Origin: an uncultured Candidatus Saccharibacteria bacterium
Lineage (GTDB): Bacteria > Patescibacteriota > WWE3 > UBA101185 > UBA10185
Assembly: GCA_964643995.1 (NCBI GenBank)
Contig: CAZXUJ010000001.1
Coordinates: 69,622-133,621, forward strand
Length of the DNA stretch: 64,000 nucleotides
Reading direction: 5' to 3'
Below the pieces are notes generated by a model that saw nothing but the letters and a program-made list of their open reading frames with translations, did no database searches and was not told the origin of the DNA. Shown here one piece after another: positions 1 to 64,000 of the stretch (the stretch's first letter is position 1; each line of letters starts with the position of its first letter). Made by a program: the position numbers and the translations under genes.

Positions 1-39
1 TGGCGCGATAACTGGTTCAAAGACAATATATATGAGGCT

Positions 40-2367
40 GTGGATTTCTCGAATAAGCCTAAGAAATACATTTTAGCTGAGCTCCCCTACCCCTCAGGTG
101 AATTTTTGCATTGTGGTCATATGATGCGATACACAGTACCTGAGATCTATTCTAGATTCTTAAGGATGCGCGGATACAATGTCTTGTTTCCTATGGGCTG
201 GGACTGTTTCGGATTGCCAGCAGAAACCTTTGCAATTAAGAAAAAAATCACACCTCAGGAGGCAATAGCACTTGCAATCAAAAACTTTAAATATTCATTG
301 CAAATGATGGGATATGCCTTTGACTGGGATCGTGAGTTAAGCACATCTGACCCAGAATTTTATAAATGGACACAGTGGATGTTTATAAAGCTGTGGAAAG
401 CAGGATTAGCACAATTGAAAGAAATGCCCGTCTGGTGGTGCGATGAGTTGGGAGTATTAGCTGACGAAGAAGTATTGCCCGATCCTAATGATAAAACTAA
501 AAAAGTTTCCGAGCGTGGTGGCTATCCCGTACGAAGAAAAATGTTTAAACAGTGGGTTTTGAAAATTACTGATTACGCAGATAGATTGCTAGCTGATCTA
601 GATAAAACTCAATATGAAGAGTCTGTAAAGCAGGGTCAGATTAATTGGATTGGTCGAAAGGATGGCGCAAATGTTTATTGGGAGGTTGCAGGACAAAACT
701 TAGTTACCTTTACTACACGTCCTGATACATTGTTTGGAGTGACATTTTTGGTGCTAGCCCCAGAACATCCAGCTGTACAATCACTACTTGATCAACTAGA
801 AAACCCCGAGGAGGTCAAAAAGTATATTGAGCAAGTTCAGAGTATGTCAGAGATGGAAAGACAGACTAACCGCAAAAAGACAGGCGTACAACTGAAAGGA
901 ATTTTTGCAAAGCACCCGCTAGATGAGGTTACTAGGGAAATTCCAGTTTATATTGCTGATTATGTGCTGCTTGATTTTGGGACAGGTGTTGTGCAAGGAG
1001 TTCCAGCGCACGATGAGAGAGATTTTGAATTTGCAAAGGCATTAGATATTGAAGTATTAGAAGTAATAGATTCAGATGGAATAATGATAAATTCTGGTAA
1101 CTATAATGGAAGTAACTCTACGGAGTTCGCGAGAATCATCACCGAAAGATTAAAGGATGAAACCAAAGGAGATGTTGCAAAGACCTATAAACTACGTGAT
1201 CAAATATTTTCAAGACAAAGGTACTGGGGGGAACCTATCCCGCTAATAAACAAGAAAGACGGAACATTAGAGCCTGTTAGTGAAAATGACTTACCAATTG
1301 AATTGCCTATAATGAAAGACTTTTTACCTTCTAGCGATGGGACAAGTCCACTAGAAAGGAACGTTGCATGGAACAAAACGACAGACAGCTCAGGCAATGA
1401 AGCAAAACGTGAAACAGATACTATGCCAACATGGGCAGGCTCAAACTGGTATTACATCAGATATATTGACCCTAAAAACAACGAAACTTTCTGCGATATG
1501 GAAAAGATGAAATATTGGTTACCTGTAGATGAATACTTTGGGACTGCGGCGCACACAACGGCTCATCTAATGTATACAAGATTTTGGTACAAAGCATTGT
1601 ATGATCAGGGACTAATGCCCTACGAAGAACCAATAGCTTCAAGAATGAGTGGTGGCATGTTACTAGGTCCCGATGGTCGTGCAATGTCAAAATCACGTGG
1701 AAACGTGATTGATCCGAAGATGGTATTTGATAACTATGGCGCGGATGCACTGAGAACCTACTTGGCATTTATTGGACCTTATGAAGACACCTATCCCTGG
1801 AGTGATACGAGCATAATGGCTTGTTATCGACTGATAAGAACAGTTTATGAACTGAATACTAAGGTTAAAGATGTTGAAGCAAATGAACAAACTAAGCGAG
1901 CTTACAATAAAATGATCAAAGAAATCACATCAATGATGACAGAAATGAAGATGAATACTTCAGTAAGTCAAATAATGATTTTTACTAATCATTTAAAAAC
2001 CCTAGAAGAAATCCCATCAGAAATATGGAAAGGGTTTTTAAAAGTCTTCGCACCTATCGCACCTTTCGTAACCGAGGAATTGTGGCAGAACGTAAACGGC
2101 TTTAAAGCTTGGAAGAAAGAAAATAGCATTCATTTGCAAGAATGGCCGACATACGATGATAAGTTTGCTACTGACTCAGAAGTCGAGCTACCTGTACAAA
2201 TAAATGGAAAAGTGAGAGCTAAGATAACAATACCAATAGGCAGTACAGAAGCAGAGGTCAAAGAATTAATACTACAAAATGAAAACGTTAAGAAACATAT
2301 CGAAGGCAAAGAAATAGTAAAACTGGTCTACGTACAAGATAAGATAATCAATATAGTACTTAGATAG
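40..2367 (+). CDS. leuS: Leucyl-tRNA synthetase (class I aaRS)
   Basis: 775-aa ORF. HIGH-region motif LPYPSGEFLHCGHMMRYT, leucyl signature PMGWDCFGLPAE, KMSKS motif GRAMSKSRGN, and a full-length editing-domain-sized insert. Confidence 0.93.
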   Translation: MDFSNKPKKYILAELPYPSGEFLHCGHMMRYTVPEIYSRFLRMRGYNVLFPMGWDCFGLPAETFAIKKKITPQEAIALAIKNFKYSLQMMGYAFDWDRELSTSDPEFYKWTQWMFIKLWKAGLAQLKEMPVWWCDELGVLADEEVLPDPNDKTKKVSERGGYPVRRKMFKQWVLKITDYADRLLADLDKTQYEESVKQGQINWIGRKDGANVYWEVAGQNLVTFTTRPDTLFGVTFLVLAPEHPAVQSLLDQLENPEEVKKYIEQVQSMSEMERQTNRKKTGVQLKGIFAKHPLDEVTREIPVYIADYVLLDFGTGVVQGVPAHDERDFEFAKALDIEVLEVIDSDGIMINSGNYNGSNSTEFARIITERLKDETKGDVAKTYKLRDQIFSRQRYWGEPIPLINKKDGTLEPVSENDLPIELPIMKDFLPSSDGTSPLERNVAWNKTTDSSGNEAKRETDTMPTWAGSNWYYIRYIDPKNNETFCDMEKMKYWLPVDEYFGTAAHTTAHLMYTRFWYKALYDQGLMPYEEPIASRMSGGMLLGPDGRAMSKSRGNVIDPKMVFDNYGADALRTYLAFIGPYEDTYPWSDTSIMACYRLIRTVYELNTKVKDVEANEQTKRAYNKMIKEITSMMTEMKMNTSVSQIMIFTNHLKTLEEIPSEIWKGFLKVFAPIAPFVTEELWQNVNGFKAWKKENSIHLQEWPTYDDKFATDSEVELPVQINGKVRAKITIPIGSTEAEVKELILQNENVKKHIEGKEIVKLVYVQDKIINIVLR

Positions 2368-2881
2368 TCCCCATCGTTAGAGTAAGTGAATAAGCAAAAA
2401 AAGTTAGATAAGCACCCAACACTACTGTTGCAATTATGCCAGGTATCAGACTTCCACTCTTAACAACACGCGTTCCAAACAATTCGTCGTGCCATGCTAA
2501 CTTATTTGGATTTTTTAGAACACGTAAATATCCGAGACCAAAAAAACCAACTGAAAATATGTAACCAGGAAACTGTCTATACAAAGCCGTTTTGAAGTCT
2601 AGCAATGAATCATCTCTGGAATTCAAAATTTTTAGTCCAAACAGTAATTTGCCAAGATCGCCCCCGAAATGGCTTACAAAATAAATCAAATAGGTCGTGT
2701 AAAAAACACATGAAAACATGTATAAGCTAGCAGTTAGAATTCCTACTTGAAGCAAGTTGGTACTTTCTGTTATTACAGCAATAAATAATGGGACGGACAG
2801 TAGGGAGAAATAGATAAGTATATTTAAAAATGTGGCTAAAAGTCTTGTAAAAAAACCTGCATTTACCTTAGTTTGTTCCAT
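2360..2881 (-). CDS. RDD-family integral membrane protein
   Basis: 173 aa with 3-4 TM segments and a C-terminal LAWHDELFGTRVV motif typical of the RDD family. Convergent 8-nt overlap with the leuS stop. Confidence 0.55.
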   Translation of the reverse strand: MEQTKVNAGFFTRLLATFLNILIYFSLLSVPLFIAVITESTNLLQVGILTASLYMFSCVFYTTYLIYFVSHFGGDLGKLLFGLKILNSRDDSLLDFKTALYRQFPGYIFSVGFFGLGYLRVLKNPNKLAWHDELFGTRVVKSGSLIPGIIATVVLGAYLTFFAYSLTLTMGTI

Positions 2882-3875
2882 TTGGTTGATCTCCTTGCGT
2901 CATAAAATTAAAAAACATACTCCAAGTAAAATTTTTATACGTAGTTAAGTAGGCACCGACTGCCATAAAAACTTCAATTAAAGCGAAAAGCAAAGGAATT
3001 AAAAGTAAAATTAAAGCAACAACCAATCCCTGGCTCATATTCTCAAAATTTATAAACGATCTCGGTAAAATGAAACTCAACAGGACGCTTACAAACATTC
3101 CTAGGGTTACAAGCATCAATGTGGACACTACAAGACAGTTTGTTATTGCTAAAACAAACACTTTTACTATATTATTTACAAACATTTTCAAGCCTGCCTT
3201 GATAGCATCAAAAGCACCTTCACCCTTTAGAGCAATGTAACGTAATGTAAAGTTGTTACCTAAGGATAAAACAAGTAAAAAGATAAATATTGGTAGTAAC
3301 AAAAGCATGGCAACAGCAAGCAGTGTAGATGTTTCAGCAAGTAAAGCAGAAAGTCCAGCAGCTACAGAGACTATTAATATAACAGCACCGGCAGTGACAA
3401 ATAGCAGTCTATAACGAACAATTTCACGGAGCGACTTACGACCGTAACTACCTAAATCATTGAGGGAGTAACTTCTATCACTTATAGCATCGTTCATGCC
3501 ACCAAGAAATGCTCCATATGCCCAGCTCTGTGTAAATAAGCTTACAGATATTGAGAATACTATAAAAATTATTAAAGCAATGCTAAACAAAATTCTATTG
3601 CCTGTGCTGATAGATGCTATTGCTTTGGAAACGTATGAGAAGTCAGGACGCATATCAGTTTCTCCAAGAACCATACCGACTAGATTTGCAGGTTTAGTTT
3701 TCTGCTTTTGATATTGGTACTGATTTTGATGTTCATTACTAGAGTTAGTATTCGAAGAGCCTCCTACAAAATTAAATGACCCCATAGAACCAAGCATAAG
3801 CGCTAATACCCAAAGCATTTTATGTTTCCATGCTAGTTTTAAAGATTTTGACACTATATCGGATAAGTTATACAT
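2868..3875 (-). CDS. Hypothetical polytopic membrane protein
   Basis: 335 aa with a signal/TM N-terminus, a Q/N-rich linker and about 8 hydrophobic helices. No recognisable catalytic motif. Confidence 0.45.
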   Translation of the reverse strand: MYNLSDIVSKSLKLAWKHKMLWVLALMLGSMGSFNFVGGSSNTNSSNEHQNQYQYQKQKTKPANLVGMVLGETDMRPDFSYVSKAIASISTGNRILFSIALIIFIVFSISVSLFTQSWAYGAFLGGMNDAISDRSYSLNDLGSYGRKSLREIVRYRLLFVTAGAVILIVSVAAGLSALLAETSTLLAVAMLLLLPIFIFLLVLSLGNNFTLRYIALKGEGAFDAIKAGLKMFVNNIVKVFVLAITNCLVVSTLMLVTLGMFVSVLLSFILPRSFINFENMSQGLVVALILLLIPLLFALIEVFMAVGAYLTTYKNFTWSMFFNFMTQGDQPNGTN

Positions 3876-3941
3876 CTGGAATTAAGTATATAGCGTAACA
3901 GATTTAATTTGCAATTAATTTATGTAATGTATACTTTTTGA

Positions 3942-4445
3942 ATGAGGCATCGAACATTTGCAATCGTACTTGGGTCATTAATATTTTTACTGTTTGGGCT
4001 GCTTGAACAGAATAGTGCAAGCAATCTTGAGGAGTACACGGTAGTTGATGTTGTTGATGGAGATACAATAAAGGTACAACAAAGCAATAAAGAGGTTACA
4101 ACAGTACGTCTGATAGGTATAGACACCCCAGAAACCAGTCATCCAAGCAAACCAGTACAATGTTTCGGCAAGGAAGCAACAGAAAAGTTGACGGCCATGG
4201 TGCTAAACAAAACAGTCACACTTGAAAAGGACTCGTCAGAGGTTGATCGTTACGGAAGACAACTTCGATATGTTTATTTCGATGGAGCATTTGTTAATGA
4301 AAAAATGGTACGGGAGGGATACGCTTTGGAATCAGCCTTTGAACCAGACACTAAGTACAAAGACCTATTCAAAGCTGCCGAAGACTATGCCATGGAAAAT
4401 AAAGAAGGTCTTTGGAGTGAAGACACCTGCAACGGTGAGTTATGA
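3942..4445 (+). CDS. Secreted thermonuclease (staphylococcal nuclease-like, SNase fold)
   Basis: Signal peptide followed by DGDTIKV...RLIGIDTPET...RYGRQLRYVY...NEKMVREGYA, which matches SNase catalytic and Ca-binding motifs. Confidence 0.8.
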   Translation: MRHRTFAIVLGSLIFLLFGLLEQNSASNLEEYTVVDVVDGDTIKVQQSNKEVTTVRLIGIDTPETSHPSKPVQCFGKEATEKLTAMVLNKTVTLEKDSSEVDRYGRQLRYVYFDGAFVNEKMVREGYALESAFEPDTKYKDLFKAAEDYAMENKEGLWSEDTCNGEL

Positions 4446-4446
4446 A

Positions 4447-5016
4447 TCAGAAAAGAGATGATTCGTAACGTTTAAGTCTACGTCGTAAGTATTTATATGT
4501 AGGCACTGTTTCACCGACTAAGTCCCAAAATCGTTGCGAATGGTTCATTTCCTTAAGATGACATAGTTCGTGTACAAAAATGTAATCTTGCAGAGCTTCT
4601 TCCAAGTATATTATGCGATAATTAAAACTAAGAGTCCCAGTGTTGGAGCAACTTCCCCATCGAGAGCTTTGATCTCGTACAGTTATTTTCTCATACTTGA
4701 ATTGATAATGCGCATTGAAATATGCCAATCTTTCTTTGGCTAAACGTATAACAGATGCCTTCGCCTCAAGGTATTTTTTACGGTGTATAGTGGGTGTTTT
4801 CCCATCCAAATTCAATTTGTCGAGCTGAGATTGGATCCACAATGTATTTTTGGCAACAAAGCTTTCATAAAAGCTTTCAGAAGTTCTACTAGGAACCGTC
4901 AAAGTTACAACACCTAAAGATGAGACCCTAAGCAACAACTTTTTAGCACGAGGGTTAGCGGTCACTGTGTATCTTAAATATGTATTATTGTTACTTAACA
5001 ATATTTTTTTCTCCAT
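4447..5016 (-). CDS. YgjP-like metal-dependent hydrolase (DUF45 / WLM-SprT-like HExxH)
   Basis: 189 aa with the C-terminal motif FVHELCHLKEMNHSQRFWDLV characteristic of the YgjP/DUF45 family. Confidence 0.7.
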   Translation of the reverse strand: MEKKILLSNNNTYLRYTVTANPRAKKLLLRVSSLGVVTLTVPSRTSESFYESFVAKNTLWIQSQLDKLNLDGKTPTIHRKKYLEAKASVIRLAKERLAYFNAHYQFKYEKITVRDQSSRWGSCSNTGTLSFNYRIIYLEEALQDYIFVHELCHLKEMNHSQRFWDLVGETVPTYKYLRRRLKRYESSLF

Positions 5017-5044
5017 AACAAAAAAGGTCCGGACTAGCCGGACC
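5017..5044 (-). terminator. Rho-independent terminator downstream of the hsp20 gene
   Basis: Hairpin GGTCCGG-actag-CCGGACC (5026-5044) followed on the minus strand by a T-run (A-run 5017-5025 on the plus strand). It lies immediately 3' of the hsp20 stop. Confidence 0.6.
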
Positions 5045-5064
5045 TTACCGTAAGTAATTCAATA

Positions 5065-5481
5065 TTAACTTTTTTTCTTGACAGAGATCTTCTTTGGAAG
5101 ATCTTCATCTGTCTTGGGAACTGTTACGCGAACGATACCATCCTGAACCTCAGCTTCGGCCTTCGAGGCTTGCACGCTTCTTGGTAAGCTTGTTGAGTAT
5201 GTAAAGGATGTTTGACGTGAACTTTTGTATACCACTTTCTTCTTATCTTTTTCCTCCTGGGACTCATCGTGTGACGCACTTATAGTTAAAATATTGCCCT
5301 CAACAGTTACTGCTACCTTTTCTTCGGGAACACCTGGGACCGCTGCTTCTACTACGACAGCATTCTCAGTTTCATATACATCCATCTGAGAACTATCTGA
5401 TAGATCAGGCCACCTAAAAACGTCGTCATCAAAGAAAGACGGCCAAACTGGATACTGTTGCTTCCACTTAATTAAAGCCAT
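5065..5481 (-). CDS. Small heat-shock protein, Hsp20/alpha-crystallin family
   Basis: 138 aa with the alpha-crystallin domain pattern MDVYETENAVVVEAAVPGVPEEKVAVTVEGNILTISA. Confidence 0.85.
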   Translation of the reverse strand: MALIKWKQQYPVWPSFFDDDVFRWPDLSDSSQMDVYETENAVVVEAAVPGVPEEKVAVTVEGNILTISASHDESQEEKDKKKVVYKSSRQTSFTYSTSLPRSVQASKAEAEVQDGIVRVTVPKTDEDLPKKISVKKKS

Positions 5482-5522
5482 AAATAGCCTCCTTTAGTTG
5501 AAATAGATACTAATAGTAACTA

Positions 5523-5549
5523 TTATCAGTCTAGTTAACGGAGTGCTAG
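5523..5549. promoter_or_regulatory. Imperfect CIRCE-like inverted repeat upstream of hsp20
   Basis: TTATCAGTC-N9-GAGTGCTAG; read in the hsp20 transcription direction this is cTAGCACTC-N9-GActGaTAA against the CIRCE consensus TTAGCACTC-N9-GAGTGCTAA (8/9 and 7/9). It sits between hsp20 and galU. Confidence 0.25.
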
Positions 5550-5573
5550 ATGTCAATATGACAATGTATGAAA

Positions 5574-6488
5574 TCAGATTAATAACTCATTGTTAATAAA
5601 GTCGGTTAATTTATCTTTTAAATCCTCTCTCTCCATGGCAAATTTGAGCGATGTCATAAGATAATTTAAAGGGTCTCCTGTTGTTAACCACTCACCTTTA
5701 ATTGGTGGTGCAATTACCTCATTGCCCATTTTTATCAAGTCTGTAATCGCATCAGTTAGCCACAACTCATCATCATTTCCTGTGTGAGCATTTTCAATGT
5801 AATCTACGATGTCATAGTTGAATATGAATCTACCAAACTGGGCCTTGTTGGATGGGGCTTTGTCTCTAGGATATTTTTCACATATTTCAGCTACAGAATA
5901 TGGGTATTCCGATCCTTCTTTGTATCGAACCTGGCCATAGCGGTCGATAACGTCCCACGAAACCTCCTGCACACCCAATACTACCGATGGGCTACGTTCG
6001 TCGAAAGCGTTCATAAGCTGCTTGGTTACAGGGACACCGTTCGACAAGGTCATATCGTCACCAAACATATAGACAAAGGCTTCATCATCATCAATTAAAT
6101 CTTTAACTGCTAAAAGCGGTGATGCATTTCCGTATGGCAAATGATTCTTTTGTCTTACATATATGAAATTGGCCATTTGTGGTATTTGCTGAACTATCTC
6201 AAGATATTTAAGTTTGTTGTGATCTTTAAGATACTGTTCAAGCTCAGAGCGATTATCAAAATAGTCTTCCATGATGTGATTACCTGCACGAGTAACCAAG
6301 ATGATATCGGAAATACCGGAATTAACTGCTTCTTCTACTAAGTAGTGAATAATTGGTTTGTCTATAATGGGTAACATTTCCTTGGGTTGGTTTTTGGTAG
6401 CAGGTAAAAATCTTGTTCCTGTGCCAGCGGCGGCTATAACTGCTTTGGTAATTTTTCCTTTTTGACTCATGGTATCCTTTCTTTTCAA
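5574..6488 (-). CDS. galU: UTP-glucose-1-phosphate uridylyltransferase
   Basis: KAVIAAAGTGTRFLPATKNQPKEMLPIIDKPIIHYLVEEA matches the GalU N-terminal nucleotidyltransferase signature. Confidence 0.88.
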   Translation of the reverse strand: MKRKDTMSQKGKITKAVIAAAGTGTRFLPATKNQPKEMLPIIDKPIIHYLVEEAVNSGISDIILVTRAGNHIMEDYFDNRSELEQYLKDHNKLKYLEIVQQIPQMANFIYVRQKNHLPYGNASPLLAVKDLIDDDEAFVYMFGDDMTLSNGVPVTKQLMNAFDERSPSVVLGVQEVSWDVIDRYGQVRYKEGSEYPYSVAEICEKYPRDKAPSNKAQFGRFIFNYDIVDYIENAHTGNDDELWLTDAITDLIKMGNEVIAPPIKGEWLTTGDPLNYLMTSLKFAMEREDLKDKLTDFINNELLI

Positions 6489-6509
6489 ATTAGACGAAAA
6501 GTAAGAACA

Positions 6510-6896
6510 TCATAATACTTTTTGGGATATTTGTACATCAATGGTATATGGTCTTAAGTTTCGTCCTTTTGGAATCATCAGGTAGGATACACATCCTACG
6601 ATGAACAAACCAAGTTGCAAGCCGCAACTTGACCCATGCATGTAGGAAAATCTGCGGATTATGTATTCAATCCACCGACCGGTGCCAATCCAGGGGAAAG
6701 CAAATGCTGACATATAAATTGTGTTAGCACGAGACATTACAAAGAAACAAAAACCCCAAATTCCAGACAAGACAGCTAGGAACTGATCAAGAAACAACGA
6801 GTCGGAGACATTTCTCCAAATCAGTAACCACACTATCGCGGCAATTGTTCCCATAGTCAATTCAATTACTCGAGCCATTAAAGGCTTTGTCGACAT
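6510..6896 (-). CDS. Hypothetical small membrane protein
   Basis: 128 aa with 3-4 TM helices. No motif recognised. Confidence 0.4.
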   Translation of the reverse strand: MSTKPLMARVIELTMGTIAAIVWLLIWRNVSDSLFLDQFLAVLSGIWGFCFFVMSRANTIYMSAFAFPWIGTGRWIEYIIRRFSYMHGSSCGLQLGLFIVGCVSYLMIPKGRNLRPYTIDVQISQKVL

Positions 6897-6994
6897 AACA
6901 TTCTCCTTAGAACAAACCCTTTAGGGTACGATATATCCATTATTATGCTATAGGATACCTAGGTTGCCAATTTAGATTGACCGCTGCGAAAATT

Positions 6995-8308
6995 TCAAAG
7001 TAGTTGAGTAGCTAAATAAAGCGCTGTAGAAACAAGTAGCACAGAGGATATTAATCCTGAGTAGTCTGAAAACCAGGTGATTTTTTTGTTTATGGTTGTT
7101 TTGAATTTGTAAAACAAAAGCATAAAGCAAAGCAAAACCAGGTATATTCCACTTGCAAAAGCAACAAGAACTGGAATTAGAAGCCACAAATAACCTGTTG
7201 ATATTACTATAAAAAGTATTGTCCAGCCCATCAGACATGGGGATAACCCCTCAAAAAAAGCTAACATAAACTTCTCTCGGGAGCTTGGGTAACTTGTGTA
7301 ATCATGGTTATGATCATGGTGGTGTTCGTTATGAAGGCTATGCTCTAAGCGATGTTTCATAAAGTGGGACAATTCCTTTAGCAGTTGCCAGAAAGATACA
7401 AAAACCATTGAATAAATTGCAAAAATCTGAATTTGACCCGCAAGTGTGTATATATCCCTGAATGAGTTTAGAATTAATAAGAAGGTGCCTATAACAATAA
7501 GATCTGACATATGCGTAAGCGTAAACAGGGAAGTGAAAACAAGGCCATCCCTAAGGGAAGTTCGCTTATCAACCATAAATGATGCGAGTATTACTTTACT
7601 ATGACCTCCTTCCAAAGCATGCAAACCACCCACTACCATGGCAATGAGTAATATAAGGATTAATGAGCGCAAGGTGGTTTCTTCGACCCTAGATTTAAAA
7701 GTTTCCACTAAAACGTTATTGATAGAACTCCTCGAGGTTTCGTCTGCTTTAACCGAGGCATCAATGTTTACACTGCTAAACGCTAGGGTGCTATCGATAC
7801 CAGACAAGACTCCCCCCTTGATAGCAGTTGCAGTACCATCCTTAGTTAGTTTTGAAATAGTTACATAATTCTGAGTTGGCGTAAATTCATTAAATAAATC
7901 TATATTTAATACGCCATGTGTAACATCTGCAACGCAACTATAGGTACCTATCAAAAATATGTCAGTAGATTCCTTCGATGTTCTTTGCATTGAAAGGTCT
8001 TTGTTTATAGATAGTGTGCAAACTTTGTCATCTACACTCAAAATAGATTTTTGCTTAACATATGAATCCAAAGTATTAAAGTGAAAATCTAGAAATGACA
8101 TGAGGTTGTCCTCGTTTGCTACAGCATCAACCAAAACATTAAGTTGTACCCAGTTCAATGCAATCGTAATTTCAGCTGACTTAGCGGGGGTATCTGCAAG
8201 AACTAATGTTGTTGATGTTGAGTTAGAAGGATGTGCCAATACAACACCAGAAGCTGAAAAAAAGAGGAAAAAAGATATAATTACCAATATAAACTTGTTG
8301 ATAGACAT
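6995..8308 (-). CDS. NicO/RcnA-like Ni/Co transporter fused to an N-terminal secreted domain
   Basis: Signal peptide and a 200-aa extracytoplasmic domain, then a TM core with GGLHALEGGHSK (NicO family GxxHAxxPGHGK motif) and a His-rich loop HNEHHHDHNHD. Confidence 0.55.
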   Translation of the reverse strand: MSINKFILVIISFFLFFSASGVVLAHPSNSTSTTLVLADTPAKSAEITIALNWVQLNVLVDAVANEDNLMSFLDFHFNTLDSYVKQKSILSVDDKVCTLSINKDLSMQRTSKESTDIFLIGTYSCVADVTHGVLNIDLFNEFTPTQNYVTISKLTKDGTATAIKGGVLSGIDSTLAFSSVNIDASVKADETSRSSINNVLVETFKSRVEETTLRSLILILLIAMVVGGLHALEGGHSKVILASFMVDKRTSLRDGLVFTSLFTLTHMSDLIVIGTFLLILNSFRDIYTLAGQIQIFAIYSMVFVSFWQLLKELSHFMKHRLEHSLHNEHHHDHNHDYTSYPSSREKFMLAFFEGLSPCLMGWTILFIVISTGYLWLLIPVLVAFASGIYLVLLCFMLLFYKFKTTINKKITWFSDYSGLISSVLLVSTALYLATQLL

Positions 8309-8310
8309 AA

Positions 8311-9123
8311 TTAGGCAATACTAAACTCTTTGACAAGGCTTTTCTCTTGCTCAGTATGAATTAGAGCTTTGACAGAGATATATTTTTCTAAACCCGAACC
8401 CTTAAGTTTTTTCTTTAGTAGTTCGTCAATTTGAAAAATACCTACGGAATTGTTCATTGTTACATTTACCTGAATAGGTTTCACATCCCCCGTCTTAATC
8501 TCAACATTCTCGATTGCTGCTTCGGACAGCGAGTGTATGTCGATTATGCCACCTTCAAATGATACTTTGGAACGGCCCTCGTTCATATCTAATGCATCAG
8601 CTACACGAACTATACCAGCCTCTATGGTATATGGAGTACCGCCTTTTCTGTGACTAATTATTGCATGTAGTGTGTCAGAAATTATTATGGTGCGTTCTAT
8701 TTCAGGTAGAAAATCCAGGATATTGTGCATTACCCTGTCTGCTATTGCTAAGCTGAATTCTTCATGACCCTCTCTGCTAATTGTTATACCAAGATCATGG
8801 AACAAACTAGCCAAGAATATTACTAGTTCACCATGTTCATAAGTTAAACCAAAGTCACCTTCAACGGATAAATCAACACCTGATTTCTTAAGAATTCTAG
8901 TTAGACGCAAAGCAATATTAGCTACTATTTGAAAATGTATAGGGCCATGGTCAGTCATTTTGAGTCGATCAACAGCGTTTGTATTGCTAACTAACCACAA
9001 AGTTTTTATCTCCTCGCTGTTATTTATTGCCTCTAGCGCCTGTTTGACTAAACTATTGTGTTCGGTTGGAACTGATATTTTTACGTTTTTTACTTCTTCG
9101 TGCATGTTTCTCTTATTTATCAT
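8311..9123 (-). CDS. HD-domain phosphohydrolase
   Basis: H...HGPIHFQIVA, FHDLG and VADALD motifs in HD-superfamily order. Confidence 0.6.
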   Translation of the reverse strand: MINKRNMHEEVKNVKISVPTEHNSLVKQALEAINNSEEIKTLWLVSNTNAVDRLKMTDHGPIHFQIVANIALRLTRILKKSGVDLSVEGDFGLTYEHGELVIFLASLFHDLGITISREGHEEFSLAIADRVMHNILDFLPEIERTIIISDTLHAIISHRKGGTPYTIEAGIVRVADALDMNEGRSKVSFEGGIIDIHSLSEAAIENVEIKTGDVKPIQVNVTMNNSVGIFQIDELLKKKLKGSGLEKYISVKALIHTEQEKSLVKEFSIA

Positions 9124-9655
9124 CGTGGCAATTATACACTATACTTTTATTGTGGTTATATTCAGAGATCAGAGTTTGTTTGAGTTTCATGAAGCCAGAG
9201 ATTCTGGAGTCACGCGAATATCTAGAGGGAAGTTTATAATTTCGAATTTTATACTGAGTGTTGTATTTTTGGCAATCACAACTGCATTTTTAAAAAACTT
9301 TTATTATGTTGATCTGGCAAACACATGCATTATAAAAACCAAATACTCAATACATACAGAAAACAAAACTCATATACATCAGGCAATTAAGACTATCAGA
9401 ACAACAATGCCAAGTGATTACAAAACTCTTTGCAATTATGTCACTAACATAACCGAAACTAACTGTATTGTCGCCAATGAAACAGGACCTATCATCACAT
9501 ATGCTGATAGCGTAGGTTGCTATATCAAAGGCACAAAGACTGTCTTTATTCAACCTTTAACTACCTCACAAACAAAACCAGACAATGAGGAAATTGCTGA
9601 GAATCTAGCGAGATATTCTAGATATAGCGAAGAATTCTGGCTCAATATACAGTAA
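9104..9655 (+). CDS. Hypothetical membrane-anchored protein, paralog of the 9642-10085 ORF (no HExxH)
   Basis: The ORF track gives 8960-9655. The first in-frame ATG that does not run deep into the upstream divergent gene is at 9104. A TM segment precedes an NFYYVDL...P.DY..CN.V block shared with the convergent neighbour. The start is uncertain. Confidence 0.4.
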   Translation: MFLLFIIVAIIHYTFIVVIFRDQSLFEFHEARDSGVTRISRGKFIISNFILSVVFLAITTAFLKNFYYVDLANTCIIKTKYSIHTENKTHIHQAIKTIRTTMPSDYKTLCNYVTNITETNCIVANETGPIITYADSVGCYIKGTKTVFIQPLTTSQTKPDNEEIAENLARYSRYSEEFWLNIQ

Positions 9656-10085
9656 CTTTATCAAGAAACAGTTTGCCAACTTTATAGCATTCTTGCTCAA
9701 GAAGAGTACGTTTTTCGCTGAATTGACGGGCATGGCAAGTTTCATGCAAAATCAAATCGGCAGCAAAAGCTATATTGCCTTGATCGTTACCTATATAAAT
9801 TACATCTGGTTTATTCATATAAAAACATCCACCATCAAGACCACCACATCCTGGATTTTTATTTACCACACGCACACGATTACATACCTCGGAGTAATCG
9901 CCTGGAGAGGCATATTTGATCAACCTTAAAGCACCTCTTAGATCCAAATTGCTTAATAGAAAAGACGGAACTACTCTTATCACACAGTAACCTGGATGTT
10001 CAAAATCAACGTAATAAAATCTAGATAGAACAAATGTTGAAGATAGAAATATTGTTAGAATTATTAAAACTTTTTTCATAAGCAC
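9642..10085 (-). CDS. Hypothetical secreted/membrane-anchored putative Zn-metallopeptidase-like protein (HExxH)
   Basis: N-terminal TM segment, then RFYYVDF...PGDYSEVCNRV...NIAFAADLILHETCHARQF with an HExxH motif. It is paralogous to the 9104-9655 ORF. Confidence 0.5.
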   Translation of the reverse strand: MLMKKVLIILTIFLSSTFVLSRFYYVDFEHPGYCVIRVVPSFLLSNLDLRGALRLIKYASPGDYSEVCNRVRVVNKNPGCGGLDGGCFYMNKPDVIYIGNDQGNIAFAADLILHETCHARQFSEKRTLLEQECYKVGKLFLDKVTVY

Positions 10086-10090
10086 GAGTG

Positions 10091-10807
10091 TTACTGTGAT
10101 TTCAACTCTTTTATATAGGTGAGTTCCTGCTTAGTTAATGTTCGACTTGCACCTAACGCTAAATCACCAAGGTGTAACTTTCCAATACTTACACGTTTCA
10201 ACTCTGTAACGTGCAAATCCACATAACGGCAGGACATACGAATTTGTCTTTTGATCCCTTCATAAATAGTCATTTTAAATTCTCTTGGTCCGGTTTTTTC
10301 TATTTGGGCACGTGATGTAACCTTGTCATCTATTGGTATGCCACCTTCACGAAGTTTTGCCAGTTGCATTTCTTTCACTACTTCACGCGTTGTCACAATG
10401 TATGTCTTCGGTACATGAAACTTTGGGTGGGTCATTTTATAGGACAAATCACCATCGTTTGTTAACAGTATTAGACCAGTGGAATCATAATCTAGCCTTC
10501 CAATGGGATATAATCTGTTTTTTGATTTCACAAGTTCTTTTGTGGTTTTTCTTCCTCTATCGTCAGTAACCGTGGATAACACCTCTTTTGGTTTGTTCAG
10601 CAAGAGATACTCATAGTTTTCTTTAATAGGTTTAGTGTTTATTGGCTTTTTATCTAGTTCTACAGTGTCCACAGTATCATCAACCACATCACCCAAAACT
10701 GCAACCTTACCATTAATATTGATACGTTTTGCACTGATTAAAATGTCTGCTTTGCGTCTCGAAGCAATATTATTTTGAGCCAAAAACTTGTTTATACGGG
10801 TTTTCAT
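10091..10807 (-). CDS. rRNA pseudouridine synthase, RsuA/RluB family
   Basis: N-terminal S4 domain (RINKFLAQNNIASRRKADILI) and catalytic core LLLNKPKEVLST...RLYPIGRLDYDSTGLILLTNDG. Confidence 0.85.
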   Translation of the reverse strand: MKTRINKFLAQNNIASRRKADILISAKRININGKVAVLGDVVDDTVDTVELDKKPINTKPIKENYEYLLLNKPKEVLSTVTDDRGRKTTKELVKSKNRLYPIGRLDYDSTGLILLTNDGDLSYKMTHPKFHVPKTYIVTTREVVKEMQLAKLREGGIPIDDKVTSRAQIEKTGPREFKMTIYEGIKRQIRMSCRYVDLHVTELKRVSIGKLHLGDLALGASRTLTKQELTYIKELKSQ

Positions 10808-12997
10808 TTATTCGTATCTTAATGCATCAAGTGCAGAAATTTTACGTGATCTTTTTGCAGGGAATATGCCTGTTCCAATACCTACGAAAAAGGATAATAT
10901 CATTATCACGGCTATAAATGAAAATGGGATATGCGAGATATTTATAAATCCCTGACCTTTTGCAACTGAAAAAACTGTGAGAAGTAGACTCGCTGCCTTT
11001 CCAAAGACTAACCCAACAAGTAAACCTGAAATACCCGCACAAAAACCCATAATGATAGACTCTGTTAAAAATAGCTCCTGGACCTCCATAGTGGTCATAC
11101 CCATGGCTTTCATTAAACCAACCTCACGAGAACGCTCAAGGAGTGAGACAGTTAAGGTATTGAACATACCTAGGGATGCTACAGCGAGCGCGATCATACC
11201 CATAACACCAAGAACCAAGCGTATAGTGGCAAACAGACTCGTAATTTGTTCAACCGTATCGACTACCGAGGTAGTAGCAAAACCAGCGGCTTCTATCTGC
11301 TTGCGAATAATATCGAGTGATTCTTGATCATTTGAAACTACCTTAAGCTGAGAATAATTCACAATTCCTAAAGAGCGTAGGTCTATAAAGGGGACATAAA
11401 ATACTGGCGCAGTATCATCTGGCGTTACACCAACAATTGTATACTCGGTAGATTCAGACTCAGTACGCTTTTTTGATTCGGCAAGTAGATTTGTGGGTAT
11501 TACAAATGAAGCACTGAATGTTTTACCAACCGCATCGCCTTCGGTGATGTTTAAAATTTTCAACATAGCACGGTTAACAACAGCCTGACGTAGCGCATTG
11601 TTGCTAATTACAACAGTGTTAACTTCGTCTTCGTCGGAAACAGAGGTTTCATCTACAATTTCGACCCACTCACCATCCTCTACAACAACAGTTTGATCTT
11701 GTGCAACTGGCACTGGATTTGTTTTTGCTGGTTCCTCAGCAACAATTGCCTGGGCTAGGCTCGTTGAAGTTCCTAAAACCTTACCGGGAAGGTTAACGGG
11801 TGTAACTGAAAGATTGATTTCGGCTATGTAGCCTTGTTCTTGCACCAAATCGCTATTGTCATCAAGTTTAGGTAAATACTTACCATCTATACAGCCAATA
11901 TCAGCATCGGTGCATGTGGTTTCTTCCCAAAGATAAGCTTTGGTTTTTACCCAGCGACCCAAAACTGCACCATCAGAATCGGTCGCAAACACTCCATTGG
12001 AATCGTCAGATAAATATGTGGCACCTGCGACATAAACACCATTTTGCAAACCTTCTACCCTCTTCGTATATCCTAACAACTCGGAGTTAGGGCTAGGTTC
12101 TTTACGGACACGAACCCAAGTTTCAGGTAGGATTTCAAATTCAATAGGTGAAAGCTCTTCTAAGTAGGTGTACTGAACTCGGATATCTTGAGTACCTGCT
12201 ACTTCAGGTGGCTCTACAAGTTCCGGCACATAACTTTCAAGACTAACCGAAATTTCATTGCTATCAAATATGGCACCCTCAATTGGTTTTATAGCCGATT
12301 TTTCCAGATAACCGGTTGTAACACCATAAACCGCCATGTCGGAAACAGAATTTTGGTAATTTACTCTTCCAACGACAGCTATCAAGGGGTAAACATCCGC
12401 TACATTTGCATAACTCTTGATATCAGAGAGTGTTTTGTCATCAATACGTATTCTTGAACCAGCCTGCGGTGCAATGTCAACCTGTCTCAGCTCGTCTAAG
12501 CGAGCAACACGACCAATAACTAGTCTTTGAAGTCCATAACCCACCGAAACAAGAAAAACTATTGCACCAATACCAATGGCTACACCGCCAATGGTTATCA
12601 ACGTACGGGTTTTTTTCACTTGCATATTTCTTATAGCTAACCTGATAATATCCAACTTAGAGATAGTTTCGCCTCTGTTACGATCAAAAACACTCACGAA
12701 CTTCACATAAAATCTTGAATAGTTACCTTGAATGTTGCTTAATGTTGGTTTCGGAACAAAGGGAATTCTATGAAGATATTTAACAACCAAAGAATTAACC
12801 ACATATATAAGAACCAACATATGAAATGAGAAGAACTCACCAGAGAAATACACCAATGATTTTACAAGCGAAACTAGCGCAGGTTTGAGAGAACGTAACT
12901 TCTTGGGAATGTTAGTCACATCGAATCTTAATTTCATTGTTGTATTAATTATTAGCTTTTTTTGAAAAAAATCTAGGTTGTTTTTTCTTAGGCCCAA
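10808..12997 (-). CDS. ABC transporter permease, FtsX/MacB type with an enlarged extracytoplasmic domain
   Basis: 729 aa with an N-terminal TM segment, a roughly 420-aa periplasmic domain and a C-terminal FtsX 3-TM bundle (GLMKAMGMTTMEVQELFLTESIIMGFCAGISGLLVGLVFG). It overlaps the upstream ATPase gene by 53 nt. Confidence 0.8.
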   Translation of the reverse strand: MGLRKNNLDFFQKKLIINTTMKLRFDVTNIPKKLRSLKPALVSLVKSLVYFSGEFFSFHMLVLIYVVNSLVVKYLHRIPFVPKPTLSNIQGNYSRFYVKFVSVFDRNRGETISKLDIIRLAIRNMQVKKTRTLITIGGVAIGIGAIVFLVSVGYGLQRLVIGRVARLDELRQVDIAPQAGSRIRIDDKTLSDIKSYANVADVYPLIAVVGRVNYQNSVSDMAVYGVTTGYLEKSAIKPIEGAIFDSNEISVSLESYVPELVEPPEVAGTQDIRVQYTYLEELSPIEFEILPETWVRVRKEPSPNSELLGYTKRVEGLQNGVYVAGATYLSDDSNGVFATDSDGAVLGRWVKTKAYLWEETTCTDADIGCIDGKYLPKLDDNSDLVQEQGYIAEINLSVTPVNLPGKVLGTSTSLAQAIVAEEPAKTNPVPVAQDQTVVVEDGEWVEIVDETSVSDEDEVNTVVISNNALRQAVVNRAMLKILNITEGDAVGKTFSASFVIPTNLLAESKKRTESESTEYTIVGVTPDDTAPVFYVPFIDLRSLGIVNYSQLKVVSNDQESLDIIRKQIEAAGFATTSVVDTVEQITSLFATIRLVLGVMGMIALAVASLGMFNTLTVSLLERSREVGLMKAMGMTTMEVQELFLTESIIMGFCAGISGLLVGLVFGKAASLLLTVFSVAKGQGFINISHIPFSFIAVIMILSFFVGIGTGIFPAKRSRKISALDALRYE

Positions 12998-13868
12998 TTT
13001 CTGGCGTAGGTACAGGCTGCGTTGGCATAGGCGGGTTAGGCGGTAAGGGGGTTGGAATTGGAGTTGGGGGGCTTACGGGTTCCGGGGCTATCACTGGCAC
13101 TTCAGCCGCAGTTTCAATCACCAAAGATTCTCCGCGTTTTGTAGGTACCGACTGTTCTAGGACGGCTTTCTGATCACCCACAACTACGGACTCAACCTTA
13201 CCATCAAAAATCTTAACCACACGTTTTGCATACTTTATATATTCAAGGTCGTGGGTAACCATCAAGACCGTTTTACCGCTCTCATTAAGGCTACTTAGGA
13301 GTTGCATTAGGTTTTTACCGGATTCAAAGTCGAGGTTACCTGTAGGCTCATCAGCAATTATAATCTCAGGGTCCGTAACAAGGGCGCGTGCTAAGGCTAC
13401 TTTCTGCTGTTGACCTCCTGAGAGCTCAGTTGGAAAATAATTGACCCAGTTGCTCATTCCCATATTTAGTATTGAATGCCAAGCTTTTTTAATTGCCTCA
13501 CCTTTTTCTACACCTAGTAGTGACAAAGGAAAAGCTACATTTTCAACAACACTTAATGACTTAACCCAGTTAGGTTGTTGATAAACCATCCCTACATGCT
13601 TCTTACGGAAAGAGGATCTAGCATCTTCGTTCGGGAGTTCATATAGACTGACTCCTAAACATGTAACAGACCCAACGGATGGAACTTCCAAGCCGAGGAG
13701 CATATGTAAAAGTGTAGATTTTCCAGAACCGGAAGGACCAATGATAACTGTGAAATCACCCTTATTAACTTCAAAACTCATACCTTTGATAACTGGAATA
13801 TGTTGATTCCCTACCTTATAAGATTTTTCAAGGTTCTCAACCTTTATTACAACATTGGTTTCAGCCAT
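12945..13868 (-). CDS. ABC transporter ATP-binding protein (MacB/LolD-like) with a proline-rich C-terminal tail
   Basis: Walker A GPSGSGKST, signature LSGGQQQKVALARAL, Walker B IIIADEPTGNLD. The C-terminal tail is PEPVSPPTPIPTPLPPNPPMPTQPVPTP. The start overlaps the stop of the giant gene by 1 nt. Confidence 0.9.
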   Translation of the reverse strand: MAETNVVIKVENLEKSYKVGNQHIPVIKGMSFEVNKGDFTVIIGPSGSGKSTLLHMLLGLEVPSVGSVTCLGVSLYELPNEDARSSFRKKHVGMVYQQPNWVKSLSVVENVAFPLSLLGVEKGEAIKKAWHSILNMGMSNWVNYFPTELSGGQQQKVALARALVTDPEIIIADEPTGNLDFESGKNLMQLLSSLNESGKTVLMVTHDLEYIKYAKRVVKIFDGKVESVVVGDQKAVLEQSVPTKRGESLVIETAAEVPVIAPEPVSPPTPIPTPLPPNPPMPTQPVPTPEIGPKKKQPRFFSKKANN

Positions 13869-16800
13869 TATTTAAGCCCTCCCAAGAAACCAAAGACCTG
13901 ACTCAAGTTGGTTATAACAAGATTAAGAGCATTATCAGAAGCTTTAGGCGTGATGGTAACAGTATCAACAGAGTTTCCAACATTATTGGCTTTGTCGTTG
14001 GAAATTGCCCTCAGATGGTAAACCTTTGACGGATTTAGTCCAGATATTACTACCGCATGATTAAATGTTAAATTACTATCTTCTTGGCTTTTCTGTGAAT
14101 AGGTTGATCCAGTACCCTCGCCAAATTCGACTTGAGATGTAGCAGGCTCGTCGGTGTCCCAGCTTATGACAAGTTGCGCTGTCGCTTCTTTATCTTGGGA
14201 TACAACAACACTTCCCTCAATACTCAAGTTTGATATCGCTGGGGGTCTGGTGTCTGTTGCAGTCGTGATACGTTGTATATCGCTAGAAGCCTCATTACCA
14301 GCTTTATCACGTCCCTTAACCGTCAACAAATAAGTTGTTTCTGGTAGTAACCCTTTAATCTGGAGACGATGTTGTCCCTTAACCAATTCAACATTTACTT
14401 CATCTCTAGCATCAGCAGTATTACCCTCAGGGTAGTAAGTTAAAATCGACGAGACCTCTGTATTGGTATTCCATGTCACTAAAACTGACGGTTGTGCGGC
14501 TCCCCTCACCTGCTGAATTCTCACATTGTCGATTTTTGGACGAGGAAGAGTTTCAAAGGTTAATACACTTCCATCATACTCATCATCCTCAGGATCAAGG
14601 GTATTGATCTTATAATAGTATTTTGTACCGTCGGTAAGATTTTCAAGAGTAGTATTATATGTGGTTTCTGAGGTCGATGTGGCAAGTTCTAACAAACTGC
14701 CAGAAGCTCCAGATAAGCCATAATAAATTTTTACCGATGTAGCATCGGTAACTGTATATTGTAGGGTAACTCTATCGATGCCTACATACTTTGCCGAAGG
14801 ATCTGTAACCGTAGGAGCAGGAGCTGTTTCGAAAGTGAATTCATCACTTAGTCCGGTGTTACCATCTTCATCCGTCCATTTGGCAATCGCATAGTAACTG
14901 GTACCTGGACTTAGATTTGAAAGTGCTATCTCATGGGCAGTGACTTGATCAGAGTTCGAAGGCTCTTCATCAAAATAATCCCCCGAACTAGTACCATATT
15001 GTATTTTTGAATCACTTACGCGATCGGTTGACCAAGTGATTGTAGCTTTCTTCGTAGTGATTCCAGTAACCTCAGGTTCTGAATCAAGCGTAGCAGCTTC
15101 GGTAAATCTACCTGTAGGAAGTAACTCGACAGAGCTGGTAAATGCACCGCAATTATCAACACTATCGCAGGCACGGACTTTATAATAGTATGTTATCTCT
15201 TCAAGACTAGTATCAATGTAGGCTGAACCGGTAGTGGTAGCTAAGGAGCTATAAGTTGAGTCATCCTCTGAACGATAAATCTCGTAATAATCTATACCTG
15301 AACCTACATCAGTTGGAGCAGTCCAAGAAAGTGCTAATCTCCAAGATTCAGTACTTTTTATTGAGACATCAGAAATCTCTAAGTTAAGAGGAATACCTGG
15401 AGCTGAAGTGTTAGCTGTAAATGAAACGCTTGTGTAAGAACCATAATTGATAGCACTACCATAATCACTGCCATTTCTGGCCGCCAAATAAAGTGTGTTT
15501 AATCCGACTTGAGTAGCAAAGGAACTTGCCGAAAGAGTAGTATCTCCAGCACTTGTATAAGTACAAGTGGAGGAAGAAGGTAAAGTGTTAACTGTATAAC
15601 AGTAAGTCAAAGCATCTTCAGTACCAGAGTAACTTGATGGCGCGTCCCAAGAAAAGGCGAATGAATTGGATGTGTTTGTACTCGGTGTAACTTGTAAAAA
15701 TTGTGGTGCTGAAGGACCATCACCTGCATAATAATAGGTTGCTTGCAGTGGTGTTGCTGAGTAATTGCCTGCCGTATCCACAACCCTTAGATAAAATGTG
15801 TTTGCGTCAGTTTGATATGCCGCATCGTCAATTTCGATTGAAGTTAGCGCTGTAGTAGCAGACCAATCGCTTAGTGCACCAGATGCGGCACCAGTTTTGT
15901 ATTGATAACCAGCTACACCAGACCCACTGTCGGAGGCTATACCCTCACCACTTGAAGGCCATGAAAACGTAAACGAATTTGAGGCGGCATAACCAGATGG
16001 TGTAACAGTAACCGTGCTTGGGTTACTTGGGGAAGTATTGTCAAATTTGTAAATAAAGGCGGCATATGTCGTACTTACATTTTGTGCATTGTCTTTGGCT
16101 TGTATTCTTAAATAATAGGTACTTCCACTTACGAGACTACTTGCGGTATATGTGGAGCCGGCTTGAAATGAACCTGCCGTTGACGGAACTGCAGAGCTAT
16201 CAGTTCCAAAATATACAAAATATCCAGCTAGCCCAGCTCCTGCATCACTCGCGCCGCTCCAAGAGAAATAGGGTCCTGTATGAGTGTACCAAGTGTTTGT
16301 CGTAAGACTAGATCCACCAAATGCACTAAGTGCCGTGATGCTACTTGGGGCGGTAGGGTTAGTTGTATCAGAATTTGCCTCAACTATTACCTCATTGACA
16401 GTGACTTGTTGAGTGCCGTCACCATCTAAAATTGCTTGCCATTTTATACCAGACGAGGATATTGGGAGAGTGGGAATATTTGTGTTTATATCAGCTTCCG
16501 TATTTGCCTGACTAGTAGAGGCAGATGTTTCCCACGAGTCACTATCCCAGTATTTCCATGTGCTACCACCGTCGGTTGAAAGTCTATACATTACAGTACC
16601 ACCATTTAGTGTTTCTGTAGTGACAAAACCTGCAAAACTGGCAATATCCTCAGTAAATACAGCAGTAGTGTTTGAAACAGTTTGTGCCGACGCAGAATAC
16701 GGTGTCGTTGTAAAGGATGATCTGGCAGACGTGCTGATTCTAAGTTCGTCCAGTGTCCCATTAAAGTAACCTTGGGCAACACCACTGGAAGTACTTCCAT

Positions 16801-19744
16801 ATGTCGTACCCACTAACAAGCTTTTTGTAGTATTTGGTATAGATAAAGAGGCACTACCTGAATTATCAAGAACACCATCAATGTATATTTTCATCGTGCT
16901 ACCGTCATAAGTTGCTGCTATGTGGTGCCAACTGGTGTTTTGAGTCGCCGTAGTAGACTGTAGATATCCATTGTTTCCATAAGACCATACTGCCGCATCA
17001 ACATTTGCGGACTCGCCCAAACCTGCAAATAGTTTTCCTTGAAAAACAGCTAACGAGTGTACACTTTCGGACGCATTAATATCCCAGCTTGAGTTTATTG
17101 CATCTCCTCCGATCTGACTCCATGATGAACCGTCATATCTCCAAACTTCTGACTCTCCAGCAGTTGTTCCAACGCCAGCAAAGACATAACCATTGTATGA
17201 AGCTAAAGAGCGCACCCTTTCGTAGGTTCCTGAGGTCCAACTACTATTTAAATCGTCACCACCTACTTGTGACCAAGTACTACCATTCCATTTATATACA
17301 TCAGCGTCTCCCGCCGTAGTACCTAAACCTACATACAGTTCATTGTTGTGAATTATCATTGAATCCACCTGCTCGTGAAGTGAAGCCCAGCTAGAATTGG
17401 TACTGTCGCCACCTATTTTAGTCCATGCGGTACCATTCCAACTGTAAACCTCAGCGTCACCAGCACTACTACCAATACCAGCGTATAGAAGGTTATTGTA
17501 CCCAACCATGCTATGAACTGTTTCATAGTTAGTGTTCCAGCTCGAGTTAGTTCCGTCACCTCCGATTTTTGTCCATGCCGTACCGTTCCAACGCCAAACT
17601 TCAGCCTCGGTGGCAGTAAGTCCCAAGCCAGCATACAAATAACCATCGTAGGCCGCCATACTCTGGACGTTTTCAAAACCGGTTGTCCATCCTGAATTTA
17701 AACTATCACCACCAACTTGAGTCCATGTTGAGCCATTGTATCGCCAAACCTCGGCATCGTTAGCCGTAGATCCTAAACCGGCATATAGATTTCCACCATA
17801 ACTCTGAAGTGAAAAAACTGTTTCAAACGTACCCGCGGCCCAGCTACTATTGACTCCTTGTCCACCAACAATGGTCCAAGTGCTGCCATCGTACTCAAGT
17901 ACCATAGCATTACCCGCTACTGTATAACCCGTACCAGCATAAAGTTTGCCGTTGTGGGTTTTCAATGCTTCTACACTTTGAAGGTTGTAAAAACCCCAGC
18001 TTTTATTAATGTAGTTGCCACCAAACCTTGTCCATGCACTTCCGTTCCAACTCCACATTTCACCACTTGCACCCGTACCTGTAAGACCTGCATATAAGGT
18101 ACTACCTGAATATAAAAGAGTGTTAACATGGGTATGCGTGTTTGTAAAACCAGAGTTTATTGCATCACCACCAATTTTGGTCCAAGTCGTTCCATTCCAA
18201 CTCCATACCTCGTTATCACCCGCGGTATTACCCAAACCAGCATAAACAGTTGATCCGGTACTTGCCAAACTGTAAACAGCCTCGTATGAACTAGAATCCC
18301 AGCTCGAGTTCACAGTATCGCCGCCAATTTTTGACCATGTCCCACTCGTAAAACGCCAAACTTCGGCCTCACCTGCGGTTGTTCCAATACCTGCATATAA
18401 ATCTCCGCTTAGGTAAGTCATGCTTAGAACATATTCATAGGTGGTATTCCAGCTTGAATTTGTTCCATCACCACCAATTTTTGTCCACGCACTACCGTTC
18501 CAACGCCAAATTTCAGCGTCGGTTGCACTAGCACCTAACCCTGCATAAACATTAGTACCGTCATTTATAAGGGAATATACCTGTTCAAACCCAGTGGTCC
18601 AACCTGAATTCAAGCTATCTCCACCTATTTGAGTCCAGGCACTGCCATTCCAACGCCATACCTCAGCATCGTTAGCTGTAGTACCAATGCCCGCATACAA
18701 GTTTGACCCCATGTAAGTTAAACTAGCTACTTGCTCATATGTTCCAACTGCCCAACTCGAATTAACAGCATCACCGCCGATTTTCGTCCAATCAGTGCAG
18801 TTAGACGTAGTATCGCAACTCCAGACCTCAGCATCACCTGCAGTAGTACCAAGTCCTGCGTAGAGCAAAGTTCCGTTGGTAGCCAAGGATAAAACACTTT
18901 CAAAAGTTTGGTCCGCCCAGCTAGAATTATCGCCAGCACCACCTATTTGAGACCAAACTGTACCATCCCATTTCCAAACCTCAGCATCACCAACAGCGTT
19001 ACCTAACCCAACATAGATGTCTGAACCTACAGTAACCGAGGAATGTACAGCAAACTTACCGTTTAGGTCCCAGCTGTTGTCAATGTCTATACCAGCATTT
19101 TGCGTCCACTCTGTTGCACTAGAACTGGCTAACTCATATGTAATTTTTCCGGTCTCATTGTCGTAGTAAAGTTTATAGTCACCCTTGTCTACTATTCCTT
19201 GAGCCTGATCCGCGCTACCTGCTGATAAACTTGTGCCAAACTTAGTCCAAGCTTCAATAGAATTGACTTGCCCTAGGGAGATTGATGCAGAATCAGTTAC
19301 GGATATTTTGGAAGTGTCTCCATCAAGGGTTAGGCCATTGTTTAGATTACCAGTAACCCATGATGGAGCTGTGGCCGTACCATCATTAGCATTGCTAGAG
19401 GAGTCATCGACTGTAGTACCAGAAGATTCGTCAAGGTGAAAAAGTAATGCAGTGTCTGAGTCAGACGTATAGTTTTGAACCTTTAAGCGTGCAGTACTGC
19501 TTGATACCTCAACTGCGGTTGAATCGGATAAAGTGTAATCTCCAGCACTTGCAAAATCCCAAGTATAATCAACATCCCCCGCAGCAAATATATGCTGAAT
19601 GTATGAAGAAAATAACAAAGCAGATGTAAGAATAAAAACGACAAACACATGAAAAACATGTTTGCTTTTTTTGATACGCTTTGTAAATACTCCGTTGTAT
19701 ATTTGTTTCAAATGTGTCACATATTTGGGCATAGCTTCTCTCAT
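13868..19744 (-). CDS. Giant (1958 aa) secreted/surface protein: signal-anchor, LamG/ConA-like domain, 14 beta-propeller-like repeats, second LamG-like domain, array of fibronectin-III-like domains
   Basis: N-terminal hydrophobic anchor. Laminin-G-like pattern ALLFHLDESSGTTVDDSS and later LDELRISTSARS. Fourteen repeats of about 55 aa of the form LYAGLG.TAGDAEVW.WNG..W..IGGD..NSSW. C-terminal repeated beta-sandwich modules (FN3-like, Y.Y.V.A.D..GN.S). The true start may be M5 (MPKYV) at 19732. Confidence 0.8.
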   Translation of the reverse strand: MREAMPKYVTHLKQIYNGVFTKRIKKSKHVFHVFVVFILTSALLFSSYIQHIFAAGDVDYTWDFASAGDYTLSDSTAVEVSSSTARLKVQNYTSDSDTALLFHLDESSGTTVDDSSSNANDGTATAPSWVTGNLNNGLTLDGDTSKISVTDSASISLGQVNSIEAWTKFGTSLSAGSADQAQGIVDKGDYKLYYDNETGKITYELASSSATEWTQNAGIDIDNSWDLNGKFAVHSSVTVGSDIYVGLGNAVGDAEVWKWDGTVWSQIGGAGDNSSWADQTFESVLSLATNGTLLYAGLGTTAGDAEVWSCDTTSNCTDWTKIGGDAVNSSWAVGTYEQVASLTYMGSNLYAGIGTTANDAEVWRWNGSAWTQIGGDSLNSGWTTGFEQVYSLINDGTNVYAGLGASATDAEIWRWNGSAWTKIGGDGTNSSWNTTYEYVLSMTYLSGDLYAGIGTTAGEAEVWRFTSGTWSKIGGDTVNSSWDSSSYEAVYSLASTGSTVYAGLGNTAGDNEVWSWNGTTWTKIGGDAINSGFTNTHTHVNTLLYSGSTLYAGLTGTGASGEMWSWNGSAWTRFGGNYINKSWGFYNLQSVEALKTHNGKLYAGTGYTVAGNAMVLEYDGSTWTIVGGQGVNSSWAAGTFETVFSLQSYGGNLYAGLGSTANDAEVWRYNGSTWTQVGGDSLNSGWTTGFENVQSMAAYDGYLYAGLGLTATEAEVWRWNGTAWTKIGGDGTNSSWNTNYETVHSMVGYNNLLYAGIGSSAGDAEVYSWNGTAWTKIGGDSTNSSWASLHEQVDSMIIHNNELYVGLGTTAGDADVYKWNGSTWSQVGGDDLNSSWTSGTYERVRSLASYNGYVFAGVGTTAGESEVWRYDGSSWSQIGGDAINSSWDINASESVHSLAVFQGKLFAGLGESANVDAAVWSYGNNGYLQSTTATQNTSWHHIAATYDGSTMKIYIDGVLDNSGSASLSIPNTTKSLLVGTTYGSTSSGVAQGYFNGTLDELRISTSARSSFTTTPYSASAQTVSNTTAVFTEDIASFAGFVTTETLNGGTVMYRLSTDGGSTWKYWDSDSWETSASTSQANTEADINTNIPTLPISSSGIKWQAILDGDGTQQVTVNEVIVEANSDTTNPTAPSSITALSAFGGSSLTTNTWYTHTGPYFSWSGASDAGAGLAGYFVYFGTDSSAVPSTAGSFQAGSTYTASSLVSGSTYYLRIQAKDNAQNVSTTYAAFIYKFDNTSPSNPSTVTVTPSGYAASNSFTFSWPSSGEGIASDSGSGVAGYQYKTGAASGALSDWSATTALTSIEIDDAAYQTDANTFYLRVVDTAGNYSATPLQATYYYAGDGPSAPQFLQVTPSTNTSNSFAFSWDAPSSYSGTEDALTYCYTVNTLPSSSTCTYTSAGDTTLSASSFATQVGLNTLYLAARNGSDYGSAINYGSYTSVSFTANTSAPGIPLNLEISDVSIKSTESWRLALSWTAPTDVGSGIDYYEIYRSEDDSTYSSLATTTGSAYIDTSLEEITYYYKVRACDSVDNCGAFTSSVELLPTGRFTEAATLDSEPEVTGITTKKATITWSTDRVSDSKIQYGTSSGDYFDEEPSNSDQVTAHEIALSNLSPGTSYYAIAKWTDEDGNTGLSDEFTFETAPAPTVTDPSAKYVGIDRVTLQYTVTDATSVKIYYGLSGASGSLLELATSTSETTYNTTLENLTDGTKYYYKINTLDPEDDEYDGSVLTFETLPRPKIDNVRIQQVRGAAQPSVLVTWNTNTEVSSILTYYPEGNTADARDEVNVELVKGQHRLQIKGLLPETTYLLTVKGRDKAGNEASSDIQRITTATDTRPPAISNLSIEGSVVVSQDKEATAQLVISWDTDEPATSQVEFGEGTGSTYSQKSQEDSNLTFNHAVVISGLNPSKVYHLRAISNDKANNVGNSVDTVTITPKASDNALNLVITNLSQVFGFLGGLK
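17030..19045 (-). repeat. Intragenic tandem repeats (about 165 nt x 14) encoding the propeller blades of the giant protein
   Basis: Recurrent DNA words (e.g. ccaacgccaaa(c/t)ttcagc at about 17590, 18499 and 18650) and 14 protein-level YAGLG...AEVW.WNG...IGGD...NSSW units. Confidence 0.6.
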
Positions 19745-19757
19745 ATTGACAAGGGCC

Positions 19758-19786
19758 TATATATTATTCTAGAGCCTAAAAGTCAA
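19758..19786 (-). promoter_or_regulatory. Candidate sigma70-like promoter for the giant-protein/ABC operon
   Basis: On the minus strand: TTGACT - 17 nt - TATATA, 13 nt upstream of the annotated ATG. This favours the downstream M5 start. Confidence 0.3.
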
Positions 19787-19871
19787 AATTTGATCATATA
19801 TAAAGTATATTACAAAAAAGAGAATAAATGTATAAAATTACTAGCAAGTTTACTATTGATAGCTATGGTAA

Positions 19872-22070
19872 TTGAGTCTACTATTAACTGAAATGAGCAT
19901 ACGTAAAAAACTCTTTGTCTTTATTTTATTTGTCGGTTTAGTATCAGGGGGTGTAGTTGTAATAGTATCCGAAACTTTTATCAGACTTAATGTGGAAGAG
20001 ATAGAAACAAAGACTGCCGAAGAAAGTGTTTCACAGGTACTCGGGGTTTTAGAAGAAAAGATTAACAGGGTCGATACATTTACAACAGACTATGCCGGAT
20101 GGGATGATACTTATTATTTTATTCAATATCCAAATGAAGAGTACATAGAATCCAATATACTGACTGAAACCTTGGTTACTACTAGGATAGGTTTCATGAT
20201 CTATGTAAACAAATCAGGACAAATCGTAGAGGATAAAACTGTGGATCTAGGATTAGGTATCGGCGTTTTTACCCCCGAAAGTCTTATCGCGGAAGTGGAA
20301 AAGGGGGGGGATTTGATACACCACACAAACACTAATGAAGTTAGAAAAGGGATACTCGCCTTAGCTGATGGAACTCGCGTAATCATATCCTCCAGGCCAA
20401 TCTTGACGAGTGCAAAGGAAGGACCAATAATGGGCACTTTGATCTTTGGCGAATTCCTGGATGACTACACCTTACATGATATTGAAAACAAAACCAAGAG
20501 GAAAGTAACCATACATAGTACAGATTCAACTGACACTAAAGTACAAGACATAATAGGCAAAATCAGTGAAAACAGCTCAACCGTTGTGCTGACTCCTGAC
20601 AATAATACACTGCAAGGGTATGCCCTTATCAAAGATATCTATGGGAACCCAACAATGCTCTTACAAGTTGAGCTACCGAGAGATTATTACGTACAAAGCC
20701 GCAAGCAATCGATTTCATTTATTGTTAGTATAATTGCCATAGGGTTGTTGTCATACTTAGCAGGGATTGTCTACTTTGAAAATTTGGTTCTGAAGCCATT
20801 GAAAAACATTACGAGAGACCTCGCAAAGATAAGAGCAAAAAAAGATTCGGCATTGAGAGTTGAGATGACAGGTTCAAATGAGATGAAAACGCTGGCCACA
20901 CATATAAATGAGATGCTAGAGAGTTTATCAGAATATGAGATCAAGCTGGTAAACATTAACGAAACACTCAAGAAGGAAAACAAGGATATTGAATCAATCG
21001 TAAAGCAAAAAACAGCAGATTTGAAAGAAGAGAGAGCACGGCTATTGTCAACATTTAATTACATCCCAAATGGACTCTGCATTACTAACACTAGACTTGA
21101 AATAGCGCTCACAAACCCGGGAATGTATAAAATCCTAAACCTAAGTGACTCAGAGCACTCACTTACATTTGATAAATTACAATCAGTACTAAAAGATTCC
21201 CTAAATATTAAGGAACTTTGTGATGACTGTCTGGAGTATGGAAAGCCAATTAGTCAAGAGATACGATATCAGGAACGAGTGTTTGACCTTTATATAGCGA
21301 CTATAAAGTCACTAGACAAGGCAGAAAAGTTTGGACTTATAATTTTGCTTACAGATATGACTCAGATTAGACTACATGAAAGAGCTCAGGATGAATTAAT
21401 AAACGTACTTTCCCATGAATTAAGAACACCGCTATCTGTGATAAAAGGATACGTAAGTATGCTGCAAAAAGCACCAATAGTTGATGAGAGTGTCAAAAAG
21501 GAGCTAAGTGGAATAGATGTAGCTAACCAACACCTTATTGAATTGGTAAACAATGTGCTAACGTTGTACAAATTGGAACAAAACAAGCTTATTTTCGATG
21601 AAGAGGAGATTGTAATCGCTAAGTTACTCAATGAAACACTAGAAAACCTCGAACCGGAGCATAAATACAAAGACCTAAAAATAAATCAGACGATACAAGA
21701 TGAAAATATAAAAGTTTTAGCAGATAAAGAAAAACTAAGACTTGTAGTAAGCAATGTGCTATTGAATGCCATTAAATATACCGAACATGGAACAATAGAT
21801 GTTTCTTCTGAGATAGATGGGGATAAGTTAAAAGTTAAGGTAAAAGACACGGGAATTGGTGTAGCAAAAAAGAACCAGGCGATGCTGTTTAAAAAATTTC
21901 AAAGAGCTGGGGATACTATACACGTAAAAGAGAACCTTTCGGAAAAAGGAATGGGACTTTATATTTCTAAGTTGATAATGGAAAAAATGAACGGGGATTT
22001 GTACCTGGAATTTTCGGACCTTGGCGCTGGTAGCATATTCGTATTTACAGTAAGGTTGGTAATTGAGTAA
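19872..22070 (+). CDS. Membrane sensor histidine kinase (extracytoplasmic sensor domain, PAS-like, HisKA, HATPase_c)
   Basis: N-terminal TM and a periplasmic domain of about 250 aa with a second TM. H-box LSHELRTPLSVIKGY. ATPase G-boxes DTGIGV and GMGLYISKLIMEKMNGDL. Confidence 0.85.
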   Translation: MSLLLTEMSIRKKLFVFILFVGLVSGGVVVIVSETFIRLNVEEIETKTAEESVSQVLGVLEEKINRVDTFTTDYAGWDDTYYFIQYPNEEYIESNILTETLVTTRIGFMIYVNKSGQIVEDKTVDLGLGIGVFTPESLIAEVEKGGDLIHHTNTNEVRKGILALADGTRVIISSRPILTSAKEGPIMGTLIFGEFLDDYTLHDIENKTKRKVTIHSTDSTDTKVQDIIGKISENSSTVVLTPDNNTLQGYALIKDIYGNPTMLLQVELPRDYYVQSRKQSISFIVSIIAIGLLSYLAGIVYFENLVLKPLKNITRDLAKIRAKKDSALRVEMTGSNEMKTLATHINEMLESLSEYEIKLVNINETLKKENKDIESIVKQKTADLKEERARLLSTFNYIPNGLCITNTRLEIALTNPGMYKILNLSDSEHSLTFDKLQSVLKDSLNIKELCDDCLEYGKPISQEIRYQERVFDLYIATIKSLDKAEKFGLIILLTDMTQIRLHERAQDELINVLSHELRTPLSVIKGYVSMLQKAPIVDESVKKELSGIDVANQHLIELVNNVLTLYKLEQNKLIFDEEEIVIAKLLNETLENLEPEHKYKDLKINQTIQDENIKVLADKEKLRLVVSNVLLNAIKYTEHGTIDVSSEIDGDKLKVKVKDTGIGVAKKNQAMLFKKFQRAGDTIHVKENLSEKGMGLYISKLIMEKMNGDLYLEFSDLGAGSIFVFTVRLVIE

Positions 22071-22079
22071 AATGGTTAT

Positions 22080-22475
22080 ATGGCAAAAATTTTGATTATT
22101 GAAGATGACCTAGCGGTTGCAGGTATATATCAGGACTTACTAGAAAAAGATGACTACAAGGTTATTGTTTGCAGTAATGGTGCCGACGGCTTAAGTGCTG
22201 CAAGGAGCGAAAAACCAGATCTGATACTTCTGGATGTTATGATGCCAAACATGGACGGCATAGAGGTTCTAAGAAGACTAAAGGCAGATAACGATACTGA
22301 CCTTATACCCGTAATAGTCTTAACGAATGTAGGTGTAGATGAGGTGCAGAACGAAGCACTGAGCTTGGGTGCAGCAAGATATATTGTAAAGACTGATGTA
22401 TCGTACCCACGTTTTGTTGAGCAGATTAAAGATTACGTTACAAAAAGTCCTCCGGAACAAGCAATAAATAACTAA
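22080..22475 (+). CDS. Single-domain response regulator (CheY-like receiver only)
   Basis: 131 aa with KILIIEDD...LILLDVMMPNMDG...VIVLTNVG, a receiver with conserved Asp residues and no output domain. Confidence 0.85.
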   Translation: MAKILIIEDDLAVAGIYQDLLEKDDYKVIVCSNGADGLSAARSEKPDLILLDVMMPNMDGIEVLRRLKADNDTDLIPVIVLTNVGVDEVQNEALSLGAARYIVKTDVSYPRFVEQIKDYVTKSPPEQAINN

Positions 22476-22503
22476 ATCTTTTGTACTGCCCAAAAACAAA
22501 TAT

Positions 22504-23757
22504 ATGAAAAAAAGAAGTCTATCTGAGGAATTAATTGAAAGAGGTTTGATATACCAATTCTCTACTGAAAAGGCTGAAGAAATTCTTGACCATGGAAAAA
22601 GAAAGGGTTATTTGGGCGTTGATCCATCGGCGGATTCTATCCATATTGGAAATCTTGTTACATATGTGTTTGCACAGCATCTAAAAAATCATGGACACGA
22701 AATGATCTTGCTAGTTGGAGGTGCTACAGGTCTGGTAGGAGATCCCTCGTTCAAAGATGAAGAACGAGAAGCGGCAAGCCCCGAAGTGATTGAAGCGCGC
22801 GTTATGAGTATAAAAAAACAAATCTCTAGCATATATGGCCTAGACAAAATGAAAATCGTTAACAACTATGACTGGTTTAAAGATATGGATACTATGACAT
22901 TTTTGAGGGAAGTTGGTAAGCACTTCAATGTTGGAACAATGATAAAAAGAGACTCAGTAAAGAAACGCATCGAAGGAGAAAATGGAATGTCCTATGCAGA
23001 GTTTTCTTACTCACTTATTCAAGGATATGACTATTACTACCTGCATGTTAATGAAGGCTGTGATTTACAAGTTGGTGGATCTGATCAATGGGGAAACATA
23101 ATCTCCGGAGTCGATTTCATAAGACGTAAAACTGGAAACGCAACATATGCGATGACCTTACCATTGATAATGGACAAGGCTACAGGTAAAAAATTTGGCA
23201 AGAGCGAAGGCAATGCTGTTTGGTTGGATCCTACAAAAACATCACCTTATGCCTTCTATCAGTTTTGGCTTAATACAGATGATCTTAGCGTTGTTGATTA
23301 TTTAAAAAAGTTCACATTTTTGACATTAGAAAAGATCGAAGATATAGAAACAGCGCACATGAAAGATCCTGGAAAAAGATTAGCTCAAAGGACACTTGCC
23401 GATGAAGTTACGACATTCGTGCATGGACCGGATATAACATCGAGCGTCAGAGAAGTTTCTGAAATACTGTTTTATGGTGGAAATTTAGATAAGCTTTCTA
23501 CCAATGCAAAAACAATACTATTAAGGGAAGCTCCAATTTATAAACCGGGTAAAAATGAGAATGTTGTAGATATACTAGTTTCTTCAGGCTTAGCAACAAG
23601 CAAAAGGGAAGCAAGAGAATTTATTCAAAATAAAGCAGTTTGTATTAATGATTTAAACATTAACGATTTAGAAATGAGCTTAGATAAACTAGACTTAAAA
23701 GGATTGGCCATATTAAGAAGAGGTAAAAAAAATCTGTGTGTATTGAATCTAGAGTAA
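22504..23757 (+). CDS. tyrS: Tyrosyl-tRNA synthetase
   Basis: HIGH motif GVDPSADSIHIGNLV, KMSKS-equivalent KFGKSEGN, and a C-terminal S4-like domain. Confidence 0.93.
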   Translation: MKKRSLSEELIERGLIYQFSTEKAEEILDHGKRKGYLGVDPSADSIHIGNLVTYVFAQHLKNHGHEMILLVGGATGLVGDPSFKDEEREAASPEVIEARVMSIKKQISSIYGLDKMKIVNNYDWFKDMDTMTFLREVGKHFNVGTMIKRDSVKKRIEGENGMSYAEFSYSLIQGYDYYYLHVNEGCDLQVGGSDQWGNIISGVDFIRRKTGNATYAMTLPLIMDKATGKKFGKSEGNAVWLDPTKTSPYAFYQFWLNTDDLSVVDYLKKFTFLTLEKIEDIETAHMKDPGKRLAQRTLADEVTTFVHGPDITSSVREVSEILFYGGNLDKLSTNAKTILLREAPIYKPGKNENVVDILVSSGLATSKREAREFIQNKAVCINDLNINDLEMSLDKLDLKGLAILRRGKKNLCVLNLE

Positions 23758-23758
23758 G

Positions 23759-24832
23759 ATGAACATTTTCAATAAAAGAAAAACTGTCCTTTATATTACG
23801 AACAACACATTGGAAGGTGGTAATGTAATATTCTCGAAAGAACCTATTCTCACTGACTACACAAGCATAACTTGGTCAGATGACGGATTAAACAATTCGT
23901 TAAAACTGCTATCAACGAAAGTGAGGGCAAAAAAAGTAATTTTGACCCTGGGAGAAGGTTTCATCAGCATTGTTAACATAACCCTACCTAACAATCTGCA
24001 ATTAACTGAGGAAAGAGAATACATTTTGCAAGAAATTAAAAAGGTATCACCAGATACGGCAGAAAGTGGAAATTGGAAATTTAAGACAATAGCCTATCAC
24101 ACGGACAAGAAGGAAGTTCTTGCATATTCACCTATAATTGAGAAGTTCCAAATGCTAACTAGTGCATTACAATCCATTAGATGTGCGGTTGAATGTATTG
24201 AGCCAGACATAATTGCCAAAGCAAGGCACCAAAATGCATTAATAGGAGCTGCAATTGAAGCAAAAGATGAAAAAACAGGAACTAATGAGCCTTTGATTCA
24301 CCTTACTAAAAATGTTGCATTAGACATACAAAAGGTAAATAAGATATCAAATAAATGGGTTGCCATCAGCTTTGTAGTATTAATGCTTGGCATAGGAATG
24401 TGGATAATTACCCAAAACACTAACTCAAACGAAAGTACAAACGAATCACAGGAAGTGCCCGTGGAAGTAATGAAAACAAATGAGACAACAGAATCCACTG
24501 GAACACCAGCAAAGATACAGAAAGAAATGTTCAATCCGGAAAATTATTCAATCCAAATTCTTAATGGAACAGGCATAGAAGGATTAGCCGCAAAAACATC
24601 CGGGGAATTCAAAAACATAGGCTTTGCTGATATAGAAATCGGAAATGCAGCTTCGGCTGATGTATTGATTACACAAATATACTTTAAAGCAGAGCCCGAT
24701 ATAACTGAATTAAAAATTATTGTACTGGACACATTGGGACTGCATGAAGGAAATATTCAAAATAAAAGTGAAGAAAACGGTGAATTTGACGTGAAAATAG
24801 TGTTGGGACAAGACTTTGTTAATGTAAAATAA
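23759..24832 (+). CDS. Membrane protein with a C-terminal LytR_C (LytR/CpsA/Psr C-terminal) domain
   Basis: A cytoplasmic N-terminal domain of about 200 aa (weakly PilM/actin-like), one TM (WVAISFVVLMLGIGMWIIT), and the C-terminal block IQILNGTGIEGLAAKTSGEFKNIGFADIEIGNAASADVLITQIYF typical of LytR_C. Confidence 0.55.
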   Translation: MNIFNKRKTVLYITNNTLEGGNVIFSKEPILTDYTSITWSDDGLNNSLKLLSTKVRAKKVILTLGEGFISIVNITLPNNLQLTEEREYILQEIKKVSPDTAESGNWKFKTIAYHTDKKEVLAYSPIIEKFQMLTSALQSIRCAVECIEPDIIAKARHQNALIGAAIEAKDEKTGTNEPLIHLTKNVALDIQKVNKISNKWVAISFVVLMLGIGMWIITQNTNSNESTNESQEVPVEVMKTNETTESTGTPAKIQKEMFNPENYSIQILNGTGIEGLAAKTSGEFKNIGFADIEIGNAASADVLITQIYFKAEPDITELKIIVLDTLGLHEGNIQNKSEENGEFDVKIVLGQDFVNVK

Positions 24833-24944
24833 TAATTGTATTATAATTATCCTATGGATGAACTGCACAGCATGCTACCCTCAAATTGGGAAATGTTATC
24901 AGCCGAAAAAAAAAGAACTAGCAGGGCAGGTTACAAAGTAACTT

Positions 24945-25205
24945 ATGGCAATACCAAAATACAAAAAACATTATGAAGAAATGATTGAATATAATGAAGA
25001 GGTTTTTCGAGCCCTTAAAGAGCTTGATCGAAAATCGCAGGAGTTTAAAGAGATACAACGTAAGGCGGTCAGAATAGTGCATCAATATGAAAATGCACTG
25101 TGTAATCGTACTGAGTCCACAAAGTTTAGTAAATTTTCTGCGGGATTATCGGACAAGTTTATGGAAGAAGTACGACGCGATTATCCAGAGATAGATTACA
25201 CTTAA
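24945..25205 (+). CDS. Hypothetical small charged protein
   Basis: 86-aa ORF, co-directional and 2 nt from the next gene. No motif. Confidence 0.35.
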   Translation: MAIPKYKKHYEEMIEYNEEVFRALKELDRKSQEFKEIQRKAVRIVHQYENALCNRTESTKFSKFSAGLSDKFMEEVRRDYPEIDYT

Positions 25206-25206
25206 A

Positions 25207-26073
25207 GTGTTTTTAAACATACTTAACACATGGGAATTCAACTTAGTGGCTTATCTTTTTTTTGTGGTGCTTTTCTTTCAGTGCTACAAATTAGCAGTAA
25301 AAAGAGCTAAAAGAGATGGAGCAGCTACAATACTTTTACAAGCTATTGCTGGCGGCAGCATTCTTTTGCTAGCACCATTCTTCGACATGTCATTAGCGAA
25401 AGAATCCAAGTATTGGATTTTACTCTTTGTTGCATGCCTTTTTTATGCCCTAAACGATCGGTTACAAACTACAGCAAGAAAACATCTTCCTGTTTCGACA
25501 TATTCGATAATAAATCAATTGACAACAGTTTTTTTAATTTTTATAGGACTAACTATTTTTGGCGAACCTGTAGTTCCTATAAAAATTGCTGGAACAGTGC
25601 TAATTCTCATAGCAAATCTGCTTTTAGTTTATAAAAAAGGTGGTTTGAAAGTTGACCGCAATGTAGTCATATCAATTCTTGCCATACTGTTTTTTTCGAT
25701 TGCAATTTCGGTTGACATAGGTATATCCCAACAGTTTAACTTACCTTTCTACATAATGCTTACCCTTGTGATTCCAGCAATAATGATATGGTTTGCCGAA
25801 AAAATTCCGACAAAAGAAATCTCCGAAGAATACAACTCTCCAGCTAAAAAATACTATATTGTCACTGGAGTTGCTTGGGGGCTTGCAATACTGTTTTCAC
25901 TGAGAGCTTACCAATTTGGAAATGTTACTACAGTTGTACCTTTGCAAGCTACAGCCGTAGTTCTAAATGTCTTAGCGGCATACATACTGCAAAATGAACG
26001 TGAGGATAGGGTTAAGAAAATTGTTGCGGCGTGTTTAGTAGTTTTAGGCGTATATTTTACGGTAAGCTCTTAA
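25207..26073 (+). CDS. DMT-superfamily (EamA-like) permease
   Basis: 288 aa with about 10 TM helices arranged as two 5-TM halves. Confidence 0.55.
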   Translation: MFLNILNTWEFNLVAYLFFVVLFFQCYKLAVKRAKRDGAATILLQAIAGGSILLLAPFFDMSLAKESKYWILLFVACLFYALNDRLQTTARKHLPVSTYSIINQLTTVFLIFIGLTIFGEPVVPIKIAGTVLILIANLLLVYKKGGLKVDRNVVISILAILFFSIAISVDIGISQQFNLPFYIMLTLVIPAIMIWFAEKIPTKEISEEYNSPAKKYYIVTGVAWGLAILFSLRAYQFGNVTTVVPLQATAVVLNVLAAYILQNEREDRVKKIVAACLVVLGVYFTVSS

Positions 26074-27484
26074 TCAACTTTCTCAACTCCTTGCGAAGTT
26101 CTTCAGTAGTAGCCGTATCCACCATTGATAAAAGTCTATCAAGCTTTTCATCAAAACCGGACAAGCTTAGTTCCAGGCTTTTAGTGATGAATATTTTTTT
26201 ATCTTCAGTCTTTAGTAGGCTCTTTTTTTCTTGCGTTGTGAAAAGTTGCTCACGTAGTTTTTCACCCGGCCTTATACCCGTATAAATAATATCCATGTCA
26301 TGCCCCGGAATATAGCCGGAGAGTCGTATTAAGTTTTGCGCTAAATCCAAGATTTTGACTGGACTACCCATATCCAAAACAAATAGTTCTCCCCCATCCC
26401 CTATCGATGCCGCCTTAAGAATCAGCTGTGAGGCTTCTGGTATAGTCATAAAGTACCGAGTCATTCTTTTATCAGTAATAGTCACAGGGCCACCAGATTC
26501 TATTTGCCTCCTAAAGGTTGGAATAACCGACCCGAAGCTATCTAATACATTTCCAAACCTGACCGTCATTATTTTAGTGCCTTTTTTATCGTTATTAATT
26601 TTAGCGATACCCTCTGTGAGTAATTTTGTAGCTCCCATAACCGATTTTGGACGTGCAGCCTTATCAGTGGAAACAACTATAAAACGTTCAGTTTTTGAAT
26701 TTACTGCAGCATTAACTACATTTCTAGTACCTAGCACATTATTTTTTAATGCCTCGGAAATGTTTTCTTCCATCAACGGTACATGTTTGTATGCGGCCGC
26801 ATGAAAAACATAGGTTGGTTCAAATTCCCTAAATACATTTTTGACCTTTTTTTTATCTCGAATGTTAGCTATAACAAAATTTAGGTGCACTTTTGGAAAA
26901 TCATTTTTCAACTCATTGCCAAGATCAAACAATCCGTTTTCCCAGCAATCAAGTAAAATCAATTCATCCGGAGAGTAAGCAGCAATTTGCCTAGAAAGCT
27001 CTGAACCAATAGAACCTGCGGCACCTGTCACCAAAACTTTTTTGCCTTTAAAAAAATTAACTAAATCCGATACATCTGACCTGATTACGGGACGTCCAAG
27101 AAGGTCTTCGACCTGAACCTTGCGCAAAGTTGAAACACGTGCCTTTCCTTCTATGATTTCTCTAACACGAGGTACTATTTTTACATCAAGTTTCAAGTCG
27201 GAACAAATTTTCAAATAATTTGCAATGCGGTCACCTTCCGCAGACGGGATAGCAATAATTACTAAATCAATTTTTCTTTTTTTGGCTAGATATGGTAAGT
27301 CGTTCTTAGCACCTAGCACCTTTTTTGAACCTACGGAAACACCAATTTTATGTTTATCGTCATCGATAAATCCCAAAACATTTAACCCAAGATCAGGGTG
27401 GGACTCAAGCTCATTTAGTACATCTGTACCAGCGGCACCGGCACCAATTATCACAACATTTTTAATTTTCGATTTTATATTCAT
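26057..27484 (-). CDS. Polysaccharide biosynthesis protein of the CapD/PglF/WbpM family (UDP-sugar 4,6-dehydratase), soluble form
   Basis: N-terminal Rossmann VVIIGAGAAGTDVLNEL...GFIDDD, second Rossmann VLVTGAAGSIGSEL, and catalytic FHAAAYKHVPLME (YxxxK). Confidence 0.8.
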   Translation of the reverse strand: MNIKSKIKNVVIIGAGAAGTDVLNELESHPDLGLNVLGFIDDDKHKIGVSVGSKKVLGAKNDLPYLAKKRKIDLVIIAIPSAEGDRIANYLKICSDLKLDVKIVPRVREIIEGKARVSTLRKVQVEDLLGRPVIRSDVSDLVNFFKGKKVLVTGAAGSIGSELSRQIAAYSPDELILLDCWENGLFDLGNELKNDFPKVHLNFVIANIRDKKKVKNVFREFEPTYVFHAAAYKHVPLMEENISEALKNNVLGTRNVVNAAVNSKTERFIVVSTDKAARPKSVMGATKLLTEGIAKINNDKKGTKIMTVRFGNVLDSFGSVIPTFRRQIESGGPVTITDKRMTRYFMTIPEASQLILKAASIGDGGELFVLDMGSPVKILDLAQNLIRLSGYIPGHDMDIIYTGIRPGEKLREQLFTTQEKKSLLKTEDKKIFITKSLELSLSGFDEKLDRLLSMVDTATTEELRKELRKLIKSLP

Positions 27485-28335
27485 AAAGTACTGACCAATT
27501 TCTCTAGACCTTCTTCAAAAGTAACCGATGGAGACCATGCTAAGACCTTATTGGCGAGTAAATTATTACCACGTCTATATCCTCCCCCATCAACATTTGG
27601 ATCAAATTTAATTTTAGCTCGTGTTTTGAGTAATGCTTCTATTTTGTTAGTTAGCTCTAAAATACTTACCTCAGTTCCTGAGCAAATGTTTACAGTACAT
27701 AAGTTTTCGGGAAAATTGAAATCTGCGGCTAGCTCTAGGGCTCTAACAACGTCATCAATATAGACATAGTCTCTTGTCTGACTGCCATCACCATGAATGG
27801 TCAAGTCGGTGCCATTTTTTATACGATCCAAAATAATTGAAACTATTGAGGTAGATTTGTTTGGACTAGGGCCGTATATGTTAGTAAGTCGTAATATAGT
27901 TGCCCTGATATTGTGTGCGAAGGCGTAAAAAGACACAACCTCTTCCGCCATGAGTTTTGACAACCCGTATAAGCTACGAGGCCCTTTTTCATAGGATTCA
28001 TCTATTAACTCCTTATTGTGAGATGCTTTGTATACTTCAAAACTAGACGCCAAAACGAATTTGCATAGCGGATTGGTTTGCACAATTGCTGAAAGTAAAT
28101 TAGCAGTGCCTATGACATTAACATGTAACACATTGGGGTCATTCGGTTTGATAACACTGGCTAAATGTAAAACAACATCACAGTCCTTAACGAAATCAAC
28201 TAGAGTCGATGGATCTAGGAGAGATTGTATTTTTTGATCAAAAAATTTAAGTTCTAAACCCTTGTTGCTGCTTAGTTTTTTTGATAATACACCACCTACA
28301 TAACCTGAGTGACCTGTGATTCCTATAGTTTTCAT
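27481..28335 (-). CDS. NAD-dependent sugar epimerase/dehydratase (SDR extended family)
   Basis: GITGHSGYVGGVL Rossmann motif and YGLSKLMAEE (YxxxK). Confidence 0.8.
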   Translation of the reverse strand: MKTIGITGHSGYVGGVLSKKLSSNKGLELKFFDQKIQSLLDPSTLVDFVKDCDVVLHLASVIKPNDPNVLHVNVIGTANLLSAIVQTNPLCKFVLASSFEVYKASHNKELIDESYEKGPRSLYGLSKLMAEEVVSFYAFAHNIRATILRLTNIYGPSPNKSTSIVSIILDRIKNGTDLTIHGDGSQTRDYVYIDDVVRALELAADFNFPENLCTVNICSGTEVSILELTNKIEALLKTRAKIKFDPNVDGGGYRRGNNLLANKVLAWSPSVTFEEGLEKLVSTL

Positions 28336-28393
28336 AGATACAACAATTATATATTTGATGTGACATATTAGAAAGCGTAAGATTAACCAATAT

Positions 28394-29179
28394 ATGCGAA
28401 AATTTAAGTCTAAAAAGAAGAATTTTGTTTACTTTATTTATAGAATAATTTCCCCAATATTTAATCCAATAAATTTTTATACCGGCACTGTTGGATATGT
28501 TTGGTACTTACGTGATGCCATTAAATACAATAAATTAAGCAGTAATAGCGAAAATAAAATAAAACTTAACACAAACCTGCATCCAATACTTTATGAAAAA
28601 GTTTCATTTACGCCTTTTGATGCACACTATTTTCATCAGCAGTTATGGCTCTTTGAAAAACTTCTTGCGAGAAAACCTAAATCTCATGTAGATATTGGAT
28701 CAACATACGAAATGAGCGGATACATTTCAAAAATATTACCAGCCAAATTTGTCGACATTAGACCAATAGATGTAAATCTTAAGAACCTTGAGGCACTAAA
28801 AGGTGACATCCTAGATTTACCGTTTGAGAACGAATCTGTAGAGTCTGTATCATCACTTAATGTTATCGAGCATATTGGATTAGGGCGATATGGAGACCCA
28901 ATTGATCCTGAAGGAATTAAAAAGGCATGCACTGAACTCCAAAGAGTTTTGGCAAAAAATGGTACCTTATACATCTCAACTCCGATTGGCAAAGAAAAGC
29001 TATGCTTTAATGCCCACAGAATTAGTGATCCTAAAAAGATAATTTCATATTTTCCAGAACTAGAATTGGTGGAGTTTACAGCCATAGATGACGAGGGAAA
29101 ACTTAATGAGAAGGTAACCCCAGAAGACTACCGAAACATGGACTTTTCATGTGGATTTTTTGAATTCACTAGAAGATAG
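28394..29179 (+). CDS. Class I SAM-dependent methyltransferase (Methyltransf_11/DUF268-like)
   Basis: VDIGSTYEMSGY (motif I-like), DILDLPFENESVESV, VIEHIG, AKNGTLYIS. Confidence 0.6.
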   Translation: MRKFKSKKKNFVYFIYRIISPIFNPINFYTGTVGYVWYLRDAIKYNKLSSNSENKIKLNTNLHPILYEKVSFTPFDAHYFHQQLWLFEKLLARKPKSHVDIGSTYEMSGYISKILPAKFVDIRPIDVNLKNLEALKGDILDLPFENESVESVSSLNVIEHIGLGRYGDPIDPEGIKKACTELQRVLAKNGTLYISTPIGKEKLCFNAHRISDPKKIISYFPELELVEFTAIDDEGKLNEKVTPEDYRNMDFSCGFFEFTRR

Positions 29180-30257
29180 TATGAACACATCAAATAACCC
29201 AATAATTTCCGTTGCAGTTACTGCATATAAAAGACCTAAATATACTGAGGATGCAATTAAATCCTTTCTCAATCAAGACTTCAATGACGCAGAAATGCTG
29301 ATACTAGATGACTGTGTGGAAGACTCAAGTGTGAAAGAAATTGTCGAACGGTATGCGGCAAGAGATTCAAGAGTAAGATTGATAAAAAATGAACAGAGAC
29401 TTGGTTATTGTAAAAACTTTTTAAAGTCGTTAACTGAGGCAAAGGGGAAGTTTATTGTCACGTTAGGAGATGATGACATTCTTTTGGACAAAAACGCGCT
29501 AGCTACATACGTACATGTATTCCAAGAACACCCAGATGTTAGTTACATATACTCCAACATGGTTCAGATCAATGAGAATCTAGAAATCGATTATATATTC
29601 GAGTTGTTCGACAAAGACTACTACTGCAAGAATCTTAATGAATCCTTAACAAAAACTTGGCTTAGATCTTGCTTCATTGCAGGAATCGGACTAAGAAATA
29701 ATGTGGACTTTGAGAAGTTGTATCCAAAAGATGATATCTTGTTTCCACAAGTGGAGCTTATAGGTAAAATCTTGGGAAATAGTTCCTCATATGCAATTTC
29801 AAGCAGACTCATCGGAGCACGTGCACATCTGGCACAGCTTGGAAATGTAGCACTTAAGGGCAAAAATATTAAAGGCACTGAAAGGCACTCTGTATACGAG
29901 TTAAATATGGTTTTTGATAGAGTTCAAGATTATTTCAAACAAAATCTTGACATAAAGGACCAGATAGATAGGAGCTTTATCAACTCGTTTTTCGAGACGA
30001 ACCATAAAGCTATTTTTGCAAATGAAAAAATTAGTAATGGAAATGTGCAAATACTCAAAACGTTTATGCAAGCAATCAAAAACAACCCGATGGCACTAGT
30101 CAATATCAACTTCACAGGATACTTTTTAGCTGCATTTCTGCTTCCAAAGAAATTACTATTCAAGATAAAGGAAAAGTATAAAAAGAACAGTTTACAGCAA
30201 TATGGAGATTTACTAGTAACATATAATAAAATGATTCAAGAAATAAAAAATGTATAA
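29151..30257 (+). CDS. Glycosyltransferase family 2
   Basis: ISVAVTAYKRPKYTEDAIKSFLNQDF...LILDD...GYCKN (GT-A DxD-type). Confidence 0.8.
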   Translation: MDFLNSLEDSMNTSNNPIISVAVTAYKRPKYTEDAIKSFLNQDFNDAEMLILDDCVEDSSVKEIVERYAARDSRVRLIKNEQRLGYCKNFLKSLTEAKGKFIVTLGDDDILLDKNALATYVHVFQEHPDVSYIYSNMVQINENLEIDYIFELFDKDYYCKNLNESLTKTWLRSCFIAGIGLRNNVDFEKLYPKDDILFPQVELIGKILGNSSSYAISSRLIGARAHLAQLGNVALKGKNIKGTERHSVYELNMVFDRVQDYFKQNLDIKDQIDRSFINSFFETNHKAIFANEKISNGNVQILKTFMQAIKNNPMALVNINFTGYFLAAFLLPKKLLFKIKEKYKKNSLQQYGDLLVTYNKMIQEIKNV

Positions 30258-30882
30258 AGAGGCAATTGCAAAAAAATACAACTCTGAACTAGAAGGAAAC
30301 CCTTACGGATCTATGGCTACCATAAAAGGGTTTATAAAAGGAGGAACTAGAGTATTGGACGTGGGATGCGCAGGTGGATATTTAGGTAAACACTTCCCTA
30401 ACAATGAATTTTATGGAATTGATGGCAATGAGGTTGCGGTGAAAGAAGCAAAAAAGTCATATAAAGAGGTAGCACTAGTGGATCTTAACAAAATTCCCAA
30501 AGATTTGGTTTTCAGTGAAAAGTTTGATTATGTGATTTTCGCCGATGTTCTGGAACATCTCCTGCATCCAAAGGAAATATTGCAACACTTTAGAAACTAC
30601 CTCAAGGATGGAGGGCAAATAATAGTTTCGGTTCCAAATGTAGCGTTATGGAGGGTTAGGTTAAACCTATTACTGGGCAGATTTGAATACACTGATTATG
30701 GTGTTTTAGATAGAACTCATGTACATTTGTATACATTCAAAAGTACAAGAGAGCTTTTGCAATCTGCAGGACTTAGGGTCAAATACTCTACAGGTGCGGC
30801 CTATGCACTGGGACCCCTAGCTAAACTGCCATCACCTGCCAAGGAATTATTTAGCGTGCACGTTATAATGGTTGCGGAATGA
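30250..30882 (+). CDS. Class I SAM-dependent methyltransferase
   Basis: VLDVGCAGGYLG motif I and FDYVIFADVLEHLLHP. Confidence 0.75.
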   Translation: MYKEAIAKKYNSELEGNPYGSMATIKGFIKGGTRVLDVGCAGGYLGKHFPNNEFYGIDGNEVAVKEAKKSYKEVALVDLNKIPKDLVFSEKFDYVIFADVLEHLLHPKEILQHFRNYLKDGGQIIVSVPNVALWRVRLNLLLGRFEYTDYGVLDRTHVHLYTFKSTRELLQSAGLRVKYSTGAAYALGPLAKLPSPAKELFSVHVIMVAE

Positions 30883-32945
30883 TTAAGGGCTTTATAAAAA
30901 ATCACTACATATTAATATTACTTATACTAATACATGTTGTTACACATCACACATGGATTTTTAACACTGACTATCTGACTTATGGTGATGCAAGAGTATA
31001 TCCCCCACAAATGCAGGCGGATTTAATTCAAGATTCCTTAAAAACTTATGCAACTGGCATTGACTTGGGATCCTTCGAATTAAGCGGAGGTGCCAGCATA
31101 ATTAAATTGGTTCACGGACTACTTGGAAAAATAGGTATTTACTATAATCTTTCCTTCAGGGTTATTTACATGTACCCATATGTATTCTTAGCTCCTGTTG
31201 CAATATACCTACTAACATCAAGATTTATAAAAAACAAATTCGGACTGTTTTGTGCTGGATTAGTATATCTATTTAACACTTACTTCTTGGTACTTCAAAC
31301 AGCCGGGGTAACCATGTTACTGGCAAATATGTGGGGCACTTTTATGCTTGTCTATTACTACAAACTATTCATGGAGAAGAGGTCTGTCTTTAACTATTTA
31401 ATGATTGTTCTTATGTCCCTGCTTGCCTGTATTTACGAATTCAGAATATTCTATCTCGCAATAATTCTGTGTAGCATGCTTGTTATATATAAATTCATTT
31501 TTATAGAACGCAAATGGTCTGACCTGTTTCTCCATGCCAGTATAGGCATAGTTACATTGATTCTAAACTCGTTTTGGTTTTTGCCAGTTATCCTATCAGG
31601 ACAACTTCTGGAGAACAGGCTTTTTTCCAGAGGACTTTTTGGGAGTGGCTACTTTGATTTATTCAGCGCCTTTAATCTTTTTCATAGATTCTGGACTGGA
31701 GGAGCAATAGCTCAGTTTGTAAATCAACCAATACCTATGCTTTTTTGGGCAGTGCCGATTTGTGTAATAATAGCCATCTACAAAAATGAAAAAAACAAGT
31801 GGGCACAATTTTTTGCTGTAATTGCCATATTGGGTGTCTTCTTAACTAAACAAGAAGATTTACCCTTCCCGCACATATATTCGTGGTTATACAATAATTT
31901 CCCTGGGTTTAACGCCTTCAGAGAAGCCTCAAAATTTTACTTTATTACAGCAATAGGATATTCAGTACTGATAGGTTATTTTATGCAGTGGCTATGGGAA
32001 ACTAAATTTACGAACCTGTATCAAAGATATGCACGGGTGCTAGCAAGCATACTTATTGCTGGTATATTTCTTTATAACTCAATTCCCTTGGTTACATTGG
32101 AATTAGGATCACTGTTTATTCCAAGACATATTCCACAGGAATACAAAGTGTACAACGAATTTATAATAAGTCAGGACGATTCCTTCAGAACTCTTTGGGT
32201 GCCCTCTGAATCTAAGTGGGGCTACTACTCAAACAGCAAACCGCGCCTTGGATTTGGACTTATGAGTACAGTAAATTGGGAAAACTTAAAAAACAGGCCC
32301 GACTATGTACAATACGATCTTCCAAAGAATATTATTGCCAACTTATTAATGCAAACGTTTTCGGATAACCTCATAGACGCACACTCGATAAAATATGTTG
32401 TCGTACCAACATATGATTTAGAAAATGACGACAATATTTATATCCATTTTGGGAATGACAGGAACTTCTATCTAAATTTGGTTTCAAATTTAGGCTACCT
32501 GAAACCATTAGATATTGGCACAAGAGACTTAAAAGTATTTCGAAATGACAACTACAAACCACGAATTTACTTAACGAACGAAAAGGAAACCCTTGCAACA
32601 CGTATCCCATATGAAGAAGTTGAGTACACGCTGATTAGTCCAACAGAATATATAATAAAACTTAAAGACCTAACAACACCAGTTTATTTAAATTTTTCAG
32701 AAAAGTTCGATTCTGGCTGGGCACTAAAAGATAATAACTACTTTTTGGATGAGCTAGATCACTTTTCAAACGAGTATAACCTAAACACCTTCGTACTTGA
32801 CGAAAAGTATGAAAATAGAGAACTGACTCTGTATTACAAACCACAAGCATACTTCGATGCCGGAATACTTGTATCTCTAGGAGCACTAGCTACACTGATA
32901 ACAAGTGCGTTTGGCATAGTTATTTTCAGCAAAATAAGGAAATGA
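30879..32945 (+). CDS. Large polytopic membrane protein, putative GT-C-fold glycosyltransferase/polymerase
   Basis: 688 aa with about 12 N-terminal TM helices and a 270-aa C-terminal extracytoplasmic domain. ATGA overlap with its neighbours inside the glycan operon. The assignment is structural inference only. Confidence 0.4.
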   Translation: MIKGFIKNHYILILLILIHVVTHHTWIFNTDYLTYGDARVYPPQMQADLIQDSLKTYATGIDLGSFELSGGASIIKLVHGLLGKIGIYYNLSFRVIYMYPYVFLAPVAIYLLTSRFIKNKFGLFCAGLVYLFNTYFLVLQTAGVTMLLANMWGTFMLVYYYKLFMEKRSVFNYLMIVLMSLLACIYEFRIFYLAIILCSMLVIYKFIFIERKWSDLFLHASIGIVTLILNSFWFLPVILSGQLLENRLFSRGLFGSGYFDLFSAFNLFHRFWTGGAIAQFVNQPIPMLFWAVPICVIIAIYKNEKNKWAQFFAVIAILGVFLTKQEDLPFPHIYSWLYNNFPGFNAFREASKFYFITAIGYSVLIGYFMQWLWETKFTNLYQRYARVLASILIAGIFLYNSIPLVTLELGSLFIPRHIPQEYKVYNEFIISQDDSFRTLWVPSESKWGYYSNSKPRLGFGLMSTVNWENLKNRPDYVQYDLPKNIIANLLMQTFSDNLIDAHSIKYVVVPTYDLENDDNIYIHFGNDRNFYLNLVSNLGYLKPLDIGTRDLKVFRNDNYKPRIYLTNEKETLATRIPYEEVEYTLISPTEYIIKLKDLTTPVYLNFSEKFDSGWALKDNNYFLDELDHFSNEYNLNTFVLDEKYENRELTLYYKPQAYFDAGILVSLGALATLITSAFGIVIFSKIRK

Positions 32946-34672
32946 GTTACTTATACAACTATATTATAGGGTTACTCGAGGATAACACCGGTATTTTTTA
33001 TACACATTGGCTACTAAAAAACCCACAATTTAGTAGTTATATAGGATACCCCACTGGACAACCAGTAGACTTTACCAACACAAGCGAACCGTTATTTCTT
33101 CGAGGTTTTTTCTTCCTAATGGCGAACTTTAATACGGTAGCTTTCTACAACATTTTTATATTGGTATCACTTGGACTTGTGTTGATAACCACATATCTGC
33201 TTTTCAATCATTTCACGAAAACCAAAATAGTAAGCATTATGCTAGCAACACTCTTTACACTCTCCCCATATTTTTATTATCAATCAAGGTCACATGTAAC
33301 TCTTATTCAGTTTTGGCTAGTAGTTTTGTTCGTATATTTTTTGATACAAGCTAAAAGTTTTAAACACTTTTTTTGGCTTGGGCTATATCTTACCCTTGTA
33401 ACTTTAGTTAGTAACTATTTTGCATACTTCTGTTTGTTGATACTAGGTGGTTACTTTTTTGCAAAACAGATAACATACAAAATCTATGGTCTAAAGTATT
33501 GGAGTATGCAAGTGTGGCTGAAATATCTGTTTTGCCTAATCACTTTCTTTGTGACAACCGTTCCAATACTGATGCCGTATTTTAGAGCCTTTTATGGGAC
33601 CAATGACAGCAGTAACCAAACAGAGAGCACTGATTCAAAAGGACTGAATAGAACACTGGAAGACTTTTTTATATTTTCTTCACGACCGTGGTATTTTGTA
33701 CTACCCTCAATAGATAATCCATTTGTTGGTAACGTCACCAACGAAACAGTAAGGTGGCTACAAAATGATTGGGGATATTTCCTTACCCAAAACTACTTTA
33801 AAAGTGAGCACAGTGCTAGCTTTCTCGGCTGGATTAACATTGTGATGGCATCCTACGGAGTTTATCTAGTTATCAGAAGACTTAGAGAAAAACAACTTAC
33901 CACGCCAACAAGTATAGAAGACTCTACTGAATTAAAAATTCTTGCACTCGTGCTAGTTGCAATTTTCTTGGGCATTCTTACGCTTCCTCCATATATTACT
34001 TTGGGTGGAATAAAACTTCATATGCCAAGTTACATCTTATATAAGGTGTTTCCAATGTTCAGAGTACTGACAAGATTAGGTACTGTTATTTTACTTATTG
34101 TGCTAGTCCCCACTGCATATACGTACAAGGAATCTATAACTAAAATAAAGGAGAAAAAGGGAGTATTGGTAAGCACACTACTTATACTGCCGATATATGC
34201 TTTTAGTTTAGCAGAGTTTTTTGTTCCAATAAAACTTACAGATGTGTCACAAATGCCTGAAGTGTTTGAATATGTGAAAACGCAGACACCACAAGATTCA
34301 GTTATTGCGGTGTTTCCATACAGTAGAACAAACACTGCGATGTTCTGGATTAAAGATTTTCAAAGAGCAGTTGTTAATCCTAGAGAGTTCAAGGATCCAA
34401 AGAGAGGTTTTAACTCTGAGAATTTTACAAAGGAGTTAACTAAGTGTGAAGGATTAAGATCTGCAGCTCACTTAGGGGTGAATTATATTGTGGTATTTCC
34501 AAATGCGAATGAAAACACAGAAATTTTTGATAAAACCGCCGGACTTGAAAAAATTGCAGAATTCAGTGCAAGTACAACAAAACAGCGAGTTTACAAATAT
34601 AGCAGCATTGGGTATGCTGGTGCTAACGAAGGCGCAGTAGTATACAAGTTAACGAAAGTCACCTGCGAGTAA
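32942..34672 (+). CDS. Second polytopic membrane protein, putative GT-C-fold glycosyltransferase
   Basis: 576 aa with 10 or more TM helices and a C-terminal soluble domain. 4-nt overlap with the upstream gene. Confidence 0.4.
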   Translation: MSYLYNYIIGLLEDNTGIFYTHWLLKNPQFSSYIGYPTGQPVDFTNTSEPLFLRGFFFLMANFNTVAFYNIFILVSLGLVLITTYLLFNHFTKTKIVSIMLATLFTLSPYFYYQSRSHVTLIQFWLVVLFVYFLIQAKSFKHFFWLGLYLTLVTLVSNYFAYFCLLILGGYFFAKQITYKIYGLKYWSMQVWLKYLFCLITFFVTTVPILMPYFRAFYGTNDSSNQTESTDSKGLNRTLEDFFIFSSRPWYFVLPSIDNPFVGNVTNETVRWLQNDWGYFLTQNYFKSEHSASFLGWINIVMASYGVYLVIRRLREKQLTTPTSIEDSTELKILALVLVAIFLGILTLPPYITLGGIKLHMPSYILYKVFPMFRVLTRLGTVILLIVLVPTAYTYKESITKIKEKKGVLVSTLLILPIYAFSLAEFFVPIKLTDVSQMPEVFEYVKTQTPQDSVIAVFPYSRTNTAMFWIKDFQRAVVNPREFKDPKRGFNSENFTKELTKCEGLRSAAHLGVNYIVVFPNANENTEIFDKTAGLEKIAEFSASTTKQRVYKYSSIGYAGANEGAVVYKLTKVTCE

Positions 34673-34676
34673 ATTA

Positions 34677-35051
34677 ATGAGTGTAAATAACCTAATTGTA
34701 ATACTTTTAGTAATAATGCTTATTGGGATAGTTTTTTTATCAACTAAAAGAAGAATTGAATTGACGGTTCTAGTTTCAATGTTAACAGGGATTACTATGC
34801 TTTACATTGTGAAATTACCGTTTCTTATTAATACTATCAGTATTGTATTTATACTCTTACTACTTATCTGGGCGTTTAAAATTTCTCGAGATATTATCTA
34901 CATCGGAGCTATATTTTTTATATTGTGTAGTGCTGTTTTTCTTCAGTTACAATTTGAACTACCTGCTAAATTTTCGGGGACACTCAGTTTCTTTTTACTG
35001 TGTATTGGTGTAGCTAAGGACATACTTTATGAAAAAACTTTTTCTAAGTAG
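34677..35051 (+). CDS. Small 4-TM membrane protein
   Basis: 124 aa and strongly hydrophobic. Lies within the operon. Confidence 0.4.
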   Translation: MSVNNLIVILLVIMLIGIVFLSTKRRIELTVLVSMLTGITMLYIVKLPFLINTISIVFILLLLIWAFKISRDIIYIGAIFFILCSAVFLQLQFELPAKFSGTLSFFLLCIGVAKDILYEKTFSK

Positions 35052-37116
35052 CATTCTCTGCCTTGCGATGCTATCAATAGGATTTTTCAAAACAACAGCT
35101 GCTGATAAGACAGGCTATTTTGCAAGGCTTCTATCCAGCTGGGATATAGATATATATACGCTCAATGAAAATGTAGAAACTAAGAAATGGGAACTACCAA
35201 AAGACAACGAAGACGACTTTCTACTCCTAACCACCAATCAAATGACACTGATTGGAATGAATCTAGATATGCTACTTTCATACAATAAAGTGATATTAGT
35301 ATGTGACACTAGCGTGGAGTTAAGTAAAGAACTTGCGTGTAGTTTTGATGGTATTACTACCACTTTTCAAAAAACAGAGTTGGCATCGGACAATAGTAAT
35401 AGTATTTTGAACATATTTCTTGGAAACACCAATTTGATAGTTATCCCAGAAGCCGGATTTGTACTACCTAAAAATACCGCTGAAACTACTGCCTATTTTG
35501 AAGCACTTGCTATCTCAAGAGAAAATAAGGCACAAAACAGTGAGGAGAACACTAGGACCGATACTGCAAAGCCTCAATCTGTAGTTATCGAAAACTCAGA
35601 ATTGATAGGTTATTTAGTATTTTTATTACTATTCAATTTTATAGTCGTAATGCCGATAAAAAAATTAAGCAGTACTGGCCGAGTAACATTACGAAATATG
35701 TACACTCAGCAACTTGGCGAACTTAAGAGATTCGTTGATATGTACGAGCCTTTTTCAAAATATTTAGTTACGATGGGGATCTGTGTAAACATCATTGTAG
35801 GAGGTGTTTTTCTGCTGAACAACGGGTTAAGGCTATTACTAGATGCGGCCAAAACACTTCTAGCAACACCAACATTAGCAGACATTGTTGGTTTGGAAAT
35901 CTTCAGTTCCCGATATGCACTAGTATTAGTAATAGTAAATATTCTGTTGCTTGGCGTTTTAAGCCCCATGGTTATTGATAGAGTAATCGCAAACCTAAAC
36001 ATAAAGATGCTGTTACCACAGCACAAAATAAAAGATGATATAGCCAAGTGGATAGTGATAGTTTTCGGTATAGCGGGAATTATGATTGCTTCTACTGGGA
36101 CAATTGCTGAAACACATCATTTATTAACTGCAGTTTTACTGGTTATAACCTATATACTTTTTGTGTCACATGAGTTTAAATTCACGGTTAAAGAAAAATT
36201 ACTGGCTACATGTGTTATAGCAACTGTGGCAATTGTTGTACCAAGTTATAGTTACTACTCTCAGGAGATTTCGATACATATAACTGAAGAAAAATTGTTC
36301 AGTGACTCTGAGAGAATAGTTGTATTGCCATACAAAAGAGTTATAACTAAAAACACAAAAATAAAAGAGTTCACTACAGGAATTGATTTTCCAATCTTTA
36401 TTGAACACCAACTTATATACCACCCAAGTTACCCGAACATTGTCAACAAAAATATTGAAAGCATTGATCTAACAAATAACTACATGGTAGTAACTAAAGG
36501 TAAAAAAGACTACATCAACACCTTGCTTTCATTTCCAATATTACTAAAACACGTTGAGGCAAATGGTGTAAGTGAGTTCTTTTATACCGAAACAAACTTT
36601 GCACAAACAGATACCGTAGCAGTCAAAATGACAATAGATTGTTCAAAAGATACGTCAGCAAAGGAAATATATCTAGAAAAGTATAGGTTATCTACGGACC
36701 CCGAACAATTTAACTTACTTATTTTTCCAGGATGCACACCAATGCAAAAGGAACTAACATATACAGCTCCAATTGATACAAGATATATGCAACAACCTGG
36801 TATCTTTCAAATTCAAAACTTCTCAAAAGTTAGATTTAGTAAAATAGTGCTCCAAGTCAATGGCGTTGATGTGGAACCAAAGTATATTAAGACTCCAAAC
36901 GACTACCAACAACTTGGCACAGGACAAAATAAGCTAGACTCCACAGAACTGTATGTTTATTCCCAAGAAACTGAGGATGATACAAAGTATAAAAACACGA
37001 CCAAGGACGTAAACATAGGTTCACTCATAAATACTGCCCTAGAAACTATGAATATAGAAAATAATTTCGTAATGTGGTCAAGTGCAGAAAATGCAATAAT
37101 TAAAAACGTACAGTAA
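35029..37116 (+). CDS. Hypothetical secreted/membrane protein (signal peptide, central 6-TM block, C-terminal domain)
   Basis: 695 aa. The signal peptide is MKKLFLSSILCLAMLSIGFF, and the hydrophobic block spans about aa 190-400. Confidence 0.45.
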   Translation: MKKLFLSSILCLAMLSIGFFKTTAADKTGYFARLLSSWDIDIYTLNENVETKKWELPKDNEDDFLLLTTNQMTLIGMNLDMLLSYNKVILVCDTSVELSKELACSFDGITTTFQKTELASDNSNSILNIFLGNTNLIVIPEAGFVLPKNTAETTAYFEALAISRENKAQNSEENTRTDTAKPQSVVIENSELIGYLVFLLLFNFIVVMPIKKLSSTGRVTLRNMYTQQLGELKRFVDMYEPFSKYLVTMGICVNIIVGGVFLLNNGLRLLLDAAKTLLATPTLADIVGLEIFSSRYALVLVIVNILLLGVLSPMVIDRVIANLNIKMLLPQHKIKDDIAKWIVIVFGIAGIMIASTGTIAETHHLLTAVLLVITYILFVSHEFKFTVKEKLLATCVIATVAIVVPSYSYYSQEISIHITEEKLFSDSERIVVLPYKRVITKNTKIKEFTTGIDFPIFIEHQLIYHPSYPNIVNKNIESIDLTNNYMVVTKGKKDYINTLLSFPILLKHVEANGVSEFFYTETNFAQTDTVAVKMTIDCSKDTSAKEIYLEKYRLSTDPEQFNLLIFPGCTPMQKELTYTAPIDTRYMQQPGIFQIQNFSKVRFSKIVLQVNGVDVEPKYIKTPNDYQQLGTGQNKLDSTELYVYSQETEDDTKYKNTTKDVNIGSLINTALETMNIENNFVMWSSAENAIIKNVQ

Positions 37117-37122
37117 AAGATT

Positions 37123-38292
37123 ATGAAAATCGCATTTTATATAACTACAATTTTAGAACAGGGAGGTGGAAGTCAGGAATATCTTATAACAACAGCTAAA
37201 AAGCTTTCGGAACTTTATGGTCATAATGTTGACATTGTAGGGCTTGATGACAAATATACAGTTACATACTTAAGATTTTTCTTATGTATTTTTTATCTTA
37301 AATACGTGCGCAAATCGCATTTTTACAATGAAAGTCTCACCTCAATAAGGGCAAGGTTAGGAAAAGTTAAGTATGTGAAGTGCAAAAGCTTTAAGGAACT
37401 GAGGGATACCTTAAGTAAATATGACGTAGTATATAGTAAAAACGAGTTGTTAGAGGCTTTATTATTTAGTGGAGTTATAGGTTTTGAAAACATTGGTCCC
37501 GTAATATTCGCATGCGTAACAAGCATAAACTTTACTGGCAGTACTTCACCCCAAGCAATAATACGAAACAAATTATACAACGGAAGTGTTTACAAATTTC
37601 TTTGTCGCAATGTAAAAGCCTTTCACGTTCTAAATTCACACGACGAACATTTCCTACAAAAACTTTTCCCTAGCAAAAGAATATATAGGATTTGCCCATC
37701 ATTTAATTTCGACGAGTTTAAAAGACTTTCCAACGAGTATCCTGCAAACTTTGAGTTCGATGGTTCCGCAATAAACATAATTTCAGTGGGTAGACTAAGT
37801 ATTCAAAAAGGTACTGAAGAACTAATCAAACTTATAGACGAAATAAATGAACAGCAGCTTAATAACAAAGTTGTATGGTACATAGTCGGAAAAGGTGAAG
37901 AAGCTGCAAAGGTCGAGGCACTAGTCGCTAGATGGAAAAATGTAAAATATCTTGGTTACATAGAGAATAAATTCCTTCCAAGTATCCTAGAAAACATGAG
38001 TTTATATATATCCCTAAGCAAAGGTGAAACTTTTGGATATACTATCGTCGAAGCAAATACTTTTGAAGTACCAGTTATATCCTACGATCTTTCTGGACCA
38101 CGAGAACTTGTGGAACAAGGAAAAAATGGTTATTTAGCAAAAGATTATGAGGACTTCAAAAGAGCACTTATAGACTTTTTAGAAGGTGATCTTCACTTTA
38201 CGGATGTTGAGAAAGTAGTGCGGGATAGGCTGGATGCTAGGATAATTTATGGCAAAATATTAAAAATGTTCGAGGAGGTTTACAATAAATAG
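37123..38292 (+). CDS. Glycosyltransferase family 4 (GT-B)
   Basis: C-terminal EX7E-type motif ETFGYTIVEANTFEVPVISYDLSGPRELVEQGKNGYL. Confidence 0.8.
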   Translation: MKIAFYITTILEQGGGSQEYLITTAKKLSELYGHNVDIVGLDDKYTVTYLRFFLCIFYLKYVRKSHFYNESLTSIRARLGKVKYVKCKSFKELRDTLSKYDVVYSKNELLEALLFSGVIGFENIGPVIFACVTSINFTGSTSPQAIIRNKLYNGSVYKFLCRNVKAFHVLNSHDEHFLQKLFPSKRIYRICPSFNFDEFKRLSNEYPANFEFDGSAINIISVGRLSIQKGTEELIKLIDEINEQQLNNKVVWYIVGKGEEAAKVEALVARWKNVKYLGYIENKFLPSILENMSLYISLSKGETFGYTIVEANTFEVPVISYDLSGPRELVEQGKNGYLAKDYEDFKRALIDFLEGDLHFTDVEKVVRDRLDARIIYGKILKMFEEVYNK

Positions 38293-38293
38293 T

Positions 38294-39154
38294 ATGAATG
38301 AAGAAATACTCAACCTAGAAGGGTGCACAAAACGCAATAATAACCTTTACACATTTGACTCCAAGTTCTCTAGCGACCTTAAATTCTCAATTGAGAAATG
38401 GGACTCATGGTATAAAGAAAAGCTAAAGTCAGGATCATACAAAAAAGATTTCTACTACTATAAAGAAAATTATTTTCCACTTACTATTGCGCAACTTGAA
38501 AAAAGTAAGCCACTAAATAAGGATATTGTATTTTTGGAGATTGGAAGTGGAGAATTCTTTTTGGGAAATCTAATTGCAAACAGAGTTAAGTTGGTCATAG
38601 GAGTTGATCTGTGCCCTACAGCCCTAAAGATAGCCCAAGAAATGTTCGAAAATGCTGGAATAACAAATTATTTACTGATCCAAGCGGATATACTTGATAT
38701 GCCACTAAAAGATAATGTGATAGACCTAATATATGGTGGAGGAACTATTGAACATTTCAAAGACACACAAACCTGCATAGACGAACTATACAGAGTTCTT
38801 AAGCCAACAGGTGTGAGTTTCAACACTGTGCCCTACCTAAATATTGGGTCACTAACCTATCGGCAAATTTGGGGCAACATACCAAACTTCCCCATTTTGC
38901 GAGAACTAGCAGAACTTATACATATAAAAATACTTGGTGGAAAACACATGGTCTTCGGATATGAGTTTTCTTTTACTATCCCGCACTTACGCAAACTACA
39001 CGAAAAGGCAGGGTTCAAGAAAATTGAAATTACAAAGTTTGATGTGCACCTAAAGTTTGAGTATATACCTCATTGGCTTAGAAAACCTTTCATATGGTTA
39101 TCGTCAAACGTTGCAGCTTTTTGGCCAATGATCAAAGCTGTTGCTGTAAAATAA
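38294..39154 (+). CDS. Class I SAM-dependent methyltransferase
   Basis: VFLEIGSGEF motif I, GGGTIEHF and LKPTGVSF. Confidence 0.7.
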   Translation: MNEEILNLEGCTKRNNNLYTFDSKFSSDLKFSIEKWDSWYKEKLKSGSYKKDFYYYKENYFPLTIAQLEKSKPLNKDIVFLEIGSGEFFLGNLIANRVKLVIGVDLCPTALKIAQEMFENAGITNYLLIQADILDMPLKDNVIDLIYGGGTIEHFKDTQTCIDELYRVLKPTGVSFNTVPYLNIGSLTYRQIWGNIPNFPILRELAELIHIKILGGKHMVFGYEFSFTIPHLRKLHEKAGFKKIEITKFDVHLKFEYIPHWLRKPFIWLSSNVAAFWPMIKAVAVK

Positions 39155-39291
39155 TAAAAATATACTTGCAGCAAAAAGTATGACTGATGATAGATTTAGA
39201 CATGATGCTCGAAAAATACTTAGGAACTTCGATCAAAAAGCTTTAAAAATTATGGAAGGTGCTTAAGGGCTAAAGCATTCCACTGCTCCGG

Positions 39292-39840
39292 TTATAGATT
39301 AGAAGATTCAAATTGAGTGGGTCTAACTATAACAGCATACTCCACCTGCACCCGCCTAGTTGCTTCTTCTAGCCCCTCGCAATCACCTTGTAATAACCAG
39401 TCTTTCATGAGTTGAACCATTTCGGTTAGTGTTATTTTGTGACTATAGAGCAACCTTGCTAGGCCTGCGGGGACCCCAGAGTATGATTGAATATCCGGAG
39501 TATCGCCTAGACTTGGCAAAGACCTTACACCAGGCCAGGTACCTCTTCCATGCTGATCAGCTTTAGCTATTGCAGCAACCCTTGTTAACAGGTCTTCGGC
39601 TCTAGCAGCAGACTCAGGCGTCGATTGCTCCCAACAGTAGGTTGTGGATCTATGTTACCTTCTGTACACATTTTCGCCAAAGTTGGATCGGCAACCTCTA
39701 TACCAAGCAATCTTTTTCCCCTAATTAGTTCATCCAAACCAGCATCTCTAGCATTTAGCAAGATATAGTCATAAATATCAGGAATAGCAGGTTTCTCTAT
39801 TGAAACCCAATTTTCATCTTTTATTGATTATCGAAAGTCC
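39292..39840 (-). pseudogene. Frameshifted, start-less gene remnant
   Basis: Minus-strand translation gives ...SIEKPAIPDIYDYILLNARDAGLDELIRGKRLLGIEVADPTLAKM...LLL [frameshift] AEDLLTRVAAIAKADQHGRGTWPGV...VEYAVIVRPTQFESSNL. There is no start codon, one frameshift at least, and only a 75-aa ORF survives. Confidence 0.35.
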
Positions 39841-39949
39841 ATTTATAACAATTAATAGATCGTTAGATTTGATTTCTATCTTTGAAAAGTTGTTACTCAA
39901 AGACATAAACATAAATGTAGTCAACAGAATAACAGAAAAACACACTGGG

Positions 39950-40798
39950 TTATTTTGTATCTATTATGGTGCCGTCAGCATCATATATTATTGCTTTTAT
40001 AGTTTCTACTACTTCGGGTTGTTCTAGAAGGGCGGTTAGGTTATCTATAACATGGAAGTTCGCGTTCCTAAACAGAGATTCATCTGAAAGCGGATACATC
40101 TTTGCGGATTCATCACCCCCAGGCTGCAAATAGTAGATATGGCCTCCCTGCTCTAATATATGTTTTATTGCATCTAGATCCCAATTATTATCACCAACAT
40201 AAGCAATTTCTGCTTTTTTAATACCTTGTGCTTCGAATGTAGCGGTTGCTGTTTTTAAAGCTTCAACTTTGTTACCACTAACATTAACTTCCACGCCATT
40301 CACGTAACCTGTTTCTTCGTCATATGTAAATCTATTTGCAAATGCATTTTCAGGGGGAATCCCTAATTCTGCTACTGCAGGATCTACTAAATACTTAAAA
40401 CCAGAGCTAACAACCGCAGCTTGCACTCCGCGCTCTTTTAATAAAGGTAGTGTTTCTTTTGCGGCTGATGTGGCCTCGGATGCAGGAAGCATACTCTCTA
40501 AATCACCTTCTTTAGGAAGTCTGCCTTTAATAGCTCTATAAGTCGAAGTGAAATTTTTAACTTCCCAAACTATAAGACCTTGATAATCAGCTTCTGTTCT
40601 TCCACTGGCTGCAAAAATCTGAATTTGCGTTTTAAGTTCCTCTTCTATCCCTAGTTGTTCAGCAACGAACATATAAGGATTTTCACCACCTTTGCTTCTT
40701 TTGTTTGCAGGAGTAACCTCAGGTTTGGCTGTCGCAACAATAGAATATTCAGCATCAGGAATGTATTTTGCTTCGTCAGTCATAAGATGATTATACAT
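39950..40798 (-). CDS. HAD-superfamily hydrolase-like protein with atypical motif order
   Basis: Motifs II-IV appear in order: VVSSGF (II), SGNKVEAL (III K) and IAYVGDNNWDLDAIK (IV). A canonical motif I (IIYDADGTIIDT) lies at the extreme C-terminus just before the stop. Confidence 0.5.
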   Translation of the reverse strand: MYNHLMTDEAKYIPDAEYSIVATAKPEVTPANKRSKGGENPYMFVAEQLGIEEELKTQIQIFAASGRTEADYQGLIVWEVKNFTSTYRAIKGRLPKEGDLESMLPASEATSAAKETLPLLKERGVQAAVVSSGFKYLVDPAVAELGIPPENAFANRFTYDEETGYVNGVEVNVSGNKVEALKTATATFEAQGIKKAEIAYVGDNNWDLDAIKHILEQGGHIYYLQPGGDESAKMYPLSDESLFRNANFHVIDNLTALLEQPEVVETIKAIIYDADGTIIDTK

Positions 40799-40925
40799 TG
40801 ATTAAAAATATAAAGAAACAAAAGGTTCAATCTTTGCATCAGGGTATTAATAAAGGTAATTTTTTTGAACCAAAAGACTGTCGTAATACAGGGGATAATA
40901 TGTGTATGTTCGTAAACAGTCCCAT

Positions 40926-41001
40926 TGGGGTGGCCGACCGGGCTCGAACCGGCGACATCCTCTTCCACAGAGAGGCGCTCTACCACTGAACTACGGCCAC
41001 C
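40926..41001 (-). tRNA. tRNA-His (anticodon GTG) with an encoded G-1 and 3' CCA
   Basis: Cloverleaf: acceptor G(-1)-GUGGCCG/CGGCCAC-C-CCA, anticodon stem CCUCU/AGAGG, loop CUGUGGA, T-loop UUCGAGC. Confidence 0.9.
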
Positions 41002-41046
41002 AGGTAAAGTATCATTCTGAATTATAACATTGAGTTTTTATATGAT

Positions 41047-42492
41047 CTAATTTGTCCTAAGATAGCGCCAATTTGCGAAATCTAGGTATCTGTCTTGCAC
41101 GGTAAAGGTATACTTCTCCCCTATCCCATCAATAAACCTACTTACATAATAGTTCTTAAATGGATGATACAAAAAGATTGCTGGGATCTGTTCCACAATA
41201 ACTTTTTGGAATTCGTTGTAATGAATAACTATTTCATCTGGATCTAGAGCATTGCGACCTTCCTCTAGTGCCCGATCAGCACGAACATGTTCAAAGTTTG
41301 AGAGATTCAACCCTGGGGCTTCTTTTTGAGTTGAGTGCCAATTAGCATACCGCCCAGGGTCACGGCTAGTTTCTTGCCCAAAAAGCAAAATCTCATAATC
41401 GCGAGACACTATAACGTCTTGGACAAAAGTGTCTGGTTTTCGCACATCAATTTTGAGGTCAATGCCAAGTTTTTCTTTCCAAATTTGTCTTATGCTTTCT
41501 GCAACTTCACGATGTGTCTCAATGTCTGGAATCGTTAATGTCAGATCAAGTTCTAAATCTTCTGCTAGTTTGGGGTCAAATGGATTAAAATCCAATTCCT
41601 GATTCGTAAGAATACTCCTGCTTATTGGACCTTCGACTAAGATACCCCGCTCATAAATTAACTGCTCTTTGTTAATTACTTTTTGGAGTTTGTCCCTGAG
41701 AGTAATGTCCTTGATAGAATCTCGATCTAAATTAAAGAAAAGTGCAAAGTAGACGCCTTGGATTGGAAATTTGTGGTTTTTGAAATTTTCTAGGTCAACC
41801 TTCTTCTCGGTCATAAATGCATCTATCTCACCAAGCTTAGCTGCAGTTACTAACTCATCGTCGTTGCTGTAGTACCTAAAGATCATTTTTTTTATTGGAT
41901 GCTCGGGGTTGTTGTTACGAAGAATAATATCCTTAACAATAGGACCACTATGTTCCACACGAATAACTGTAAACCCACCGCTAGATACTGGTAACAAAGG
42001 GGAATAATTCTCCTGGGAATTATCTTTCATAATCCCTACAGTTAGCAGGTTAAGAAATGAAGAAAGTTTATTTGGGAGAATAAACCGAACTGTCTGATCG
42101 TCCACCTTGTCTGTACCAACATACTGAAGGTCATCAAGTTTAAAAGATGTATAGATAATATCATCTGCAGTTATTTTTGATCCGTCCGACCAATATTGGT
42201 CTGGTTTTATGGTTACTGTATAAACAAGCCCATCATCAGACTCCGCCCAGCTTTCTGCGAGATCTGGTACTAGGTTACCGAAGTTATCATATTTAAAAAG
42301 CCCACGATAAATAAGACCGGAAATAGTTTGATCTGTTTGTGTTTTTGCCAGGTTTGGCAAAAAAGATACAGGTTGGCCAGTGACGCCCTCTACAAACTGA
42401 GGTGTCGGAGAAATAGTAAGCAGAAAGGAACTTATAAAGAATCCTAATTGGTACAAAATATTCATATTTGTAGGTATTTTATCAGTTGGCAA
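41047..42492 (-). CDS. ABC transporter substrate-binding protein, family 5 (oligopeptide/nickel type), orphan
   Basis: Signal peptide, then GLIYRGLFKYDNFGNLVPDLAESWAESDDGLVYTVTIKPDQYWSDGSKITADDIIYTSF (SBP_bac_5 N-terminal signature). No permease or ATPase genes are adjacent. Confidence 0.8.
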   Translation of the reverse strand: MPTDKIPTNMNILYQLGFFISSFLLTISPTPQFVEGVTGQPVSFLPNLAKTQTDQTISGLIYRGLFKYDNFGNLVPDLAESWAESDDGLVYTVTIKPDQYWSDGSKITADDIIYTSFKLDDLQYVGTDKVDDQTVRFILPNKLSSFLNLLTVGIMKDNSQENYSPLLPVSSGGFTVIRVEHSGPIVKDIILRNNNPEHPIKKMIFRYYSNDDELVTAAKLGEIDAFMTEKKVDLENFKNHKFPIQGVYFALFFNLDRDSIKDITLRDKLQKVINKEQLIYERGILVEGPISRSILTNQELDFNPFDPKLAEDLELDLTLTIPDIETHREVAESIRQIWKEKLGIDLKIDVRKPDTFVQDVIVSRDYEILLFGQETSRDPGRYANWHSTQKEAPGLNLSNFEHVRADRALEEGRNALDPDEIVIHYNEFQKVIVEQIPAIFLYHPFKNYYVSRFIDGIGEKYTFTVQDRYLDFANWRYLRTN

Positions 42493-42586
42493 GAATTGAG
42501 CAAGTTGACAAATCTACCAACACTAGAGTTGGTATTTTAGTTGGTTTATTGATAAAATAGGATAGCTTTTAGGTATGATTTTAGAC

Positions 42587-42661
42587 GGCCCCATCGTCTA
42601 ATGGTCAGGACGCCAGGTTTTCATCCTGGTAATCGGGGTTCGATTCCCCGTGGGGTCACCA
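42587..42661 (+). tRNA. tRNA-Glu (anticodon TTC)
   Basis: Acceptor GGCCCCA/UGGGGUC, anticodon loop UUUUCAU, T-arm CGGGG-UUCGAUU-CCCCG, 3' CCA encoded. Confidence 0.9.
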
Positions 42662-42768
42662 ATGAAATTTATCCCAATACGTTGGTCGAATCATCTAATG
42701 ATTTTTTGCCACGCGCTCCTCTTTTTATATTTAAAAAGTCACAAAATTTATAAAAGTGCGATATAATA

Positions 42769-43824
42769 ATGACAGTGAACAAGAAATTATTTCGTCCTCC
42801 CATAAATCTCACTCTTTTAAGGAAATTGATTATTGTTTTTGCCTTCTTGTTCATTTGTTTTCTTACCTTTTTTGTTTATCAGGATCTTTTTATTCGTAAA
42901 AATTGTGTTGGTCCCTGGGGCAGCCAAGCTTGTCGGGGTTTTGAAGCTAATAATATATGTTTCGGTTATCGTTATCCGGTTTGTGGTTCACCAAATCTTC
43001 CTTATTTGCTTACTCAAGAAAAAAGTATAGTACCGTTATATATTGGTGAAACAGAAAAAGGTTGCAGAGAATTTTTTGAGGCAAACTGCCCTATCCACCT
43101 TGGATGCCAGATGATGTGTACGGACTCATATCCATCACATTGTTCTTGTGGAGGTAGATTTTTTAACACTATCAATTTGATTCCAGCTGAAAAATGCATC
43201 CTAGAAACATATGAAACAGAAAACATTCCTAATATTGCAAAAAATGAAATGAAATATGGGATATATTTACATGAAGCATTTTTGCCAACAGAGAACATAA
43301 GTGAGGCTGCCTCCTGTCTAGAGCGCTATCCTAATAAAGAATTTTATGCATATCTCCAATTGACCGAAGCACCTACTGAGGATATTGAAAAACTCTTTGA
43401 TGAACATGGTATGTTTTTACACTTTGCAGCAAGAAACCTATTGTATACAATAAAATTCCCTGCCGAAACAAAGCTGTCAAAAGAAATAAAAGATCACATA
43501 AGGTGGATTGGTGTTTTGGATGTGAAACACAAAGTATCTGAAGACTTGTGGTATGGCACTGTTGACGAATCGGCCTTGACTGAAAATGGTGATGTAAAAT
43601 TGATCGTGAGTTTTTGGGCAGAAGAAAAAGAAGATGGTGCGCGTAAAATTCTGGATAAATATAATGCTTCAGTTGAATCATTCTCTGTTCGCGAAATCAA
43701 GCAAGGTATTAGGTATATAAGTACGCAAATTACAATGAATCCAATTAATTTGCGTGGGTTAGCCTCTGAAAATACAGTAATCGGCATAAGCACAGTTTCT
43801 CCCCCACCAGAAATCTCTAACTAA
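42769..43824 (+). CDS. Hypothetical cysteine-rich secreted protein
   Basis: N-terminal signal/TM. Cys-rich module of about 100 aa (CVGPWGSQAC..C..C.., CREFFEANCPIHLGCQMMC...CSCGG), then a 200-aa domain. The start is uncertain because a TATAAT hexamer lies immediately 5' of the annotated ATG. Confidence 0.5.
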   Translation: MTVNKKLFRPPINLTLLRKLIIVFAFLFICFLTFFVYQDLFIRKNCVGPWGSQACRGFEANNICFGYRYPVCGSPNLPYLLTQEKSIVPLYIGETEKGCREFFEANCPIHLGCQMMCTDSYPSHCSCGGRFFNTINLIPAEKCILETYETENIPNIAKNEMKYGIYLHEAFLPTENISEAASCLERYPNKEFYAYLQLTEAPTEDIEKLFDEHGMFLHFAARNLLYTIKFPAETKLSKEIKDHIRWIGVLDVKHKVSEDLWYGTVDESALTENGDVKLIVSFWAEEKEDGARKILDKYNASVESFSVREIKQGIRYISTQITMNPINLRGLASENTVIGISTVSPPPEISN

Positions 43825-43859
43825 CAATCATTTTAATAATTTTCTTTTGCTTTTATAAC

Positions 43860-44396
43860 TTAAACTGAAATGTAGGTATTAAACAACGGTTGCGCCACCT
43901 CTAATGATTCAAACTGTTGAGCCTTGGGCTCACCCATAAAGAATGAGGAGGTATCACTACCTCCTTTTTTCTTGACAAATCGCACTAATTTAGGTGTTCC
44001 AAAAGTCAATTCATCATAGGTTGGAGGTTGCTCAAAAAGGGGTACTTGACAATAGTCTGACAGTTGGTTTGCAGACCATGCTTTTACTACTTTCCACTTT
44101 ACATCCCCTATCTGAACGTCTTCATTAAGTTTTACTGTTTTAACTGAATCCTTAGTCTCTTTTACTTTTTGTGAATTTGTATCGTTGTTGGAAGTATTTT
44201 TAGAATCTGATCCAGTACTTGTCTTACTTGATGATCCACCAGCTGAAGCGATGATACCAATAATAAACAAGACCAATATTCCTGTGATAATTGGGTGTTT
44301 TGCAAAGAATCCTCTTTGATCTTTTTTGCAGTATGGGAATATCTTAGCTTTTTGATCAATGTCAGTTTGACAATATTTACATTTTTTAGTCGCCAC
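43860..44396 (-). CDS. Zn-ribbon / TM / extracellular-domain protein
   Basis: N-terminal CKYCQ...YCKK zinc ribbon, one TM (ITGILVLFIIGIIASAGG), an S/T/N-rich linker and a beta-rich C-terminal domain. Confidence 0.5.
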   Translation of the reverse strand: MATKKCKYCQTDIDQKAKIFPYCKKDQRGFFAKHPIITGILVLFIIGIIASAGGSSSKTSTGSDSKNTSNNDTNSQKVKETKDSVKTVKLNEDVQIGDVKWKVVKAWSANQLSDYCQVPLFEQPPTYDELTFGTPKLVRFVKKKGGSDTSSFFMGEPKAQQFESLEVAQPLFNTYISV

Positions 44397-44590
44397 TCAT
44401 ATCACCCCCTTTGAAAATTTGAAATTATTCTTCTGTTCAATGGATGACGCAATAATTTGATTAAGGCAACTAAATAGACCGCTTCGGTATGAGAGACCGT
44501 TTCAAAATTGGCGCTTTTTATGAGTAGTTTTGTTTGTTGTTAAAGGTAGAAATACTGTTTTCTCAAAGTAAAAGAGCATAAAATCCCTCA

Positions 44591-45486
44591 ATGTTTAAAA
44601 AAATCCTAAATGTAAAATATGCAACCTGAATAATAATGTCATTAGACGTGGCCTTCGAAATGGAAAGATTAGATATAAATGTAACTCCTGTAATGCTTGG
44701 TTTTTTGTAGATAAATCCAAAGCTGTTAGCAATAAGAAAATATTAACTCATCATATCGATGGCACACCTTTTAGAGCTCTTGCCGAACAAAATAAATCTT
44801 CGGCAACAACAGTGTATCGTAAAAACCTTTCTGCTTTAAAACAACTGATTCATTGTGCCGATATAACTCGTAAATATTGTAATAGATATTGTGGAATATT
44901 AGTTGTTGACGGTAAATATCTTGCTGTCAGAAATTATGACCGTAAAATACCAGTGCTTTACGGTATTGATTACCTCTCCCACGATATCCCAAAATATAAG
45001 CCTTTTATGGCTGAAATAAACCAACTCTTTAAAAAGAAATTATCATACGGCGTTTTTGTAAACCAAGCTAAATCAATTTATGAAAAATATAAAGCTGATC
45101 CAAAATGTAAGTCAGTGATGCTTGATATGCGAGATAAATTACCACTTCTTCTTGCACATCTTCAAACTAAACACATCCCAAGAACAACTAATCTAATCGA
45201 ATGTTTTAACTCTCATCTTCAAGGTCGTTTAAAAACAATAAAAGGTTTTAAATCTTTTAAACATGCTGACCTTTGGTTAAATGCATACTTCATTCGTCGT
45301 AGATTTAAAAAATTTAAGGATTGTAAAGGTCAATTTAAATGCCTAAATGGTAGAAGATCAATCGATATTGTTGTAAACACAGAACTAGTTGGCCTTGGTA
45401 TAGTTTCATTACTAGCTATAGAAAAAGACCGCGAGTCTCTAAACCCATTGGTTAAAAAAACCCACGATTTAGTTGGCATGCTTTAA
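44591..45486 (+). mobile_element. IS1/IS1595-like transposase gene (Zn-ribbon plus DDE domain) needing a -1 shift at an A7 run
   Basis: After a 4-codon leader (ATG 44591, MFKK) and a -1 shift in AAAAAAA (44597-44603), the frame encodes PKCKICNLNNNVIRRGLRNGKIRYKCNSCNAWF (CxxC...CxxC ribbon), then a DDE region (VVDGKY...GIDYLSHD...TTNLIECFNSHLQGRLKTIKGFKSFK). No in-frame start codon exists for the long frame. Terminal inverted repeats were not confidently identified. Confidence 0.65.
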
Positions 45487-46041
45487 ATAAATCACAATAC
45501 CCAAAGAAAGTATTAAAAAGTTTTTGAGAATATACTGTCCAACAAGCGTTGGCACTAAAAAATTCTCCCAAGCTATTGCCGGTAAAAAGACTAATGGACC
45601 AAAAGTAGTCACTATGTGAACCACAGTAAGTGATAAGACTATTTTCTCCACTTTTGGGATGAGCCACAGTATTCCTATAAAAACCTCGAAATATCCGAGA
45701 ATTAGTATGAAAACGTCTATAGACATAAATGGAAAGGTTTTATCAAGCAGACTCGCTACCAACTCATGGGCAGGACTATATCCAATCAGTTTTAGACTAC
45801 CGAACCAAAAATAAACTATAAAAATAGAAATACGGGAAAACCAGATATAGTATTTCTCAAAAAAAGCATGCATGAAATAACGATAGTCCTTCTTGATTAT
45901 AAATTCAACTAGATCTATTCTTATGGCGAAGTTCCAATTAAATTTAGTTGTATGATGTACACTTATTTTATCTTTAGTATTAGGTATAGTTTTGATTTCT
46001 CTTGTGATTTCTACTTCCCTGCTATTCTCAAAACGAGTCAA
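45469..46041 (-). CDS. Hypothetical 5-TM membrane protein
   Basis: 190 aa and hydrophobic. Its 3' end overlaps the transposase 3' end by 18 nt. Confidence 0.45.
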   Translation of the reverse strand: MTRFENSREVEITREIKTIPNTKDKISVHHTTKFNWNFAIRIDLVEFIIKKDYRYFMHAFFEKYYIWFSRISIFIVYFWFGSLKLIGYSPAHELVASLLDKTFPFMSIDVFILILGYFEVFIGILWLIPKVEKIVLSLTVVHIVTTFGPLVFLPAIAWENFLVPTLVGQYILKNFLILSLGIVIYLKHAN

Positions 46042-46583
46042 TTGCCTTCCAAACGGAATTAAGGAGATATCTTGAACTTGTAGAGCTGATAAGCACTAGG
46101 AGACTTAAAAGCAAACGACATAGTGTTGATATAGTTACAAATGCCGAAATAATACAGGCATGCGTAAAGAGTTGGGGCACTAATTGTTATTCAAGGTGAA
46201 GACAGTAGTGAACAGATATCTGAGGGGGGAATAATTTTTGATAAGATCGTTTCAGGAGAGATTCTTTCGAGTATATTCGAACTTAGCACAGAAGAACATG
46301 ATGGTGCTGTGATAATTGAGCAGGATAGAATATTGAAATTTGGTGCGCAGTTACCCCTATCAATCAATTTTAGAGAAATAGGAAAGCATGGCACATTCAC
46401 AGTGCGGGGCGTGGACTAGCAGAAAAGTCTGATGCACCAGTGATTATAGTCTCAGAGGAAAAGTGTTTTATAAGTATTGCGTATAGAGGAAAACTTAAAA
46501 GACTTACAAATTACGATCAACTAGGACAAATTCTAGATAAAAAACTCAGGAATCAAGGAGAGGTCCTATGTCTTATAAAATAG
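46008..46583 (+). pseudogene. Diadenylate cyclase (CdaA/DacA-like DAC domain) pseudogene, 5'-truncated with at least 2 frameshifts
   Basis: Three frames spliced together: ...DIVTNAEIIQACVKS | GALIVIQGED...EEHDGAVIIEQDRILKFGAQLPLS...REIGKHG | HIHSAGRGLAEKSDAPVIIVSEEKCFISIAYRGKL. These match the DAC motifs GALIVI, HDGAVII, LPLS, (T)RH.AA.G.SE..DA and VVSEE.G.IS. There is no N-terminal TM region and no start codon. Confidence 0.6.
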
Positions 46584-46621
46584 CCGCAGTTTTTTTGGCA
46601 ATTATACTCAAATTTATATTA

Positions 46622-47515
46622 TTAAAAGCTCAGGAGATCAATTAATACAGTTCTAAGGTCCTTCTGAGTTGTTTTAAGTAAATTGGACTCCACATCATAC
46701 TCATATTCCGCAGGGATAGTGGTAGGAAATAAACCAAAGAGTTTTTCAATCTTCGTACCCATAAGAGTATATTTAACGGAATCCCCATTAACATTTACTG
46801 AGATTTCATCGACAGAGTCGAGCTTTTCCGAGGAAATTGTCTCACGTACAACTTTATCTGGAGTAGTTGTTAGATCCACAAGGTTTGTATCTGTTTCAAT
46901 AAAAAACTTGCCCTCCTCCTCGACTATTCTGTTTGTGGAACGCATCTTAACAGGCACACTATGTGTTACAACTTTTCTAGTAGGTTGTTCTTTCTTCACC
47001 TCTTCAGTTACCTCAACAGGCAAATCATTGACCAAGGCATCTAGATCGGCTGTGGTATCCTCACCACCGTCGTCTGGTGTAGGTAACAAAGAGTCTATTT
47101 CATTTAAATACTTTGCATCTTTGGAGGGTTGAGGGGTTTCTTTAAAATAAGTTTTGGCTGCTTCATTTGCTGCTTCCTTAGGATCGATACCCTTCTCAAC
47201 TACCACAACATTATCTGGTATATCCTTTACAGTTTCAGTCTCACGAAGCAAATTACCAGCCAGGTCATAGGTTCTTATTTTTATGTAAATCTTTCCATCA
47301 CGATATTCCTTTCGCATAACAGCTTTTTTTTTGCCTTCCTGCATGGTATTTTCAAAAACAGACCCCTCCTCAATATAAGTCTCCCCTGCTACTGCGATTG
47401 GGGATTCGCGCAAAAACGAGCCTGCTGCGACTACAAAAGAGATAAATAATCCCAAAGCAATAATCGGTAAATGAAGTGAGTAGAACGTGATTAATTTTGT
47501 TTTGGGCATATTCAA
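46622..47515 (-). CDS. Hypothetical secreted protein (N-terminal signal-anchor)
   Basis: 297 aa. A TM/signal (LITFYSLHLPIIALGLFISFVVAAG) precedes an acidic, Thr/Glu-rich extracellular region. Confidence 0.5.
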   Translation of the reverse strand: MNMPKTKLITFYSLHLPIIALGLFISFVVAAGSFLRESPIAVAGETYIEEGSVFENTMQEGKKKAVMRKEYRDGKIYIKIRTYDLAGNLLRETETVKDIPDNVVVVEKGIDPKEAANEAAKTYFKETPQPSKDAKYLNEIDSLLPTPDDGGEDTTADLDALVNDLPVEVTEEVKKEQPTRKVVTHSVPVKMRSTNRIVEEEGKFFIETDTNLVDLTTTPDKVVRETISSEKLDSVDEISVNVNGDSVKYTLMGTKIEKLFGLFPTTIPAEYEYDVESNLLKTTQKDLRTVLIDLLSF

Positions 47516-47580
47516 ATTGTATCAGCATCAATATAGAGTTACAATTTATTTACTATGGGAAAAGGCAGTGAGACATTACA

Positions 47581-48354
47581 TTGGTACCCGAACAAAGTAC
47601 AGAGCCAGTTACCGAGGAAGATGTAGATTGGTTAAGGGATCTAGTGGCTCGCTATGGTACAGATGATGACAATCCAACAGAAGATAGCGAGAAAATTGTA
47701 CAAAACATTTTGGCGGATACAGATGACCGAACTCCTGAAGAAATTATTGCACTGCAATTCGAGATGGAGGAAGCTGCAAGAGAAAGAAAACCTGGCAAAG
47801 GTGGAACCAAACCAAACACAAAACAAAAAAATGCCAGAGCAGCCCAGTTAAGAGAGGAACAGATAAGGAACTCGCGCGAAAACAGAAATGAAGAAACAAT
47901 ACAAACTTTGCAAACCCAACTAGAGGGAAGTGAACTTTTCAAACTTGTTAAAAATGATGATCCCGACGCCGACTTCTTCGTAGAAACGTACGCGCATTGG
48001 GTATGCGTATCGATTGAGAATCACGGCAATCCAGTGTTGACACAAGGCGATATCTCAATCGAGAATTTTAAGAGAGCCAGTGGTCCTGGTGGACAGAATA
48101 TGCAAAAAGGCGAATCAGCACATCGTGCAGGGCATGTCTGGTCTGGGATTGTAGTCGAAGCTAGCAATCGAAGTAGTGAACAAAGTGAGAGAGAAGCCAA
48201 AGAAAAGTTGGAGGTAAAACTTAAAGAAAATATTGCAACTTGGGAAAATTATCTAGGCACAGCGAAAATAGATATGAAACCTAACGAAGGTATCTGGGAT
48301 GCTAGGGAAAGAGCAATAAGAACTCAAGTATACAAAATGGCACGGGCAACATAA
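47581..48354 (+). CDS. Protein with a C-terminal RF-1-type GGQ peptidyl-tRNA hydrolase domain and a novel acidic N-terminal region
   Basis: TTG start. The C-terminal half contains RASGPGGQNMQKGESAHRAGHVWSGIVVEASNRSSEQSEREAKEKLEVKL, which aligns with the release-factor GGQ core (SGPGGQHVNKT-SAVR.TH.PTGIVV.CQ.ERSQ..N...A...L). The PxT/SPF codon-reader domains and the basic ArfB-type tail are absent. Confidence 0.65.
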   Translation: MVPEQSTEPVTEEDVDWLRDLVARYGTDDDNPTEDSEKIVQNILADTDDRTPEEIIALQFEMEEAARERKPGKGGTKPNTKQKNARAAQLREEQIRNSRENRNEETIQTLQTQLEGSELFKLVKNDDPDADFFVETYAHWVCVSIENHGNPVLTQGDISIENFKRASGPGGQNMQKGESAHRAGHVWSGIVVEASNRSSEQSEREAKEKLEVKLKENIATWENYLGTAKIDMKPNEGIWDARERAIRTQVYKMARAT

Positions 48355-48364
48355 AATCACCTTA

Positions 48365-49273
48365 ATGGGAAAAAGCCTAGATAAAAAATTAATACAACGA
48401 GAGCAAAAGTTCAGAGAACGTGTGTCTAGAACACTTAATGTTGGAGACGAAGTTATTGCGAGTATGTTTGGAGAGAAACTAAGTTGTTTGAGAATTAACA
48501 CTTTAAAGTTTAAACCTGAGGAAATATACGCAAAAATAAAAGATCTCGCAGAGCTTGAAAAGATCGACTGGATTGAAAATGTTTTTGTTATCAAAAAAGG
48601 CAAGGACAAGCTTACACACAGTGAATTTTTCGAAAACGGAGCTTACTATATCCAAAATTTATCAAGTCTAGTGCCCGTGTTAGTTCTTGACCCTAAGCCT
48701 AATGAAGCCATTCTTGACGTGTGTGCAGCACCAGGCGGTAAAACAACATATTTAGCTCAGCTCACCAAAAACCAAGCACAGCTAGTGATAAATGATGAAT
48801 CAAACATAAGATTGATGAGAACCAAACAACTATGCAAAAATTATGGAGTAAAATTGGCAGGAACATTTAATCAGCCAGCACAATACTTAACAAAACACCT
48901 TAATATAAAATTTGATGCTATATTGATCGACGCACCTTGTAGTGGAGAGGGACTTATAAATTTGAGTATACCGGAATCATTGCAATACTGGAGCACAAAA
49001 AAAATTAATAGACTAAAAAAACTGCAAAAGCGGATTTTGGAGGAATCCTATAAATTGTTGAAATCCGGTGGGAGAATAGTTTATGCCACATGCACAACCG
49101 CACCAGAAGAAAATGAGGAGGTGATTGCTAACCTATTAAAAAATCATAATGACGTAGAGAGTGTGGAAGTTATATTACCAATAAAAAATACAGTAACTGT
49201 AGACAATTCGGTGCACATAATCCCAGACAACATATTTCAAGCCTTCACGATCTCTACAATCATCAAACGATAA
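48365..49273 (+). CDS. rRNA (cytosine-C5) methyltransferase, RsmB/RsmF (NOL1/NOP2/Sun) family
   Basis: DVCAAPGGKTTYLAQL (SAM motif I), ILIDAPCSGEGL (motif IV with catalytic Cys) and VYATCTTAPEENEEVI (motif VI TC). Confidence 0.8.
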   Translation: MGKSLDKKLIQREQKFRERVSRTLNVGDEVIASMFGEKLSCLRINTLKFKPEEIYAKIKDLAELEKIDWIENVFVIKKGKDKLTHSEFFENGAYYIQNLSSLVPVLVLDPKPNEAILDVCAAPGGKTTYLAQLTKNQAQLVINDESNIRLMRTKQLCKNYGVKLAGTFNQPAQYLTKHLNIKFDAILIDAPCSGEGLINLSIPESLQYWSTKKINRLKKLQKRILEESYKLLKSGGRIVYATCTTAPEENEEVIANLLKNHNDVESVEVILPIKNTVTVDNSVHIIPDNIFQAFTISTIIKR

Positions 49274-49288
49274 ATTTGTTAGAATTAC

Positions 49289-50410
49289 TTGATGGAAAAA
49301 TTCGACGTCGAAAAAAAGTTGGTTAAGCTGATAGTTTCAAAGATCAGCGAGGGTGTGATAATCACAAGTTTGGACAGAAAGATTGTAGAATTCAGTGAAG
49401 GGGCTTCCAAGATTACAGGCTACACGCAACTGGAGACGTTTGATAAACCCGTGGAAGAGATTATAAAACTGATCAAAGATGACACCCCCATACCTGTTGA
49501 TGAATTCTGCCCGATTGAATCATTTGAGATAGATGGTGCAATTTTTAGCGAATCTGGGCTTAAGCTGACTACTAGAACTGGAGAGACAAAAATAGTAAAT
49601 ATCATAACTAACAAAATCAAAGAGGGCGGTGACATAAATATTGGCTGTGTAATAACTATCACTGATAAATCCAAAGAAACGGAGCTAGAACACATGAAAT
49701 TAGACTTCATATCAATGTCAGCACATGTTCTAAGAACACCAGTTACTATTATTCGTGGTTATGCACAAACACTACTAAAAGAAAGCACTATTTCAAAGTT
49801 AGAAGCCATAGAAATAGATTCAATCAATCAGATCGCTACAGCTGCAAATGATCTGCGGGATAGGATAGAAAATATGCTGGCACTATCAAATATAAAAGAT
49901 GGTGAAATCAGAGTTAATCCTATTCCTCTGAGTTTGGAAGCAACTGCAAAAACGGTGCTAGAAACTTTTAGAGCTAGAGCTAACGAAAAAAAACTTGAAT
50001 TAAAATATATACCACCAAGAGAAGAACTACCAAGAGCATATGCGGAAGTAGGAAAAATAAAGGATGTGTTGGAAAAACTAATCGACAATGCTATTAAGTT
50101 TACGGAGCAGGGTTCCATTGAGGTTTCGATAGAGCCAGAAGGGGAATTTCTTAAAACCATCGTAAAAGATACAGGTCCTGGAATTGCAGAAGAAGGTATT
50201 ACTCAGCTTTTCACTAAGTTTTATCGAGTAAAACGCAAAACACTAGAAATGGAGTCAGGAAATGGTCTAAGTCTATATACAAGCAGGCGTATAATTCGAG
50301 CGTTAGGTGGCGATATCGGAGTAGAATCTAAGCAAAGCGTAGGGTCAAAGTTCTATTTTACAGTGCCTACGTACAAATACGATCTAAACAAGAAAACACA
50401 ATTAATTTAA
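49289..50410 (+). CDS. Cytoplasmic sensor histidine kinase (PAS, HisKA, HATPase_c)
   Basis: H-box MSAHVLRTPVTIIRGY. ATPase motifs DTGPGIAEE and GNGLSLYTSRRIIRALGGDIGV. No TM segments, and it is an orphan. Confidence 0.85.
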   Translation: MMEKFDVEKKLVKLIVSKISEGVIITSLDRKIVEFSEGASKITGYTQLETFDKPVEEIIKLIKDDTPIPVDEFCPIESFEIDGAIFSESGLKLTTRTGETKIVNIITNKIKEGGDINIGCVITITDKSKETELEHMKLDFISMSAHVLRTPVTIIRGYAQTLLKESTISKLEAIEIDSINQIATAANDLRDRIENMLALSNIKDGEIRVNPIPLSLEATAKTVLETFRARANEKKLELKYIPPREELPRAYAEVGKIKDVLEKLIDNAIKFTEQGSIEVSIEPEGEFLKTIVKDTGPGIAEEGITQLFTKFYRVKRKTLEMESGNGLSLYTSRRIIRALGGDIGVESKQSVGSKFYFTVPTYKYDLNKKTQLI

Positions 50411-50559
50411 TATCTATTTGTTAAGTACTGACTGTACTGTCCTGCGATCAACAAAAAACTGATAATACCAACAATTAATAACGCAATGAATAAAGCAACA
50501 AAGTTAAATCCCCACCTTTTATTTGACTTATAAAGATCGTACACGTAAAAAAGTATATT

Positions 50560-51195
50560 ATGAATTTAAGGGAACTTCAAAACACACAGATAAAAGATTT
50601 AACCTTTAGCATAGTTGATACAGAAACTACCGGAATGTATTCGGAATTTAACCGGATAATGGATATAGGCATAGTTACAGTCAAAAATAATGTGGTTTTA
50701 GGCAAATGGGAAACTCTGATTGATCCAGAACAACAAATACCCTATTGGATTACAGAATTTACAAATCTTGATGATTTTAAAGTAAGGGGACAACCAAAGT
50801 TTGCCAACGTGATAAACGATATACAACAACGAATTGAAAACACTGTTTTCGTCGCACATAATGTTGGGTTTGACTATTGGTTTTTGCATCATGAGTTTAA
50901 GCGAGCGAATAGAGAATTTGGCGTACCAAAGCTATGCACAGTCCAACTTGCGCGAAAGTTGTTACCTCAACTGCGCTATGCCAATCTAGATCTGCTAGCA
51001 AACTTTTACGACATTACCATAGATAACAGACATAGAGCGTTACCCGACGCCGAAGCTACGGCGATCGTGTTCAGTAAATTACTTGATCTAGCAGTAAATA
51101 AATATGGTGTGCAGAATTTCTTTGATCTTGAGGCACTACAAAGGCTTAATGTAGCAAGAGACATAGATCGAAAGTCTATTGTATTATTTAGCTAA
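50560..51195 (+). CDS. DnaQ-like 3'-5' exonuclease (DNA polymerase III epsilon family)
   Basis: Exo I FSIVDTETTGM, Exo II VAHNVGFDYWFL, Exo III HRALPDAEATA. Confidence 0.8.
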   Translation: MNLRELQNTQIKDLTFSIVDTETTGMYSEFNRIMDIGIVTVKNNVVLGKWETLIDPEQQIPYWITEFTNLDDFKVRGQPKFANVINDIQQRIENTVFVAHNVGFDYWFLHHEFKRANREFGVPKLCTVQLARKLLPQLRYANLDLLANFYDITIDNRHRALPDAEATAIVFSKLLDLAVNKYGVQNFFDLEALQRLNVARDIDRKSIVLFS

Positions 51196-52424
51196 TGAAA
51201 TTTTACGATAAACAGAAAGACCCAAAATTTATTTTGGTGGTTTCTATACTCCTTACCTACATTGTAACCATATTCCTGTTGTCAATGAGTGTACGTAAAC
51301 TTAGTGGCAAACTAGGTAACATAAGCGAAGAGCTTATTACTGTTAAAACATCACAGGGAAACTTTGAAAAGAACTTTTCTGATGAACTTTTCTCAGAGCA
51401 TCTTGAAATAAGTGAAAAAAGGAAAATCGAAAATGAATTAGCTGTCTTGAAAATCGAACTAGAAAATCTTAAATCCAGCGAAGACACGACAATAGTTGAG
51501 ATAAATAAAATATTTGAGTTGTTAGAAAATTTCGAGCAAAAAGTAGTCAGAAACGATAAGGTAAAGATCGATTCGGAAAATGTAGATGAAAAAACAAAAG
51601 AATGGGGACTTCTATTGATTAACAAAGATTTTGAAACTATCCAAGATCAAATTGAAGAGAGCAACTCTAAGCTGGACACCAGCTACAATAAATACTTGGC
51701 ATCATTACCCCCACCAGCACCAATTGGAGGTGGCTACTCTTATACTACTGTGGACACAGAGCGTGGAAGGTTTGGTGTTTATTTGATTAAGGTGCCACTT
51801 TCTGAATATCGGGTCAAAACTGTTACGGCGGCCAAAGATGACTGTAGTGACAACTGTCCAACCAAAAGCTTAGCCGAATATGTAAACGAAAATAATGGTT
51901 CTGTAGGTATGAATGGTTCTTATTTTTGTCCACCTGACTACTCAAACTGCAGCGGAAAAGTTAACACTTTTGACTATGCTTTATACGATTCGAATGCTAG
52001 AAAATGGATTAACAAAGATGCACGCTCTTGGGGAGATACAGGTTTAATGACTTTTAACGGCAATAGCGCAAGATTTTACAAAAGATCCTCTGACTATGAT
52101 GGAGATGGTGTTGATGCCGCTATTTCCAATTACCCTGCCCTGCTAGAAGATGGCAATATCGCTGTTGATGAAGACATACTAACTTCATATCAAAAAGATG
52201 TTAAGGGTACACGTGGCGCTATAGGATTTGGAGGAGAAAACATATATCTCGCACTTATCTTAGGGGCAACAGTTGAGGATGCCGCCTATGCTATGAGGTC
52301 ACTAGGCGCGAGAGATGCATTAAATCTTGACGGTGGTGGCTCATCAGCAATGTACTCAAATGGGGGGTACATTGTGGGTCCCGGACGAAGTTTGCCTAAC
52401 GCTATTGTTCTAGTAAGAAATTAG
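51195..52424 (+). CDS. Membrane-anchored protein with a C-terminal phosphodiester-glycosidase (NAGPA-like) domain
   Basis: N-terminal TM, a coiled-coil of about 120 aa, and the C-terminal motif ALNLDGGGSSAMYSNGGYIVGP...PNAIVLV typical of PF09992. 1-nt overlap with the dnaQ-like gene. Confidence 0.6.
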   Translation: MKFYDKQKDPKFILVVSILLTYIVTIFLLSMSVRKLSGKLGNISEELITVKTSQGNFEKNFSDELFSEHLEISEKRKIENELAVLKIELENLKSSEDTTIVEINKIFELLENFEQKVVRNDKVKIDSENVDEKTKEWGLLLINKDFETIQDQIEESNSKLDTSYNKYLASLPPPAPIGGGYSYTTVDTERGRFGVYLIKVPLSEYRVKTVTAAKDDCSDNCPTKSLAEYVNENNGSVGMNGSYFCPPDYSNCSGKVNTFDYALYDSNARKWINKDARSWGDTGLMTFNGNSARFYKRSSDYDGDGVDAAISNYPALLEDGNIAVDEDILTSYQKDVKGTRGAIGFGGENIYLALILGATVEDAAYAMRSLGARDALNLDGGGSSAMYSNGGYIVGPGRSLPNAIVLVRN

Positions 52425-53700
52425 GTTCACTTTCGTAGTCGTAGTTATATCCAGTATCACGTGATAAAACTGTAGTATTTGGATGCTTTTCTTTCCATTT
52501 TGCCCAAGTGGTAGTTGTTGTAGGAATAACATTTAAAACGGCCTTGTTCTCAAATGCCGGACCAGATATAGCTTCACCTGTTGATTGTAACCACAAGCTT
52601 TCAATCTCAGAACGATCATAGATAATTGCATCACCTTCATATACATCACCCGAAAAACCAAACTTTGTATCGTACATACCTAGTAACCCGATATATGAAA
52701 CAGCAGTCTCACAAAAAGCACAGAAGTTTACAACAACAGGTGCTTCGTTATACATATCGTTTACAACTTTATGCCAGCGAAGTATTTTTCGGGGGTAAGC
52801 GCGCTGAATATCTAGGTAATTCACCCCAAAAACCACATCCTCATCTTTTAGCCATTCAGAAGAATCCAGTACAGACTCAAACTGTGGATAGTCTATTGGT
52901 GGGTAACAAGATTCTCTATCACAAAGTCTCTCAATTTTAGTCTTGTCAAAAACCAGGTCTTGAGGAGGTAGTAGTATGTCTTGAGCGCCAAACTTTGTTT
53001 CAACAAGGGATGCCACAGTTACCCAATTCTCAGGCAAATTATCCAAAAACCAAACTTGCAAACGCTTTTCATAGCCAAAATAAACAAAAACAGAAGTTAG
53101 CATCAAAATAATCCCAAAGATCTGACGAACTAAAACATGGTTTTGTTTTACAAAATTTAATTTGGAAGTAAACCTACTACCTTGCGTTGCAATTAACCAA
53201 AGTGGAACACCTACACCAATAGCATAGGCAAGGACCAAAGCAACTGAGGCTAGGGATATTTTGTTAACAGCTGCTAGCGTCGAAATAGCCGCTACGATTG
53301 GACCCACACAAGGGGTCCAAACTAAACCTAAACCAACACCAGTAAAAAAGCCACCTGAAAAACCAGGCCTCGTAGTCGTGGTAAATTTGCTAAAGAGGTG
53401 CTCAATGTAAAACTGAAGTTTTTCCCATATTGGAAACAATATTGATATACCAATACCAAACAAAAGAACCGATGCTGAGAGACGCAAAAAATCAGCAGAA
53501 ATCCCTAACAACGTAACAAATGCGGATAAAAATAGCGCAGCTGCAGAAAAACTTAAAACAAGTCCAATAATTACCCCCTTTACACGAGACTTATTTCCAT
53601 CCAGGCCGCTTGAAAGTATTATGGGCAATATTGGAAGAACACAAGGTGAAAAAACTGTCAGCATGCCGGATAAAAAAGCGACAGGGAGTAAAGTAAGCAT
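52402..53700 (-). CDS. CcdA/DsbD-type thiol-disulfide transmembrane electron transporter fused to a C-terminal DUF3179 domain
   Basis: N-terminal 6-TM CcdA core with LTVFSPCVLPILP and WTPCVGPIV cysteine motifs. The C-terminal 200 aa match DUF3179 (GVNYLDIQRAYPRKIL..HKVVND, FCAFCETAVSY CxxC, LSRDTGY). Confidence 0.75.
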   Translation of the reverse strand: MLTLLPVAFLSGMLTVFSPCVLPILPIILSSGLDGNKSRVKGVIIGLVLSFSAAALFLSAFVTLLGISADFLRLSASVLLFGIGISILFPIWEKLQFYIEHLFSKFTTTTRPGFSGGFFTGVGLGLVWTPCVGPIVAAISTLAAVNKISLASVALVLAYAIGVGVPLWLIATQGSRFTSKLNFVKQNHVLVRQIFGIILMLTSVFVYFGYEKRLQVWFLDNLPENWVTVASLVETKFGAQDILLPPQDLVFDKTKIERLCDRESCYPPIDYPQFESVLDSSEWLKDEDVVFGVNYLDIQRAYPRKILRWHKVVNDMYNEAPVVVNFCAFCETAVSYIGLLGMYDTKFGFSGDVYEGDAIIYDRSEIESLWLQSTGEAISGPAFENKAVLNVIPTTTTTWAKWKEKHPNTTVLSRDTGYNYDYESEPNFLLEQ

Positions 53701-53703
53701 ACT

Positions 53704-54303
53704 TTATAAGTTCTCCAATATTGTTTCTACCCCGCCTCCAAGCCATTTACTTATTTCCTTACCTTGGCGGTTTACGTGAACAAATGTATGTTGGGCTGTC
53801 ACATTGTATTGCCTCTTAAGATCTGTCTCAGTGTCATAATTTAGTTTTAAAATTGTAAGCCCTTTTGGTAAAAGGGTATGGTCTTTCTGAATGCTTTTAT
53901 CAGCAGAACGACAGGTAGGACACCAATCAGCGTAAAAAAACAGCAAAGCTTGACCTTCATCTTTGAGAATCTGATCCAAAGCTGTTTTGGAGTAATTTAC
54001 ATAATTTTGTTTTATAGGAGTACCTGCATTGGGATCAGCTACAGCAGGCGCATTTACAACAGGCTGTGTTGGCTGAGATTCTGCAGGAGCGGGTTCAGCA
54101 GAAACTTCTGGAGTCACCTCATTTATTGGAGGTGTTGGTTGCTCAGTTATAGTTTGTGATGATGGAGTAACTGTTACTTCAGGCGCACTTGGATCTTCAC
54201 GTAAAAACACGAGAAGACCAATCAATATAAAAACGCCAAACATGCTAACTAAAGCAACAACAGTGTTGGTTTTATTGTGATTAGGACTTGAAACCTCTTC
54301 CAT
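53704..54303 (-). CDS. Membrane-anchored thioredoxin-like protein (TlpA/ResA-like)
   Basis: N-terminal TM, a Pro/Thr-rich linker, and a thioredoxin fold with ALLFFYADWCPTCRS (WCxxC). Confidence 0.8.
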   Translation of the reverse strand: MEEVSSPNHNKTNTVVALVSMFGVFILIGLLVFLREDPSAPEVTVTPSSQTITEQPTPPINEVTPEVSAEPAPAESQPTQPVVNAPAVADPNAGTPIKQNYVNYSKTALDQILKDEGQALLFFYADWCPTCRSADKSIQKDHTLLPKGLTILKLNYDTETDLKRQYNVTAQHTFVHVNRQGKEISKWLGGGVETILENL

Positions 54304-54428
54304 AAAGTAATATTAACATAATGCAGTAGTAGTGGAGGGGCACAAACAAAAACTTTGAAAAAACGATGCGTGCCTCTCAGACTAAAAAAACATTTTTGAA
54401 AGATGGAGTCAAGAAGTTAAGAGAGACA

Positions 54429-54466
54429 CAAGCGTATTGTCGTTTATTTGACATACAATACGCTTG
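54429..54466. repeat. Perfect 12-bp inverted repeat with a 14-nt spacer (CAAGCGTATTGT-N14-ACAATACGCTTG)
   Basis: Read directly from the sequence. It is located between the 3' end of ORF 54490-55491 and the start of the thioredoxin gene, and has no adjacent T-run typical of intrinsic terminators. Confidence 0.5.
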
Positions 54467-54489
54467 CGTTGCGCAGTCTCTCTAAGCAT

Positions 54490-55491
54490 CTAGTCCAAAT
54501 TGATATCCCATATTTCCCCTTGAGAAAATACCGGAAAACTATGCAGGAGATCAGACCAGCTGGATGGGTTAATAGAAAAAGCACGGCTGAGATCATAACC
54601 AGTAGCATCAACACCATTTCTTTTAATGTTGAGAGCAGTTGTTACACTCACTTGGGAGGTTGGGTAGTTAGCAACTATACTCTCTACAGTTCCTCGTGAA
54701 GAGCTATAATCTCGTACCAACAAGGCAGAGTTTTGTACAGAAGAAGCACTCCATATGAGCTGATAGACAGCTTTTCCGCTGAGCCTTAAACCAATCAGCT
54801 TCACTAACTCAGCGATGGGGGTTTGCCAAGCCTGGCGTTCTCTCCATGCCTTTGCACCTTTGCAACCAACCTCATTTGTTGCGTGCTCGTTTCTGCAAAG
54901 CACATAGGCACCATTGGACAAACGAACTGGATGATAGATAACCTCACTTCTTTGGTTACTACAATCCGGGCATGGGACCTTTCCTAATGCATTACCCCCA
55001 TACCAACTCAAATCAACGAGTGGCACGTTGAAAGATTCCTCCAGAGGCAATACCAACCCAACCTTTGCAATCCCTAGGAAAATGCCTAAATTTTCGAGCA
55101 ACTCAGCTCGTTTCAGATGTACAGGCCCTAAAAGTGCCGCAGGAGCAAAGTTCCCCGAGACCTTTGCGATATTCCGCATGTACGGATCATAAAAATCCCT
55201 CCACTGAGAATCATCCACAGCGTCTCCAGCAGGCCATAAATGCCGATATTCGCCCAAAGTACCGCCATATCCCATAAACGATACTAAATTCTTCCCTGGA
55301 TACTGCGTTGCAATTGCCAACTGTAAGAACAGCTCTGACGCCCGAAGATTCGGACTAGGTGTGCTGGCATCAGCCAACATCCAAGTCTCTATATCCGGAA
55401 CACCTATAGAAGCATCCCAACGATTCTGAAAAGCTTCTTTGGCTACATTGTAACCACTTTCATCTGAGCTGAATCTCTTCACAATTTTCAT
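54490..55491 (-). CDS. Hypothetical protein in a GC-elevated islet
   Basis: 333-aa ORF. Local GC is about 47% against about 36% in the flanks. Cys cluster CPDC...C...C. Motifs GDAVDD...RNEH weakly resemble metallophosphoesterase motifs, but no confident family assignment was made. Confidence 0.5.
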   Translation of the reverse strand: MKIVKRFSSDESGYNVAKEAFQNRWDASIGVPDIETWMLADASTPSPNLRASELFLQLAIATQYPGKNLVSFMGYGGTLGEYRHLWPAGDAVDDSQWRDFYDPYMRNIAKVSGNFAPAALLGPVHLKRAELLENLGIFLGIAKVGLVLPLEESFNVPLVDLSWYGGNALGKVPCPDCSNQRSEVIYHPVRLSNGAYVLCRNEHATNEVGCKGAKAWRERQAWQTPIAELVKLIGLRLSGKAVYQLIWSASSVQNSALLVRDYSSSRGTVESIVANYPTSQVSVTTALNIKRNGVDATGYDLSRAFSINPSSWSDLLHSFPVFSQGEIWDINLD

Positions 55492-55564
55492 CTGTATTAC
55501 TCCTTGGGCTACAGCCCATGTATATTTTTTCCCTATGATTTAGACAAAATGCTACTAAGCAAAA

Positions 55565-56773
55565 CTAACTGCTTAACACCTTTTCATATAAATCTTCCAT
55601 TTGAGATACTTGAGCATCTAAGGTATATCTACCGGAAATAAACTTTGATGCATCTACTGCTTTGGCTTGTAAACTTTGTCTGTAGAGCTGATCAGTAAAA
55701 AATCTATATAGCGCATCTTCCAAAGCTGCAGTATTTCCAACAGCAACCAATTCAGAGTAGTTACCATTTTGAGATTGTTCAACTAGCCCCTCTATATTAG
55801 AACTGATTACAGGTATTCCCAAAGCTAATGCTTCAAGAACCGCATTAGACCAAACTTCGGTTAATGAAGGTTGTACATATAAACTGGTTTTACTTAAATA
55901 CTGTGAAACCTTAGCATTAGGAACATAGCCCAAAAATTCAACACTATCACCAAGATTGTTATAATCACACAACTGACGCATTTCCCTTATATCTGAGCCA
56001 CCACCAATCAAACGCACCTTAACTGCTATCCCATTGGAACGCAAACCTTTGACTGCATCAATTAAGTAGTTGATACCTTTCAAAAATGACAACTCTCCCA
56101 CATATGTTATATCTGCTGGCGATATGTCATTGTCATACAGGCCCACCACTGGAACCGTATGATTGTTTGGGTTAGTACCAAAATCTGTTCCGTTGTGCAC
56201 AACATGCAGTTCTTTGTCTATCCCTAACCACTGTAAACCCTCTTTTATGCACTCGGCAGGTGCAGAGACATATATATTTTCAGACGGCAAATATTGACGT
56301 AAAAAATTCAATTTGGACTCTTTTTCCAGCGAAGTCATTGTACCCAAAGCCGAGAAAGGAATATGTCGGTGAGATGTACGTATAGAAAATATACATTTCT
56401 TGGAATTTTCAGCACAATATCTTAAAGCTTCCAAAGAAGCAGGACGGCAAGAGTAAGTAAAATATATATGCGTTACGTCAGCCCAGTTAATTAAATCCTG
56501 CAACTTCTTCATGGAGTCTAATAAAACTATTTTCACACCATCAATCTCTTTTACATCAGCTGTAGTTTTATATGTCTCAGAAGAAAATCTACTGGTGGCG
56601 ATTACAACTTCGTATCCTCTATCAACCAACTCTCGGGCACTTTTAAACACGTTAACTTCCACACCACCACCTTCTGTTGGAGGGTAATCATGAACAAACA
56701 ATATTTTTTTGCTAACTACGTTTTTTTCCATAACTATGGTGCTATTCTCCTGGAGCCGCCATTGCCAGCACAA
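55565..56773 (-). CDS. Glycosyltransferase family 4 (GT-B; BshA/MshA/PIG-A-like N-acetylglucosaminyltransferase candidate)
   Basis: C-terminal EVWSNAVLEALALGIPVISSNIEGLVEQ (EX7E region) and the N-terminal GT4 fold. It overlaps the upstream PIG-L gene by 40 nt. Confidence 0.8.
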   Translation of the reverse strand: MCWQWRLQENSTIVMEKNVVSKKILFVHDYPPTEGGGVEVNVFKSARELVDRGYEVVIATSRFSSETYKTTADVKEIDGVKIVLLDSMKKLQDLINWADVTHIYFTYSCRPASLEALRYCAENSKKCIFSIRTSHRHIPFSALGTMTSLEKESKLNFLRQYLPSENIYVSAPAECIKEGLQWLGIDKELHVVHNGTDFGTNPNNHTVPVVGLYDNDISPADITYVGELSFLKGINYLIDAVKGLRSNGIAVKVRLIGGGSDIREMRQLCDYNNLGDSVEFLGYVPNAKVSQYLSKTSLYVQPSLTEVWSNAVLEALALGIPVISSNIEGLVEQSQNGNYSELVAVGNTAALEDALYRFFTDQLYRQSLQAKAVDASKFISGRYTLDAQVSQMEDLYEKVLSS

Positions 56774-57489
56774 ACAAATTCATGCAAAATTGACGAATTT
56801 TCAGGCTTAAATTTATACCATGTAGGATTAAGCAAATCGTAACACTCAGCATATTTGTACCCAACACGTGAGCCTCTCAACAATGCCAAACCATTTACAA
56901 AATTGCGCAGGTATTCATCCACTCTATTTTCATATGCCACTTCAGTTGCAGAAATTTTAGCTTCATGAGAATCAGACGTGTTAAATGTTATTAAAGGATT
57001 AGGCAAAACATTTAGTCCATCGGTTTGCACCAAGATTCCAGTTTTGATAGGTTCCCCTAGCTCTGGCTGAGTTTTTCTGTATGCTATTTCGAATGCCCGC
57101 TTGCCAATATCATGGGAAACAGTATGCTCAAAATGATAATCATCTCTGTTCATCAGAGCTACAACATCGGGCCGTATTTCCCTAATAGCCTTTGCAACCT
57201 GCATAATGACGGCTTCATCCTCACCAAACAATCTTTTGGCCGGATCCAAGATAATAGGGTCATTAACGCCTAATATTTTACAAAAATGCCTAGTTTCATT
57301 TATTCTGTTTTCCCTAATCTCCTTACCTTCACCCGTATCACTTATGGCATTCTTAGCGGTTGTACAAACCAGCTCATAGACATCCCAGCCTGAGTCAACC
57401 AAACGTTTCATTGTGCCCCCTACCAACATATCGTCGTCTGGGTGCGCACAGATATACAAATATTTTAACTTTTTGTTCTCGGTTTCCAT
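56734..57489 (-). CDS. PIG-L/LmbE-family N-acetylglucosaminyl deacetylase (BshB/MshB-like)
   Basis: LYICAHPDDDMLVGG (AHPDDE-type zinc-binding motif), 251 aa. Confidence 0.8.
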   Translation of the reverse strand: METENKKLKYLYICAHPDDDMLVGGTMKRLVDSGWDVYELVCTTAKNAISDTGEGKEIRENRINETRHFCKILGVNDPIILDPAKRLFGEDEAVIMQVAKAIREIRPDVVALMNRDDYHFEHTVSHDIGKRAFEIAYRKTQPELGEPIKTGILVQTDGLNVLPNPLITFNTSDSHEAKISATEVAYENRVDEYLRNFVNGLALLRGSRVGYKYAECYDLLNPTWYKFKPENSSILHEFVCAGNGGSRRIAP

Positions 57490-57523
57490 TTTTGTTTCCT
57501 AAATTAATTACTAAGCAAACCAA

Positions 57524-57560
57524 CAAAAAAAGCCTCCGAATGGAGGCTTTTTGTAGTTTT
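57524..57560 (-). terminator. Rho-independent terminator downstream of the 38-aa small ORF
   Basis: Hairpin AGCCTCC-gaat-GGAGGCT (57531-57548) with a T7 run on the minus strand (A-run 57524-57530 on the plus strand) and T-rich sequence on the other side. It could act in both directions. Confidence 0.6.
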
Positions 57561-57579
57561 AAAAATTTTTACTAACTTA

Positions 57580-57696
57580 CTACTCGGCCCCCATTAACTG
57601 CTTAACAAAGAGAATAAACACTATAACGAGGACATACATAGTATTACCTGTTATTAATTGGTTATTTAGTTGTAGCGCCAATGTTTGACTTTTCAT
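57580..57696 (-). CDS. Unannotated 38-aa hydrophobic peptide gene (MKSQTLALQLNNQLITGNTMYVLVIVFILFVKQLMGAE)
   Basis: Below the ORF-track size cutoff. ATG at 57694-57696, a single predicted TM helix, a strong promoter upstream and an intrinsic terminator 31 nt downstream. Confidence 0.45.
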   Translation of the reverse strand: MKSQTLALQLNNQLITGNTMYVLVIVFILFVKQLMGAE

Positions 57697-57714
57697 AAGC
57701 TACTCGTATGGCAC

Positions 57715-57741
57715 ATTATACCAAAAATCCACAAATTGCAA
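57715..57741 (-). promoter_or_regulatory. Sigma70-like promoter with an extended -10 (TTGCAA - 15 nt - TGgTATAAT) for the small ORF
   Basis: On the minus strand: TTGCAATTTGTGGATTTTTGGTATAAT. The -10 TATAAT is plus-strand 57715-57720 and the -35 is 57736-57741. Confidence 0.4.
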
Positions 57742-57770
57742 AATTCTCTACATACATCTAATATCTACAC

Positions 57771-58796
57771 ATGAGTTCTAAACTTCAAAAAGGTGCAAAA
57801 ACCGCTATCAACCACTGTATAAAGCTTCAAAAAAAAGATCGTATAGTTATCATAACTGATACAGAAACGCTTGAGGTTGGTGAAGCACTAGACAGTGAGG
57901 CTAAGAAAATTACACAAAACATACTTTTTCTTGTTATTGAGGATTTTACAGAGAGGCCCGCAAGAAACTTGCCGCAGAAAATGCTTGATCAAATCTCAGA
58001 ATTTAAGCCGAATGTTTCAATTTATGCTGCACAAGGAAAACAAGGCGAATATCCAGTTTTTCGTAGTCCTTTGATAGATTTTTTGGCAAAAGACCTCGAG
58101 TGTAGACATGCACACATGATTCTTATAACCAAACAAATTATGGAGGATGGTATGAATCAAGACTTTAATCAAATTTACCGAGTTACTAATAATGTTTTTG
58201 AGATAGTTCACTTAGCCTCAAAGATTCGGGTGACAGATCCCCATGGAACAGATATTACGTTTGATCTAGATCCCATCAATATAAAATGGACTCCGGATGA
58301 TGGGCTGATTCGCAAGATTCACTACGCGAATCTGCCTGGAGGAGAGGTTTTCACAGCGCCAAAAAATGCTAACGGAATATTTGTAGGCTGGATACTGGGT
58401 GAGTATATGTCAACCAAATATGGTCCTTTGAAAAAACCAATCATAATAAAAGTTGTTGAGGGCATTGCAACAGAAGTTAAGGGGGATGAGCCAATGAGAA
58501 CTGAATTTGAGGACTATATAAGTGCCAATGAAAATGGTAACAGACTAGGAGAACTGGGCATTGGAACACTTGTAGGGCTAAAAGAGTTTATTGGAAACTT
58601 GCTACAGGACGAAAAATTTCCTGGGGTTCACATTGCGTTTGGAAGTCCATACCCAGAAAAAACCGGAGCGACTTGGGAGGCTAAATCTCATATTGATACC
58701 ATAGCTAAAGACACTACAATTGAGGTTTTTATCAACGATCAATCGCAAATAATAATGAAAGATGGAAAATTTGTTGAAAAAGTTTTAATATTATAG
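57771..58796 (+). CDS. M29-family aminopeptidase (aminopeptidase T/PepS-like)
   Basis: GELGIGTLVG...FPGVHIAFGSPYPEKTGATWEAKSHIDTI matches the C-terminal metal-binding region of M29. It is shorter (341 aa) than typical members. Confidence 0.65.
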   Translation: MSSKLQKGAKTAINHCIKLQKKDRIVIITDTETLEVGEALDSEAKKITQNILFLVIEDFTERPARNLPQKMLDQISEFKPNVSIYAAQGKQGEYPVFRSPLIDFLAKDLECRHAHMILITKQIMEDGMNQDFNQIYRVTNNVFEIVHLASKIRVTDPHGTDITFDLDPINIKWTPDDGLIRKIHYANLPGGEVFTAPKNANGIFVGWILGEYMSTKYGPLKKPIIIKVVEGIATEVKGDEPMRTEFEDYISANENGNRLGELGIGTLVGLKEFIGNLLQDEKFPGVHIAFGSPYPEKTGATWEAKSHIDTIAKDTTIEVFINDQSQIIMKDGKFVEKVLIL

Positions 58797-58798
58797 TC

Positions 58799-59404
58799 AT
58801 GGCATATAGTTTTCGTAGATTACTCTCTGTACTAACTTATTTTTGTATGGTCTATGGGATTCTTCTCGGCATGATTATGACTTTCGGACTCAAGAGACAG
58901 GTCATAACTTCCCAAAACGCAACAAAAAGTACCCAAAACATCACTAAATTCACCGAGGAAGCTACAAAGAATCTTGAAAATAATGGGATATTTGTCTCTT
59001 CAATAAAGCCGTACGACGTTATCACGTCACCGATTGCAGTATCTGGATGGGTCGTACGTAACACTTTTCCGAACGAAAAATTTAGTGCAATTCTTGTTGA
59101 TGACAATGGTACGATCCTAGCCGTATCCGAAGTAAATTCAAAAGAAAATGGTAATGTTGTACATTTTAACACAAAACTTGAGTTTGGCGTTGCCACAAAT
59201 GAAAAAGGAAATATATTCTTCGAGGATGTACAGGAGTCTTCAGAAGGAACTACCGAGATTGTTTCATATCGAATGCCTATAAAATTTGCCCAATCACAAG
59301 CGCCAACCGATACAAACGAAGAGGCTAATTTAGATACACCTGTTGAAGAACCCGCTGTTGCAGGATATGAGACGCAATCTTGGGGAAAACAAGAGGAAGA
59401 ATAA
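58799..59404 (+). CDS. Hypothetical membrane-anchored protein with a Gmad2-like Ig domain
   Basis: TM anchor, then SSIKPYDVITSPIAVSGWVVRNTFPNEKFSAILVDDNGTILA (Gmad2/GerMN-like pattern). Co-directional, 2 nt after the aminopeptidase gene. Confidence 0.45.
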   Translation: MAYSFRRLLSVLTYFCMVYGILLGMIMTFGLKRQVITSQNATKSTQNITKFTEEATKNLENNGIFVSSIKPYDVITSPIAVSGWVVRNTFPNEKFSAILVDDNGTILAVSEVNSKENGNVVHFNTKLEFGVATNEKGNIFFEDVQESSEGTTEIVSYRMPIKFAQSQAPTDTNEEANLDTPVEEPAVAGYETQSWGKQEEE

Positions 59405-59427
59405 ACATTGTTAGTCACTAAGTCATC

Positions 59428-59502
59428 TGGTGAGCCCGGAAGGGATCGAACCTTCGACACCCTGGTTAAAAGCCAGGTGCTCTACCACTGAGCTACGGGC
59501 CC
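59428..59502 (-). tRNA. tRNA-Lys (anticodon TTT)
   Basis: Acceptor GGGCCCG/CGGGCUC-A-CCA, anticodon loop CUUUUAA, T-arm GAAGG-UUCGAUC-CCUUC. Confidence 0.9.
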
Positions 59503-59505
59503 AAG

Positions 59506-59952
59506 CTATTCTGACGAAGTCTCAATGGTATTTTCAAAGGCTTCAGTTCCGGTATAATCCATTCGTTCTTTAACTCGTGTTGCTGCTCTACCCTTCTTTT
59601 CACGCAAATAGAAAAGTTTAGCTCTACGTACTTTACCTTTTTTGGTAACTTCGAGTTTTTCAATGTTAGGAGAAATTAATGGAAAAATTCTTTCAACGCC
59701 AACACCATCTGCACCGATTTTTCTTACTATAAAGGTCTTAGAAACACCCTCACCTCTTTTACTAATTACAATTCCTTCATACGGTTGGATACGCACTTTA
59801 CCACCCTCAACGATTTTGTAGTGGATTTTAACAGTATCACCCGGCACAAATTCAGGAACTTGTACTTGAGTGTTAGACACATTTGTTTGTTGTGTTGCTA
59901 GTTCTTGTGACATAATCTGATAGAGGTTATCAAATAAAGGTTGAAATTTCAA
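59506..59952 (-). CDS. rplS: 50S ribosomal protein L19 with N- and C-terminal extensions
   Basis: Core [68 protein letters not shown] matches L19. Confidence 0.9.
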
Positions 59953-59954
59953 GT

Positions 59955-62045
59955 CTAGACTTTTACTTTCGCGTTTATTTCGACAACAATACCCTCCGCA
60001 TCAGCACTTATGCTTAATTCGTCTCCAGTCTTGAGCTCACCATTTATGATCTTATCTGAAATACGATTATCTAGTTCTTTTTGTATTAATCTTCTCAAAG
60101 GACGTGCGCCATACTCTTCGTTATAACCGTGCTCCACCAAATACTCACGAGCCTTTTTATCAACATTCAGCTCAATATCTTGTTCTTTTAGCAGTATCTC
60201 AGTTTTGACTAACATACGATCAGCTATTTCTCTGATGTCCTCCTTAGTTAGTGAGGTAAAAACTATCGTTTCATCAATTCTGTTCAAAAACTCTGGACGA
60301 AAGCTATCCTTTAATATACCATCGATTTTGTTTGAGAAATCCAGATGCGACTGAACAGACTTGGAACCAGCACTTCCAAAACCAATATTAGTTCTTCGCA
60401 ATATATCTGAACCTACATTTGAAGTCATGATTATTATGGTATTCTTGAAGTCAACCGTTCTGCCCTTGCTGTCGGTCAAATGCCCATCCTCCATTATCTG
60501 TAGCAAGGTGTTGAAAATATCAGGGTGAGCTTTTTCAATCTCATCTAACAGCACTATTGAAAACGGTTTACGACGTACTGTTTCAGTAAGATTGCCAGGG
60601 CGATCAAAACCAATATAACCTGGAGGCGCTCCGATAAGTTTACTTACAGTGTGTTTTTCCATGTACTCACTCATATCTAGTCTAACGATCATATCCTCAT
60701 TACCATACAAAACCTCCGCTAGTGCTTTAGAGAGCTCTGTTTTACCGATACCAGTAGGCCCAAGAAACAAAAATGAACCAATTGGTCGTTTCGGATCTTT
60801 AAGACCTGCACGGGCTCTTCTGATAGCCTCAGATAATGTGTTTACTGCATGATCCTGACCAACTATTCTTTCATGAAGCTTTTTTTCAAGATTTAAAAGT
60901 TTTTCTTTTTCAGCTACACTTAGTCTTTCCAGAGGTATCCCACTCGTTCTTGATACTACTTTCAACACGTCATCGACAGTAACATCTGGTATTTTTTCAA
61001 GCTTTGTCTGAGTCCATATATCAATTAATTCAGCCTTGACCTTTTCAAGCTGCTCTAGATCATTTTCAAGTTGAGTGGACTCTTTCTCAGAAAGATTATC
61101 CTCACGTAATTTTTTCTTTAAATTCTTGATTTTGCTTTCTACTTCTTTAAGGTTTGCGGGCTCTTGAATTTGAGATAGTCTCACTAATGCGGAAGCCTCG
61201 TCAATGATATCTATAGCTTTATCAGGAAGGAATCTGTCGGAAACATAACGATCAGACATTTTTACAGCCTCATTTATGGCCTCATCTGTGATCACGACTT
61301 GATGATGTTTTTCGTATTCGGGACGTAATCCTTGAATTATTTCAACAGTTTCATCCAAAGATGGTTCTTTAATCATAATTGGTTGGAATCTTCTTTCAAG
61401 TGCGGCGTCTTTTTCAATATGCTTTCTGTACTCATCGACTGTTGTCGCACCAACCATCTGCAGTTCTCCCCTAGCTAAGGCCGGCTTCAATATATTTGCG
61501 GCATCCATAGAACCTTCGGCCGAACCAGTACCAACTACAGTATGAAGTTCATCTACAAAAAGAATTATTTGACCATGAGCATCAATTACCTCATCAATAA
61601 TGTCTTTTAAGCGTTTTTCGAACATACCTCTGTGTGAGGTACCTGCCACGACCAGTGCTAAATCTAGTGAAAATACCCTTTTCCCGCGCAAAGGCTCAGG
61701 TACTTGGTTATTTACTATTCGTTGTGCTAGTCCTTCAGCAATAGCAGTTTTACCAACACCAGGGTCACCTATTAAGACGGGATTATTTTTTGTTCGACGG
61801 GAAAGAATATGAATCACACGCTCAATTTCCATCTTTCGACCAATTACAGGATCAAGCTTACCTTCTTTAGCCATATCAGTAAGGTCTCTCCCAAATTTAT
61901 CAAGTTTTGAGGTTGCAGAAGTTTCTTTTTGAAGTTCAAGGTAACAAGGCTCACATAAAGCCATGTAAACTTGCTTACCATCAATGATTTTATTCGCAGA
62001 TATTACAGCAGGACGTTGCCCGCAGCGATGACAAATTACAGCCAT
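59955..62045 (-). CDS. Clp/Hsp100 ATPase with two AAA+ modules and an N-terminal C4 Zn ribbon (ClpE/ClpC-like)
   Basis: N-terminal CHRCGQRP...CEPCY. AAA-1 Walker [14 protein letters not shown]. Short coiled-coil M-domain. AAA-2 Walker [15 protein letters not shown] and sensor motifs. 696 aa. Confidence 0.88.
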
Positions 62046-62106
62046 AAAATTATCTTAGCACTCTATTGCCTCGTTTGACAAGAGGAGAATAATACCACCG
62101 CAAAAA

Positions 62107-63957
62107 CTAATGCTCCCAAACATCACCAACAAATGGGTCTGATTTAACAGGAACTTTTTTAATATAAAGCTTACCTGCTCTTATCATTTCAGATTGTAAC
62201 ACCTTTGCAAACTCTTCAGCTTGATCCTCTCTAACCTCACAGGCAATTTCGTCGTGTACAGTAAGCACTATATCACCATCAATACCGTGATCCTTCATAT
62301 ATTCGCTAACATATACCAAAGCATACTTTATAACATCAGCATTAGTTCCTTGGATCGGATGATTTTTCGACTCTCTTTCGATTTTTGAGATTTTCTTGCG
62401 ATAGTCTGGATCATTTTTCTCAGGAAGCTTATACCACCGTTTTCTGCCGGCAGGTGTAACACTAAAACCATTACGTACAGCATTTTTTGCTAGGTTATCA
62501 AGAAAAGTCTTGACGCTAGGGTAAGCTTTGAAATACTTATCGATTAAATCTTGACTCTCCTCTGGTGTAATTTCTTTGCCAGTTTCTTGTTTAATACGTC
62601 CAATTAATCCCATTGCGCCCATACCATACATCAAACCAAAACCGATCGGCTTAGCCATTTGGCGAAGATCCGGATATAATTTTTTGAAATCAGGCGTGTA
62701 CTCTTTACCAAACATTAGTGCCGCAGTATAACCATGTATGTCCATAGACGAATCGCTTAATGCATTTATCATCTTCTCATCCCCAGAAAGATCGGCCAAG
62801 ATTCTCATTTCAAAGCCAGAGTAGTCTGAAACTACCAGTTTGTAACCTGGCTCAGGATTAAAACACTCTCTAAAAGGTGCTTCTTTAGTGTTTCTTGGTA
62901 TTTGTTGAATATTTGGGTTGTTACATGCAAAGCGTCCTGTTGCGGTGCGCATTTGTGCAAAATCGGGATGCATACGGTGTGTAACAGGATTAATCTTTTC
63001 TATAAGTTCATATCCAAAAGCTGAAATCAATTTTTCATGCTTACGATATTTGCTTAAAAGGTCAACAATAGGATGACTCACGTTGTTCAAAATGGCACTT
63101 CCGGTTGAAGGCATGTCTAGACCAAGTTTGTTATTGAATAAATCCATTAGCTGTTGTTGACTGTTAATATTTATAGAGTCTGCAACGCCACCGAACAAAT
63201 CATTTTGGGACACTTTATAATATGGACGTATAGCCAACTGAAATTCTTTTGCTATTGCATCCCGTTGATCCTCTAGGCTTCTAATAATACCAAGCCACTT
63301 TTCTTTGTTTATATAAATGCCCTTAAGCTCCATATCTCCGACTACTGTTGTTACAGCAAATTCTAGTTTAGCTATTTTCAAAACATCATGCTTCTTGAGT
63401 AATTCAAACTGCTTTTGAAAGATTGGAAATAGTATCAAAGTGTCTGCTGCGGCATATCGTAATTGCTCCTCGGAAAACTTTTGATGCTGAGTCATATCAG
63501 CAAACGATTTTTGTAAAGCTTTGTCTAATACACCTGGTTTAACATACCTATCGGAAATGGCCTTCAAACCAACTGCAGCACCCATTCCGGCTTTCAAAAC
63601 ACTTTCAGCTAACATGGTGTCATAAATATTTTTGACTTCAATCCCATACTTTACCTTTATGTACTTATAGTCGAACTTACCATTTTGAAGAAGCTTTACA
63701 ATCTTGTTATCCTCAATTATCTGTTTGAATAGAGGGATTTTGTCCAACTGAACAGTTCGTACATCAAAAAGATAACTAATATCTTCAGGACCTAACTGGA
63801 CCATAAGAAGTGTTCCCGTATAAGGATCCAAGGAATTAGCCTCCACGTCTAGTGCTAACATTTTCTCGTGAGACAACTGATCCAAGATTTCATTCGCGCG
63901 AGCGTCATCTGTGACATATTCATATTTTGGGTTTTCGGGGTCAAACTTCAAATCCAT
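62107..63957 (-). CDS. polA: DNA polymerase I, Klenow-like (3'-5' exo plus polymerase; no 5'-3' exonuclease domain)
   Basis: Exo motif LDVEANSLDPYTGTLLMVQL. Polymerase motifs RQMAKPIGFGLMYGMGAMGL (motif B) and LTVHDEIACEV (motif C). Begins directly with the 3'-5' exo region and is 616 aa. Confidence 0.88.
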   Translation of the reverse strand: MDLKFDPENPKYEYVTDDARANEILDQLSHEKMLALDVEANSLDPYTGTLLMVQLGPEDISYLFDVRTVQLDKIPLFKQIIEDNKIVKLLQNGKFDYKYIKVKYGIEVKNIYDTMLAESVLKAGMGAAVGLKAISDRYVKPGVLDKALQKSFADMTQHQKFSEEQLRYAAADTLILFPIFQKQFELLKKHDVLKIAKLEFAVTTVVGDMELKGIYINKEKWLGIIRSLEDQRDAIAKEFQLAIRPYYKVSQNDLFGGVADSININSQQQLMDLFNNKLGLDMPSTGSAILNNVSHPIVDLLSKYRKHEKLISAFGYELIEKINPVTHRMHPDFAQMRTATGRFACNNPNIQQIPRNTKEAPFRECFNPEPGYKLVVSDYSGFEMRILADLSGDEKMINALSDSSMDIHGYTAALMFGKEYTPDFKKLYPDLRQMAKPIGFGLMYGMGAMGLIGRIKQETGKEITPEESQDLIDKYFKAYPSVKTFLDNLAKNAVRNGFSVTPAGRKRWYKLPEKNDPDYRKKISKIERESKNHPIQGTNADVIKYALVYVSEYMKDHGIDGDIVLTVHDEIACEVREDQAEEFAKVLQSEMIRAGKLYIKKVPVKSDPFVGDVWEH

Positions 63958-64000
63958 ATGTATAAGTCCTAAGTCTTTTTCTGTTCAGCTAATTTTGCAA

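Follow-up and report, generated by a model that had tools for sequence, protein, structure and literature searches.

Type VII ABC complexes move no substrate across the membrane; ATP binding and hydrolysis in the cytoplasm are converted into movement of an outer domain. FtsEX, whose partners are EnvC, PcsB, CwlO or RipC, carries out no transport and exerts mechanical control over a dedicated extracytoplasmic partner, recognised partly through helices. FtsX is about 300 aa long and has an FtsX_ECD outer domain, and the partner is a coiled-coil hydrolase or a hydrolase activator. BceAB-BceRS modules link a type VII ABC transporter genetically with a two-component system; the permease BceB crosses the membrane with 10 helices, and the kinase BceS, an intramembrane sensor, works with a DNA-binding (OmpR-type) regulator. 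YtrF of Bacillus subtilis (PDB 9o9x/9o9y), a protein of 436 aa, comes from the ytrGABCDEF operon, in which no giant FN3 protein is encoded, and the function of YtrF is unsettled. The pairs FtsEX-EnvC, LolCDE-LolA, MacAB-TolC and YbbAP-TesA are given as type VII systems with dedicated outer partners in the available part of PMC12646458, according to which LolCDE and YbbAP take hold of hydrophobic moieties at the outer leaflet and pass them to, or work together with, the partners LolA and TesA.

The locus described here lies in a 64-kb window, the whole stretch of DNA that was analysed, from a genome of the Patescibacteria (CPR). These bacteria account for a large fraction of bacterial diversity and spend their lives attached to other microbes. 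To our knowledge, little is known about how they attach beyond type IV pili. The window encodes an ABC ATPase and a permease next to a 1958-aa surface protein, hereafter the giant. A search of the literature on type VII ABC systems, fibronectin proteins and retroelements of Patescibacteria/CPR found no description of such a three-gene module. We favour, with moderate confidence, the proposal that the giant serves a type VII ABC mechanotransducer as its dedicated outer partner and that the three genes specify one surface machine.

The three genes and the ABC pair

The genes and the segments of the ABC pair are laid out as follows.

13868..19744, minus strand: giant surface protein gene, 1958 aa (open reading frame, Pfam; upstream of the ABC pair in relatives)
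12945..13868, minus strand: ABC ATPase gene, 307 aa (open reading frame, Pfam ABC_tran, motifs)
12948..13130, minus strand: proline-rich C-terminal tail of the ATPase, about residues 247-307, a lineage-specific linker (sequence)
10808..12937, minus strand: MacB/FtsX-type (type VII ABC) permease gene, 709 aa, with its ATG at 12937
11267..12505, minus strand: extracytoplasmic domain of the permease, residues 145-557, Porter/Sabre core plus insert (AlphaFold2 model; MacB_PCD)
11795..12178, minus strand: beta-rich SH3b-like insert of the permease, residues ~254-381, with a near-invariant cysteine pair and disordered linkers on both sides

All three open reading frames were located and given Pfam domains, in agreement with the earlier note, which had called three genes from the sequence. 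Its observation that the giant gene stop and the ATPase gene start have one base in common is likewise borne out by the sequence TAATG. The ATPase start is preceded by a Shine-Dalgarno-like motif, GGGAGGG. The 53-nt overlap it reported between the ATPase and permease genes does not stand. The overlap depends on an upstream TTG at 12997, with which the longest permease reading frame of the listing (10808-12997, minus strand) begins. A database protein identical to the permease (P0001) is 709 aa long and starts at ATG 12937, and in a relative with 83% identity (L003) no start codon precedes the equivalent ATG; the overlap is therefore an artefact of choosing the longest reading frame. The ATG at 12937 is 7 nt past the ATPase stop, and gene gaps in relatives are typically -4 to +12 nt. 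A promoter and terminator scan of 9400-20100 gave nothing beyond chance level. The rluB-like gene at 10091-10807 was considered as a further member of the module and rejected, since, apart from the window, just its two closest relatives have it.

The ATPase matches Pfam ABC_tran (E = 1.5e-32) and has intact motifs: Walker A GPSGSGKST, signature LSGGQQ, Walker B IIIADEPT and H-loop VTHD. Its top NCBIfam matches are LolD, DarD, FtsE and MacB, all under cut-off. Since all scores are far below the cut-offs, no NCBIfam equivalog can be assigned to the pair, and LolD, FtsE, MacB, DarD, LolC/E and FtsX were each rejected. The proline-rich tail that the earlier note singled out is present, but it is not the hallmark it was taken for: a long proline-rich tail is confined to the window and L003, and the median tail among 65 homologues is 13 aa. 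It was accordingly discarded as a functional hallmark, being restricted to the window's own clade. The ATPase is fused to the permease in two relatives (L009 and L081), as it is in MacB, and for this reason we read the tail as a labile linker.

The permease carries the Pfam domains MacB_PCD and FtsX. Structure comparison of its model gives a type VII ABC fold, nearest to YtrF and MacB; LolE, LolC and YknZ are also structural relatives. There are four, possibly five, membrane helices in an FtsX fold. In the AlphaFold2 model, TM1 spans residues 109-144 and TM2 residues 558-611, and the outer domain between them, about 413 aa, is roughly twice the size of MacB's, as the earlier note had estimated. 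YtrF lacks the ~120-aa SH3b-like insert, its disordered linkers and the ~100-aa N-terminal extension of the permease. Since the permease class of about 400 aa is without the SH3b-like insert, this insert is not a universal docking site. The fold and the intact cognate ATPase place the pair in the type VII ABC group (MacB/FtsX superfamily). The fold, together with the synteny with the giant gene described below, suggests that the permease acts by mechanotransmission on an extracytoplasmic partner.

Linkage across Patescibacteria and neighbouring genes

Two sets of loci were assembled, one anchored on the permease and one on the giant's C-terminus, each from the best 80 matches. A giant homologue is present in all 66 permease-anchored loci with enough upstream DNA, and is adjacent in 54 of them. 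Conversely, among the best 80 matches to the giant's C-terminus, the ABC pair is found downstream in 71 of 78 loci and is adjacent in 61; it is not adjacent in seven of the 78, mostly from a divergent clade. The linkage spans WWE3, Microgenomates, WS6, Moranbacteria and Nomurabacteria, with all the other neighbours changing, and the module is about as well conserved as housekeeping genes usually are. A genome scan returned at least 599 matching sites, of which 545, among the matches listed, encode a relative. The earlier note had proposed that the ABC system serves the giant in particular and does not work as a generic efflux pump, and had named routine separate occurrence of the two in related genomes as evidence against this. 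Among these best 80 matches they are seldom apart in either direction, which supports the proposal. Nor does the pair group with LolCDE, the scores for NCBIfam LolC, LolE and LolD being far under the cut-offs.

This two-way linkage across deep lineages also bears on whether the pair is an ordinary transporter of the MacB/YknZ type, for efflux or for resistance to antimicrobial peptides, that simply has a large adhesin gene beside it. MacB and YknZ are structural relatives of the permease, and homologues are annotated as 'ABC-type antimicrobial peptide transport system permease'. MacAB-TolC and the pneumococcal MacAB-like pump Spr0693-0694-0695 have the permease fold and MacB_PCD in common with the locus. 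Yet no HlyD-family, MacA or TolC partner is encoded in the window locus, and no membrane-fusion protein gene occurs among the recurrent neighbour clusters of the 79 loci drawn from the best 80 matches; the conserved neighbour is the giant FN3 protein. In three loci, moreover, kinase or receiver genes lie between the giant and ATPase genes, and we regard an ordinary transporter as very improbable.

Two further genes adjoin the module in the window, as follows.

19872..22070, plus strand: divergently oriented CHASE4-HAMP-HisKA-HATPase histidine kinase, likely associated (Pfam)
22080..22475, plus strand: stand-alone receiver, 131 aa, without an output domain (Pfam Response_reg only)

The earlier note had suggested that this two-component system could control the module, and comparison lends the link support. 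Homologous kinases or CHASE4 sensors occur in 21 of 79 related loci, and receiver genes occur near the module in 11 loci, among the best 80 matches. Kinase or receiver genes lie inside the module in three loci of this set (receiver genes between the giant and ATPase genes in L043, L066 and L071), and the arrangements differ among loci. The CHASE4 kinase is therefore likely associated with the module. The likeness to BceAB-BceRS ends with this coupling: the permease has four (possibly five) helices instead of 10, the kinase has an extracellular CHASE4 sensor and a HAMP domain, and the regulator is a bare receiver.

In L115, the gene for a divergent paralogue of the giant immediately precedes a true FtsE/FtsX pair that has FtsX_ECD. 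This arrangement favours a cell-wall or division module akin to FtsEX, in which the ABC pair would control peptidoglycan remodelling while bound to the wall via the SH3b-like insert, with the giant serving as the scaffold or adaptor of a hydrolase whose gene lies elsewhere. The housekeeping-like conservation fits such a role, and the operon of YtrF, the nearest relative with a solved structure, is connected with cell-wall thickness in the available parts of PMC8060467 and PMC12772383. However, the permease outer domain is MacB_PCD and not FtsX_ECD, the FtsX and FtsE NCBIfam scores are under their cut-offs, and the ~413-aa MacB-type outer domain is accompanied by an FN3 partner of about 2000 aa that has no hydrolase, LytM or coiled-coil activator domain. 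The 400-aa permease class has no SH3b-like insert with which to bind the wall, and the giant's N-terminal part, hypervariable and retroelement-targeted in relatives (see below), fits ligand or host recognition better than wall turnover. A wall-remodelling role is improbable on these grounds. As a mode of action, the analogy fares better: the module most probably works like the FtsEX-partner systems.

The giant protein

Pfam assigns fn3, Pur_ac_phosph_N and Laminin_G domains to the giant, which is divided as follows.

19580..19744, minus strand: N-terminal basic region, hydrophobic segment (residues 27-55) and IFA|A signal-peptidase-like site (hydropathy)
19064..19492, minus strand: N-terminal half of a split LamG (concanavalin-like) domain (spliced Laminin_G_3 match)
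16925..19063, minus strand: 14 tandem repeats of ~51 aa (residues 228-940), inserted in LamG (repeat register and alignment A3)
16715..16924, minus strand: C-terminal half of the split LamG domain (Laminin_G_3 profile positions 77-146; Laminin_G_2)
15128..16714, minus strand: beta-sandwich/FN3-like array, residues 1011-1539, moderately conserved (fn3 matches)
13931..15127, minus strand: four tandem FN3 domains, residues 1540-1938, conserved family end (AlphaFold2, Foldseek, identity, profile search)
13871..13930, minus strand: terminal amphipathic helix (ITPKAs-DNALNLVITNLSQVFGFLGG), conserved (AlphaFold2 model, homologue alignment)

Residues 27-55 reach a Kyte-Doolittle peak of 2.02. Similar N-termini are found in giant homologues, 23 of 49 of which have a WQFN-type motif. 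This segment is predicted to be a Sec signal or a signal anchor, with putative cleavage at IFA|A.

The LamG domain is interrupted by the 14 repeats. When the repeats are spliced out and the N-terminal half is joined to residues 926-1015, the sequence matches Laminin_G_3 positions 1-146 of 151 with 66.9 bits. The 14-repeat array is present as the earlier note described it, in units of ~51 aa at residues 228-940, and the aligned repeats display a four-strand-like pattern. Pfam and PDB searches with the region gave no significant match, and a profile of the 14 repeats against the LGI1 EPTP propeller gave a non-significant E = 0.19. The repeats are probably beta-propeller blades, which the earlier note expected to close into two 7-bladed propellers.

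The N-terminal part varies in relatives, in some of them by retroelement hypermutation. A diversity-generating retroelement targets this part of the giant in 14 of 79 relatives, and 14 of 16 cassettes have their variable repeat inside the giant gene or at its start, among the best 80 matches. The cassettes run in the order bAvd, template repeat, reverse transcriptase and target, with adenine-specific mismatches, an order that matches the 'B3' architecture of 90% of CPR retroelements (PMC5758913). The variable region is ~350-400 aa from the N-terminus of a target protein of 1100-1600 aa, not at the C-terminus. Because retroelements target this part in relatives, we take the N-terminal part of the giant to be a ligand-binding surface. 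According to published surveys, CPR retroelement targets are mostly without recognisable domains (PMC8144416). The available parts of such surveys do not mention an ABC link of these targets. The window's own giant gene has no retroelement, and it was rejected as a retroelement target, there being no reverse transcriptase or Avd homologue within the 64 kb.

Strong conservation is limited to the last ~420 aa, that is, the four FN3 domains and the terminal amphipathic helix. Over residues 1011-1539 conservation is 0.26-0.6, and short-form homologues align from residue ~1000-1150 onward. The four-FN3 region has an identity of 0.48-0.76 per 30 residues against 61 homologues; its AlphaFold2 model (pLDDT 88.5) matches fibronectin repeats 7-10 in Foldseek. 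A C-terminal profile found 3172 cluster representatives (50% identity) at E <= 1e-30, with the match mostly at the proteins' C-terminal end. The four FN3 domains and the helix terminate thousands of otherwise differing large proteins.

The terminal segment is helical at fragment residues 400-417 in the AlphaFold2 model. Its motif is found in nearly all giant homologues and is kept with permeases of about 400, 700 or 850 aa. The hydrophobic moment of the helix is 0.38, compared with 0.18 for shuffles, and its hydropathy is below the membrane-helix threshold. It was rejected as a classical membrane anchor on account of that hydropathy, and as a sortase-type sorting signal for want of a sortase-type motif, a basic tail or a match to a sorting-signal family.

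A conserved helix at the extreme C-terminus superficially resembles type 1 signals, and with the giant and ABC genes adjacent it could be read as the secretion signal of a protein exported by the ABC pair. The earlier note had spoken of an exporter and of a type-1-like machine, a description that we abandon. The permease has four helices of the FtsX/MacB fold and lacks an exporter-type membrane domain, a C39 or a CLD domain; no HlyD-type membrane-fusion or TolC-type outer-membrane partner accompanies it; and the giant, in which Pfam finds no RTX repeats, has a Sec-type hydrophobic signal at its N-terminus. Type 1-like secretion is scarcely credible here.

The helix also invites comparison with Lol systems. 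After Sec export, the terminal helix or the N-terminal anchor could keep the giant fixed in the outer leaflet; the ABC pair would expel that segment, and the giant would pass to the cell wall or S-layer, or be shed or detached on demand. LolCDE, HrtBA and YbbAP remove hydrophobic moieties from the outer leaflet, according to the available part of PMC12646458. The terminal helix is conserved and amphipathic, and the synteny favours extraction as much as it does the outer-partner reading. On the other side, the signal region of the giant has no lipobox cysteine, and no acceptor like LolA, nor a TesA, is encoded; there is one permease gene where LolCDE has a LolC/LolE heterodimer; and the organism is of monoderm type. 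The hydropathy of the helix falls short of a membrane helix, and a one-off release would not obviously need four strongly conserved FN3 domains. Extraction of this kind is unlikely, and the missing lipobox cysteine and LolA do not support turning the earlier note's suggestion of a lipoprotein-extractor module into a family assignment. Type 1 secretion, LolCDE and generic pumping are all rejected as descriptions of the ABC pair.

A proposed mechanism and its meaning

Returning to the giant as dedicated outer partner, we propose the following sequence of events. The giant would be exported by Sec through its N-terminal signal. Its N-terminal part would be the exchangeable portion that binds a ligand or host, in this case LamG with the 14-repeat insert, and the four FN3 domains with the terminal amphipathic helix would be its invariant end. 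The ATPase and permease would form a type VII ABC 'mechanotransmission' complex, the permease gripping the conserved C-terminal end of the giant via its outer domain or via an outer-leaflet cleft between membrane helices. ATP would most likely not drive the pumping of small molecules but may be spent on anchoring this end and on changing the giant's conformation or its state of attachment. Peptidoglycan may serve as a brace for the complex through the SH3b-like insert, and the CHASE4 kinase and stand-alone receiver would probably gate the motor or its expression. The contact between permease and giant, the end that is held and the outcome of the ATP cycle are what we infer from gene order, folds and conservation. 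If the hydrophobic N-terminus is an uncleaved anchor, the conserved C-terminal end might be distal and not docked to the permease.

It is tempting to go further, though doubtfully, and to picture a signal-gated surface actuator. A type VII ABC motor would hold the end of a giant adhesin formed by the four FN3 domains and the helix, and ATP would extend, retract, tension or release the adhesin during attachment to host cells. The CHASE4 kinase and the CheY-like receiver would switch the motor post-translationally, and host specificity would evolve by N-terminal swaps (LamG/propeller, C-type lectin) or by retroelement hypermutation.

The module is a recurrent home of retroelement-diversified binding domains and would give the retroelement targets of CPR a functional context. 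With a giant FN3 surface protein, the type VII mechanotransmission family would gain a partner of a new kind, and with the SH3b-like insert a new outer-domain architecture. If the actuator reading were true, the module would establish a new class of adhesion machinery powered by ATP, on which the episymbiotic lifestyle would centrally depend.

Gene order and linkage of the giant gene to the ABC pair

Three consecutive ORFs on the minus strand of the window form the locus, as follows.

13868-19744, minus strand: ORF of the giant surface protein, 1958 aa
12945-13868, minus strand: ABC ATPase ORF, 307 aa
10808-12997, minus strand: longest ORF of the permease, annotated start ATG 12937

The giant stop and the ATPase start have one base in common (…AAA TAATGG…), and a GGGAGGG motif lies 5′ of the ATPase start. 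The ATPase stop is at 12945-12947, and the ATG at 12937 follows seven bases further on. The 53-nt overlap of ATPase and permease in the earlier note requires a TTG at 12997 as the permease start. Since P0001, a public-data protein of 709 aa identical to the window permease, begins at ATG 12937, and since the earliest possible start codon in L003, an 83%-identical relative, is the counterpart of this ATG, the overlap is taken to be a longest-ORF artefact. This overlap excepted, the observation is confirmed: the Pfam search that the note had called for finds fn3, Pur_ac_phosph_N and Laminin_G in the giant protein, ABC_tran in the ATPase, and MacB_PCD and FtsX in the permease. The permease stop is abutted, with zero gap, by an RluB-like pseudouridine synthase gene (10091-10807, minus strand). 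Because this gene lies beside the permease only in the window, its identical copies L001 and L002, and L003 among the related loci, it is a lineage-specific operon passenger.

Linkage was examined from both ends. A permease profile, A1, matched at least 599 sites in one-genome-per-species contigs; 545 of those listed encode a relative, and the best 80 of these were kept. A profile of the last 419 residues of the giant protein, A2, anchored a metagenome-contig set, from which the best 80 matches were kept and 78 loci scored. Among the best permease matches, 66 loci have 2.5 kb or more of upstream DNA, and every one of them carries a giant homologue: no more than 150 nt from the ATPase gene and on its strand in 54, upstream across a larger gap in 10 (including split genes and three with kinase/receiver genes in between), and in a rearranged module in 2. 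The junction spacing in relatives is usually −4 to +12 nt. From the giant side, the ATPase gene is directly downstream in 61/78 loci, and the ABC pair is elsewhere within the flank in a further 10; the seven loci without it belong mostly to a divergent clade with …LFNF tails or to short contigs. Clustering of all ORFs in 79 genome loci revealed no other gene broadly conserved around the three. Since the linkage holds from both anchors (66/66 and 71/78, within the best 80 matches of each) and nothing else is broadly conserved, the giant, ATPase and permease genes are a conserved module. Routine separation of the giant gene from the ABC pair, which would have spoken against a dedicated transporter, is seen in neither direction. 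A generic pump that merely neighbours the giant gene conflicts with this synteny, and we regard it as very unlikely.

In the window, Pfam identifies the divergent neighbours of the module as a CHASE4-HAMP-HisKA-HATPase kinase and a receiver of 131 aa that lacks an output domain. Homologous kinases or CHASE4-PAS sensors occur in 21/79 related loci and receiver genes in 11/79. Fourteen loci forming one clade, several with the label Moraniibacteriota, have a kinase or sensor gene directly downstream of the permease; L043, L066 and L071 have kinase and receiver genes placed between those of the giant protein and the ATPase. This recurrence in differing arrangements supports a functional tie between the two-component proteins and the module, as had been suggested. 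Given a receiver with no DNA-binding domain, control through protein–protein contact would be no less likely than control of transcription.

Conserved and exchangeable parts of the giant protein

Giant-family ORFs range from ~930 to 2960 aa, and only the C-terminal ~900 residues align across all relatives. Identity to 61 homologues, in 30-residue blocks, is ~0.3 at residue 1000 and climbs to 0.48-0.76 across residues 1540-1958. For the C-terminal region, AlphaFold2 (30 homologues, pLDDT 88.5) predicts four tandem β-sandwich domains, matching fibronectin type III repeats 7-10 by Foldseek, and then a helix of 18 residues that closes the chain. Nearly all homologues share the tail motif ITPKA-x-x-NAL-[ND]-LV-I-x-NL-x-x-x-FGFL. 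The terminal helix is amphipathic: its hydrophobic moment is 0.38, that of shuffles 0.18. Its hydrophobicity is too low for a classical membrane helix. Searching with a profile of the region gives 3172 cluster representatives at E ≤ 1e-30, mostly at the very end of proteins of 1000-4400 aa.

A basic region, a hydrophobic segment (residues 27-55) and an IFA|A site mark the N-terminus. Ahead of the hydrophobic segment, roughly half of the homologues also carry a WQFN-type motif, reminiscent of conserved signal-peptide motifs in other large surface proteins; the motif does not settle cleavage. In the window protein, a LamG domain is split by 14 repeats of ~51 aa (residues 228-940). Once these are removed, the joined flanks align to Laminin_G_3 positions 1-146 of 151 at 66.9 bits, the C-terminal half alone scoring 55.3 bits. 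No Pfam family matches the repeat region, and a PDB search gave no significant hit; a β-propeller would be a plausible fold.

Relatives show other N-terminal forms. Reverse transcriptase (RVT_1) genes are found in 16/79 genome loci and bAvd genes in 15/79, just upstream of short-form giant genes. Each retroelement locus has a template repeat of ~90-150 nt and a matching variable repeat, with mismatches almost solely at template adenines (5/5, 14/15, 16/16 and 17/17 in examples). In 14/16 of these loci the variable repeat falls within the giant ORF or at its beginning, ~350-400 codons from the N-terminus, and some ORFs have the …NNVGFRCASDP ending typical of C-type-lectin variable regions. The loci are as follows.

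Complete diversity-generating retroelement cassettes (bAvd, template repeat, reverse transcriptase) at related loci
Upstream of the giant gene, which is the target: L009, L011, L012, L016, L021, L023, L027, L034, L039, L046, L052, L079, L081, L082
Variable repeat in a different upstream gene, not the giant gene: L019, L080

No retroelement was found in the window. Since relatives have retroelement-targeted, lectin-like forms whereas the window has LamG and repeats, the N-terminal part of the family is evidently exchangeable, with still other forms present. It appears to be under diversifying pressure, a signature of a ligand- or host-binding surface. Retroelement targets in CPR bacteria mostly lack recognisable domains, according to surveys (PMC8144416).

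Some genomes carry two complete modules: L012 and L044 are on one contig (JBAYIT010000002.1), and L006 and L036 are in one MAG. On that contig, from Shapirobacteria, the two modules are back to back within ~45 kb, with unlike N-terminal parts, one of them retroelement-targeted. Such pairs fit N-terminal parts that can be swapped while the C-terminal end and motor are shared.

The ABC pair and its coupling to the giant protein

The catalytic motifs of the ATPase are complete. Against LolD, DarD, FtsE and MacB models it scores roughly equally, under the cut-off each time. Its proline-rich tail, called unusual in the earlier note, is present as described and confined to the window and L003; 65 homologues have tails with a median of 13 aa. 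L009 (9092-11992, 966 aa; database copy P0031) and L081 (9209-12043, 944 aa) encode ATPase and permease as a single MacB-like fusion. We read the proline-rich tail as a labile linker.

The permease model, with an overall pLDDT of 75.5, has the following parts.

Residues 7-107: N-terminal helical extension, including a hydrophobic stretch at 28-58
Residues 109-144: TM1
Residues 145-557: outer domain, with an SH3b-like insert at ~254-381
After the outer domain: three further membrane helices

Permeases of ~400 aa (without the insert), ~720-790 aa and ~850 aa likewise occur with giants whose terminal helix is of this kind. The size classes that differ from the window permease are found in two groups of loci, L144, L148, L154, L158, L162 (also L151) and L103, L106, L107, L113, L116, L118, L121; one class is of ~390-420 aa, too short for the insert, and another of ~830-865 aa, alignable to the window permease only from residue ~260. 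Because the ~400-aa permeases lack the insert, it cannot be the universal coupling element, and the terminal helix and last FN3 domains seem better candidates.

No substrate route crosses the membrane in type VII ABC systems; they pass ATP-driven movement to an outer domain, and each characterised system has its own dedicated outer partner: FtsEX-EnvC, LolCDE-LolA, MacAB-TolC and YbbAP-TesA (PMC12646458). The module belongs to this superfamily by fold; it lacks the features that define MacAB-TolC, LolCDE, FtsEX, BceAB and type 1 secretion systems. We propose that the giant protein is the dedicated outer partner of the pair, gripped at its invariant C-terminal end, and that the ATP cycle would anchor, reposition or release it. 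The two-way linkage, the concentration of conservation in the four FN3 domains and helix, a helix that is retained whatever the permease class, and the intact ATPase make this reading somewhat more probable than its negation. Extraction or release in the manner of Lol, differing mainly in the outcome of the ATP cycle, is possible but rather unlikely. The earlier interpretation is supported in part: "dedicated" holds; "exporter", "type-1-like" and a Lol family assignment are not supported. Type 1-like secretion, at odds with both the permease fold and the N-terminal signal, is hardly credible.

A role in wall remodelling, as for FtsEX, would accord with the SH3b-like insert, with YtrF biology and with L115, in which a true FtsE/FtsX pair comes after a divergent giant paralogue; the giant protein has no hydrolase domain and its N-terminal parts are hypervariable, and we judge this role improbable. 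At L115 (1-3765) the paralogue (tail …LILQSLKNLFAF) is directly followed by an FtsE whose C-terminus is a helix-hairpin-helix and by an FtsX of 315 aa with FtsX_ECD. The downstream ABC pair is absent from the sister loci L117, L122 and L124, and L122 has two giant genes in tandem.

Genomic setting and distribution

Base composition is ~37-40% G+C, and the genes around the module are housekeeping genes. Logan assemblies SRR8893623 and SRR8893624 hold the same contig. A 147-aa ORF (9642-10085, minus strand), kept in L003, has an N-terminal hydrophobic signal, a HETCH (HExxH-like) motif and no Pfam match, and could be a small secreted metallopeptidase. A 437-aa membrane protein (6995-8308, minus strand) with a histidine-rich loop, HNEHHHDHNHD, has a database copy weakly annotated DsbD_2 and may be a metal transporter. 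A PilB-type type IV pilus assembly ATPase (T2SSE and MshEN) lies a few kb downstream of the module in L042 (14827-16704) and 12 further members of its clade, where RelA/SpoT and chaperonin genes likewise recur; this may be mere lineage-level synteny.

The best-matching relatives carry Patescibacteria labels (WWE3, Shapirobacteria, Daviesbacteria, Woesebacteria, WS6, Moranbacteria and Nomurabacteria). Many third-party-annotated MAG contigs with the module are titled "uncultured Gammaproteobacteria", "Bdellovibrionales" or "Pseudomonadales" (e.g., L013, L014, L027, L042 and L054). Their modules are 45-50% identical to clearly patescibacterial copies, and the titles look wrong or derived from host-associated mis-binning.

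Full-text literature searches found no description of the giant/ABC module or of its tie to CPR retroelement targets. We class the module as a type VII ABC mechanotransducer, presumptive in mechanism, whose class of partner and outer-domain architecture are both new, widespread in a major and poorly understood radiation, the Patescibacteria/CPR.

Follow-up and report, generated by a model that had tools for sequence, protein, structure and literature searches.

What does the long repeat array on the minus strand of this locus encode, and what role does the protein that carries it play? The array lies within a single giant gene of the 64-kb window (the whole stretch of DNA that was analysed). 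From the N-terminus, the encoded protein consists of a probable signal peptide, a LamG domain split by two propellers, a middle domain, an FN3 stalk and a conserved C-terminal peptide. The features of the locus are listed below, with the evidence in parentheses.

10808-12997, minus strand: MacB/LolC/FtsX-like permease with an extracytoplasmic MacB_PCD domain (Pfam MacB_PCD and FtsX, NCBIfam, synteny)
12945-13868, minus strand: ABC ATPase of the LolD/FtsE/MacB (type VII) kind (Pfam ABC_tran)
13868-19744, minus strand: giant gene for a predicted secreted protein of 1958 aa (ORF list and translation)
13871-13954, minus strand: conserved C-terminal peptide of the giant protein, ...ASDNALNLVITNLSQVFGFLGGLK (ortholog conservation)
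13955-16204, minus strand: stalk of about eight FN3 / Pur_ac_phosph_N-type beta-sandwich domains, aa ∼1181-1930 (Pfam)
16205-16717, minus strand: middle domain with no assigned family, aa ∼1010-1180 (ortholog conservation)
16718-16978, minus strand: C-terminal half of LamG, aa 923-1009 (Laminin_G_2 match, joined-halves test)
16979-17983, minus strand: propeller B, blades 8-14, aa 588-922 (segmentation, AF2, Foldseek)
17984-19057, minus strand: propeller A, blades 1-7, aa 230-587 (AF2, Foldseek)
19058-19117, minus strand: quarter-blade, aa 210-229, ATEWTQNAGIDIDNSW / ATEWTQNAGIDIDNSWDLNG (blade HMM, ortholog conservation, AF2)
19118-19453, minus strand: N-terminal half of LamG (Laminin_G_3), aa ∼98-209 (joined-halves Pfam match, AF2 strands)
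19580-19744, minus strand: N-terminal basic and hydrophobic segment, aa 1-55, ending in conserved 'FAAGD'
19872-22475, plus strand: CHASE4-HAMP histidine kinase and response regulator, divergently transcribed (Pfam)

Fourteen [LVI][YF][AV]G[LIV] motifs are spread over aa 243-905 of the protein, and a blade HMM detected 14 units at aa 230-942. The repeat consensus is xVxSLxxxxGxLYAGLGTTAGDAEVWRWNGSAWTKIGGDxxNSSW, and 11-copy families with a spacing of 150/153 nt were found at the DNA level. The array is far beyond chance. It lies where the initial annotation had placed it, and the consensus agrees with the repeat string given there; the span of 17030-19045 falls in the right region, but the repeat-bearing segment is slightly wider (∼16979-19117) and runs on the minus strand. 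The repeat period was measured at 50-51 aa (150-153 nt); the ∼55 aa reported earlier is true for blade 2 only. The array is made up of 13 complete ∼50-aa units plus three quarters of a unit at the C-terminal end and one quarter at the N-terminal end, and amounts to 14 blades. The fourteen copies counted previously hold for the blades, although the 14th is truncated (without its last strand) and a separate quarter-unit stands before blade 1. Strong conservation had been claimed at both levels. The units are conserved at the protein level (mean pairwise identity 48.5%), but for DNA the claim is wrong: conservation is weak there (54.7% identity, and Tandem Repeats Finder reported no repeat).

The segment encodes two tandem seven-bladed beta-propellers, in line with the double 7+7 fold proposed at the outset. 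The AF2 model of the whole head (pLDDT 82.4, pTM 0.62) has four strands per repeat unit, V.SL..Y.G, LYAGLG, AEVWRW and WTKIGG, followed by the short helical turn NSSW. Modelled alone, aa 226-590 (blades 1-7) formed a closed propeller of 28 strands (7 × 4) with a pLDDT of 95.2 and a pTM of 0.94. Foldseek search of blades 1-7 against PDB gave 938 matches at E ≤ 1e-3, and the 50 listed are almost all beta-propellers; TMq for a single propeller reached 0.66. The best matches of the whole model were tandem double-propeller proteins, with 760-900 aligned columns. Low pLDDT within propeller B of the whole model is confined to the blade 7/8 junction, and the blades that vary most between orthologs are 7, 8 and 14 (junction and closure). 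Within the family, the commonest array sizes are 6-7 and 14, and one array of 21 was found.

The initial annotation had placed a LamG-like domain on either side of the array. In the native protein, the Laminin_G_2 match is limited to aa 929-1004 and profile positions 45-124 (22 bits, below the cut-off), the N-terminal half alone gives no Pfam match, and no contiguous stretch of ∼150 aa matches the LamG / Laminin_G_3 Pfam model from end to end. When the two halves were joined (aa 216-925 removed; sequence taken to aa 1030), Laminin_G_3 matched at E=4.9e-20 and 72.7 bits, covering profile positions 1-146 of 151 across the junction. The flanks are thus the halves of one domain: the propeller pair is inserted in a mid-domain loop of a single LamG (concanavalin-A-like) beta-sandwich. 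Strands of the N-terminal half were modelled by AF2 at a pLDDT of ∼80-89. The quarter-blade follows this half and equals strand 4 plus the NSSW turn of a unit. It appears in orthologs as a partial extra blade-HMM unit ∼26 aa ahead of blade 1, and its W and SWD.nG are conserved across 63 orthologs; AF2 places a strand, W213-A217, in it at low pLDDT. The quarter-blade probably completes blade 14, whose fourth strand is missing, as the velcro closure of propeller B. The topology would then be nested, with propeller A inside propeller B and propeller B inside LamG. How the velcro strand pairs and how the two propellers are oriented to each other are both predicted from low-confidence parts of the whole model (pTM 0.62).

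We then considered to which family the repeats belong. No Pfam or NCBIfam model matched the repeats, even at E ≤ 10; neither Kelch nor any other propeller family came up for aa 221-928, and none of the curated Pfam Kelch models (Kelch_1-6, PF24681) reached its gathering score on the native protein. However, BLASTP gave an in-register match (E=5e-24) to P0112, a bona fide Kelch protein that scores 251 bits to Pfam PF24681 and has nine Kelch_3 and eight Kelch_4 repeats. Comparison of the blade profile with a Kelch blade profile by hhalign gave 96.2% (E=2e-9), and the family profile matched the Kelch domain of KLHDC10 in PDB at E=5e-5. An artificial sevenfold family consensus scored 22.3 bits to Kelch_3 (cut-off 22) and E=3.5e-12 to Rax2 PF12768, a test inflated by the sevenfold repetition; the native protein falls below every Rax2/DUF5122 threshold. 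The Kelch signature consists of four hydrophobic residues and Gly-Gly (h-h-h-h-GG), then a conserved Tyr/Trp and a Trp; here LYAGLG stands in place of h-h-h-h-GG, with one residue inserted between the glycines, and the aromatics of EVW.W...W align. A unit length within ∼44-56 aa, the four-stranded blade and the closed propeller of the Kelch-type superfamily are all present. By these sequence comparisons, the repeats are divergent Kelch-type repeats, and the matches to P0112, the Kelch profile and KLHDC10 together with the consensus matches argue for a divergent subfamily without a model of its own, not a new fold class. The family called unrecognised in the initial annotation is so in the sense that no Pfam or NCBIfam model matches it, but the same comparisons supply, indirectly, the confident profile link to Kelch that was named there as a refutation. 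A WD40 propeller was also considered and rejected: no WD40 Pfam match was found, the GH...WD motif is missing from the consensus, and WD40 structures match only at fold level (TMq ∼0.57).

Phage tail proteins have a distal module built from the same repeat family, at 44-52% identity and with 7-8 blades. The scaffold of the phage proteins consists of Phage-tail_3 (PF13550) and Rcc01698_C (PF23666), with phrog_4271 annotated as 'tail protein', and the repeat-bearing phage proteins were found in tail gene clusters and on an IMG/VR contig. Phage tail-fibre-like proteins are among the best viral structural matches. The GC content of the phage contigs is 47-52% versus 38% here, which suggests that these phages probably infect other hosts.

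At the N-terminus of the giant protein, aa 27-55 is its sole hydrophobic 19-aa window region, and the ...FAAGD motif is common to the few ortholog N-termini listed. The first 55 residues are a probable Sec signal peptide with a predicted signal peptidase I cleavage site. The middle domain (aa ∼1010-1180) gave no Pfam match and is present at the same position in all ortholog loci reaching that far. In the stalk, Pfam detected fn3 in five stretches (E=3e-19) and Pur_ac_phosph_N in four (E=6e-14). The C-terminal peptide, with the ortholog consensus ASDSVLTIILNSLQKVFGF, forms the extreme C-terminus in 45 of the 57 fused orthologs listed and is moderately amphipathic; it is a candidate anchor or docking helix.

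The giant gene and the ABC ATPase gene overlap at stop and start (TAATG) and are translationally coupled. The best NCBIfam matches of the ATPase are LolD, DarD, FtsE and MacB (all below cut-off), and those of the permease MacB/LolC/FtsX (all below equivalog cut-offs); the ATPase type and a permease with a large extracytoplasmic domain plus FtsX are those of type VII components. The cassette was found in about 70 species of environmental Saccharibacteria and WWE3 (Patescibacteria); ortholog identity is 46-80% across about 60 species. Propellers and stalk are in one ORF in 58 of 61 orthologs. The ABC ATPase and FtsX permease genes are directly downstream in 53 of the 55 assessable loci from both groups, with the order LamG-N / 14 blades / LamG-C / FN3 stalk / ABC ATPase / MacB-FtsX permease kept. 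The exceptions are L065 (WWE3), in which adjacent ABC genes are missing, and L059, in which they lie ∼3 kb further downstream, past a two-component system. Locus L038 carries a paralogous cassette in which LamG is uninterrupted, while the tail, ABC ATPase and FtsX permease are the same. Conservation of an operon with a MacB/FtsX-type ABC system in ∼70 species points to a real, uncharacterised cell-surface system. In the cultivated oral Saccharibacterium Southlakia the cassette appears to be missing; epibiosis in general therefore does not depend on it. The arrangement of the histidine kinase and response regulator recurs in the closest locus, L006, and about one locus in four has one or both genes within 9 kb; they are a possible regulator of the cassette, with a partial association.

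The initial annotation had raised the question of variation in repeat number, and it is not borne out: 63 of the 64 orthologs have exactly 14 blades. Each blade is most similar to the blade at the same position in the orthologs, which indicates that the 14 repeats are ancient and were conserved one by one from a time before the radiation. Tandem repeats within a surface protein might suggest a contingency locus, whose copy number shifts by slippage or recombination and so varies an adhesin; the fixed count, the positional orthology, the unit DNA identity of ∼55% and the absence of any Tandem Repeats Finder hit effectively refute it.

We give about an even chance to the reading that the head binds a ligand and that the surface protein bearing it has the type VII ABC system as its partner. 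This protein would be exported by Sec and, after cleavage of the signal peptide, become an extracytoplasmic surface protein. Its LamG and double-propeller head would bind a ligand, most likely a glycan or surface polymer, either from another cell or from the cell's own envelope, and the FN3 array would form the stalk. As membrane partner, the type VII ABC system would hold the giant protein, perhaps through the C-terminal peptide; alternatively, it may pass ATP-driven conformational changes to the protein. The proposed partnership draws on the conserved adjacency (53 of 55 loci) and the translational coupling. The use of the same repeat family on phage tails was counted in favour of a ligand-binding role. 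The most conserved residues are those of the consensus and may have a structural role alone, so no binding surface is singled out. The carbohydrate-binding adhesin suggested initially is a plausible candidate role. Against the proposed reading, the 46-80% identity over ∼60 species and the unvarying architecture would suit a housekeeping part of the envelope better than a host-specific adhesin that evolves fast; the L065 and L059 loci and the apparent absence from Southlakia were also counted against it. A bolder version, which we regard as quite doubtful, is a Patescibacteria-specific type VII ABC machine of a kind not described before, in which a MacB/FtsX mechanotransducer holds and actuates a ∼2000-aa surface protein with a triply nested head. 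If this were true, cytoplasmic ATP hydrolysis would control binding to, or release from, the surface of another cell. The protein would then be an energised adhesin that serves environmental Saccharibacteria and WWE3 in their life as epibionts.

The locus may also encode a plain surface lectin or adhesin for a host or neighbour glycan, next to an ABC/FtsX exporter (e.g., of peptides or lipids) that is independent and merely co-transcribed. We consider this unlikely: the ABC and FtsX genes directly follow across deeply diverged genomes with the stop/start overlap, the paralogous cassette keeps the same tail and both ABC genes under a different head, and type VII ABC systems, for which an extracytoplasmic partner protein is a defining feature (PMC12646458), usually work through such a partner. 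LamG and propellers are nonetheless typical binding modules, the phage tail proteins use the same propeller, the ABC genes are absent beside the L065 gene and displaced at L059, and CPR genomes encode large lectin/FN3/propeller surface proteins (PMC3812714). An equally unlikely reading is a structural envelope or S-layer-like component, whose propellers and LamG self-assemble or attach to the cell's own wall polysaccharide. The fixed architecture and 46-80% identity over ∼60 species, the individual conservation of every blade, the single copy in the 64-kb window and per locus, and the glycosyltransferase or polysaccharide-synthesis genes adjoining several loci are in its favour, as are the propellers of archaeal S-layer proteins and the glycosylated S-layers that CPR are thought to have (PMC3812714); yet no requirement for a type VII ABC system is known among S-layer proteins, and the presence of this repeat at the tips of phage tails speaks for recognition of foreign surfaces.

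A glycoside hydrolase-like enzyme, with a substrate cleft formed by two seven-bladed propellers as in GH74 xyloglucanases, is very unlikely. GH74 enzymes gave the highest query-normalised TM-scores for a single propeller (0.60-0.66) and also occur among the whole-model matches, but this is generic propeller likeness (13-17% identity, rmsd 5-16 Å, whole-model TM 0.27-0.33). Pfam gave no BNR or GH match, the sequence affinity is to Kelch and not to Asp-box repeats, and no blade-specific acidic pair stands out among the ortholog-conserved residues, as judged from sequence.

Compared with known systems, the propellers of the putative ligand-binding head are closest to Kelch propellers (Kelch_3/Kelch_4 'galactose oxidase central domain', PF24681; KLHDC10, 9d8p), with which they share a ∼50-aa unit, a four-stranded blade and an in-register motif consisting of a hydrophobic run plus G(L)G, then EVW.W-NG-..W. 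They differ in having LYAGLG in place of the GG doublet and the IGGD..NSSW turn in place of the Kelch Pro/Arg positions, and in the extracytoplasmic setting in Patescibacteria with seven blades per ring and a tandem pair nested in LamG. More distant relatives carry PF12768 and PF17164, i.e., the Rax2 C-terminal propeller and the bacterial DUF5122 'delta-60' propeller repeats. The EPTP/EAR propeller of LGI1, a metazoan secreted protein (5y2z, 8hpy; Foldseek TMq 0.57-0.58), likewise has ∼50-aa units and seven blades; its sequence likeness in the strand 2-3 region is weak, not significant (E 0.04-0.3) and weaker than that of Kelch.

Two consecutive seven-bladed rings per chain are also found in extracytoplasmic proteins that handle glycans (GH74 xyloglucanases, PorZ of the type IX secretion system, the Bacteroides sensor domains of BT4663/BT3049) and in the eukaryotic Elp2/UTP proteins. 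These double propellers, the best Foldseek matches of the whole model, reach a TM of only 0.25-0.50, have no sequence relationship to the array, and none is inserted in LamG. Phage host-specificity and tail proteins differ by a single, C-terminal propeller, no LamG and a virion tail scaffold. The ATPase and MacB_PCD/FtsX permease resemble those of the type VII ABC systems FtsEX-EnvC/PcsB, LolCDE-LolA, MacAB and YbbAP-TesA, and FtsEX, LolCDE and YbbAP act on their partner proteins EnvC/PcsB, LolA and TesA. Here, a large extracytoplasmic protein is encoded beside the type VII-like ATPase and permease genes, and this putative partner, linked by gene adjacency, is a ∼2000-aa LamG/propeller/FN3 protein unlike any known type VII partner.

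The repeats described in the initial annotation, which gave no strand, lie on the minus strand within a single ORF (13868..19744) encoding a giant protein of 1958 aa. Fourteen LYAGLG-type motifs were found at aa 243-905. Segmentation divided the array into 13 full-length units, each of 50-52 aa except for one of 55 aa, and a 14th unit that ends after its third strand, and a blade HMM made from these units recovered 14 matches in the protein. At the DNA level we found 11-copy families with a spacing of 150/153 nt. Tandem Repeats Finder reported no repeats in 15000-21000, the copies having diverged too far at the DNA level. In pairwise comparison, the units are on average 48.5% identical as protein and 54.7% identical as DNA. 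The repeats are genuine and far beyond chance, and the array had been correctly located; its period is ~50 aa rather than the ~55 aa proposed, and the DNA is weakly repetitive, not strongly conserved. Each blade carries two N-x-S/T sequons (WNGS/T and NSSW), and 22 are present in the propeller region (16979-19057, minus strand). They are probably structural turns but, given the glycosyltransferase-rich surroundings of several loci, could be glycosylation sites.

We ran AlphaFold2 on aa 56-1030 of the giant protein with 91 homologs. The model had a mean pLDDT of 82.4, with values >90 for the greater part of units 1-7, and each unit was predicted to contain four beta-strands; confidence dropped at the unit 7/8 junction. 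Modeled by themselves, units 1-7 reached a pLDDT of 95.2 and a pTM of 0.94. This model contained exactly 28 strands and indicates a closed propeller of seven blades that folds independently. A Foldseek search of the PDB with units 1-7 gave 938 matches at E ≤ 1e-3; virtually every one was a propeller (WD40, Kelch, GH74, and LGI1; TMq ≤ 0.66). The best matches of the whole model were tandem double-propeller proteins (Elp2, SSU-processome UTPs, PorZ, GH74 OXG-RCBH, and Bacteroides hybrid two-component sensor domains), aligned over 760-900 columns at low TM (0.25-0.50). Independent support for a 7+7 arrangement comes from blade divergence and array size. Across 63 orthologs the most divergent blades are 7, the last of the first ring, and 8 and 14, the first and last of the second; in the wider repeat family, the distribution of array sizes has maxima at 6-7 and at 14, and a single array has 21 units. 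The double propeller proposed initially is thus borne out by strand count, Foldseek matches and blade divergence. Across orthologs, blades 2, 4, and 6 resemble one another (56-57%) more than they resemble blades 3 and 5, and blades 3, 9, and 10 form another group, a pattern suggesting that the 7+7 layout may overlie an earlier history of two-blade or six-blade duplication.

The propeller family had been called unrecognised. This stands insofar as Pfam and NCBIfam gave no match to the native repeats, even at E ≤ 10, but a Kelch-type affinity emerged from other comparisons. In more distant homologs that the segment retrieved, the homologous repeats match Kelch, Rax2, and DUF5122. The strong Kelch protein P0112 (PF24681 at 251 bits, nine Kelch_3 and eight Kelch_4 repeats), was matched by the window segment in BLASTP at E = 5e-24, with its 'LFGG..DTWEWNGSSWTNV' in register with the window 'LYAGLG..AEVWRWNGSAWTKIGG'. 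In hhalign, a 13-blade profile matched a profile of 19 Kelch blades with a probability of 96.2% (E = 2e-9). Against the PDB, a family profile matched the Kelch domain of KLHDC10 at E = 5e-5; matches to LGI1 EPTP stayed at E = 0.04-0.3. The KLHDC10 match was reached with the larger family profiles; phmmer and the single-blade profile returned LGI1 EPTP matches alone from the PDB sequences, all non-significant. Seven copies of the family consensus matched Rax2 (E = 3.5e-12) and Kelch_3 (E = 1.5e-4) in Pfam, scores that are inflated by the repetition. On sequence grounds, we assign the repeats to a divergent subfamily of Kelch type for which the databases have no model; the fold class of the propeller is a known one. 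The single-blade profile retrieved 7300 clusters at E ≤ 1e-3 and 1579 at E ≤ 1e-10 among 1.84 billion representatives; the subfamily is therefore sizeable, though no Pfam or NCBIfam model detects the repeats of the giant protein. Giant relatives (P0121-P0124, P0147, and P0156; 2300-5700 aa) hold 21 to about 60 units, for example a 5722-aa protein with 61 matched stretches, and such numbers imply chains of at least three propellers.

Two LamG-like domains had been thought to flank the array. The N-terminal flank by itself gave no Pfam match, and in the native protein a Laminin_G_2 match was confined to profile positions 45-124 (aa 929-1004), below the cut-off. When the flanks were joined in silico (aa 216-925 deleted), Laminin_G_3 matched at E = 4.9e-20 (72.7 bits) over profile positions 1-146 of 151, spanning the junction. 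The flanks thus belong to one LamG split by the propeller insertion. Directly ahead of blade 1, aa 210-229 ('ATEWTQNAGIDIDNSW') form a quarter-blade that corresponds to strand 4 and the NSSW turn, exactly the part missing from the truncated blade 14. It was detected by the blade HMM in orthologs, with conserved W and SWD.nG residues; its strand has low pLDDT in the AlphaFold2 model. We infer that a velcro closure would join both ends of the insertion, giving the nesting LamG > propeller B (blades 8-14) > propeller A (blades 1-7).

A paralogous cassette in a Saccharimonas MAG (L038, 175-6394, minus strand) adjoins the propeller cassette in a divergent, back-to-back orientation. Its 1427-aa protein contains DUF2341, an intact Laminin_G_3 (profile 3-150 of 151), and the same FN3/Pur_ac_phosph_N tail, and genes for an ABC ATPase and an FtsX permease come next. 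The L038 cassette is the same system lacking the insertion. The split LamG did not match the intact paralog LamG significantly by BLASTP (E = 0.85); the C-terminal motifs occur in the same order. In another locus (L069), a second ABC + FtsX pair lies directly upstream. The tail and ABC module seems to recur with different heads.

The sole hydrophobic segment of the giant protein (aa 27-55) is preceded by a basic stretch and ends in 'FAAGD', a motif common to the few ortholog N-termini displayed; it is a probable cleavable Sec signal. The remaining parts of the protein are as follows.
Middle domain: conserved, with no family match
C-terminal to the middle domain: about eight FN3/Pur_ac_phosph_N sandwiches
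13871-13954, minus strand: C-terminal peptide of ~20 aa, ASD[SN].L[TN][IL][IV].N.L..[IV]FG[FL], found at the C-termini of orthologs in loci L006-L075
This extreme C-terminal peptide (consensus ASDSVLTIILNSLQKVFGF) is conserved in almost every fused ortholog examined; it resembles a short amphipathic helix and is a candidate anchor or docking signal.

The giant gene and the ABC ATPase gene after it share a stop/start overlap (TAATG). The ATPase is nearest to LolD, FtsE, and MacB, and the next gene encodes a permease containing MacB_PCD and FtsX domains. A locus scan with one genome per species yielded 71 loci, nearly all labelled Saccharibacteria/Saccharimonadia, WWE3 or Patescibacteria. Propellers and FN3 tail are present in one ORF in 58 of 61 cases, and the ATPase and permease immediately follow the giant gene in 53 of the 55 loci with enough downstream sequence. 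Orthologs are 46-80% identical to the window protein. The initial annotation had asked for a check of repeat-number variation; across orthologs the array is not variable, with 14 blades in 63 of 64 full orthologs. Each blade is most similar to its own positional ortholog. Both observations show an array that is ancient and fixed, with neither concerted evolution nor copy-number variation, and a contingency locus based on a variable repeat array is effectively excluded.

The window itself resembles an ordinary chromosomal region of a bacterium of this kind, with 38% GC, carrying LeuRS, TyrRS, Clp ATPase, PolA, and a polysaccharide-synthesis cluster. Two neighbouring groups of genes were recorded.
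19872-22475, plus strand: CHASE4-HAMP histidine kinase and response regulator, divergent from the giant gene
30879-37116, plus strand: three consecutive large ORFs (688, 576, and 695 aa) without Pfam match, one of them weakly MmpA-like in NCBIfam, inside the polysaccharide-synthesis/glycosyltransferase cluster (about 26-39 kb)
The closest relative (L006, 5426-7991) likewise has a divergent CHASE4-HAMP histidine kinase and response regulator, and a kinase and/or regulator lies ≤9 kb away in roughly a quarter of loci. Complete Patescibacteria-type cassettes also occur in MAGs labelled Gammaproteobacteria, Bdellovibrionales, Pseudomonadales or Bacillota (L010, L017, L023, L029, L053, L059, L061, L068, and L074), including a 1.57-Mb contig; these are probably taxonomic mislabels or chimeric bins. 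At L003 (5235-8283; protein P0025), the LamG N-half lies in a short upstream ORF, a 13-blade array is fused directly to the FtsX transmembrane domain, and no ABC gene is nearby. This is either a natural fusion mimicking MacB topology or a deletion; it was considered as a 'Rosetta stone' fusion and set aside as evidence, since a deletion from the propeller end to the middle of the permease gene explains it equally well. The essential Southlakia genes SEML1_0890/0891 ('fibronectin III', 'VCBS lectin-like') were rejected as orthologs: their products of 195 and 565 aa have a lysozyme-like domain and an FG-GAP propeller. Neither PF13385 nor PF16656 is listed in the annotation table of the Southlakia genome, and Southlakia appears to lack the giant-protein cassette.

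In proteins with Phage-tail_3 + Rcc01698_C N-terminal parts (phrog_4271, 'tail protein'), the distal module consists of 7-8 blades that belong to the repeat family of the giant protein, at 44-52% identity. Two examples are listed here.
L005, 10001-12925: phage tail protein with propeller, in a siphovirus/GTA-like tail gene cluster
L077, 7989-10523: phage tail protein with propeller, on an IMG/VR contig
The propeller part of both proteins lies outside PHROGs coverage. The best matches in a viral structure library include phage tail-fibre-like proteins (TMq up to 0.69). The window propeller was also searched for in viral contigs, and nothing was found. The contigs that carry the phage tail proteins have 47-52% GC, so the phages probably infect hosts other than the giant-protein organisms. 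By analogy, the propeller may be a surface-recognition module, the phage usage being the main, indirect evidence.

Alongside the domain architecture, homology, probable export signal, and conserved operon established here, we propose that the giant protein is secreted and stalked and that its LamG + double-propeller head would bind a surface polymer. The type VII ABC system would be its partner, and the C-terminal peptide may provide the docking or anchoring element. Members of the type VII ABC superfamily characteristically perform mechanical work on an extracytoplasmic partner protein, not substrate transport (PMC12646458). The head may bind either the cell's own envelope or a foreign cell. 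The high conservation and fixed architecture argue for a housekeeping role at the cell's own envelope, and the phage use of the same propeller argues for recognition of another cell. A GH74-like enzyme, suggested by generic fold similarity and nothing else, is very improbable.

Patescibacteria account for a large part of bacterial diversity and presumably live attached to other cells; to our knowledge, only a small number of surface proteins from this group has been characterised. The cassette defined here is widely conserved (about 70 species-level genomes), combines an unusually nested giant protein with a type VII ABC system, and offers a concrete candidate for studies of cell-cell or envelope interaction. 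Current domain databases miss its repeat family, which also serves as a tail-tip module in phages. Lectin, FN3, and propeller domains are known from large surface proteins encoded in CPR genomes (PMC3812714). The literature found on CPR surface proteins mentions such domains in generic terms, and our searches yielded no account of the giant-protein cassette; the propeller-bearing pilins and FG-GAP proteins studied in oral Saccharibacteria are different proteins. What is new by comparison is the nested architecture and its conserved coupling to a MacB/FtsX-type ABC system, with a predicted function.

Follow-up and report, generated by a model that had tools for sequence, protein, structure and literature searches.

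Three-component transmembrane glycosylation systems include GtrA/GtrB/GtrC, CsbB/GtcA/YfhO and GacI/J/K/L, together with the ArnC/ArnEF/ArnT logic (PMC8035078, PMC11127046). We set beside them, from genes and predicted structures alone, a 13-kb locus found in a 64-kb stretch of DNA (the window) that probably comes from an ultra-small bacterium (CPR/Patescibacteria). Like these systems, the locus encodes a GT-A enzyme (GT2) together with a small multi-TM protein and a polytopic protein of predicted GT-C fold with an outer domain; a sugar-nucleotide-modifying SDR lies nearby, the GT-C outer loop has a conserved acidic residue, and CBMs occur in relatives of the first GT-C protein, A1, a trait of AftD that YfhO is suspected to share. 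It differs in having two tandem GT-C proteins from families without a curated model, close coupling between a methyltransferase gene and the GT-C gene, an additional 695-aa membrane protein (A3), a GT2 outside the GtrB/CsbB/DPM1 class and a small protein with no sequence relationship to GtrA or SMR proteins.

A second point of reference is the Pgf system for protein O-glycosylation in Streptococcus mutans, which comprises the GT2 PgfS, the epimerase PgfE and the GT-C proteins PgfM1 and PgfM2, has no methyltransferases and acts on Thr-rich surface adhesins. Our locus, too, brings together a GT2, an SDR epimerase and two membrane proteins of GT-C type, a likeness that for PgfM1 and PgfM2 is one of gene content alone. 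However, it has methyltransferases, and the sole match is that of its GT2 to the PgfS model, which is weak (3.5e-4).

Gene content of the locus

The ORF list gives 11 genes, two on the minus strand and nine in a plus-strand operon (Table 1). All 11 ORFs lie exactly where a first-pass annotation of this DNA had placed them; its "11-gene operon" is correct as a total that includes the divergent pair, but the operon itself has nine genes. The divergent strands are 58 bp apart, between the SDR and methyltransferase 1. Junctions between plus-strand genes are overlaps of 4–29 nt or gaps of 1–6 nt, consistent with a single operon, and the dehydratase and SDR genes overlap by 4 nt and are translationally coupled. 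The 13-kb locus is a genuine cell-surface sugar-building gene cluster, and Pfam matches bear out the earlier description of it as a locus for glycan biosynthesis that encodes three SAM methyltransferases.

Table 1 Genes of the 13-kb locus, with positions in the window.
Product	Position	Strand	Basis
PglF/CapD/WbpM-type dehydratase, 475 aa	26057..27484	-	Polysacc_synt_2 + CoA_binding_3
SDR epimerase/4-ketoreductase, 284 aa	27481..28335	-	Epimerase PF01370
SAM methyltransferase 1, 261 aa	28394..29179	+	DUF268, Methyltransf_11
GT2	29151..30257	+	Glycos_transf_2
SAM methyltransferase 2, 210 aa	30250..30882	+	Methyltransf_23/MetW/UbiG-like (Pfam)
A1, predicted GT-C-fold membrane protein, 688 aa	30879..32945	+	AF2 model + Foldseek
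A2, predicted GT-C-fold membrane protein, 576 aa	32942..34672	+	AF2 model + Foldseek, hhalign to A1
Small 4-5-TM membrane protein, 124 aa	34677..35051	+	Hydropathy, hhalign
A3, 695-aa membrane protein	35029..37116	+	Hydropathy; remote HMMER relatives
GT4, 389 aa	37123..38292	+	Glycos_transf_1
SAM methyltransferase 3, 286 aa (last gene of operon)	38294..39154	+	Methyltransf_11, Methyltransf_31

The dehydratase matched Polysacc_synt_2 at 1.5e-108 and CoA_binding_3 at 1.6e-14; the PseB and FnlA models also matched, both under cut-off. Hydropathy revealed no TM or hydrophobic segment, the usual N-terminal TM helices being missing, and the product is thus, judging from its sequence, a soluble UDP-HexNAc 4,6-dehydratase with a CoA_binding_3-like N-domain. 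The SDR matched Epimerase at 3e-39 and, weakly and always below cut-off, NCBIfam 4-keto-sugar reductases/epimerases. Among the methyltransferases, the first matched DUF268 (7e-14) and Methyltransf_11 (3e-6), and the third Methyltransf_11 (9.6e-18) and Methyltransf_31 (1.6e-16). GT4 (Glycos_transf_1, 5.9e-28) has Gtf1, PglA and PimA-type enzymes as PDB relatives and is 37.5% identical to its orthologue in a WWE3 cluster.

The GT2 (Glycos_transf_2, 5.6e-21) probably starts at the ATG at 29181, which gives 358 aa, the same as in the WWE3 orthologue. It has a polybasic, weakly hydrophobic segment at its C terminus (residues 313–345) and no TM hairpin. Its PDB relatives (GalT1, SpsA and PglI, without GtrB or DPMS) place it in an SpsA/PglI-like class, and its nearest PDB and NCBIfam matches (SpsA, GalT1, PglI) place it outside the GtrB/CsbB/DPM1 class, the usual maker of polyprenyl-P-monosaccharide donors.

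The two large membrane proteins

A1 has more than 335 homologues and no match in Pfam, NCBIfam or PDB sequences. It has 11 TM segments, an outer domain (400–654) whose end is beta-rich, and a C-terminal TM (655–687). Residues D37 (outer loop 1) and R189 (YEFR turn) are invariant, as is the FPGFNAFREASKF motif at 341–353; E187, also in the YEFR turn, is conserved in the consensus. The AF2 model (pLDDT 90.5) gave AftD (6w98; E 2e-8, TMq 0.49) as its top Foldseek match, followed by PglB, STT3, AglB and AftA, and we predict that A1 is a GT-C glycosyltransferase of a family without a Pfam or NCBIfam model. With AftD, A1 shares the N-terminal 11-TM GT-C core, the outer soluble domain and a C-terminal TM. 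However, sequence identity is 11%, A1 is half the size of AftD and has a single C-terminal TM where AftD has five, and it lacks an acyl-carrier-protein partner; its host is not a mycolate bacterium. The AftD model (GT-C_AftD, PF11847) did not match the window's A1, and matched 3 of 40 relatives below threshold.

A2, which likewise has no match in Pfam, NCBIfam or PDB sequences, aligned with A1 in hhalign (95% probability, E 2.9e-8, 414 columns), and from this profile comparison the two are distant paralogues. It has 10 TM segments, with neither TM1 nor the C-terminal TM, and an outer C-domain at 427–576. The N-terminal 64 residues replace outer loop 1 and bear a near-invariant E13-D14 motif; in 39 of 40 relatives this ED motif lies 8–21 residues from the N terminus, ahead of any hydrophobic segment. 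TM1 is missing throughout the family, and no in-frame upstream extension of the A2 ORF is possible. We know of no characterised GT-C enzyme that has lost TM1 in this way, which makes the activity of A2 uncertain. Foldseek matches of the AF2 model (pLDDT 89.6) were led by STT3 (8age; 2.4e-6, TMq 0.52) and included DPY19, AglB, AftD, ALG12, PglB and ArnT; A2 is accordingly modelled as a second GT-C-fold protein, again predicted to belong to a family without a curated model.

Significant PDB matches of both models were GT-C enzymes only. The first-pass annotation had proposed that the tandem proteins are of GT-C rather than Wzx/Wzy type, and Foldseek upheld this with probability 1.0 to AftD, PglB, STT3, AglB, DPY19 and ArnT; neither protein matched Wzy_C or Polysacc_synt. 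The structurally characterised enzymes among these matches (AftD, STT3/PglB/AglB, DPY19 and ArnT) all use polyprenyl-phosphate-linked donors (PMC8035078, PMC11127046). As to the acidic loop-1 motif that had been suggested as a check, each protein has a conserved acidic residue at the loop-1 position, but a DxD is present in neither. The outer loops also contain other invariant residues (Arg, Lys, His and Glu). Membership of the oligosaccharyltransferase (OST) family did not hold up. STT3, AglB and PglB share the GT-C_A fold and an outer C-terminal domain, and are among the top Foldseek matches of A2, but their WWDxG motif occurs in 0 of 80 A1 and A2 family members, and A1 and A2 have no sequence-family match to STT3, PMT or PMT_2.

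Neighbouring genes and accessory membrane proteins

The A1 family is widespread in CPR and is also found in a few archaea. The GT2, methyltransferase and A1 genes occur in the same order in WWE3 (48/57/43% identity) and in the archaeon Methanococcoides (45/53/40%). Across 76 loci, a GT2 lies within 5 kb of A1 in 56, as does a GT4 (also 56/76), and a class I methyltransferase in 31–34, being directly adjacent on the same strand in 16–18. The stop of methyltransferase 2 overlaps the start of A1 in the window, and gene order across these loci shows its pairing with A1 to be conserved. Both syntenic clusters, in WWE3 and in Methanococcoides, encode a Wzx-type (Polysacc_synt) flippase and lack a Wzy near A1. 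The window has no initiating phosphoglycosyltransferase, no Wzx, ABC or MATE flippase and no Wzy_C protein; large Wzy_C or Wzy_C–PMT fusion proteins are present in other loci bearing A1 or A2.

The small protein has 4–5 hydrophobic segments and no Pfam match, and it does not resemble GtrA or SMR proteins. Its family matched the C-terminal TM bundle of a ~350-aa family in hhalign (96%, E 2.6e-9; controls against A1, A2 and A3, ≤1.3%). In 15 of 17 aligned loci, the gene for the ~350-aa protein follows A1 at a distance of no more than 71 nt, and in most cases it overlaps the end of A1. By this profile match, the small protein belongs to a membrane module that recurs beside A1-type genes, paralleling a GtrA-type flippase or GacJ-type partner (PMC8035078), and it is a candidate lipid-sugar flippase or GT2 activator/anchor.

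A3 has a signal/anchor, an outer domain of ~160 aa, ~6 TM segments and an outer C-domain of ~290 aa, with conserved cysteines at 92, 104, 538 and 569. A word-indexed search retrieved A3 alone; full HMMER retrieved 85 remote full-length relatives. We found no relationship to Pfam, PDB or A1. A3 accompanies A2 in four of the seven loci that have A2.

Acceptor and proposed mechanism

Five long A1 relatives, including that of the cultured Minisyncoccus, carry CBM_4_9 just below, at or above the Pfam gathering score, and two carry LysM. These fusions favour a glycan acceptor; the acceptor polysaccharide is what the CBMs bind in AftD, Emb and GT136 enzymes (PMC11127046; PMC8035078). The first-pass annotation had suggested a neighbouring giant Ser/Thr-rich protein as the substrate, an idea for which we found no support: its gene lies ~6.3 kb away beyond five unrelated genes and forms a separate operon together with a MacB-type ABC transporter, and none of 87 related loci has a homologue closer than 10 kb to the GT-C genes (on shorter contigs, up to the contig end). 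A glycosylation pathway is still the preferred reading, with a protein acceptor less favoured; indirect evidence points to a cell-envelope glycan rather than to the giant protein.

With moderate confidence, we read the locus as a multi-component extracytoplasmic glycosylation system in which A1 and A2 transfer lipid-linked sugar to an outer-face acceptor, likely an envelope glycopolymer. On the cytoplasmic side, the dehydratase and the SDR of the divergent pair would make a UDP-6-deoxy-HexNAc-type sugar; a QuiNAc- or FucNAc-like product is likelier than bacillosamine, because the locus has no aminotransferase or acetyltransferase. The GT2 and GT4 would put sugars on a polyprenyl-phosphate carrier, and the three methyltransferases would O-methylate them. 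After flipping, A1 and the TM1-less A2 would move the lipid-linked sugar(s) to the acceptor, with the small protein (possibly a flippase or GT2 anchor) and A3 (possibly in acceptor handling) as accessory membrane components. This multi-component reading is supported by the predicted GT-C folds, the conserved loop-1 acidic residues, the paralogy of A1 and A2, the shared GT2–methyltransferase–A1 block, the GT2, GT4 and methyltransferase genes around A1 in other loci, the CBM_4_9 and LysM fusions, the AftD-like layout of A1 and the recurrence of the small TM module beside A1; it is weakened by the class of the GT2, the dissimilarity of the small protein to GtrA/SMR, the window's lack of a phosphoglycosyltransferase or flippase, the lack of a recognisable CBM or LysM domain in the window's A1, and the uncertain activity of A2.

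A1 and/or A2 could instead be protein glycosyltransferases (PMT-, PgfM1/PgfM2- or OST-like) that place a methylated glycan on surface proteins such as S-layer, pili or the giant protein, as the first-pass annotation had proposed; we consider this unlikely, though it is the strongest of the alternatives. A2 finds its best fold matches in STT3, AglB and the C-mannosyltransferase DPY19, but OST TM-scores (0.4–0.52) are no better than that of glycan-acting AftD, and the WWDxG motif and sequence-family matches to STT3, PMT or PMT_2 are missing. Ser+Thr make up 25% of the giant protein, which also has an N-terminal anchor and 40 NxS/T sequons, although its separate operon and the absence of homologues near A1 or A2 in the 87 other loci count against it. 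Gene content and the weak PgfS match recall Pgf, and A1 has relatives in archaea, whose surface proteins are as a rule glycosylated; the CBM_4_9 and LysM fusions, however, indicate carbohydrate acceptors.

We judge it improbable that A1 and/or A2 are GT-C-fold polymerases or en-bloc transferases, Wzy- or ligase-like, of a Wzx-flipped polyprenyl-PP-oligosaccharide whose repeat unit is built by the GT2, GT4 and methyltransferases. The GT2 and GT4 classes do elongate lipid-PP-linked oligosaccharides (PglI-, WcaA-, PglA- and PglJ-like matches), the syntenic clusters pair a Wzx-type flippase with no nearby Wzy, and the window has no Wzy_C protein; yet Wzx and an initiating phosphoglycosyltransferase are missing from the window as well, and the Wzy_C proteins and fusions at other loci could take the polymerase role. 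The mycobacterial GT-C enzymes Emb and Aft elongate polymers (PMC11127046) but use monosaccharide donors, not repeat units. We give still less credence to a non-catalytic A2, and possibly A3, with A2 a degenerate paralogue serving A1 as an acceptor-binding or scaffold subunit. TM1 is lost family-wide, A2 shows translational coupling to A1 both in the window and in loci L002, L003 and L082, and it has been speculated that small GT-C enzymes may depend on a second protein to recognise the acceptor (PMC8035078). Sequence conservation of the ED motif and of invariant outer-loop His, Arg and Glu would nevertheless argue for catalysis, and in loci L080, L081 and L083 A2 occurs without an adjacent high-scoring A1.

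Under the preferred multi-component reading, the GT2–methyltransferase–A1 block would be one portable functional unit that plausibly adds a methylated sugar as a cap or side chain. The predicted GT-C families of A1 and A2 would be new, lying outside the curated Pfam and NCBIfam models.

Predicted fold and topology of A1 and A2

The glycan locus encodes two large membrane proteins in tandem, A1 (688 amino acids) and A2 (576 amino acids). Neither gave a Pfam or NCBIfam match at threshold or a PDB sequence match, whether searched as a single sequence or as a 40-sequence profile. We recovered more than 335 homologues of A1 and 84 of A2, at the same lengths. Precomputed Pfam domains among the A1 homologues are limited to modules fused to a few long members (CBM_4_9 on five proteins of about 1,000–1,270 amino acids and LysM on two others of about 840). 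Some A2 homologues carry a precomputed DUF6311 (PF19830) mark, which is weak or faint wherever its strength is given and was not reproduced by hmmscan against current Pfam-A. AlphaFold2 returned models with a pLDDT of 90.5 and a pTM of 0.89 for A1, and 89.6 and 0.91 for A2. When these models were compared with the PDB using Foldseek, every match at E ≤ 1e-3 was a GT-C enzyme (probability 1.0, TMq 0.38–0.52). A1 aligned best with AftD (E = 2e-8, TMq 0.49) and then with PglB, STT3 and AglB, with AftA appearing only at E of about 0.08; A2 aligned best with STT3 (E = 2.4e-6, TMq 0.52), followed by DPY19, AglB, AftD, ALG12, PglB and ArnT. The first matches outside the GT-C enzymes were MFS-type transporters, with E of at least 0.09 and TMq of about 0.1. 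On these models, A1 and A2 are predicted to be GT-C-fold proteins of the GT-C_A class, in line with the first-pass annotation, which had called them GT-C-like rather than Wzx or Wzy. We found no Pfam match to Wzy/O-antigen ligase (PF04932) or Wzx (PF01943) in A1, A2 or the two membrane proteins encoded downstream, and A1 and A2 gave no confident match to any Wzy, ligase, flippase or transporter family. The two profiles align to each other in hhalign with 95% probability (E = 2.9e-8, 414 aligned columns), pairing the A1 motif FPGFNAFREASKF with the A2 motif FPMFRVL-R-G; A1 and A2 are thus distant paralogues.

The narrower suggestion of an oligosaccharyltransferase (STT3/AglB/PglB, PF02516) did not survive. 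The WWD[YWF]G motif is absent from all 40 A1 and all 40 A2 sequences compared, and no STT3 Pfam match emerged even when the cut-off was relaxed to E ≤ 1–10. Nor do A1 and A2 of the window contain a DxD motif or match YfhO (PF09586) or PMT/PMT_2 (PF02366/PF13231) in Pfam. Membership of the AftD family (GT-C_AftD, PF11847) was rejected, as A1 itself has no match and 3 of 40 relatives reach a best E of 0.0065, below threshold; the likeness of A1 to AftD is structural only. For PTPS_related (PF10131), also rejected, A1 scored E = 0.53 and the best value, found among 3 of 40 relatives, was 2.3e-4.

Predicted helices, hydropathy and the positive-inside pattern of short loops give A1 an internal N terminus, 11 transmembrane helices (TMs), an outer domain at residues 400–654 with a beta-rich end, a further TM at 655–687 and a basic cytoplasmic tail. 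D37, invariant in 40/40 members, is placed in outer loop 1 immediately past TM1, 28–44 residues from the N terminus across the family. Other invariant outer-loop residues include R189 (in a YEFR turn), R348 and K352, and E187 is conserved in the consensus. A2 aligns to A1 from TM2 onwards, with 10 TMs followed by an outer C-domain; outer loop 1 is represented by its first 64 residues, which include the near-invariant pair E13–D14. This (E/G/D)-D motif occurs in 39 of 40 members, 8–21 residues from the N terminus and ahead of any hydrophobic segment, the first of which starts at residue 30 or later throughout the family. Because the motif lies so close to the N terminus family-wide, and the window sequence permits no upstream in-frame extension, A2 lacks the TM1 that precedes outer loop 1 in A1; it is a GT-C core with neither TM1 nor the C-terminal helix. 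Its even number of TMs places the N-tail (net charge −2) and the C-domain both outside, a self-consistent arrangement, and the acidic residues of both proteins would, judged from topology, be extracytoplasmic. To our knowledge, no GT-C enzyme without TM1 has been characterized. Replacement of the missing helix by the C-terminal TM of A1 was considered but finds no support in its distribution, as that helix is present in 39/40 A1 proteins with or without A2; it also runs in the opposite direction.

Locus layout, soluble enzymes and surrounding genes

All locus genes were recovered where the first-pass annotation had placed them. Its 11-gene operon stands as a total; two of these genes form a divergent minus-strand pair, and the plus-strand operon has nine. 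A 58-bp spacer separates the two sets, and the plus-strand genes are joined by overlaps of 4–29 nt or gaps of 1–6 nt. The GT2 open reading frame (ORF) opens with a GTG 29 nt inside the upstream gene; an ATG at 29181 is the likelier start, since the resulting 358 amino acids match the WWE3 orthologue exactly in length. A promoter and terminator scan yielded no enrichment over shuffled sequence.

Positions of the features discussed, in window coordinates
Feature	Position	Strand	Remark
MacB/FtsX-type permease, 729 aa	10808–12997	−	contiguous and co-oriented with giant protein
ABC ATPase	12945–13868	−	contiguous and co-oriented with giant protein
Giant protein, 1,958 aa	13868–19744	−	25% Ser+Thr; fn3- and LamG-like domains
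Region directly left of the locus	23759–26073		
Minus-strand pair	27481–28335 and 26057–27484	−	4-nt mutual overlap
Plus-strand operon	28394–39154	+	
GT2	29151–30257	+	
Methyltransferase 2	30250–30882	+	gene just before A1
A1	30879–32945	+	
A2	32942–34672	+	
Small TM protein	34677–35051	+	
A3, 695 aa	35029–37116	+	
GT2–methyltransferase–A1 block	29151–32945	+	compared with CAAGSW010000003.1, 8325–12166
Region right of the operon	39155–39949		
Short ORFs	39292–39519 and 39585–39761	−	
DsbD-like and thioredoxin-domain proteins	6995–8308 and 52402–54303		
Other envelope-sugar genes	51195–52424 and 54490–57489		
GT4 of minus-strand group	55565–56773	−	
PIG-L-type de-N-acetylase	56734–57489	−	

The minus-strand pair encodes a dehydratase and an SDR epimerase/reductase (3e-39 in Pfam). 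The dehydratase, with a Polysacc_synt_2 match at 1.5e-108 and a CoA_binding_3-like N-domain in Pfam/NCBIfam and no TM helices by hydropathy, is a soluble PglF/CapD/WbpM-type enzyme. In WbpM/WreV-type pathways, a dehydratase and a reductase most simply lead to a UDP-6-deoxy-HexNAc resembling QuiNAc or FucNAc, and by analogy we infer that the pair may make such a product; the locus encodes no aminotransferase or acetyltransferase. The three SAM methyltransferases that had been noted were borne out by Pfam/NCBIfam, all being class I enzymes (DUF268/Methyltransf_11, Methyltransf_23/MetW-like and Methyltransf_11/31). A GT4 is also present in the operon, as judged from Pfam and PDB relatives. The closest solved relatives of GT2 are GalT1, SpsA and PglI rather than GtrB or DPMS, which gives no support to a GtrB/DPM1-type polyprenyl-phosphate synthase; its C-terminal segment is only weakly hydrophobic.

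The giant Ser/Thr-rich protein had been proposed as the glycosylated substrate, and this idea gained no positive support. Together with the ABC ATPase and the permease it looks like a dedicated operon (10808–19744) that is independent of the glycan locus, and the absence of a homologue from every related locus searched speaks against a co-inherited substrate. Genes for a histidine kinase, a response regulator, TyrRS, a LytR_C-domain protein and an EamA/DMT transporter lie in between. The LytR_C protein (357 amino acids, no match to the LCP catalytic domain) is encoded in the region directly left of the locus, along with the EamA protein (no other transporter-like candidate lies close to the cluster) and an 86-amino-acid ORF that is kept in the WWE3 locus. 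The roughly 790 bp to the right of the operon contain no ORF of more than 75 amino acids and no Rfam match. GC content there rises to 45–50% at 39300–39700, against about 35% around it, and two short minus-strand ORFs resemble fragments of a disrupted gene. Other envelope-sugar genes of the window encode an NAGPA-type phosphodiester glycosidase and a minus-strand group comprising a GT4, a PIG-L-type de-N-acetylase and an unannotated 333-amino-acid protein.

Relatives and companions of A1

A pattern scan with one genome per species found 78 loci with A1 relatives. About 60% of their record titles name CPR/Patescibacteria lineages, among them WWE3, Saccharibacteria, Levy-, Moran-, Ames-, Roizman- and Woesebacteria and the cultured Minisyncoccus archaeiphilus PMX.108 (L061); two are archaeal (Pacearchaeota and Methanoperedenaceae), and A1 has a further close relative in Methanococcoides. 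The window itself probably stems from a CPR bacterium, placed near WWE3 by best hits and synteny. About 20 TPA assemblies with an A1 gene go under the title ‘uncultured Gammaproteobacteria’ or ‘Bdellovibrionales’ (L005, L009, L011, L012, L025 and others); their gene content is CPR-like and the titles may be unreliable. Within 5 kb of A1, GT2 and GT4 genes each occur in 56 of 76 loci and a class I methyltransferase in 31–34, directly adjoining on the same strand in 16–18, all of these counts being lower bounds as many contigs are short. The WWE3 genome repeats the order GT4–GT2–methyltransferase–A1–A2–(small gene)–A3 with a Wzx gene adjoining, and locus L082 repeats methyltransferase–A1–A2–small gene–A3. 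Identities across GT2, methyltransferase and A1 are 48, 57 and 43% to WWE3 and 45, 53 and 40% to Methanococcoides sp. AM1 (L086), where the genes around the block include dTDP-rhamnose genes, a Wzx gene and several of GT2 type. The block is therefore about as close to Methanococcoides as to WWE3, the nearest CPR relative. Its retention in both indicates that the three genes travel together, across domains too, and presumably work together; identities of 40–53% to the archaeal locus suggest that a surface-glycan module has passed between the two domains, CPR bacteria and archaea. Some genomes (L008, L028 and L044) hold a pair of full-length A1 paralogues, which in L044 stand in tandem, and many A1- or A2-bearing clusters encode further proteins of GT-C or ligase type, for example YfhO and Wzy_C or Wzy_C–PMT fusions of about 1,000 amino acids (L080, L082, L085, L087 and L088). 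CPR glycan loci thus often stack several outer-face transferases.

The small protein downstream of A2 (124 amino acids, 4–5 hydrophobic segments) matched no family in Pfam, NCBIfam or PDB sequences, including the GtrA and SMR models. In most related loci, an iterative search with it gave a single match, encoded on the same strand as A1. Because such searches with TM proteins are prone to drift, we checked the result by profile–profile comparison. The small-protein family matched the C-terminal TM bundle of a family of about 350 amino acids (96% probability, E = 2.6e-9), with A1, A2 and A3 profiles as controls scoring at most 1.3%. In this larger family (mean pairwise identity 36%, no Pfam match), an N-terminal anchor is followed by about 170 amino acids of outer domain and a C-terminal bundle of 4–5 TMs. 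Its genes lie at or near the end of A1 (L007–L017, L025, L027, L030, L031, L034, L044 and L064), starting within 71 nt of it in 15 of 17 aligned loci and mostly overlapping it. From the iterative search and this profile match, the small-protein module is a recurrent companion of A1-type genes; a flippase or a membrane partner of GT2 are possibilities for its role.

A3 found only itself in a word-indexed search and had no Pfam, NCBIfam or PDB sequence match, but full HMMER recovered 85 remote relatives of the same length, all unannotated. Kinship with A1 (hhalign probability 4.8%) or with the 350-amino-acid family downstream of A1 (2.9%) was rejected. A3 lies beside A2 in the window and in L002/L085, L081 and L082, and its family has four conserved cysteines in two outer domains. 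Elsewhere the window encodes a thioredoxin-domain protein and membrane proteins of DsbD-like type, including a DUF3179 fusion, which together suggest an extracytoplasmic thiol-disulfide system; such chemistry fits the cysteines of A3.

A proposed route to a surface glycan

The donors of known GT-C enzymes are linked to polyprenyl phosphate and are used on the outer side of the membrane, and in AftD, Emb and GT136 enzymes carbohydrate-binding modules (CBMs) bind the acceptor polysaccharide (PMC8035078, PMC11127046). The CBM_4_9 and LysM fusions among relatives suggest that A1-type enzymes may likewise act on a glycan. We lean slightly towards a pathway in which 6-deoxy-HexNAc and other sugars would be made in the cytoplasm; GT2, GT4 and the methyltransferases would assemble and O-methylate them on a lipid carrier; and, once flipped across the membrane, they would be passed by A1 and A2 to a glycopolymer of the cell envelope. 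The GT2–methyltransferase–A1 unit plausibly adds a methylated sugar. Three-component or larger transmembrane glycosylation systems combine a GT-A enzyme that supplies a polyprenyl-phosphate sugar (of GtrB, CsbB, DPM1 or ArnC type, or soluble with a membrane partner), a flippase (GtrA, SMR, Wzx or MATE type) and a GT-C enzyme acting on an external polymer; the candidates here would be GT2, the small TM protein and A1 with A2. GT2 is present in the locus and co-inherited with A1. Weaknesses of the proposed pathway are that GT2 falls outside the GtrB/DPM1 class, that the 64-kb window holds no recognizable flippase (including Wzx and MATE, although the syntenic WWE3 and Methanococcoides clusters have Wzx) or initiating phosphoglycosyltransferase, and that the A1 of the window has no detectable CBM.

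The alternatives are not mutually exclusive. Glycosylation of protein by A1 and A2 would agree with the structural likeness of A2 to STT3 and DPY19 and with the Pgf-like gene set of the locus, but the missing oligosaccharyltransferase motifs, the CBM and LysM fusions on relatives and the lack of linkage to the giant protein make it rather unlikely. We consider it improbable that A1 and A2 serve as a polymerase or en-bloc transferase for Wzx-flipped units, and that A2, the core lacking TM1, is non-catalytic seems more doubtful still.

GT-C-dependent extracytoplasmic glycosylation is well known as a kind of system. The present findings leave current understanding intact and carry this kind of system into territory that is still poorly charted. 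What is new is a pair of predicted GT-C families without a curated Pfam or NCBIfam model, recognized via structure prediction only; a GT-C variant that is predicted to lack TM1 family-wide; and a co-inherited GT2–methyltransferase–GT-C block with accessory membrane modules. Literature searches on DUF6311, GT-C enzymes in Patescibacteria and CPR oligosaccharyltransferases returned nothing relevant, and no description of any of the three among the papers searched.

Much of bacterial diversity falls within CPR/Patescibacteria, whose cells live attached to those of a host and whose surface chemistry has hardly been described. The two families and their GT2–methyltransferase partners provide handles for annotation and experiments, one family being widespread in CPR lineages and present in the cultured M. 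archaeiphilus, and the TM1-less protein would be an architectural variant of the fold. More speculatively, and with low confidence, A1, A2, the small TM module and A3 would form an undescribed envelope-glycosylation machine that typifies CPR/Patescibacteria and is held in common, through transfer, with DPANN and methanogenic archaea; in it, a portable GT2–methyltransferase–GT-C unit installs methylated sugars outside the membrane and A2 works only in a hetero-complex, its missing helix filled by a partner (the small protein, A3 or the C-terminal helix of A1). If so, the surface glycan could help to determine recognition between episymbiont and host.
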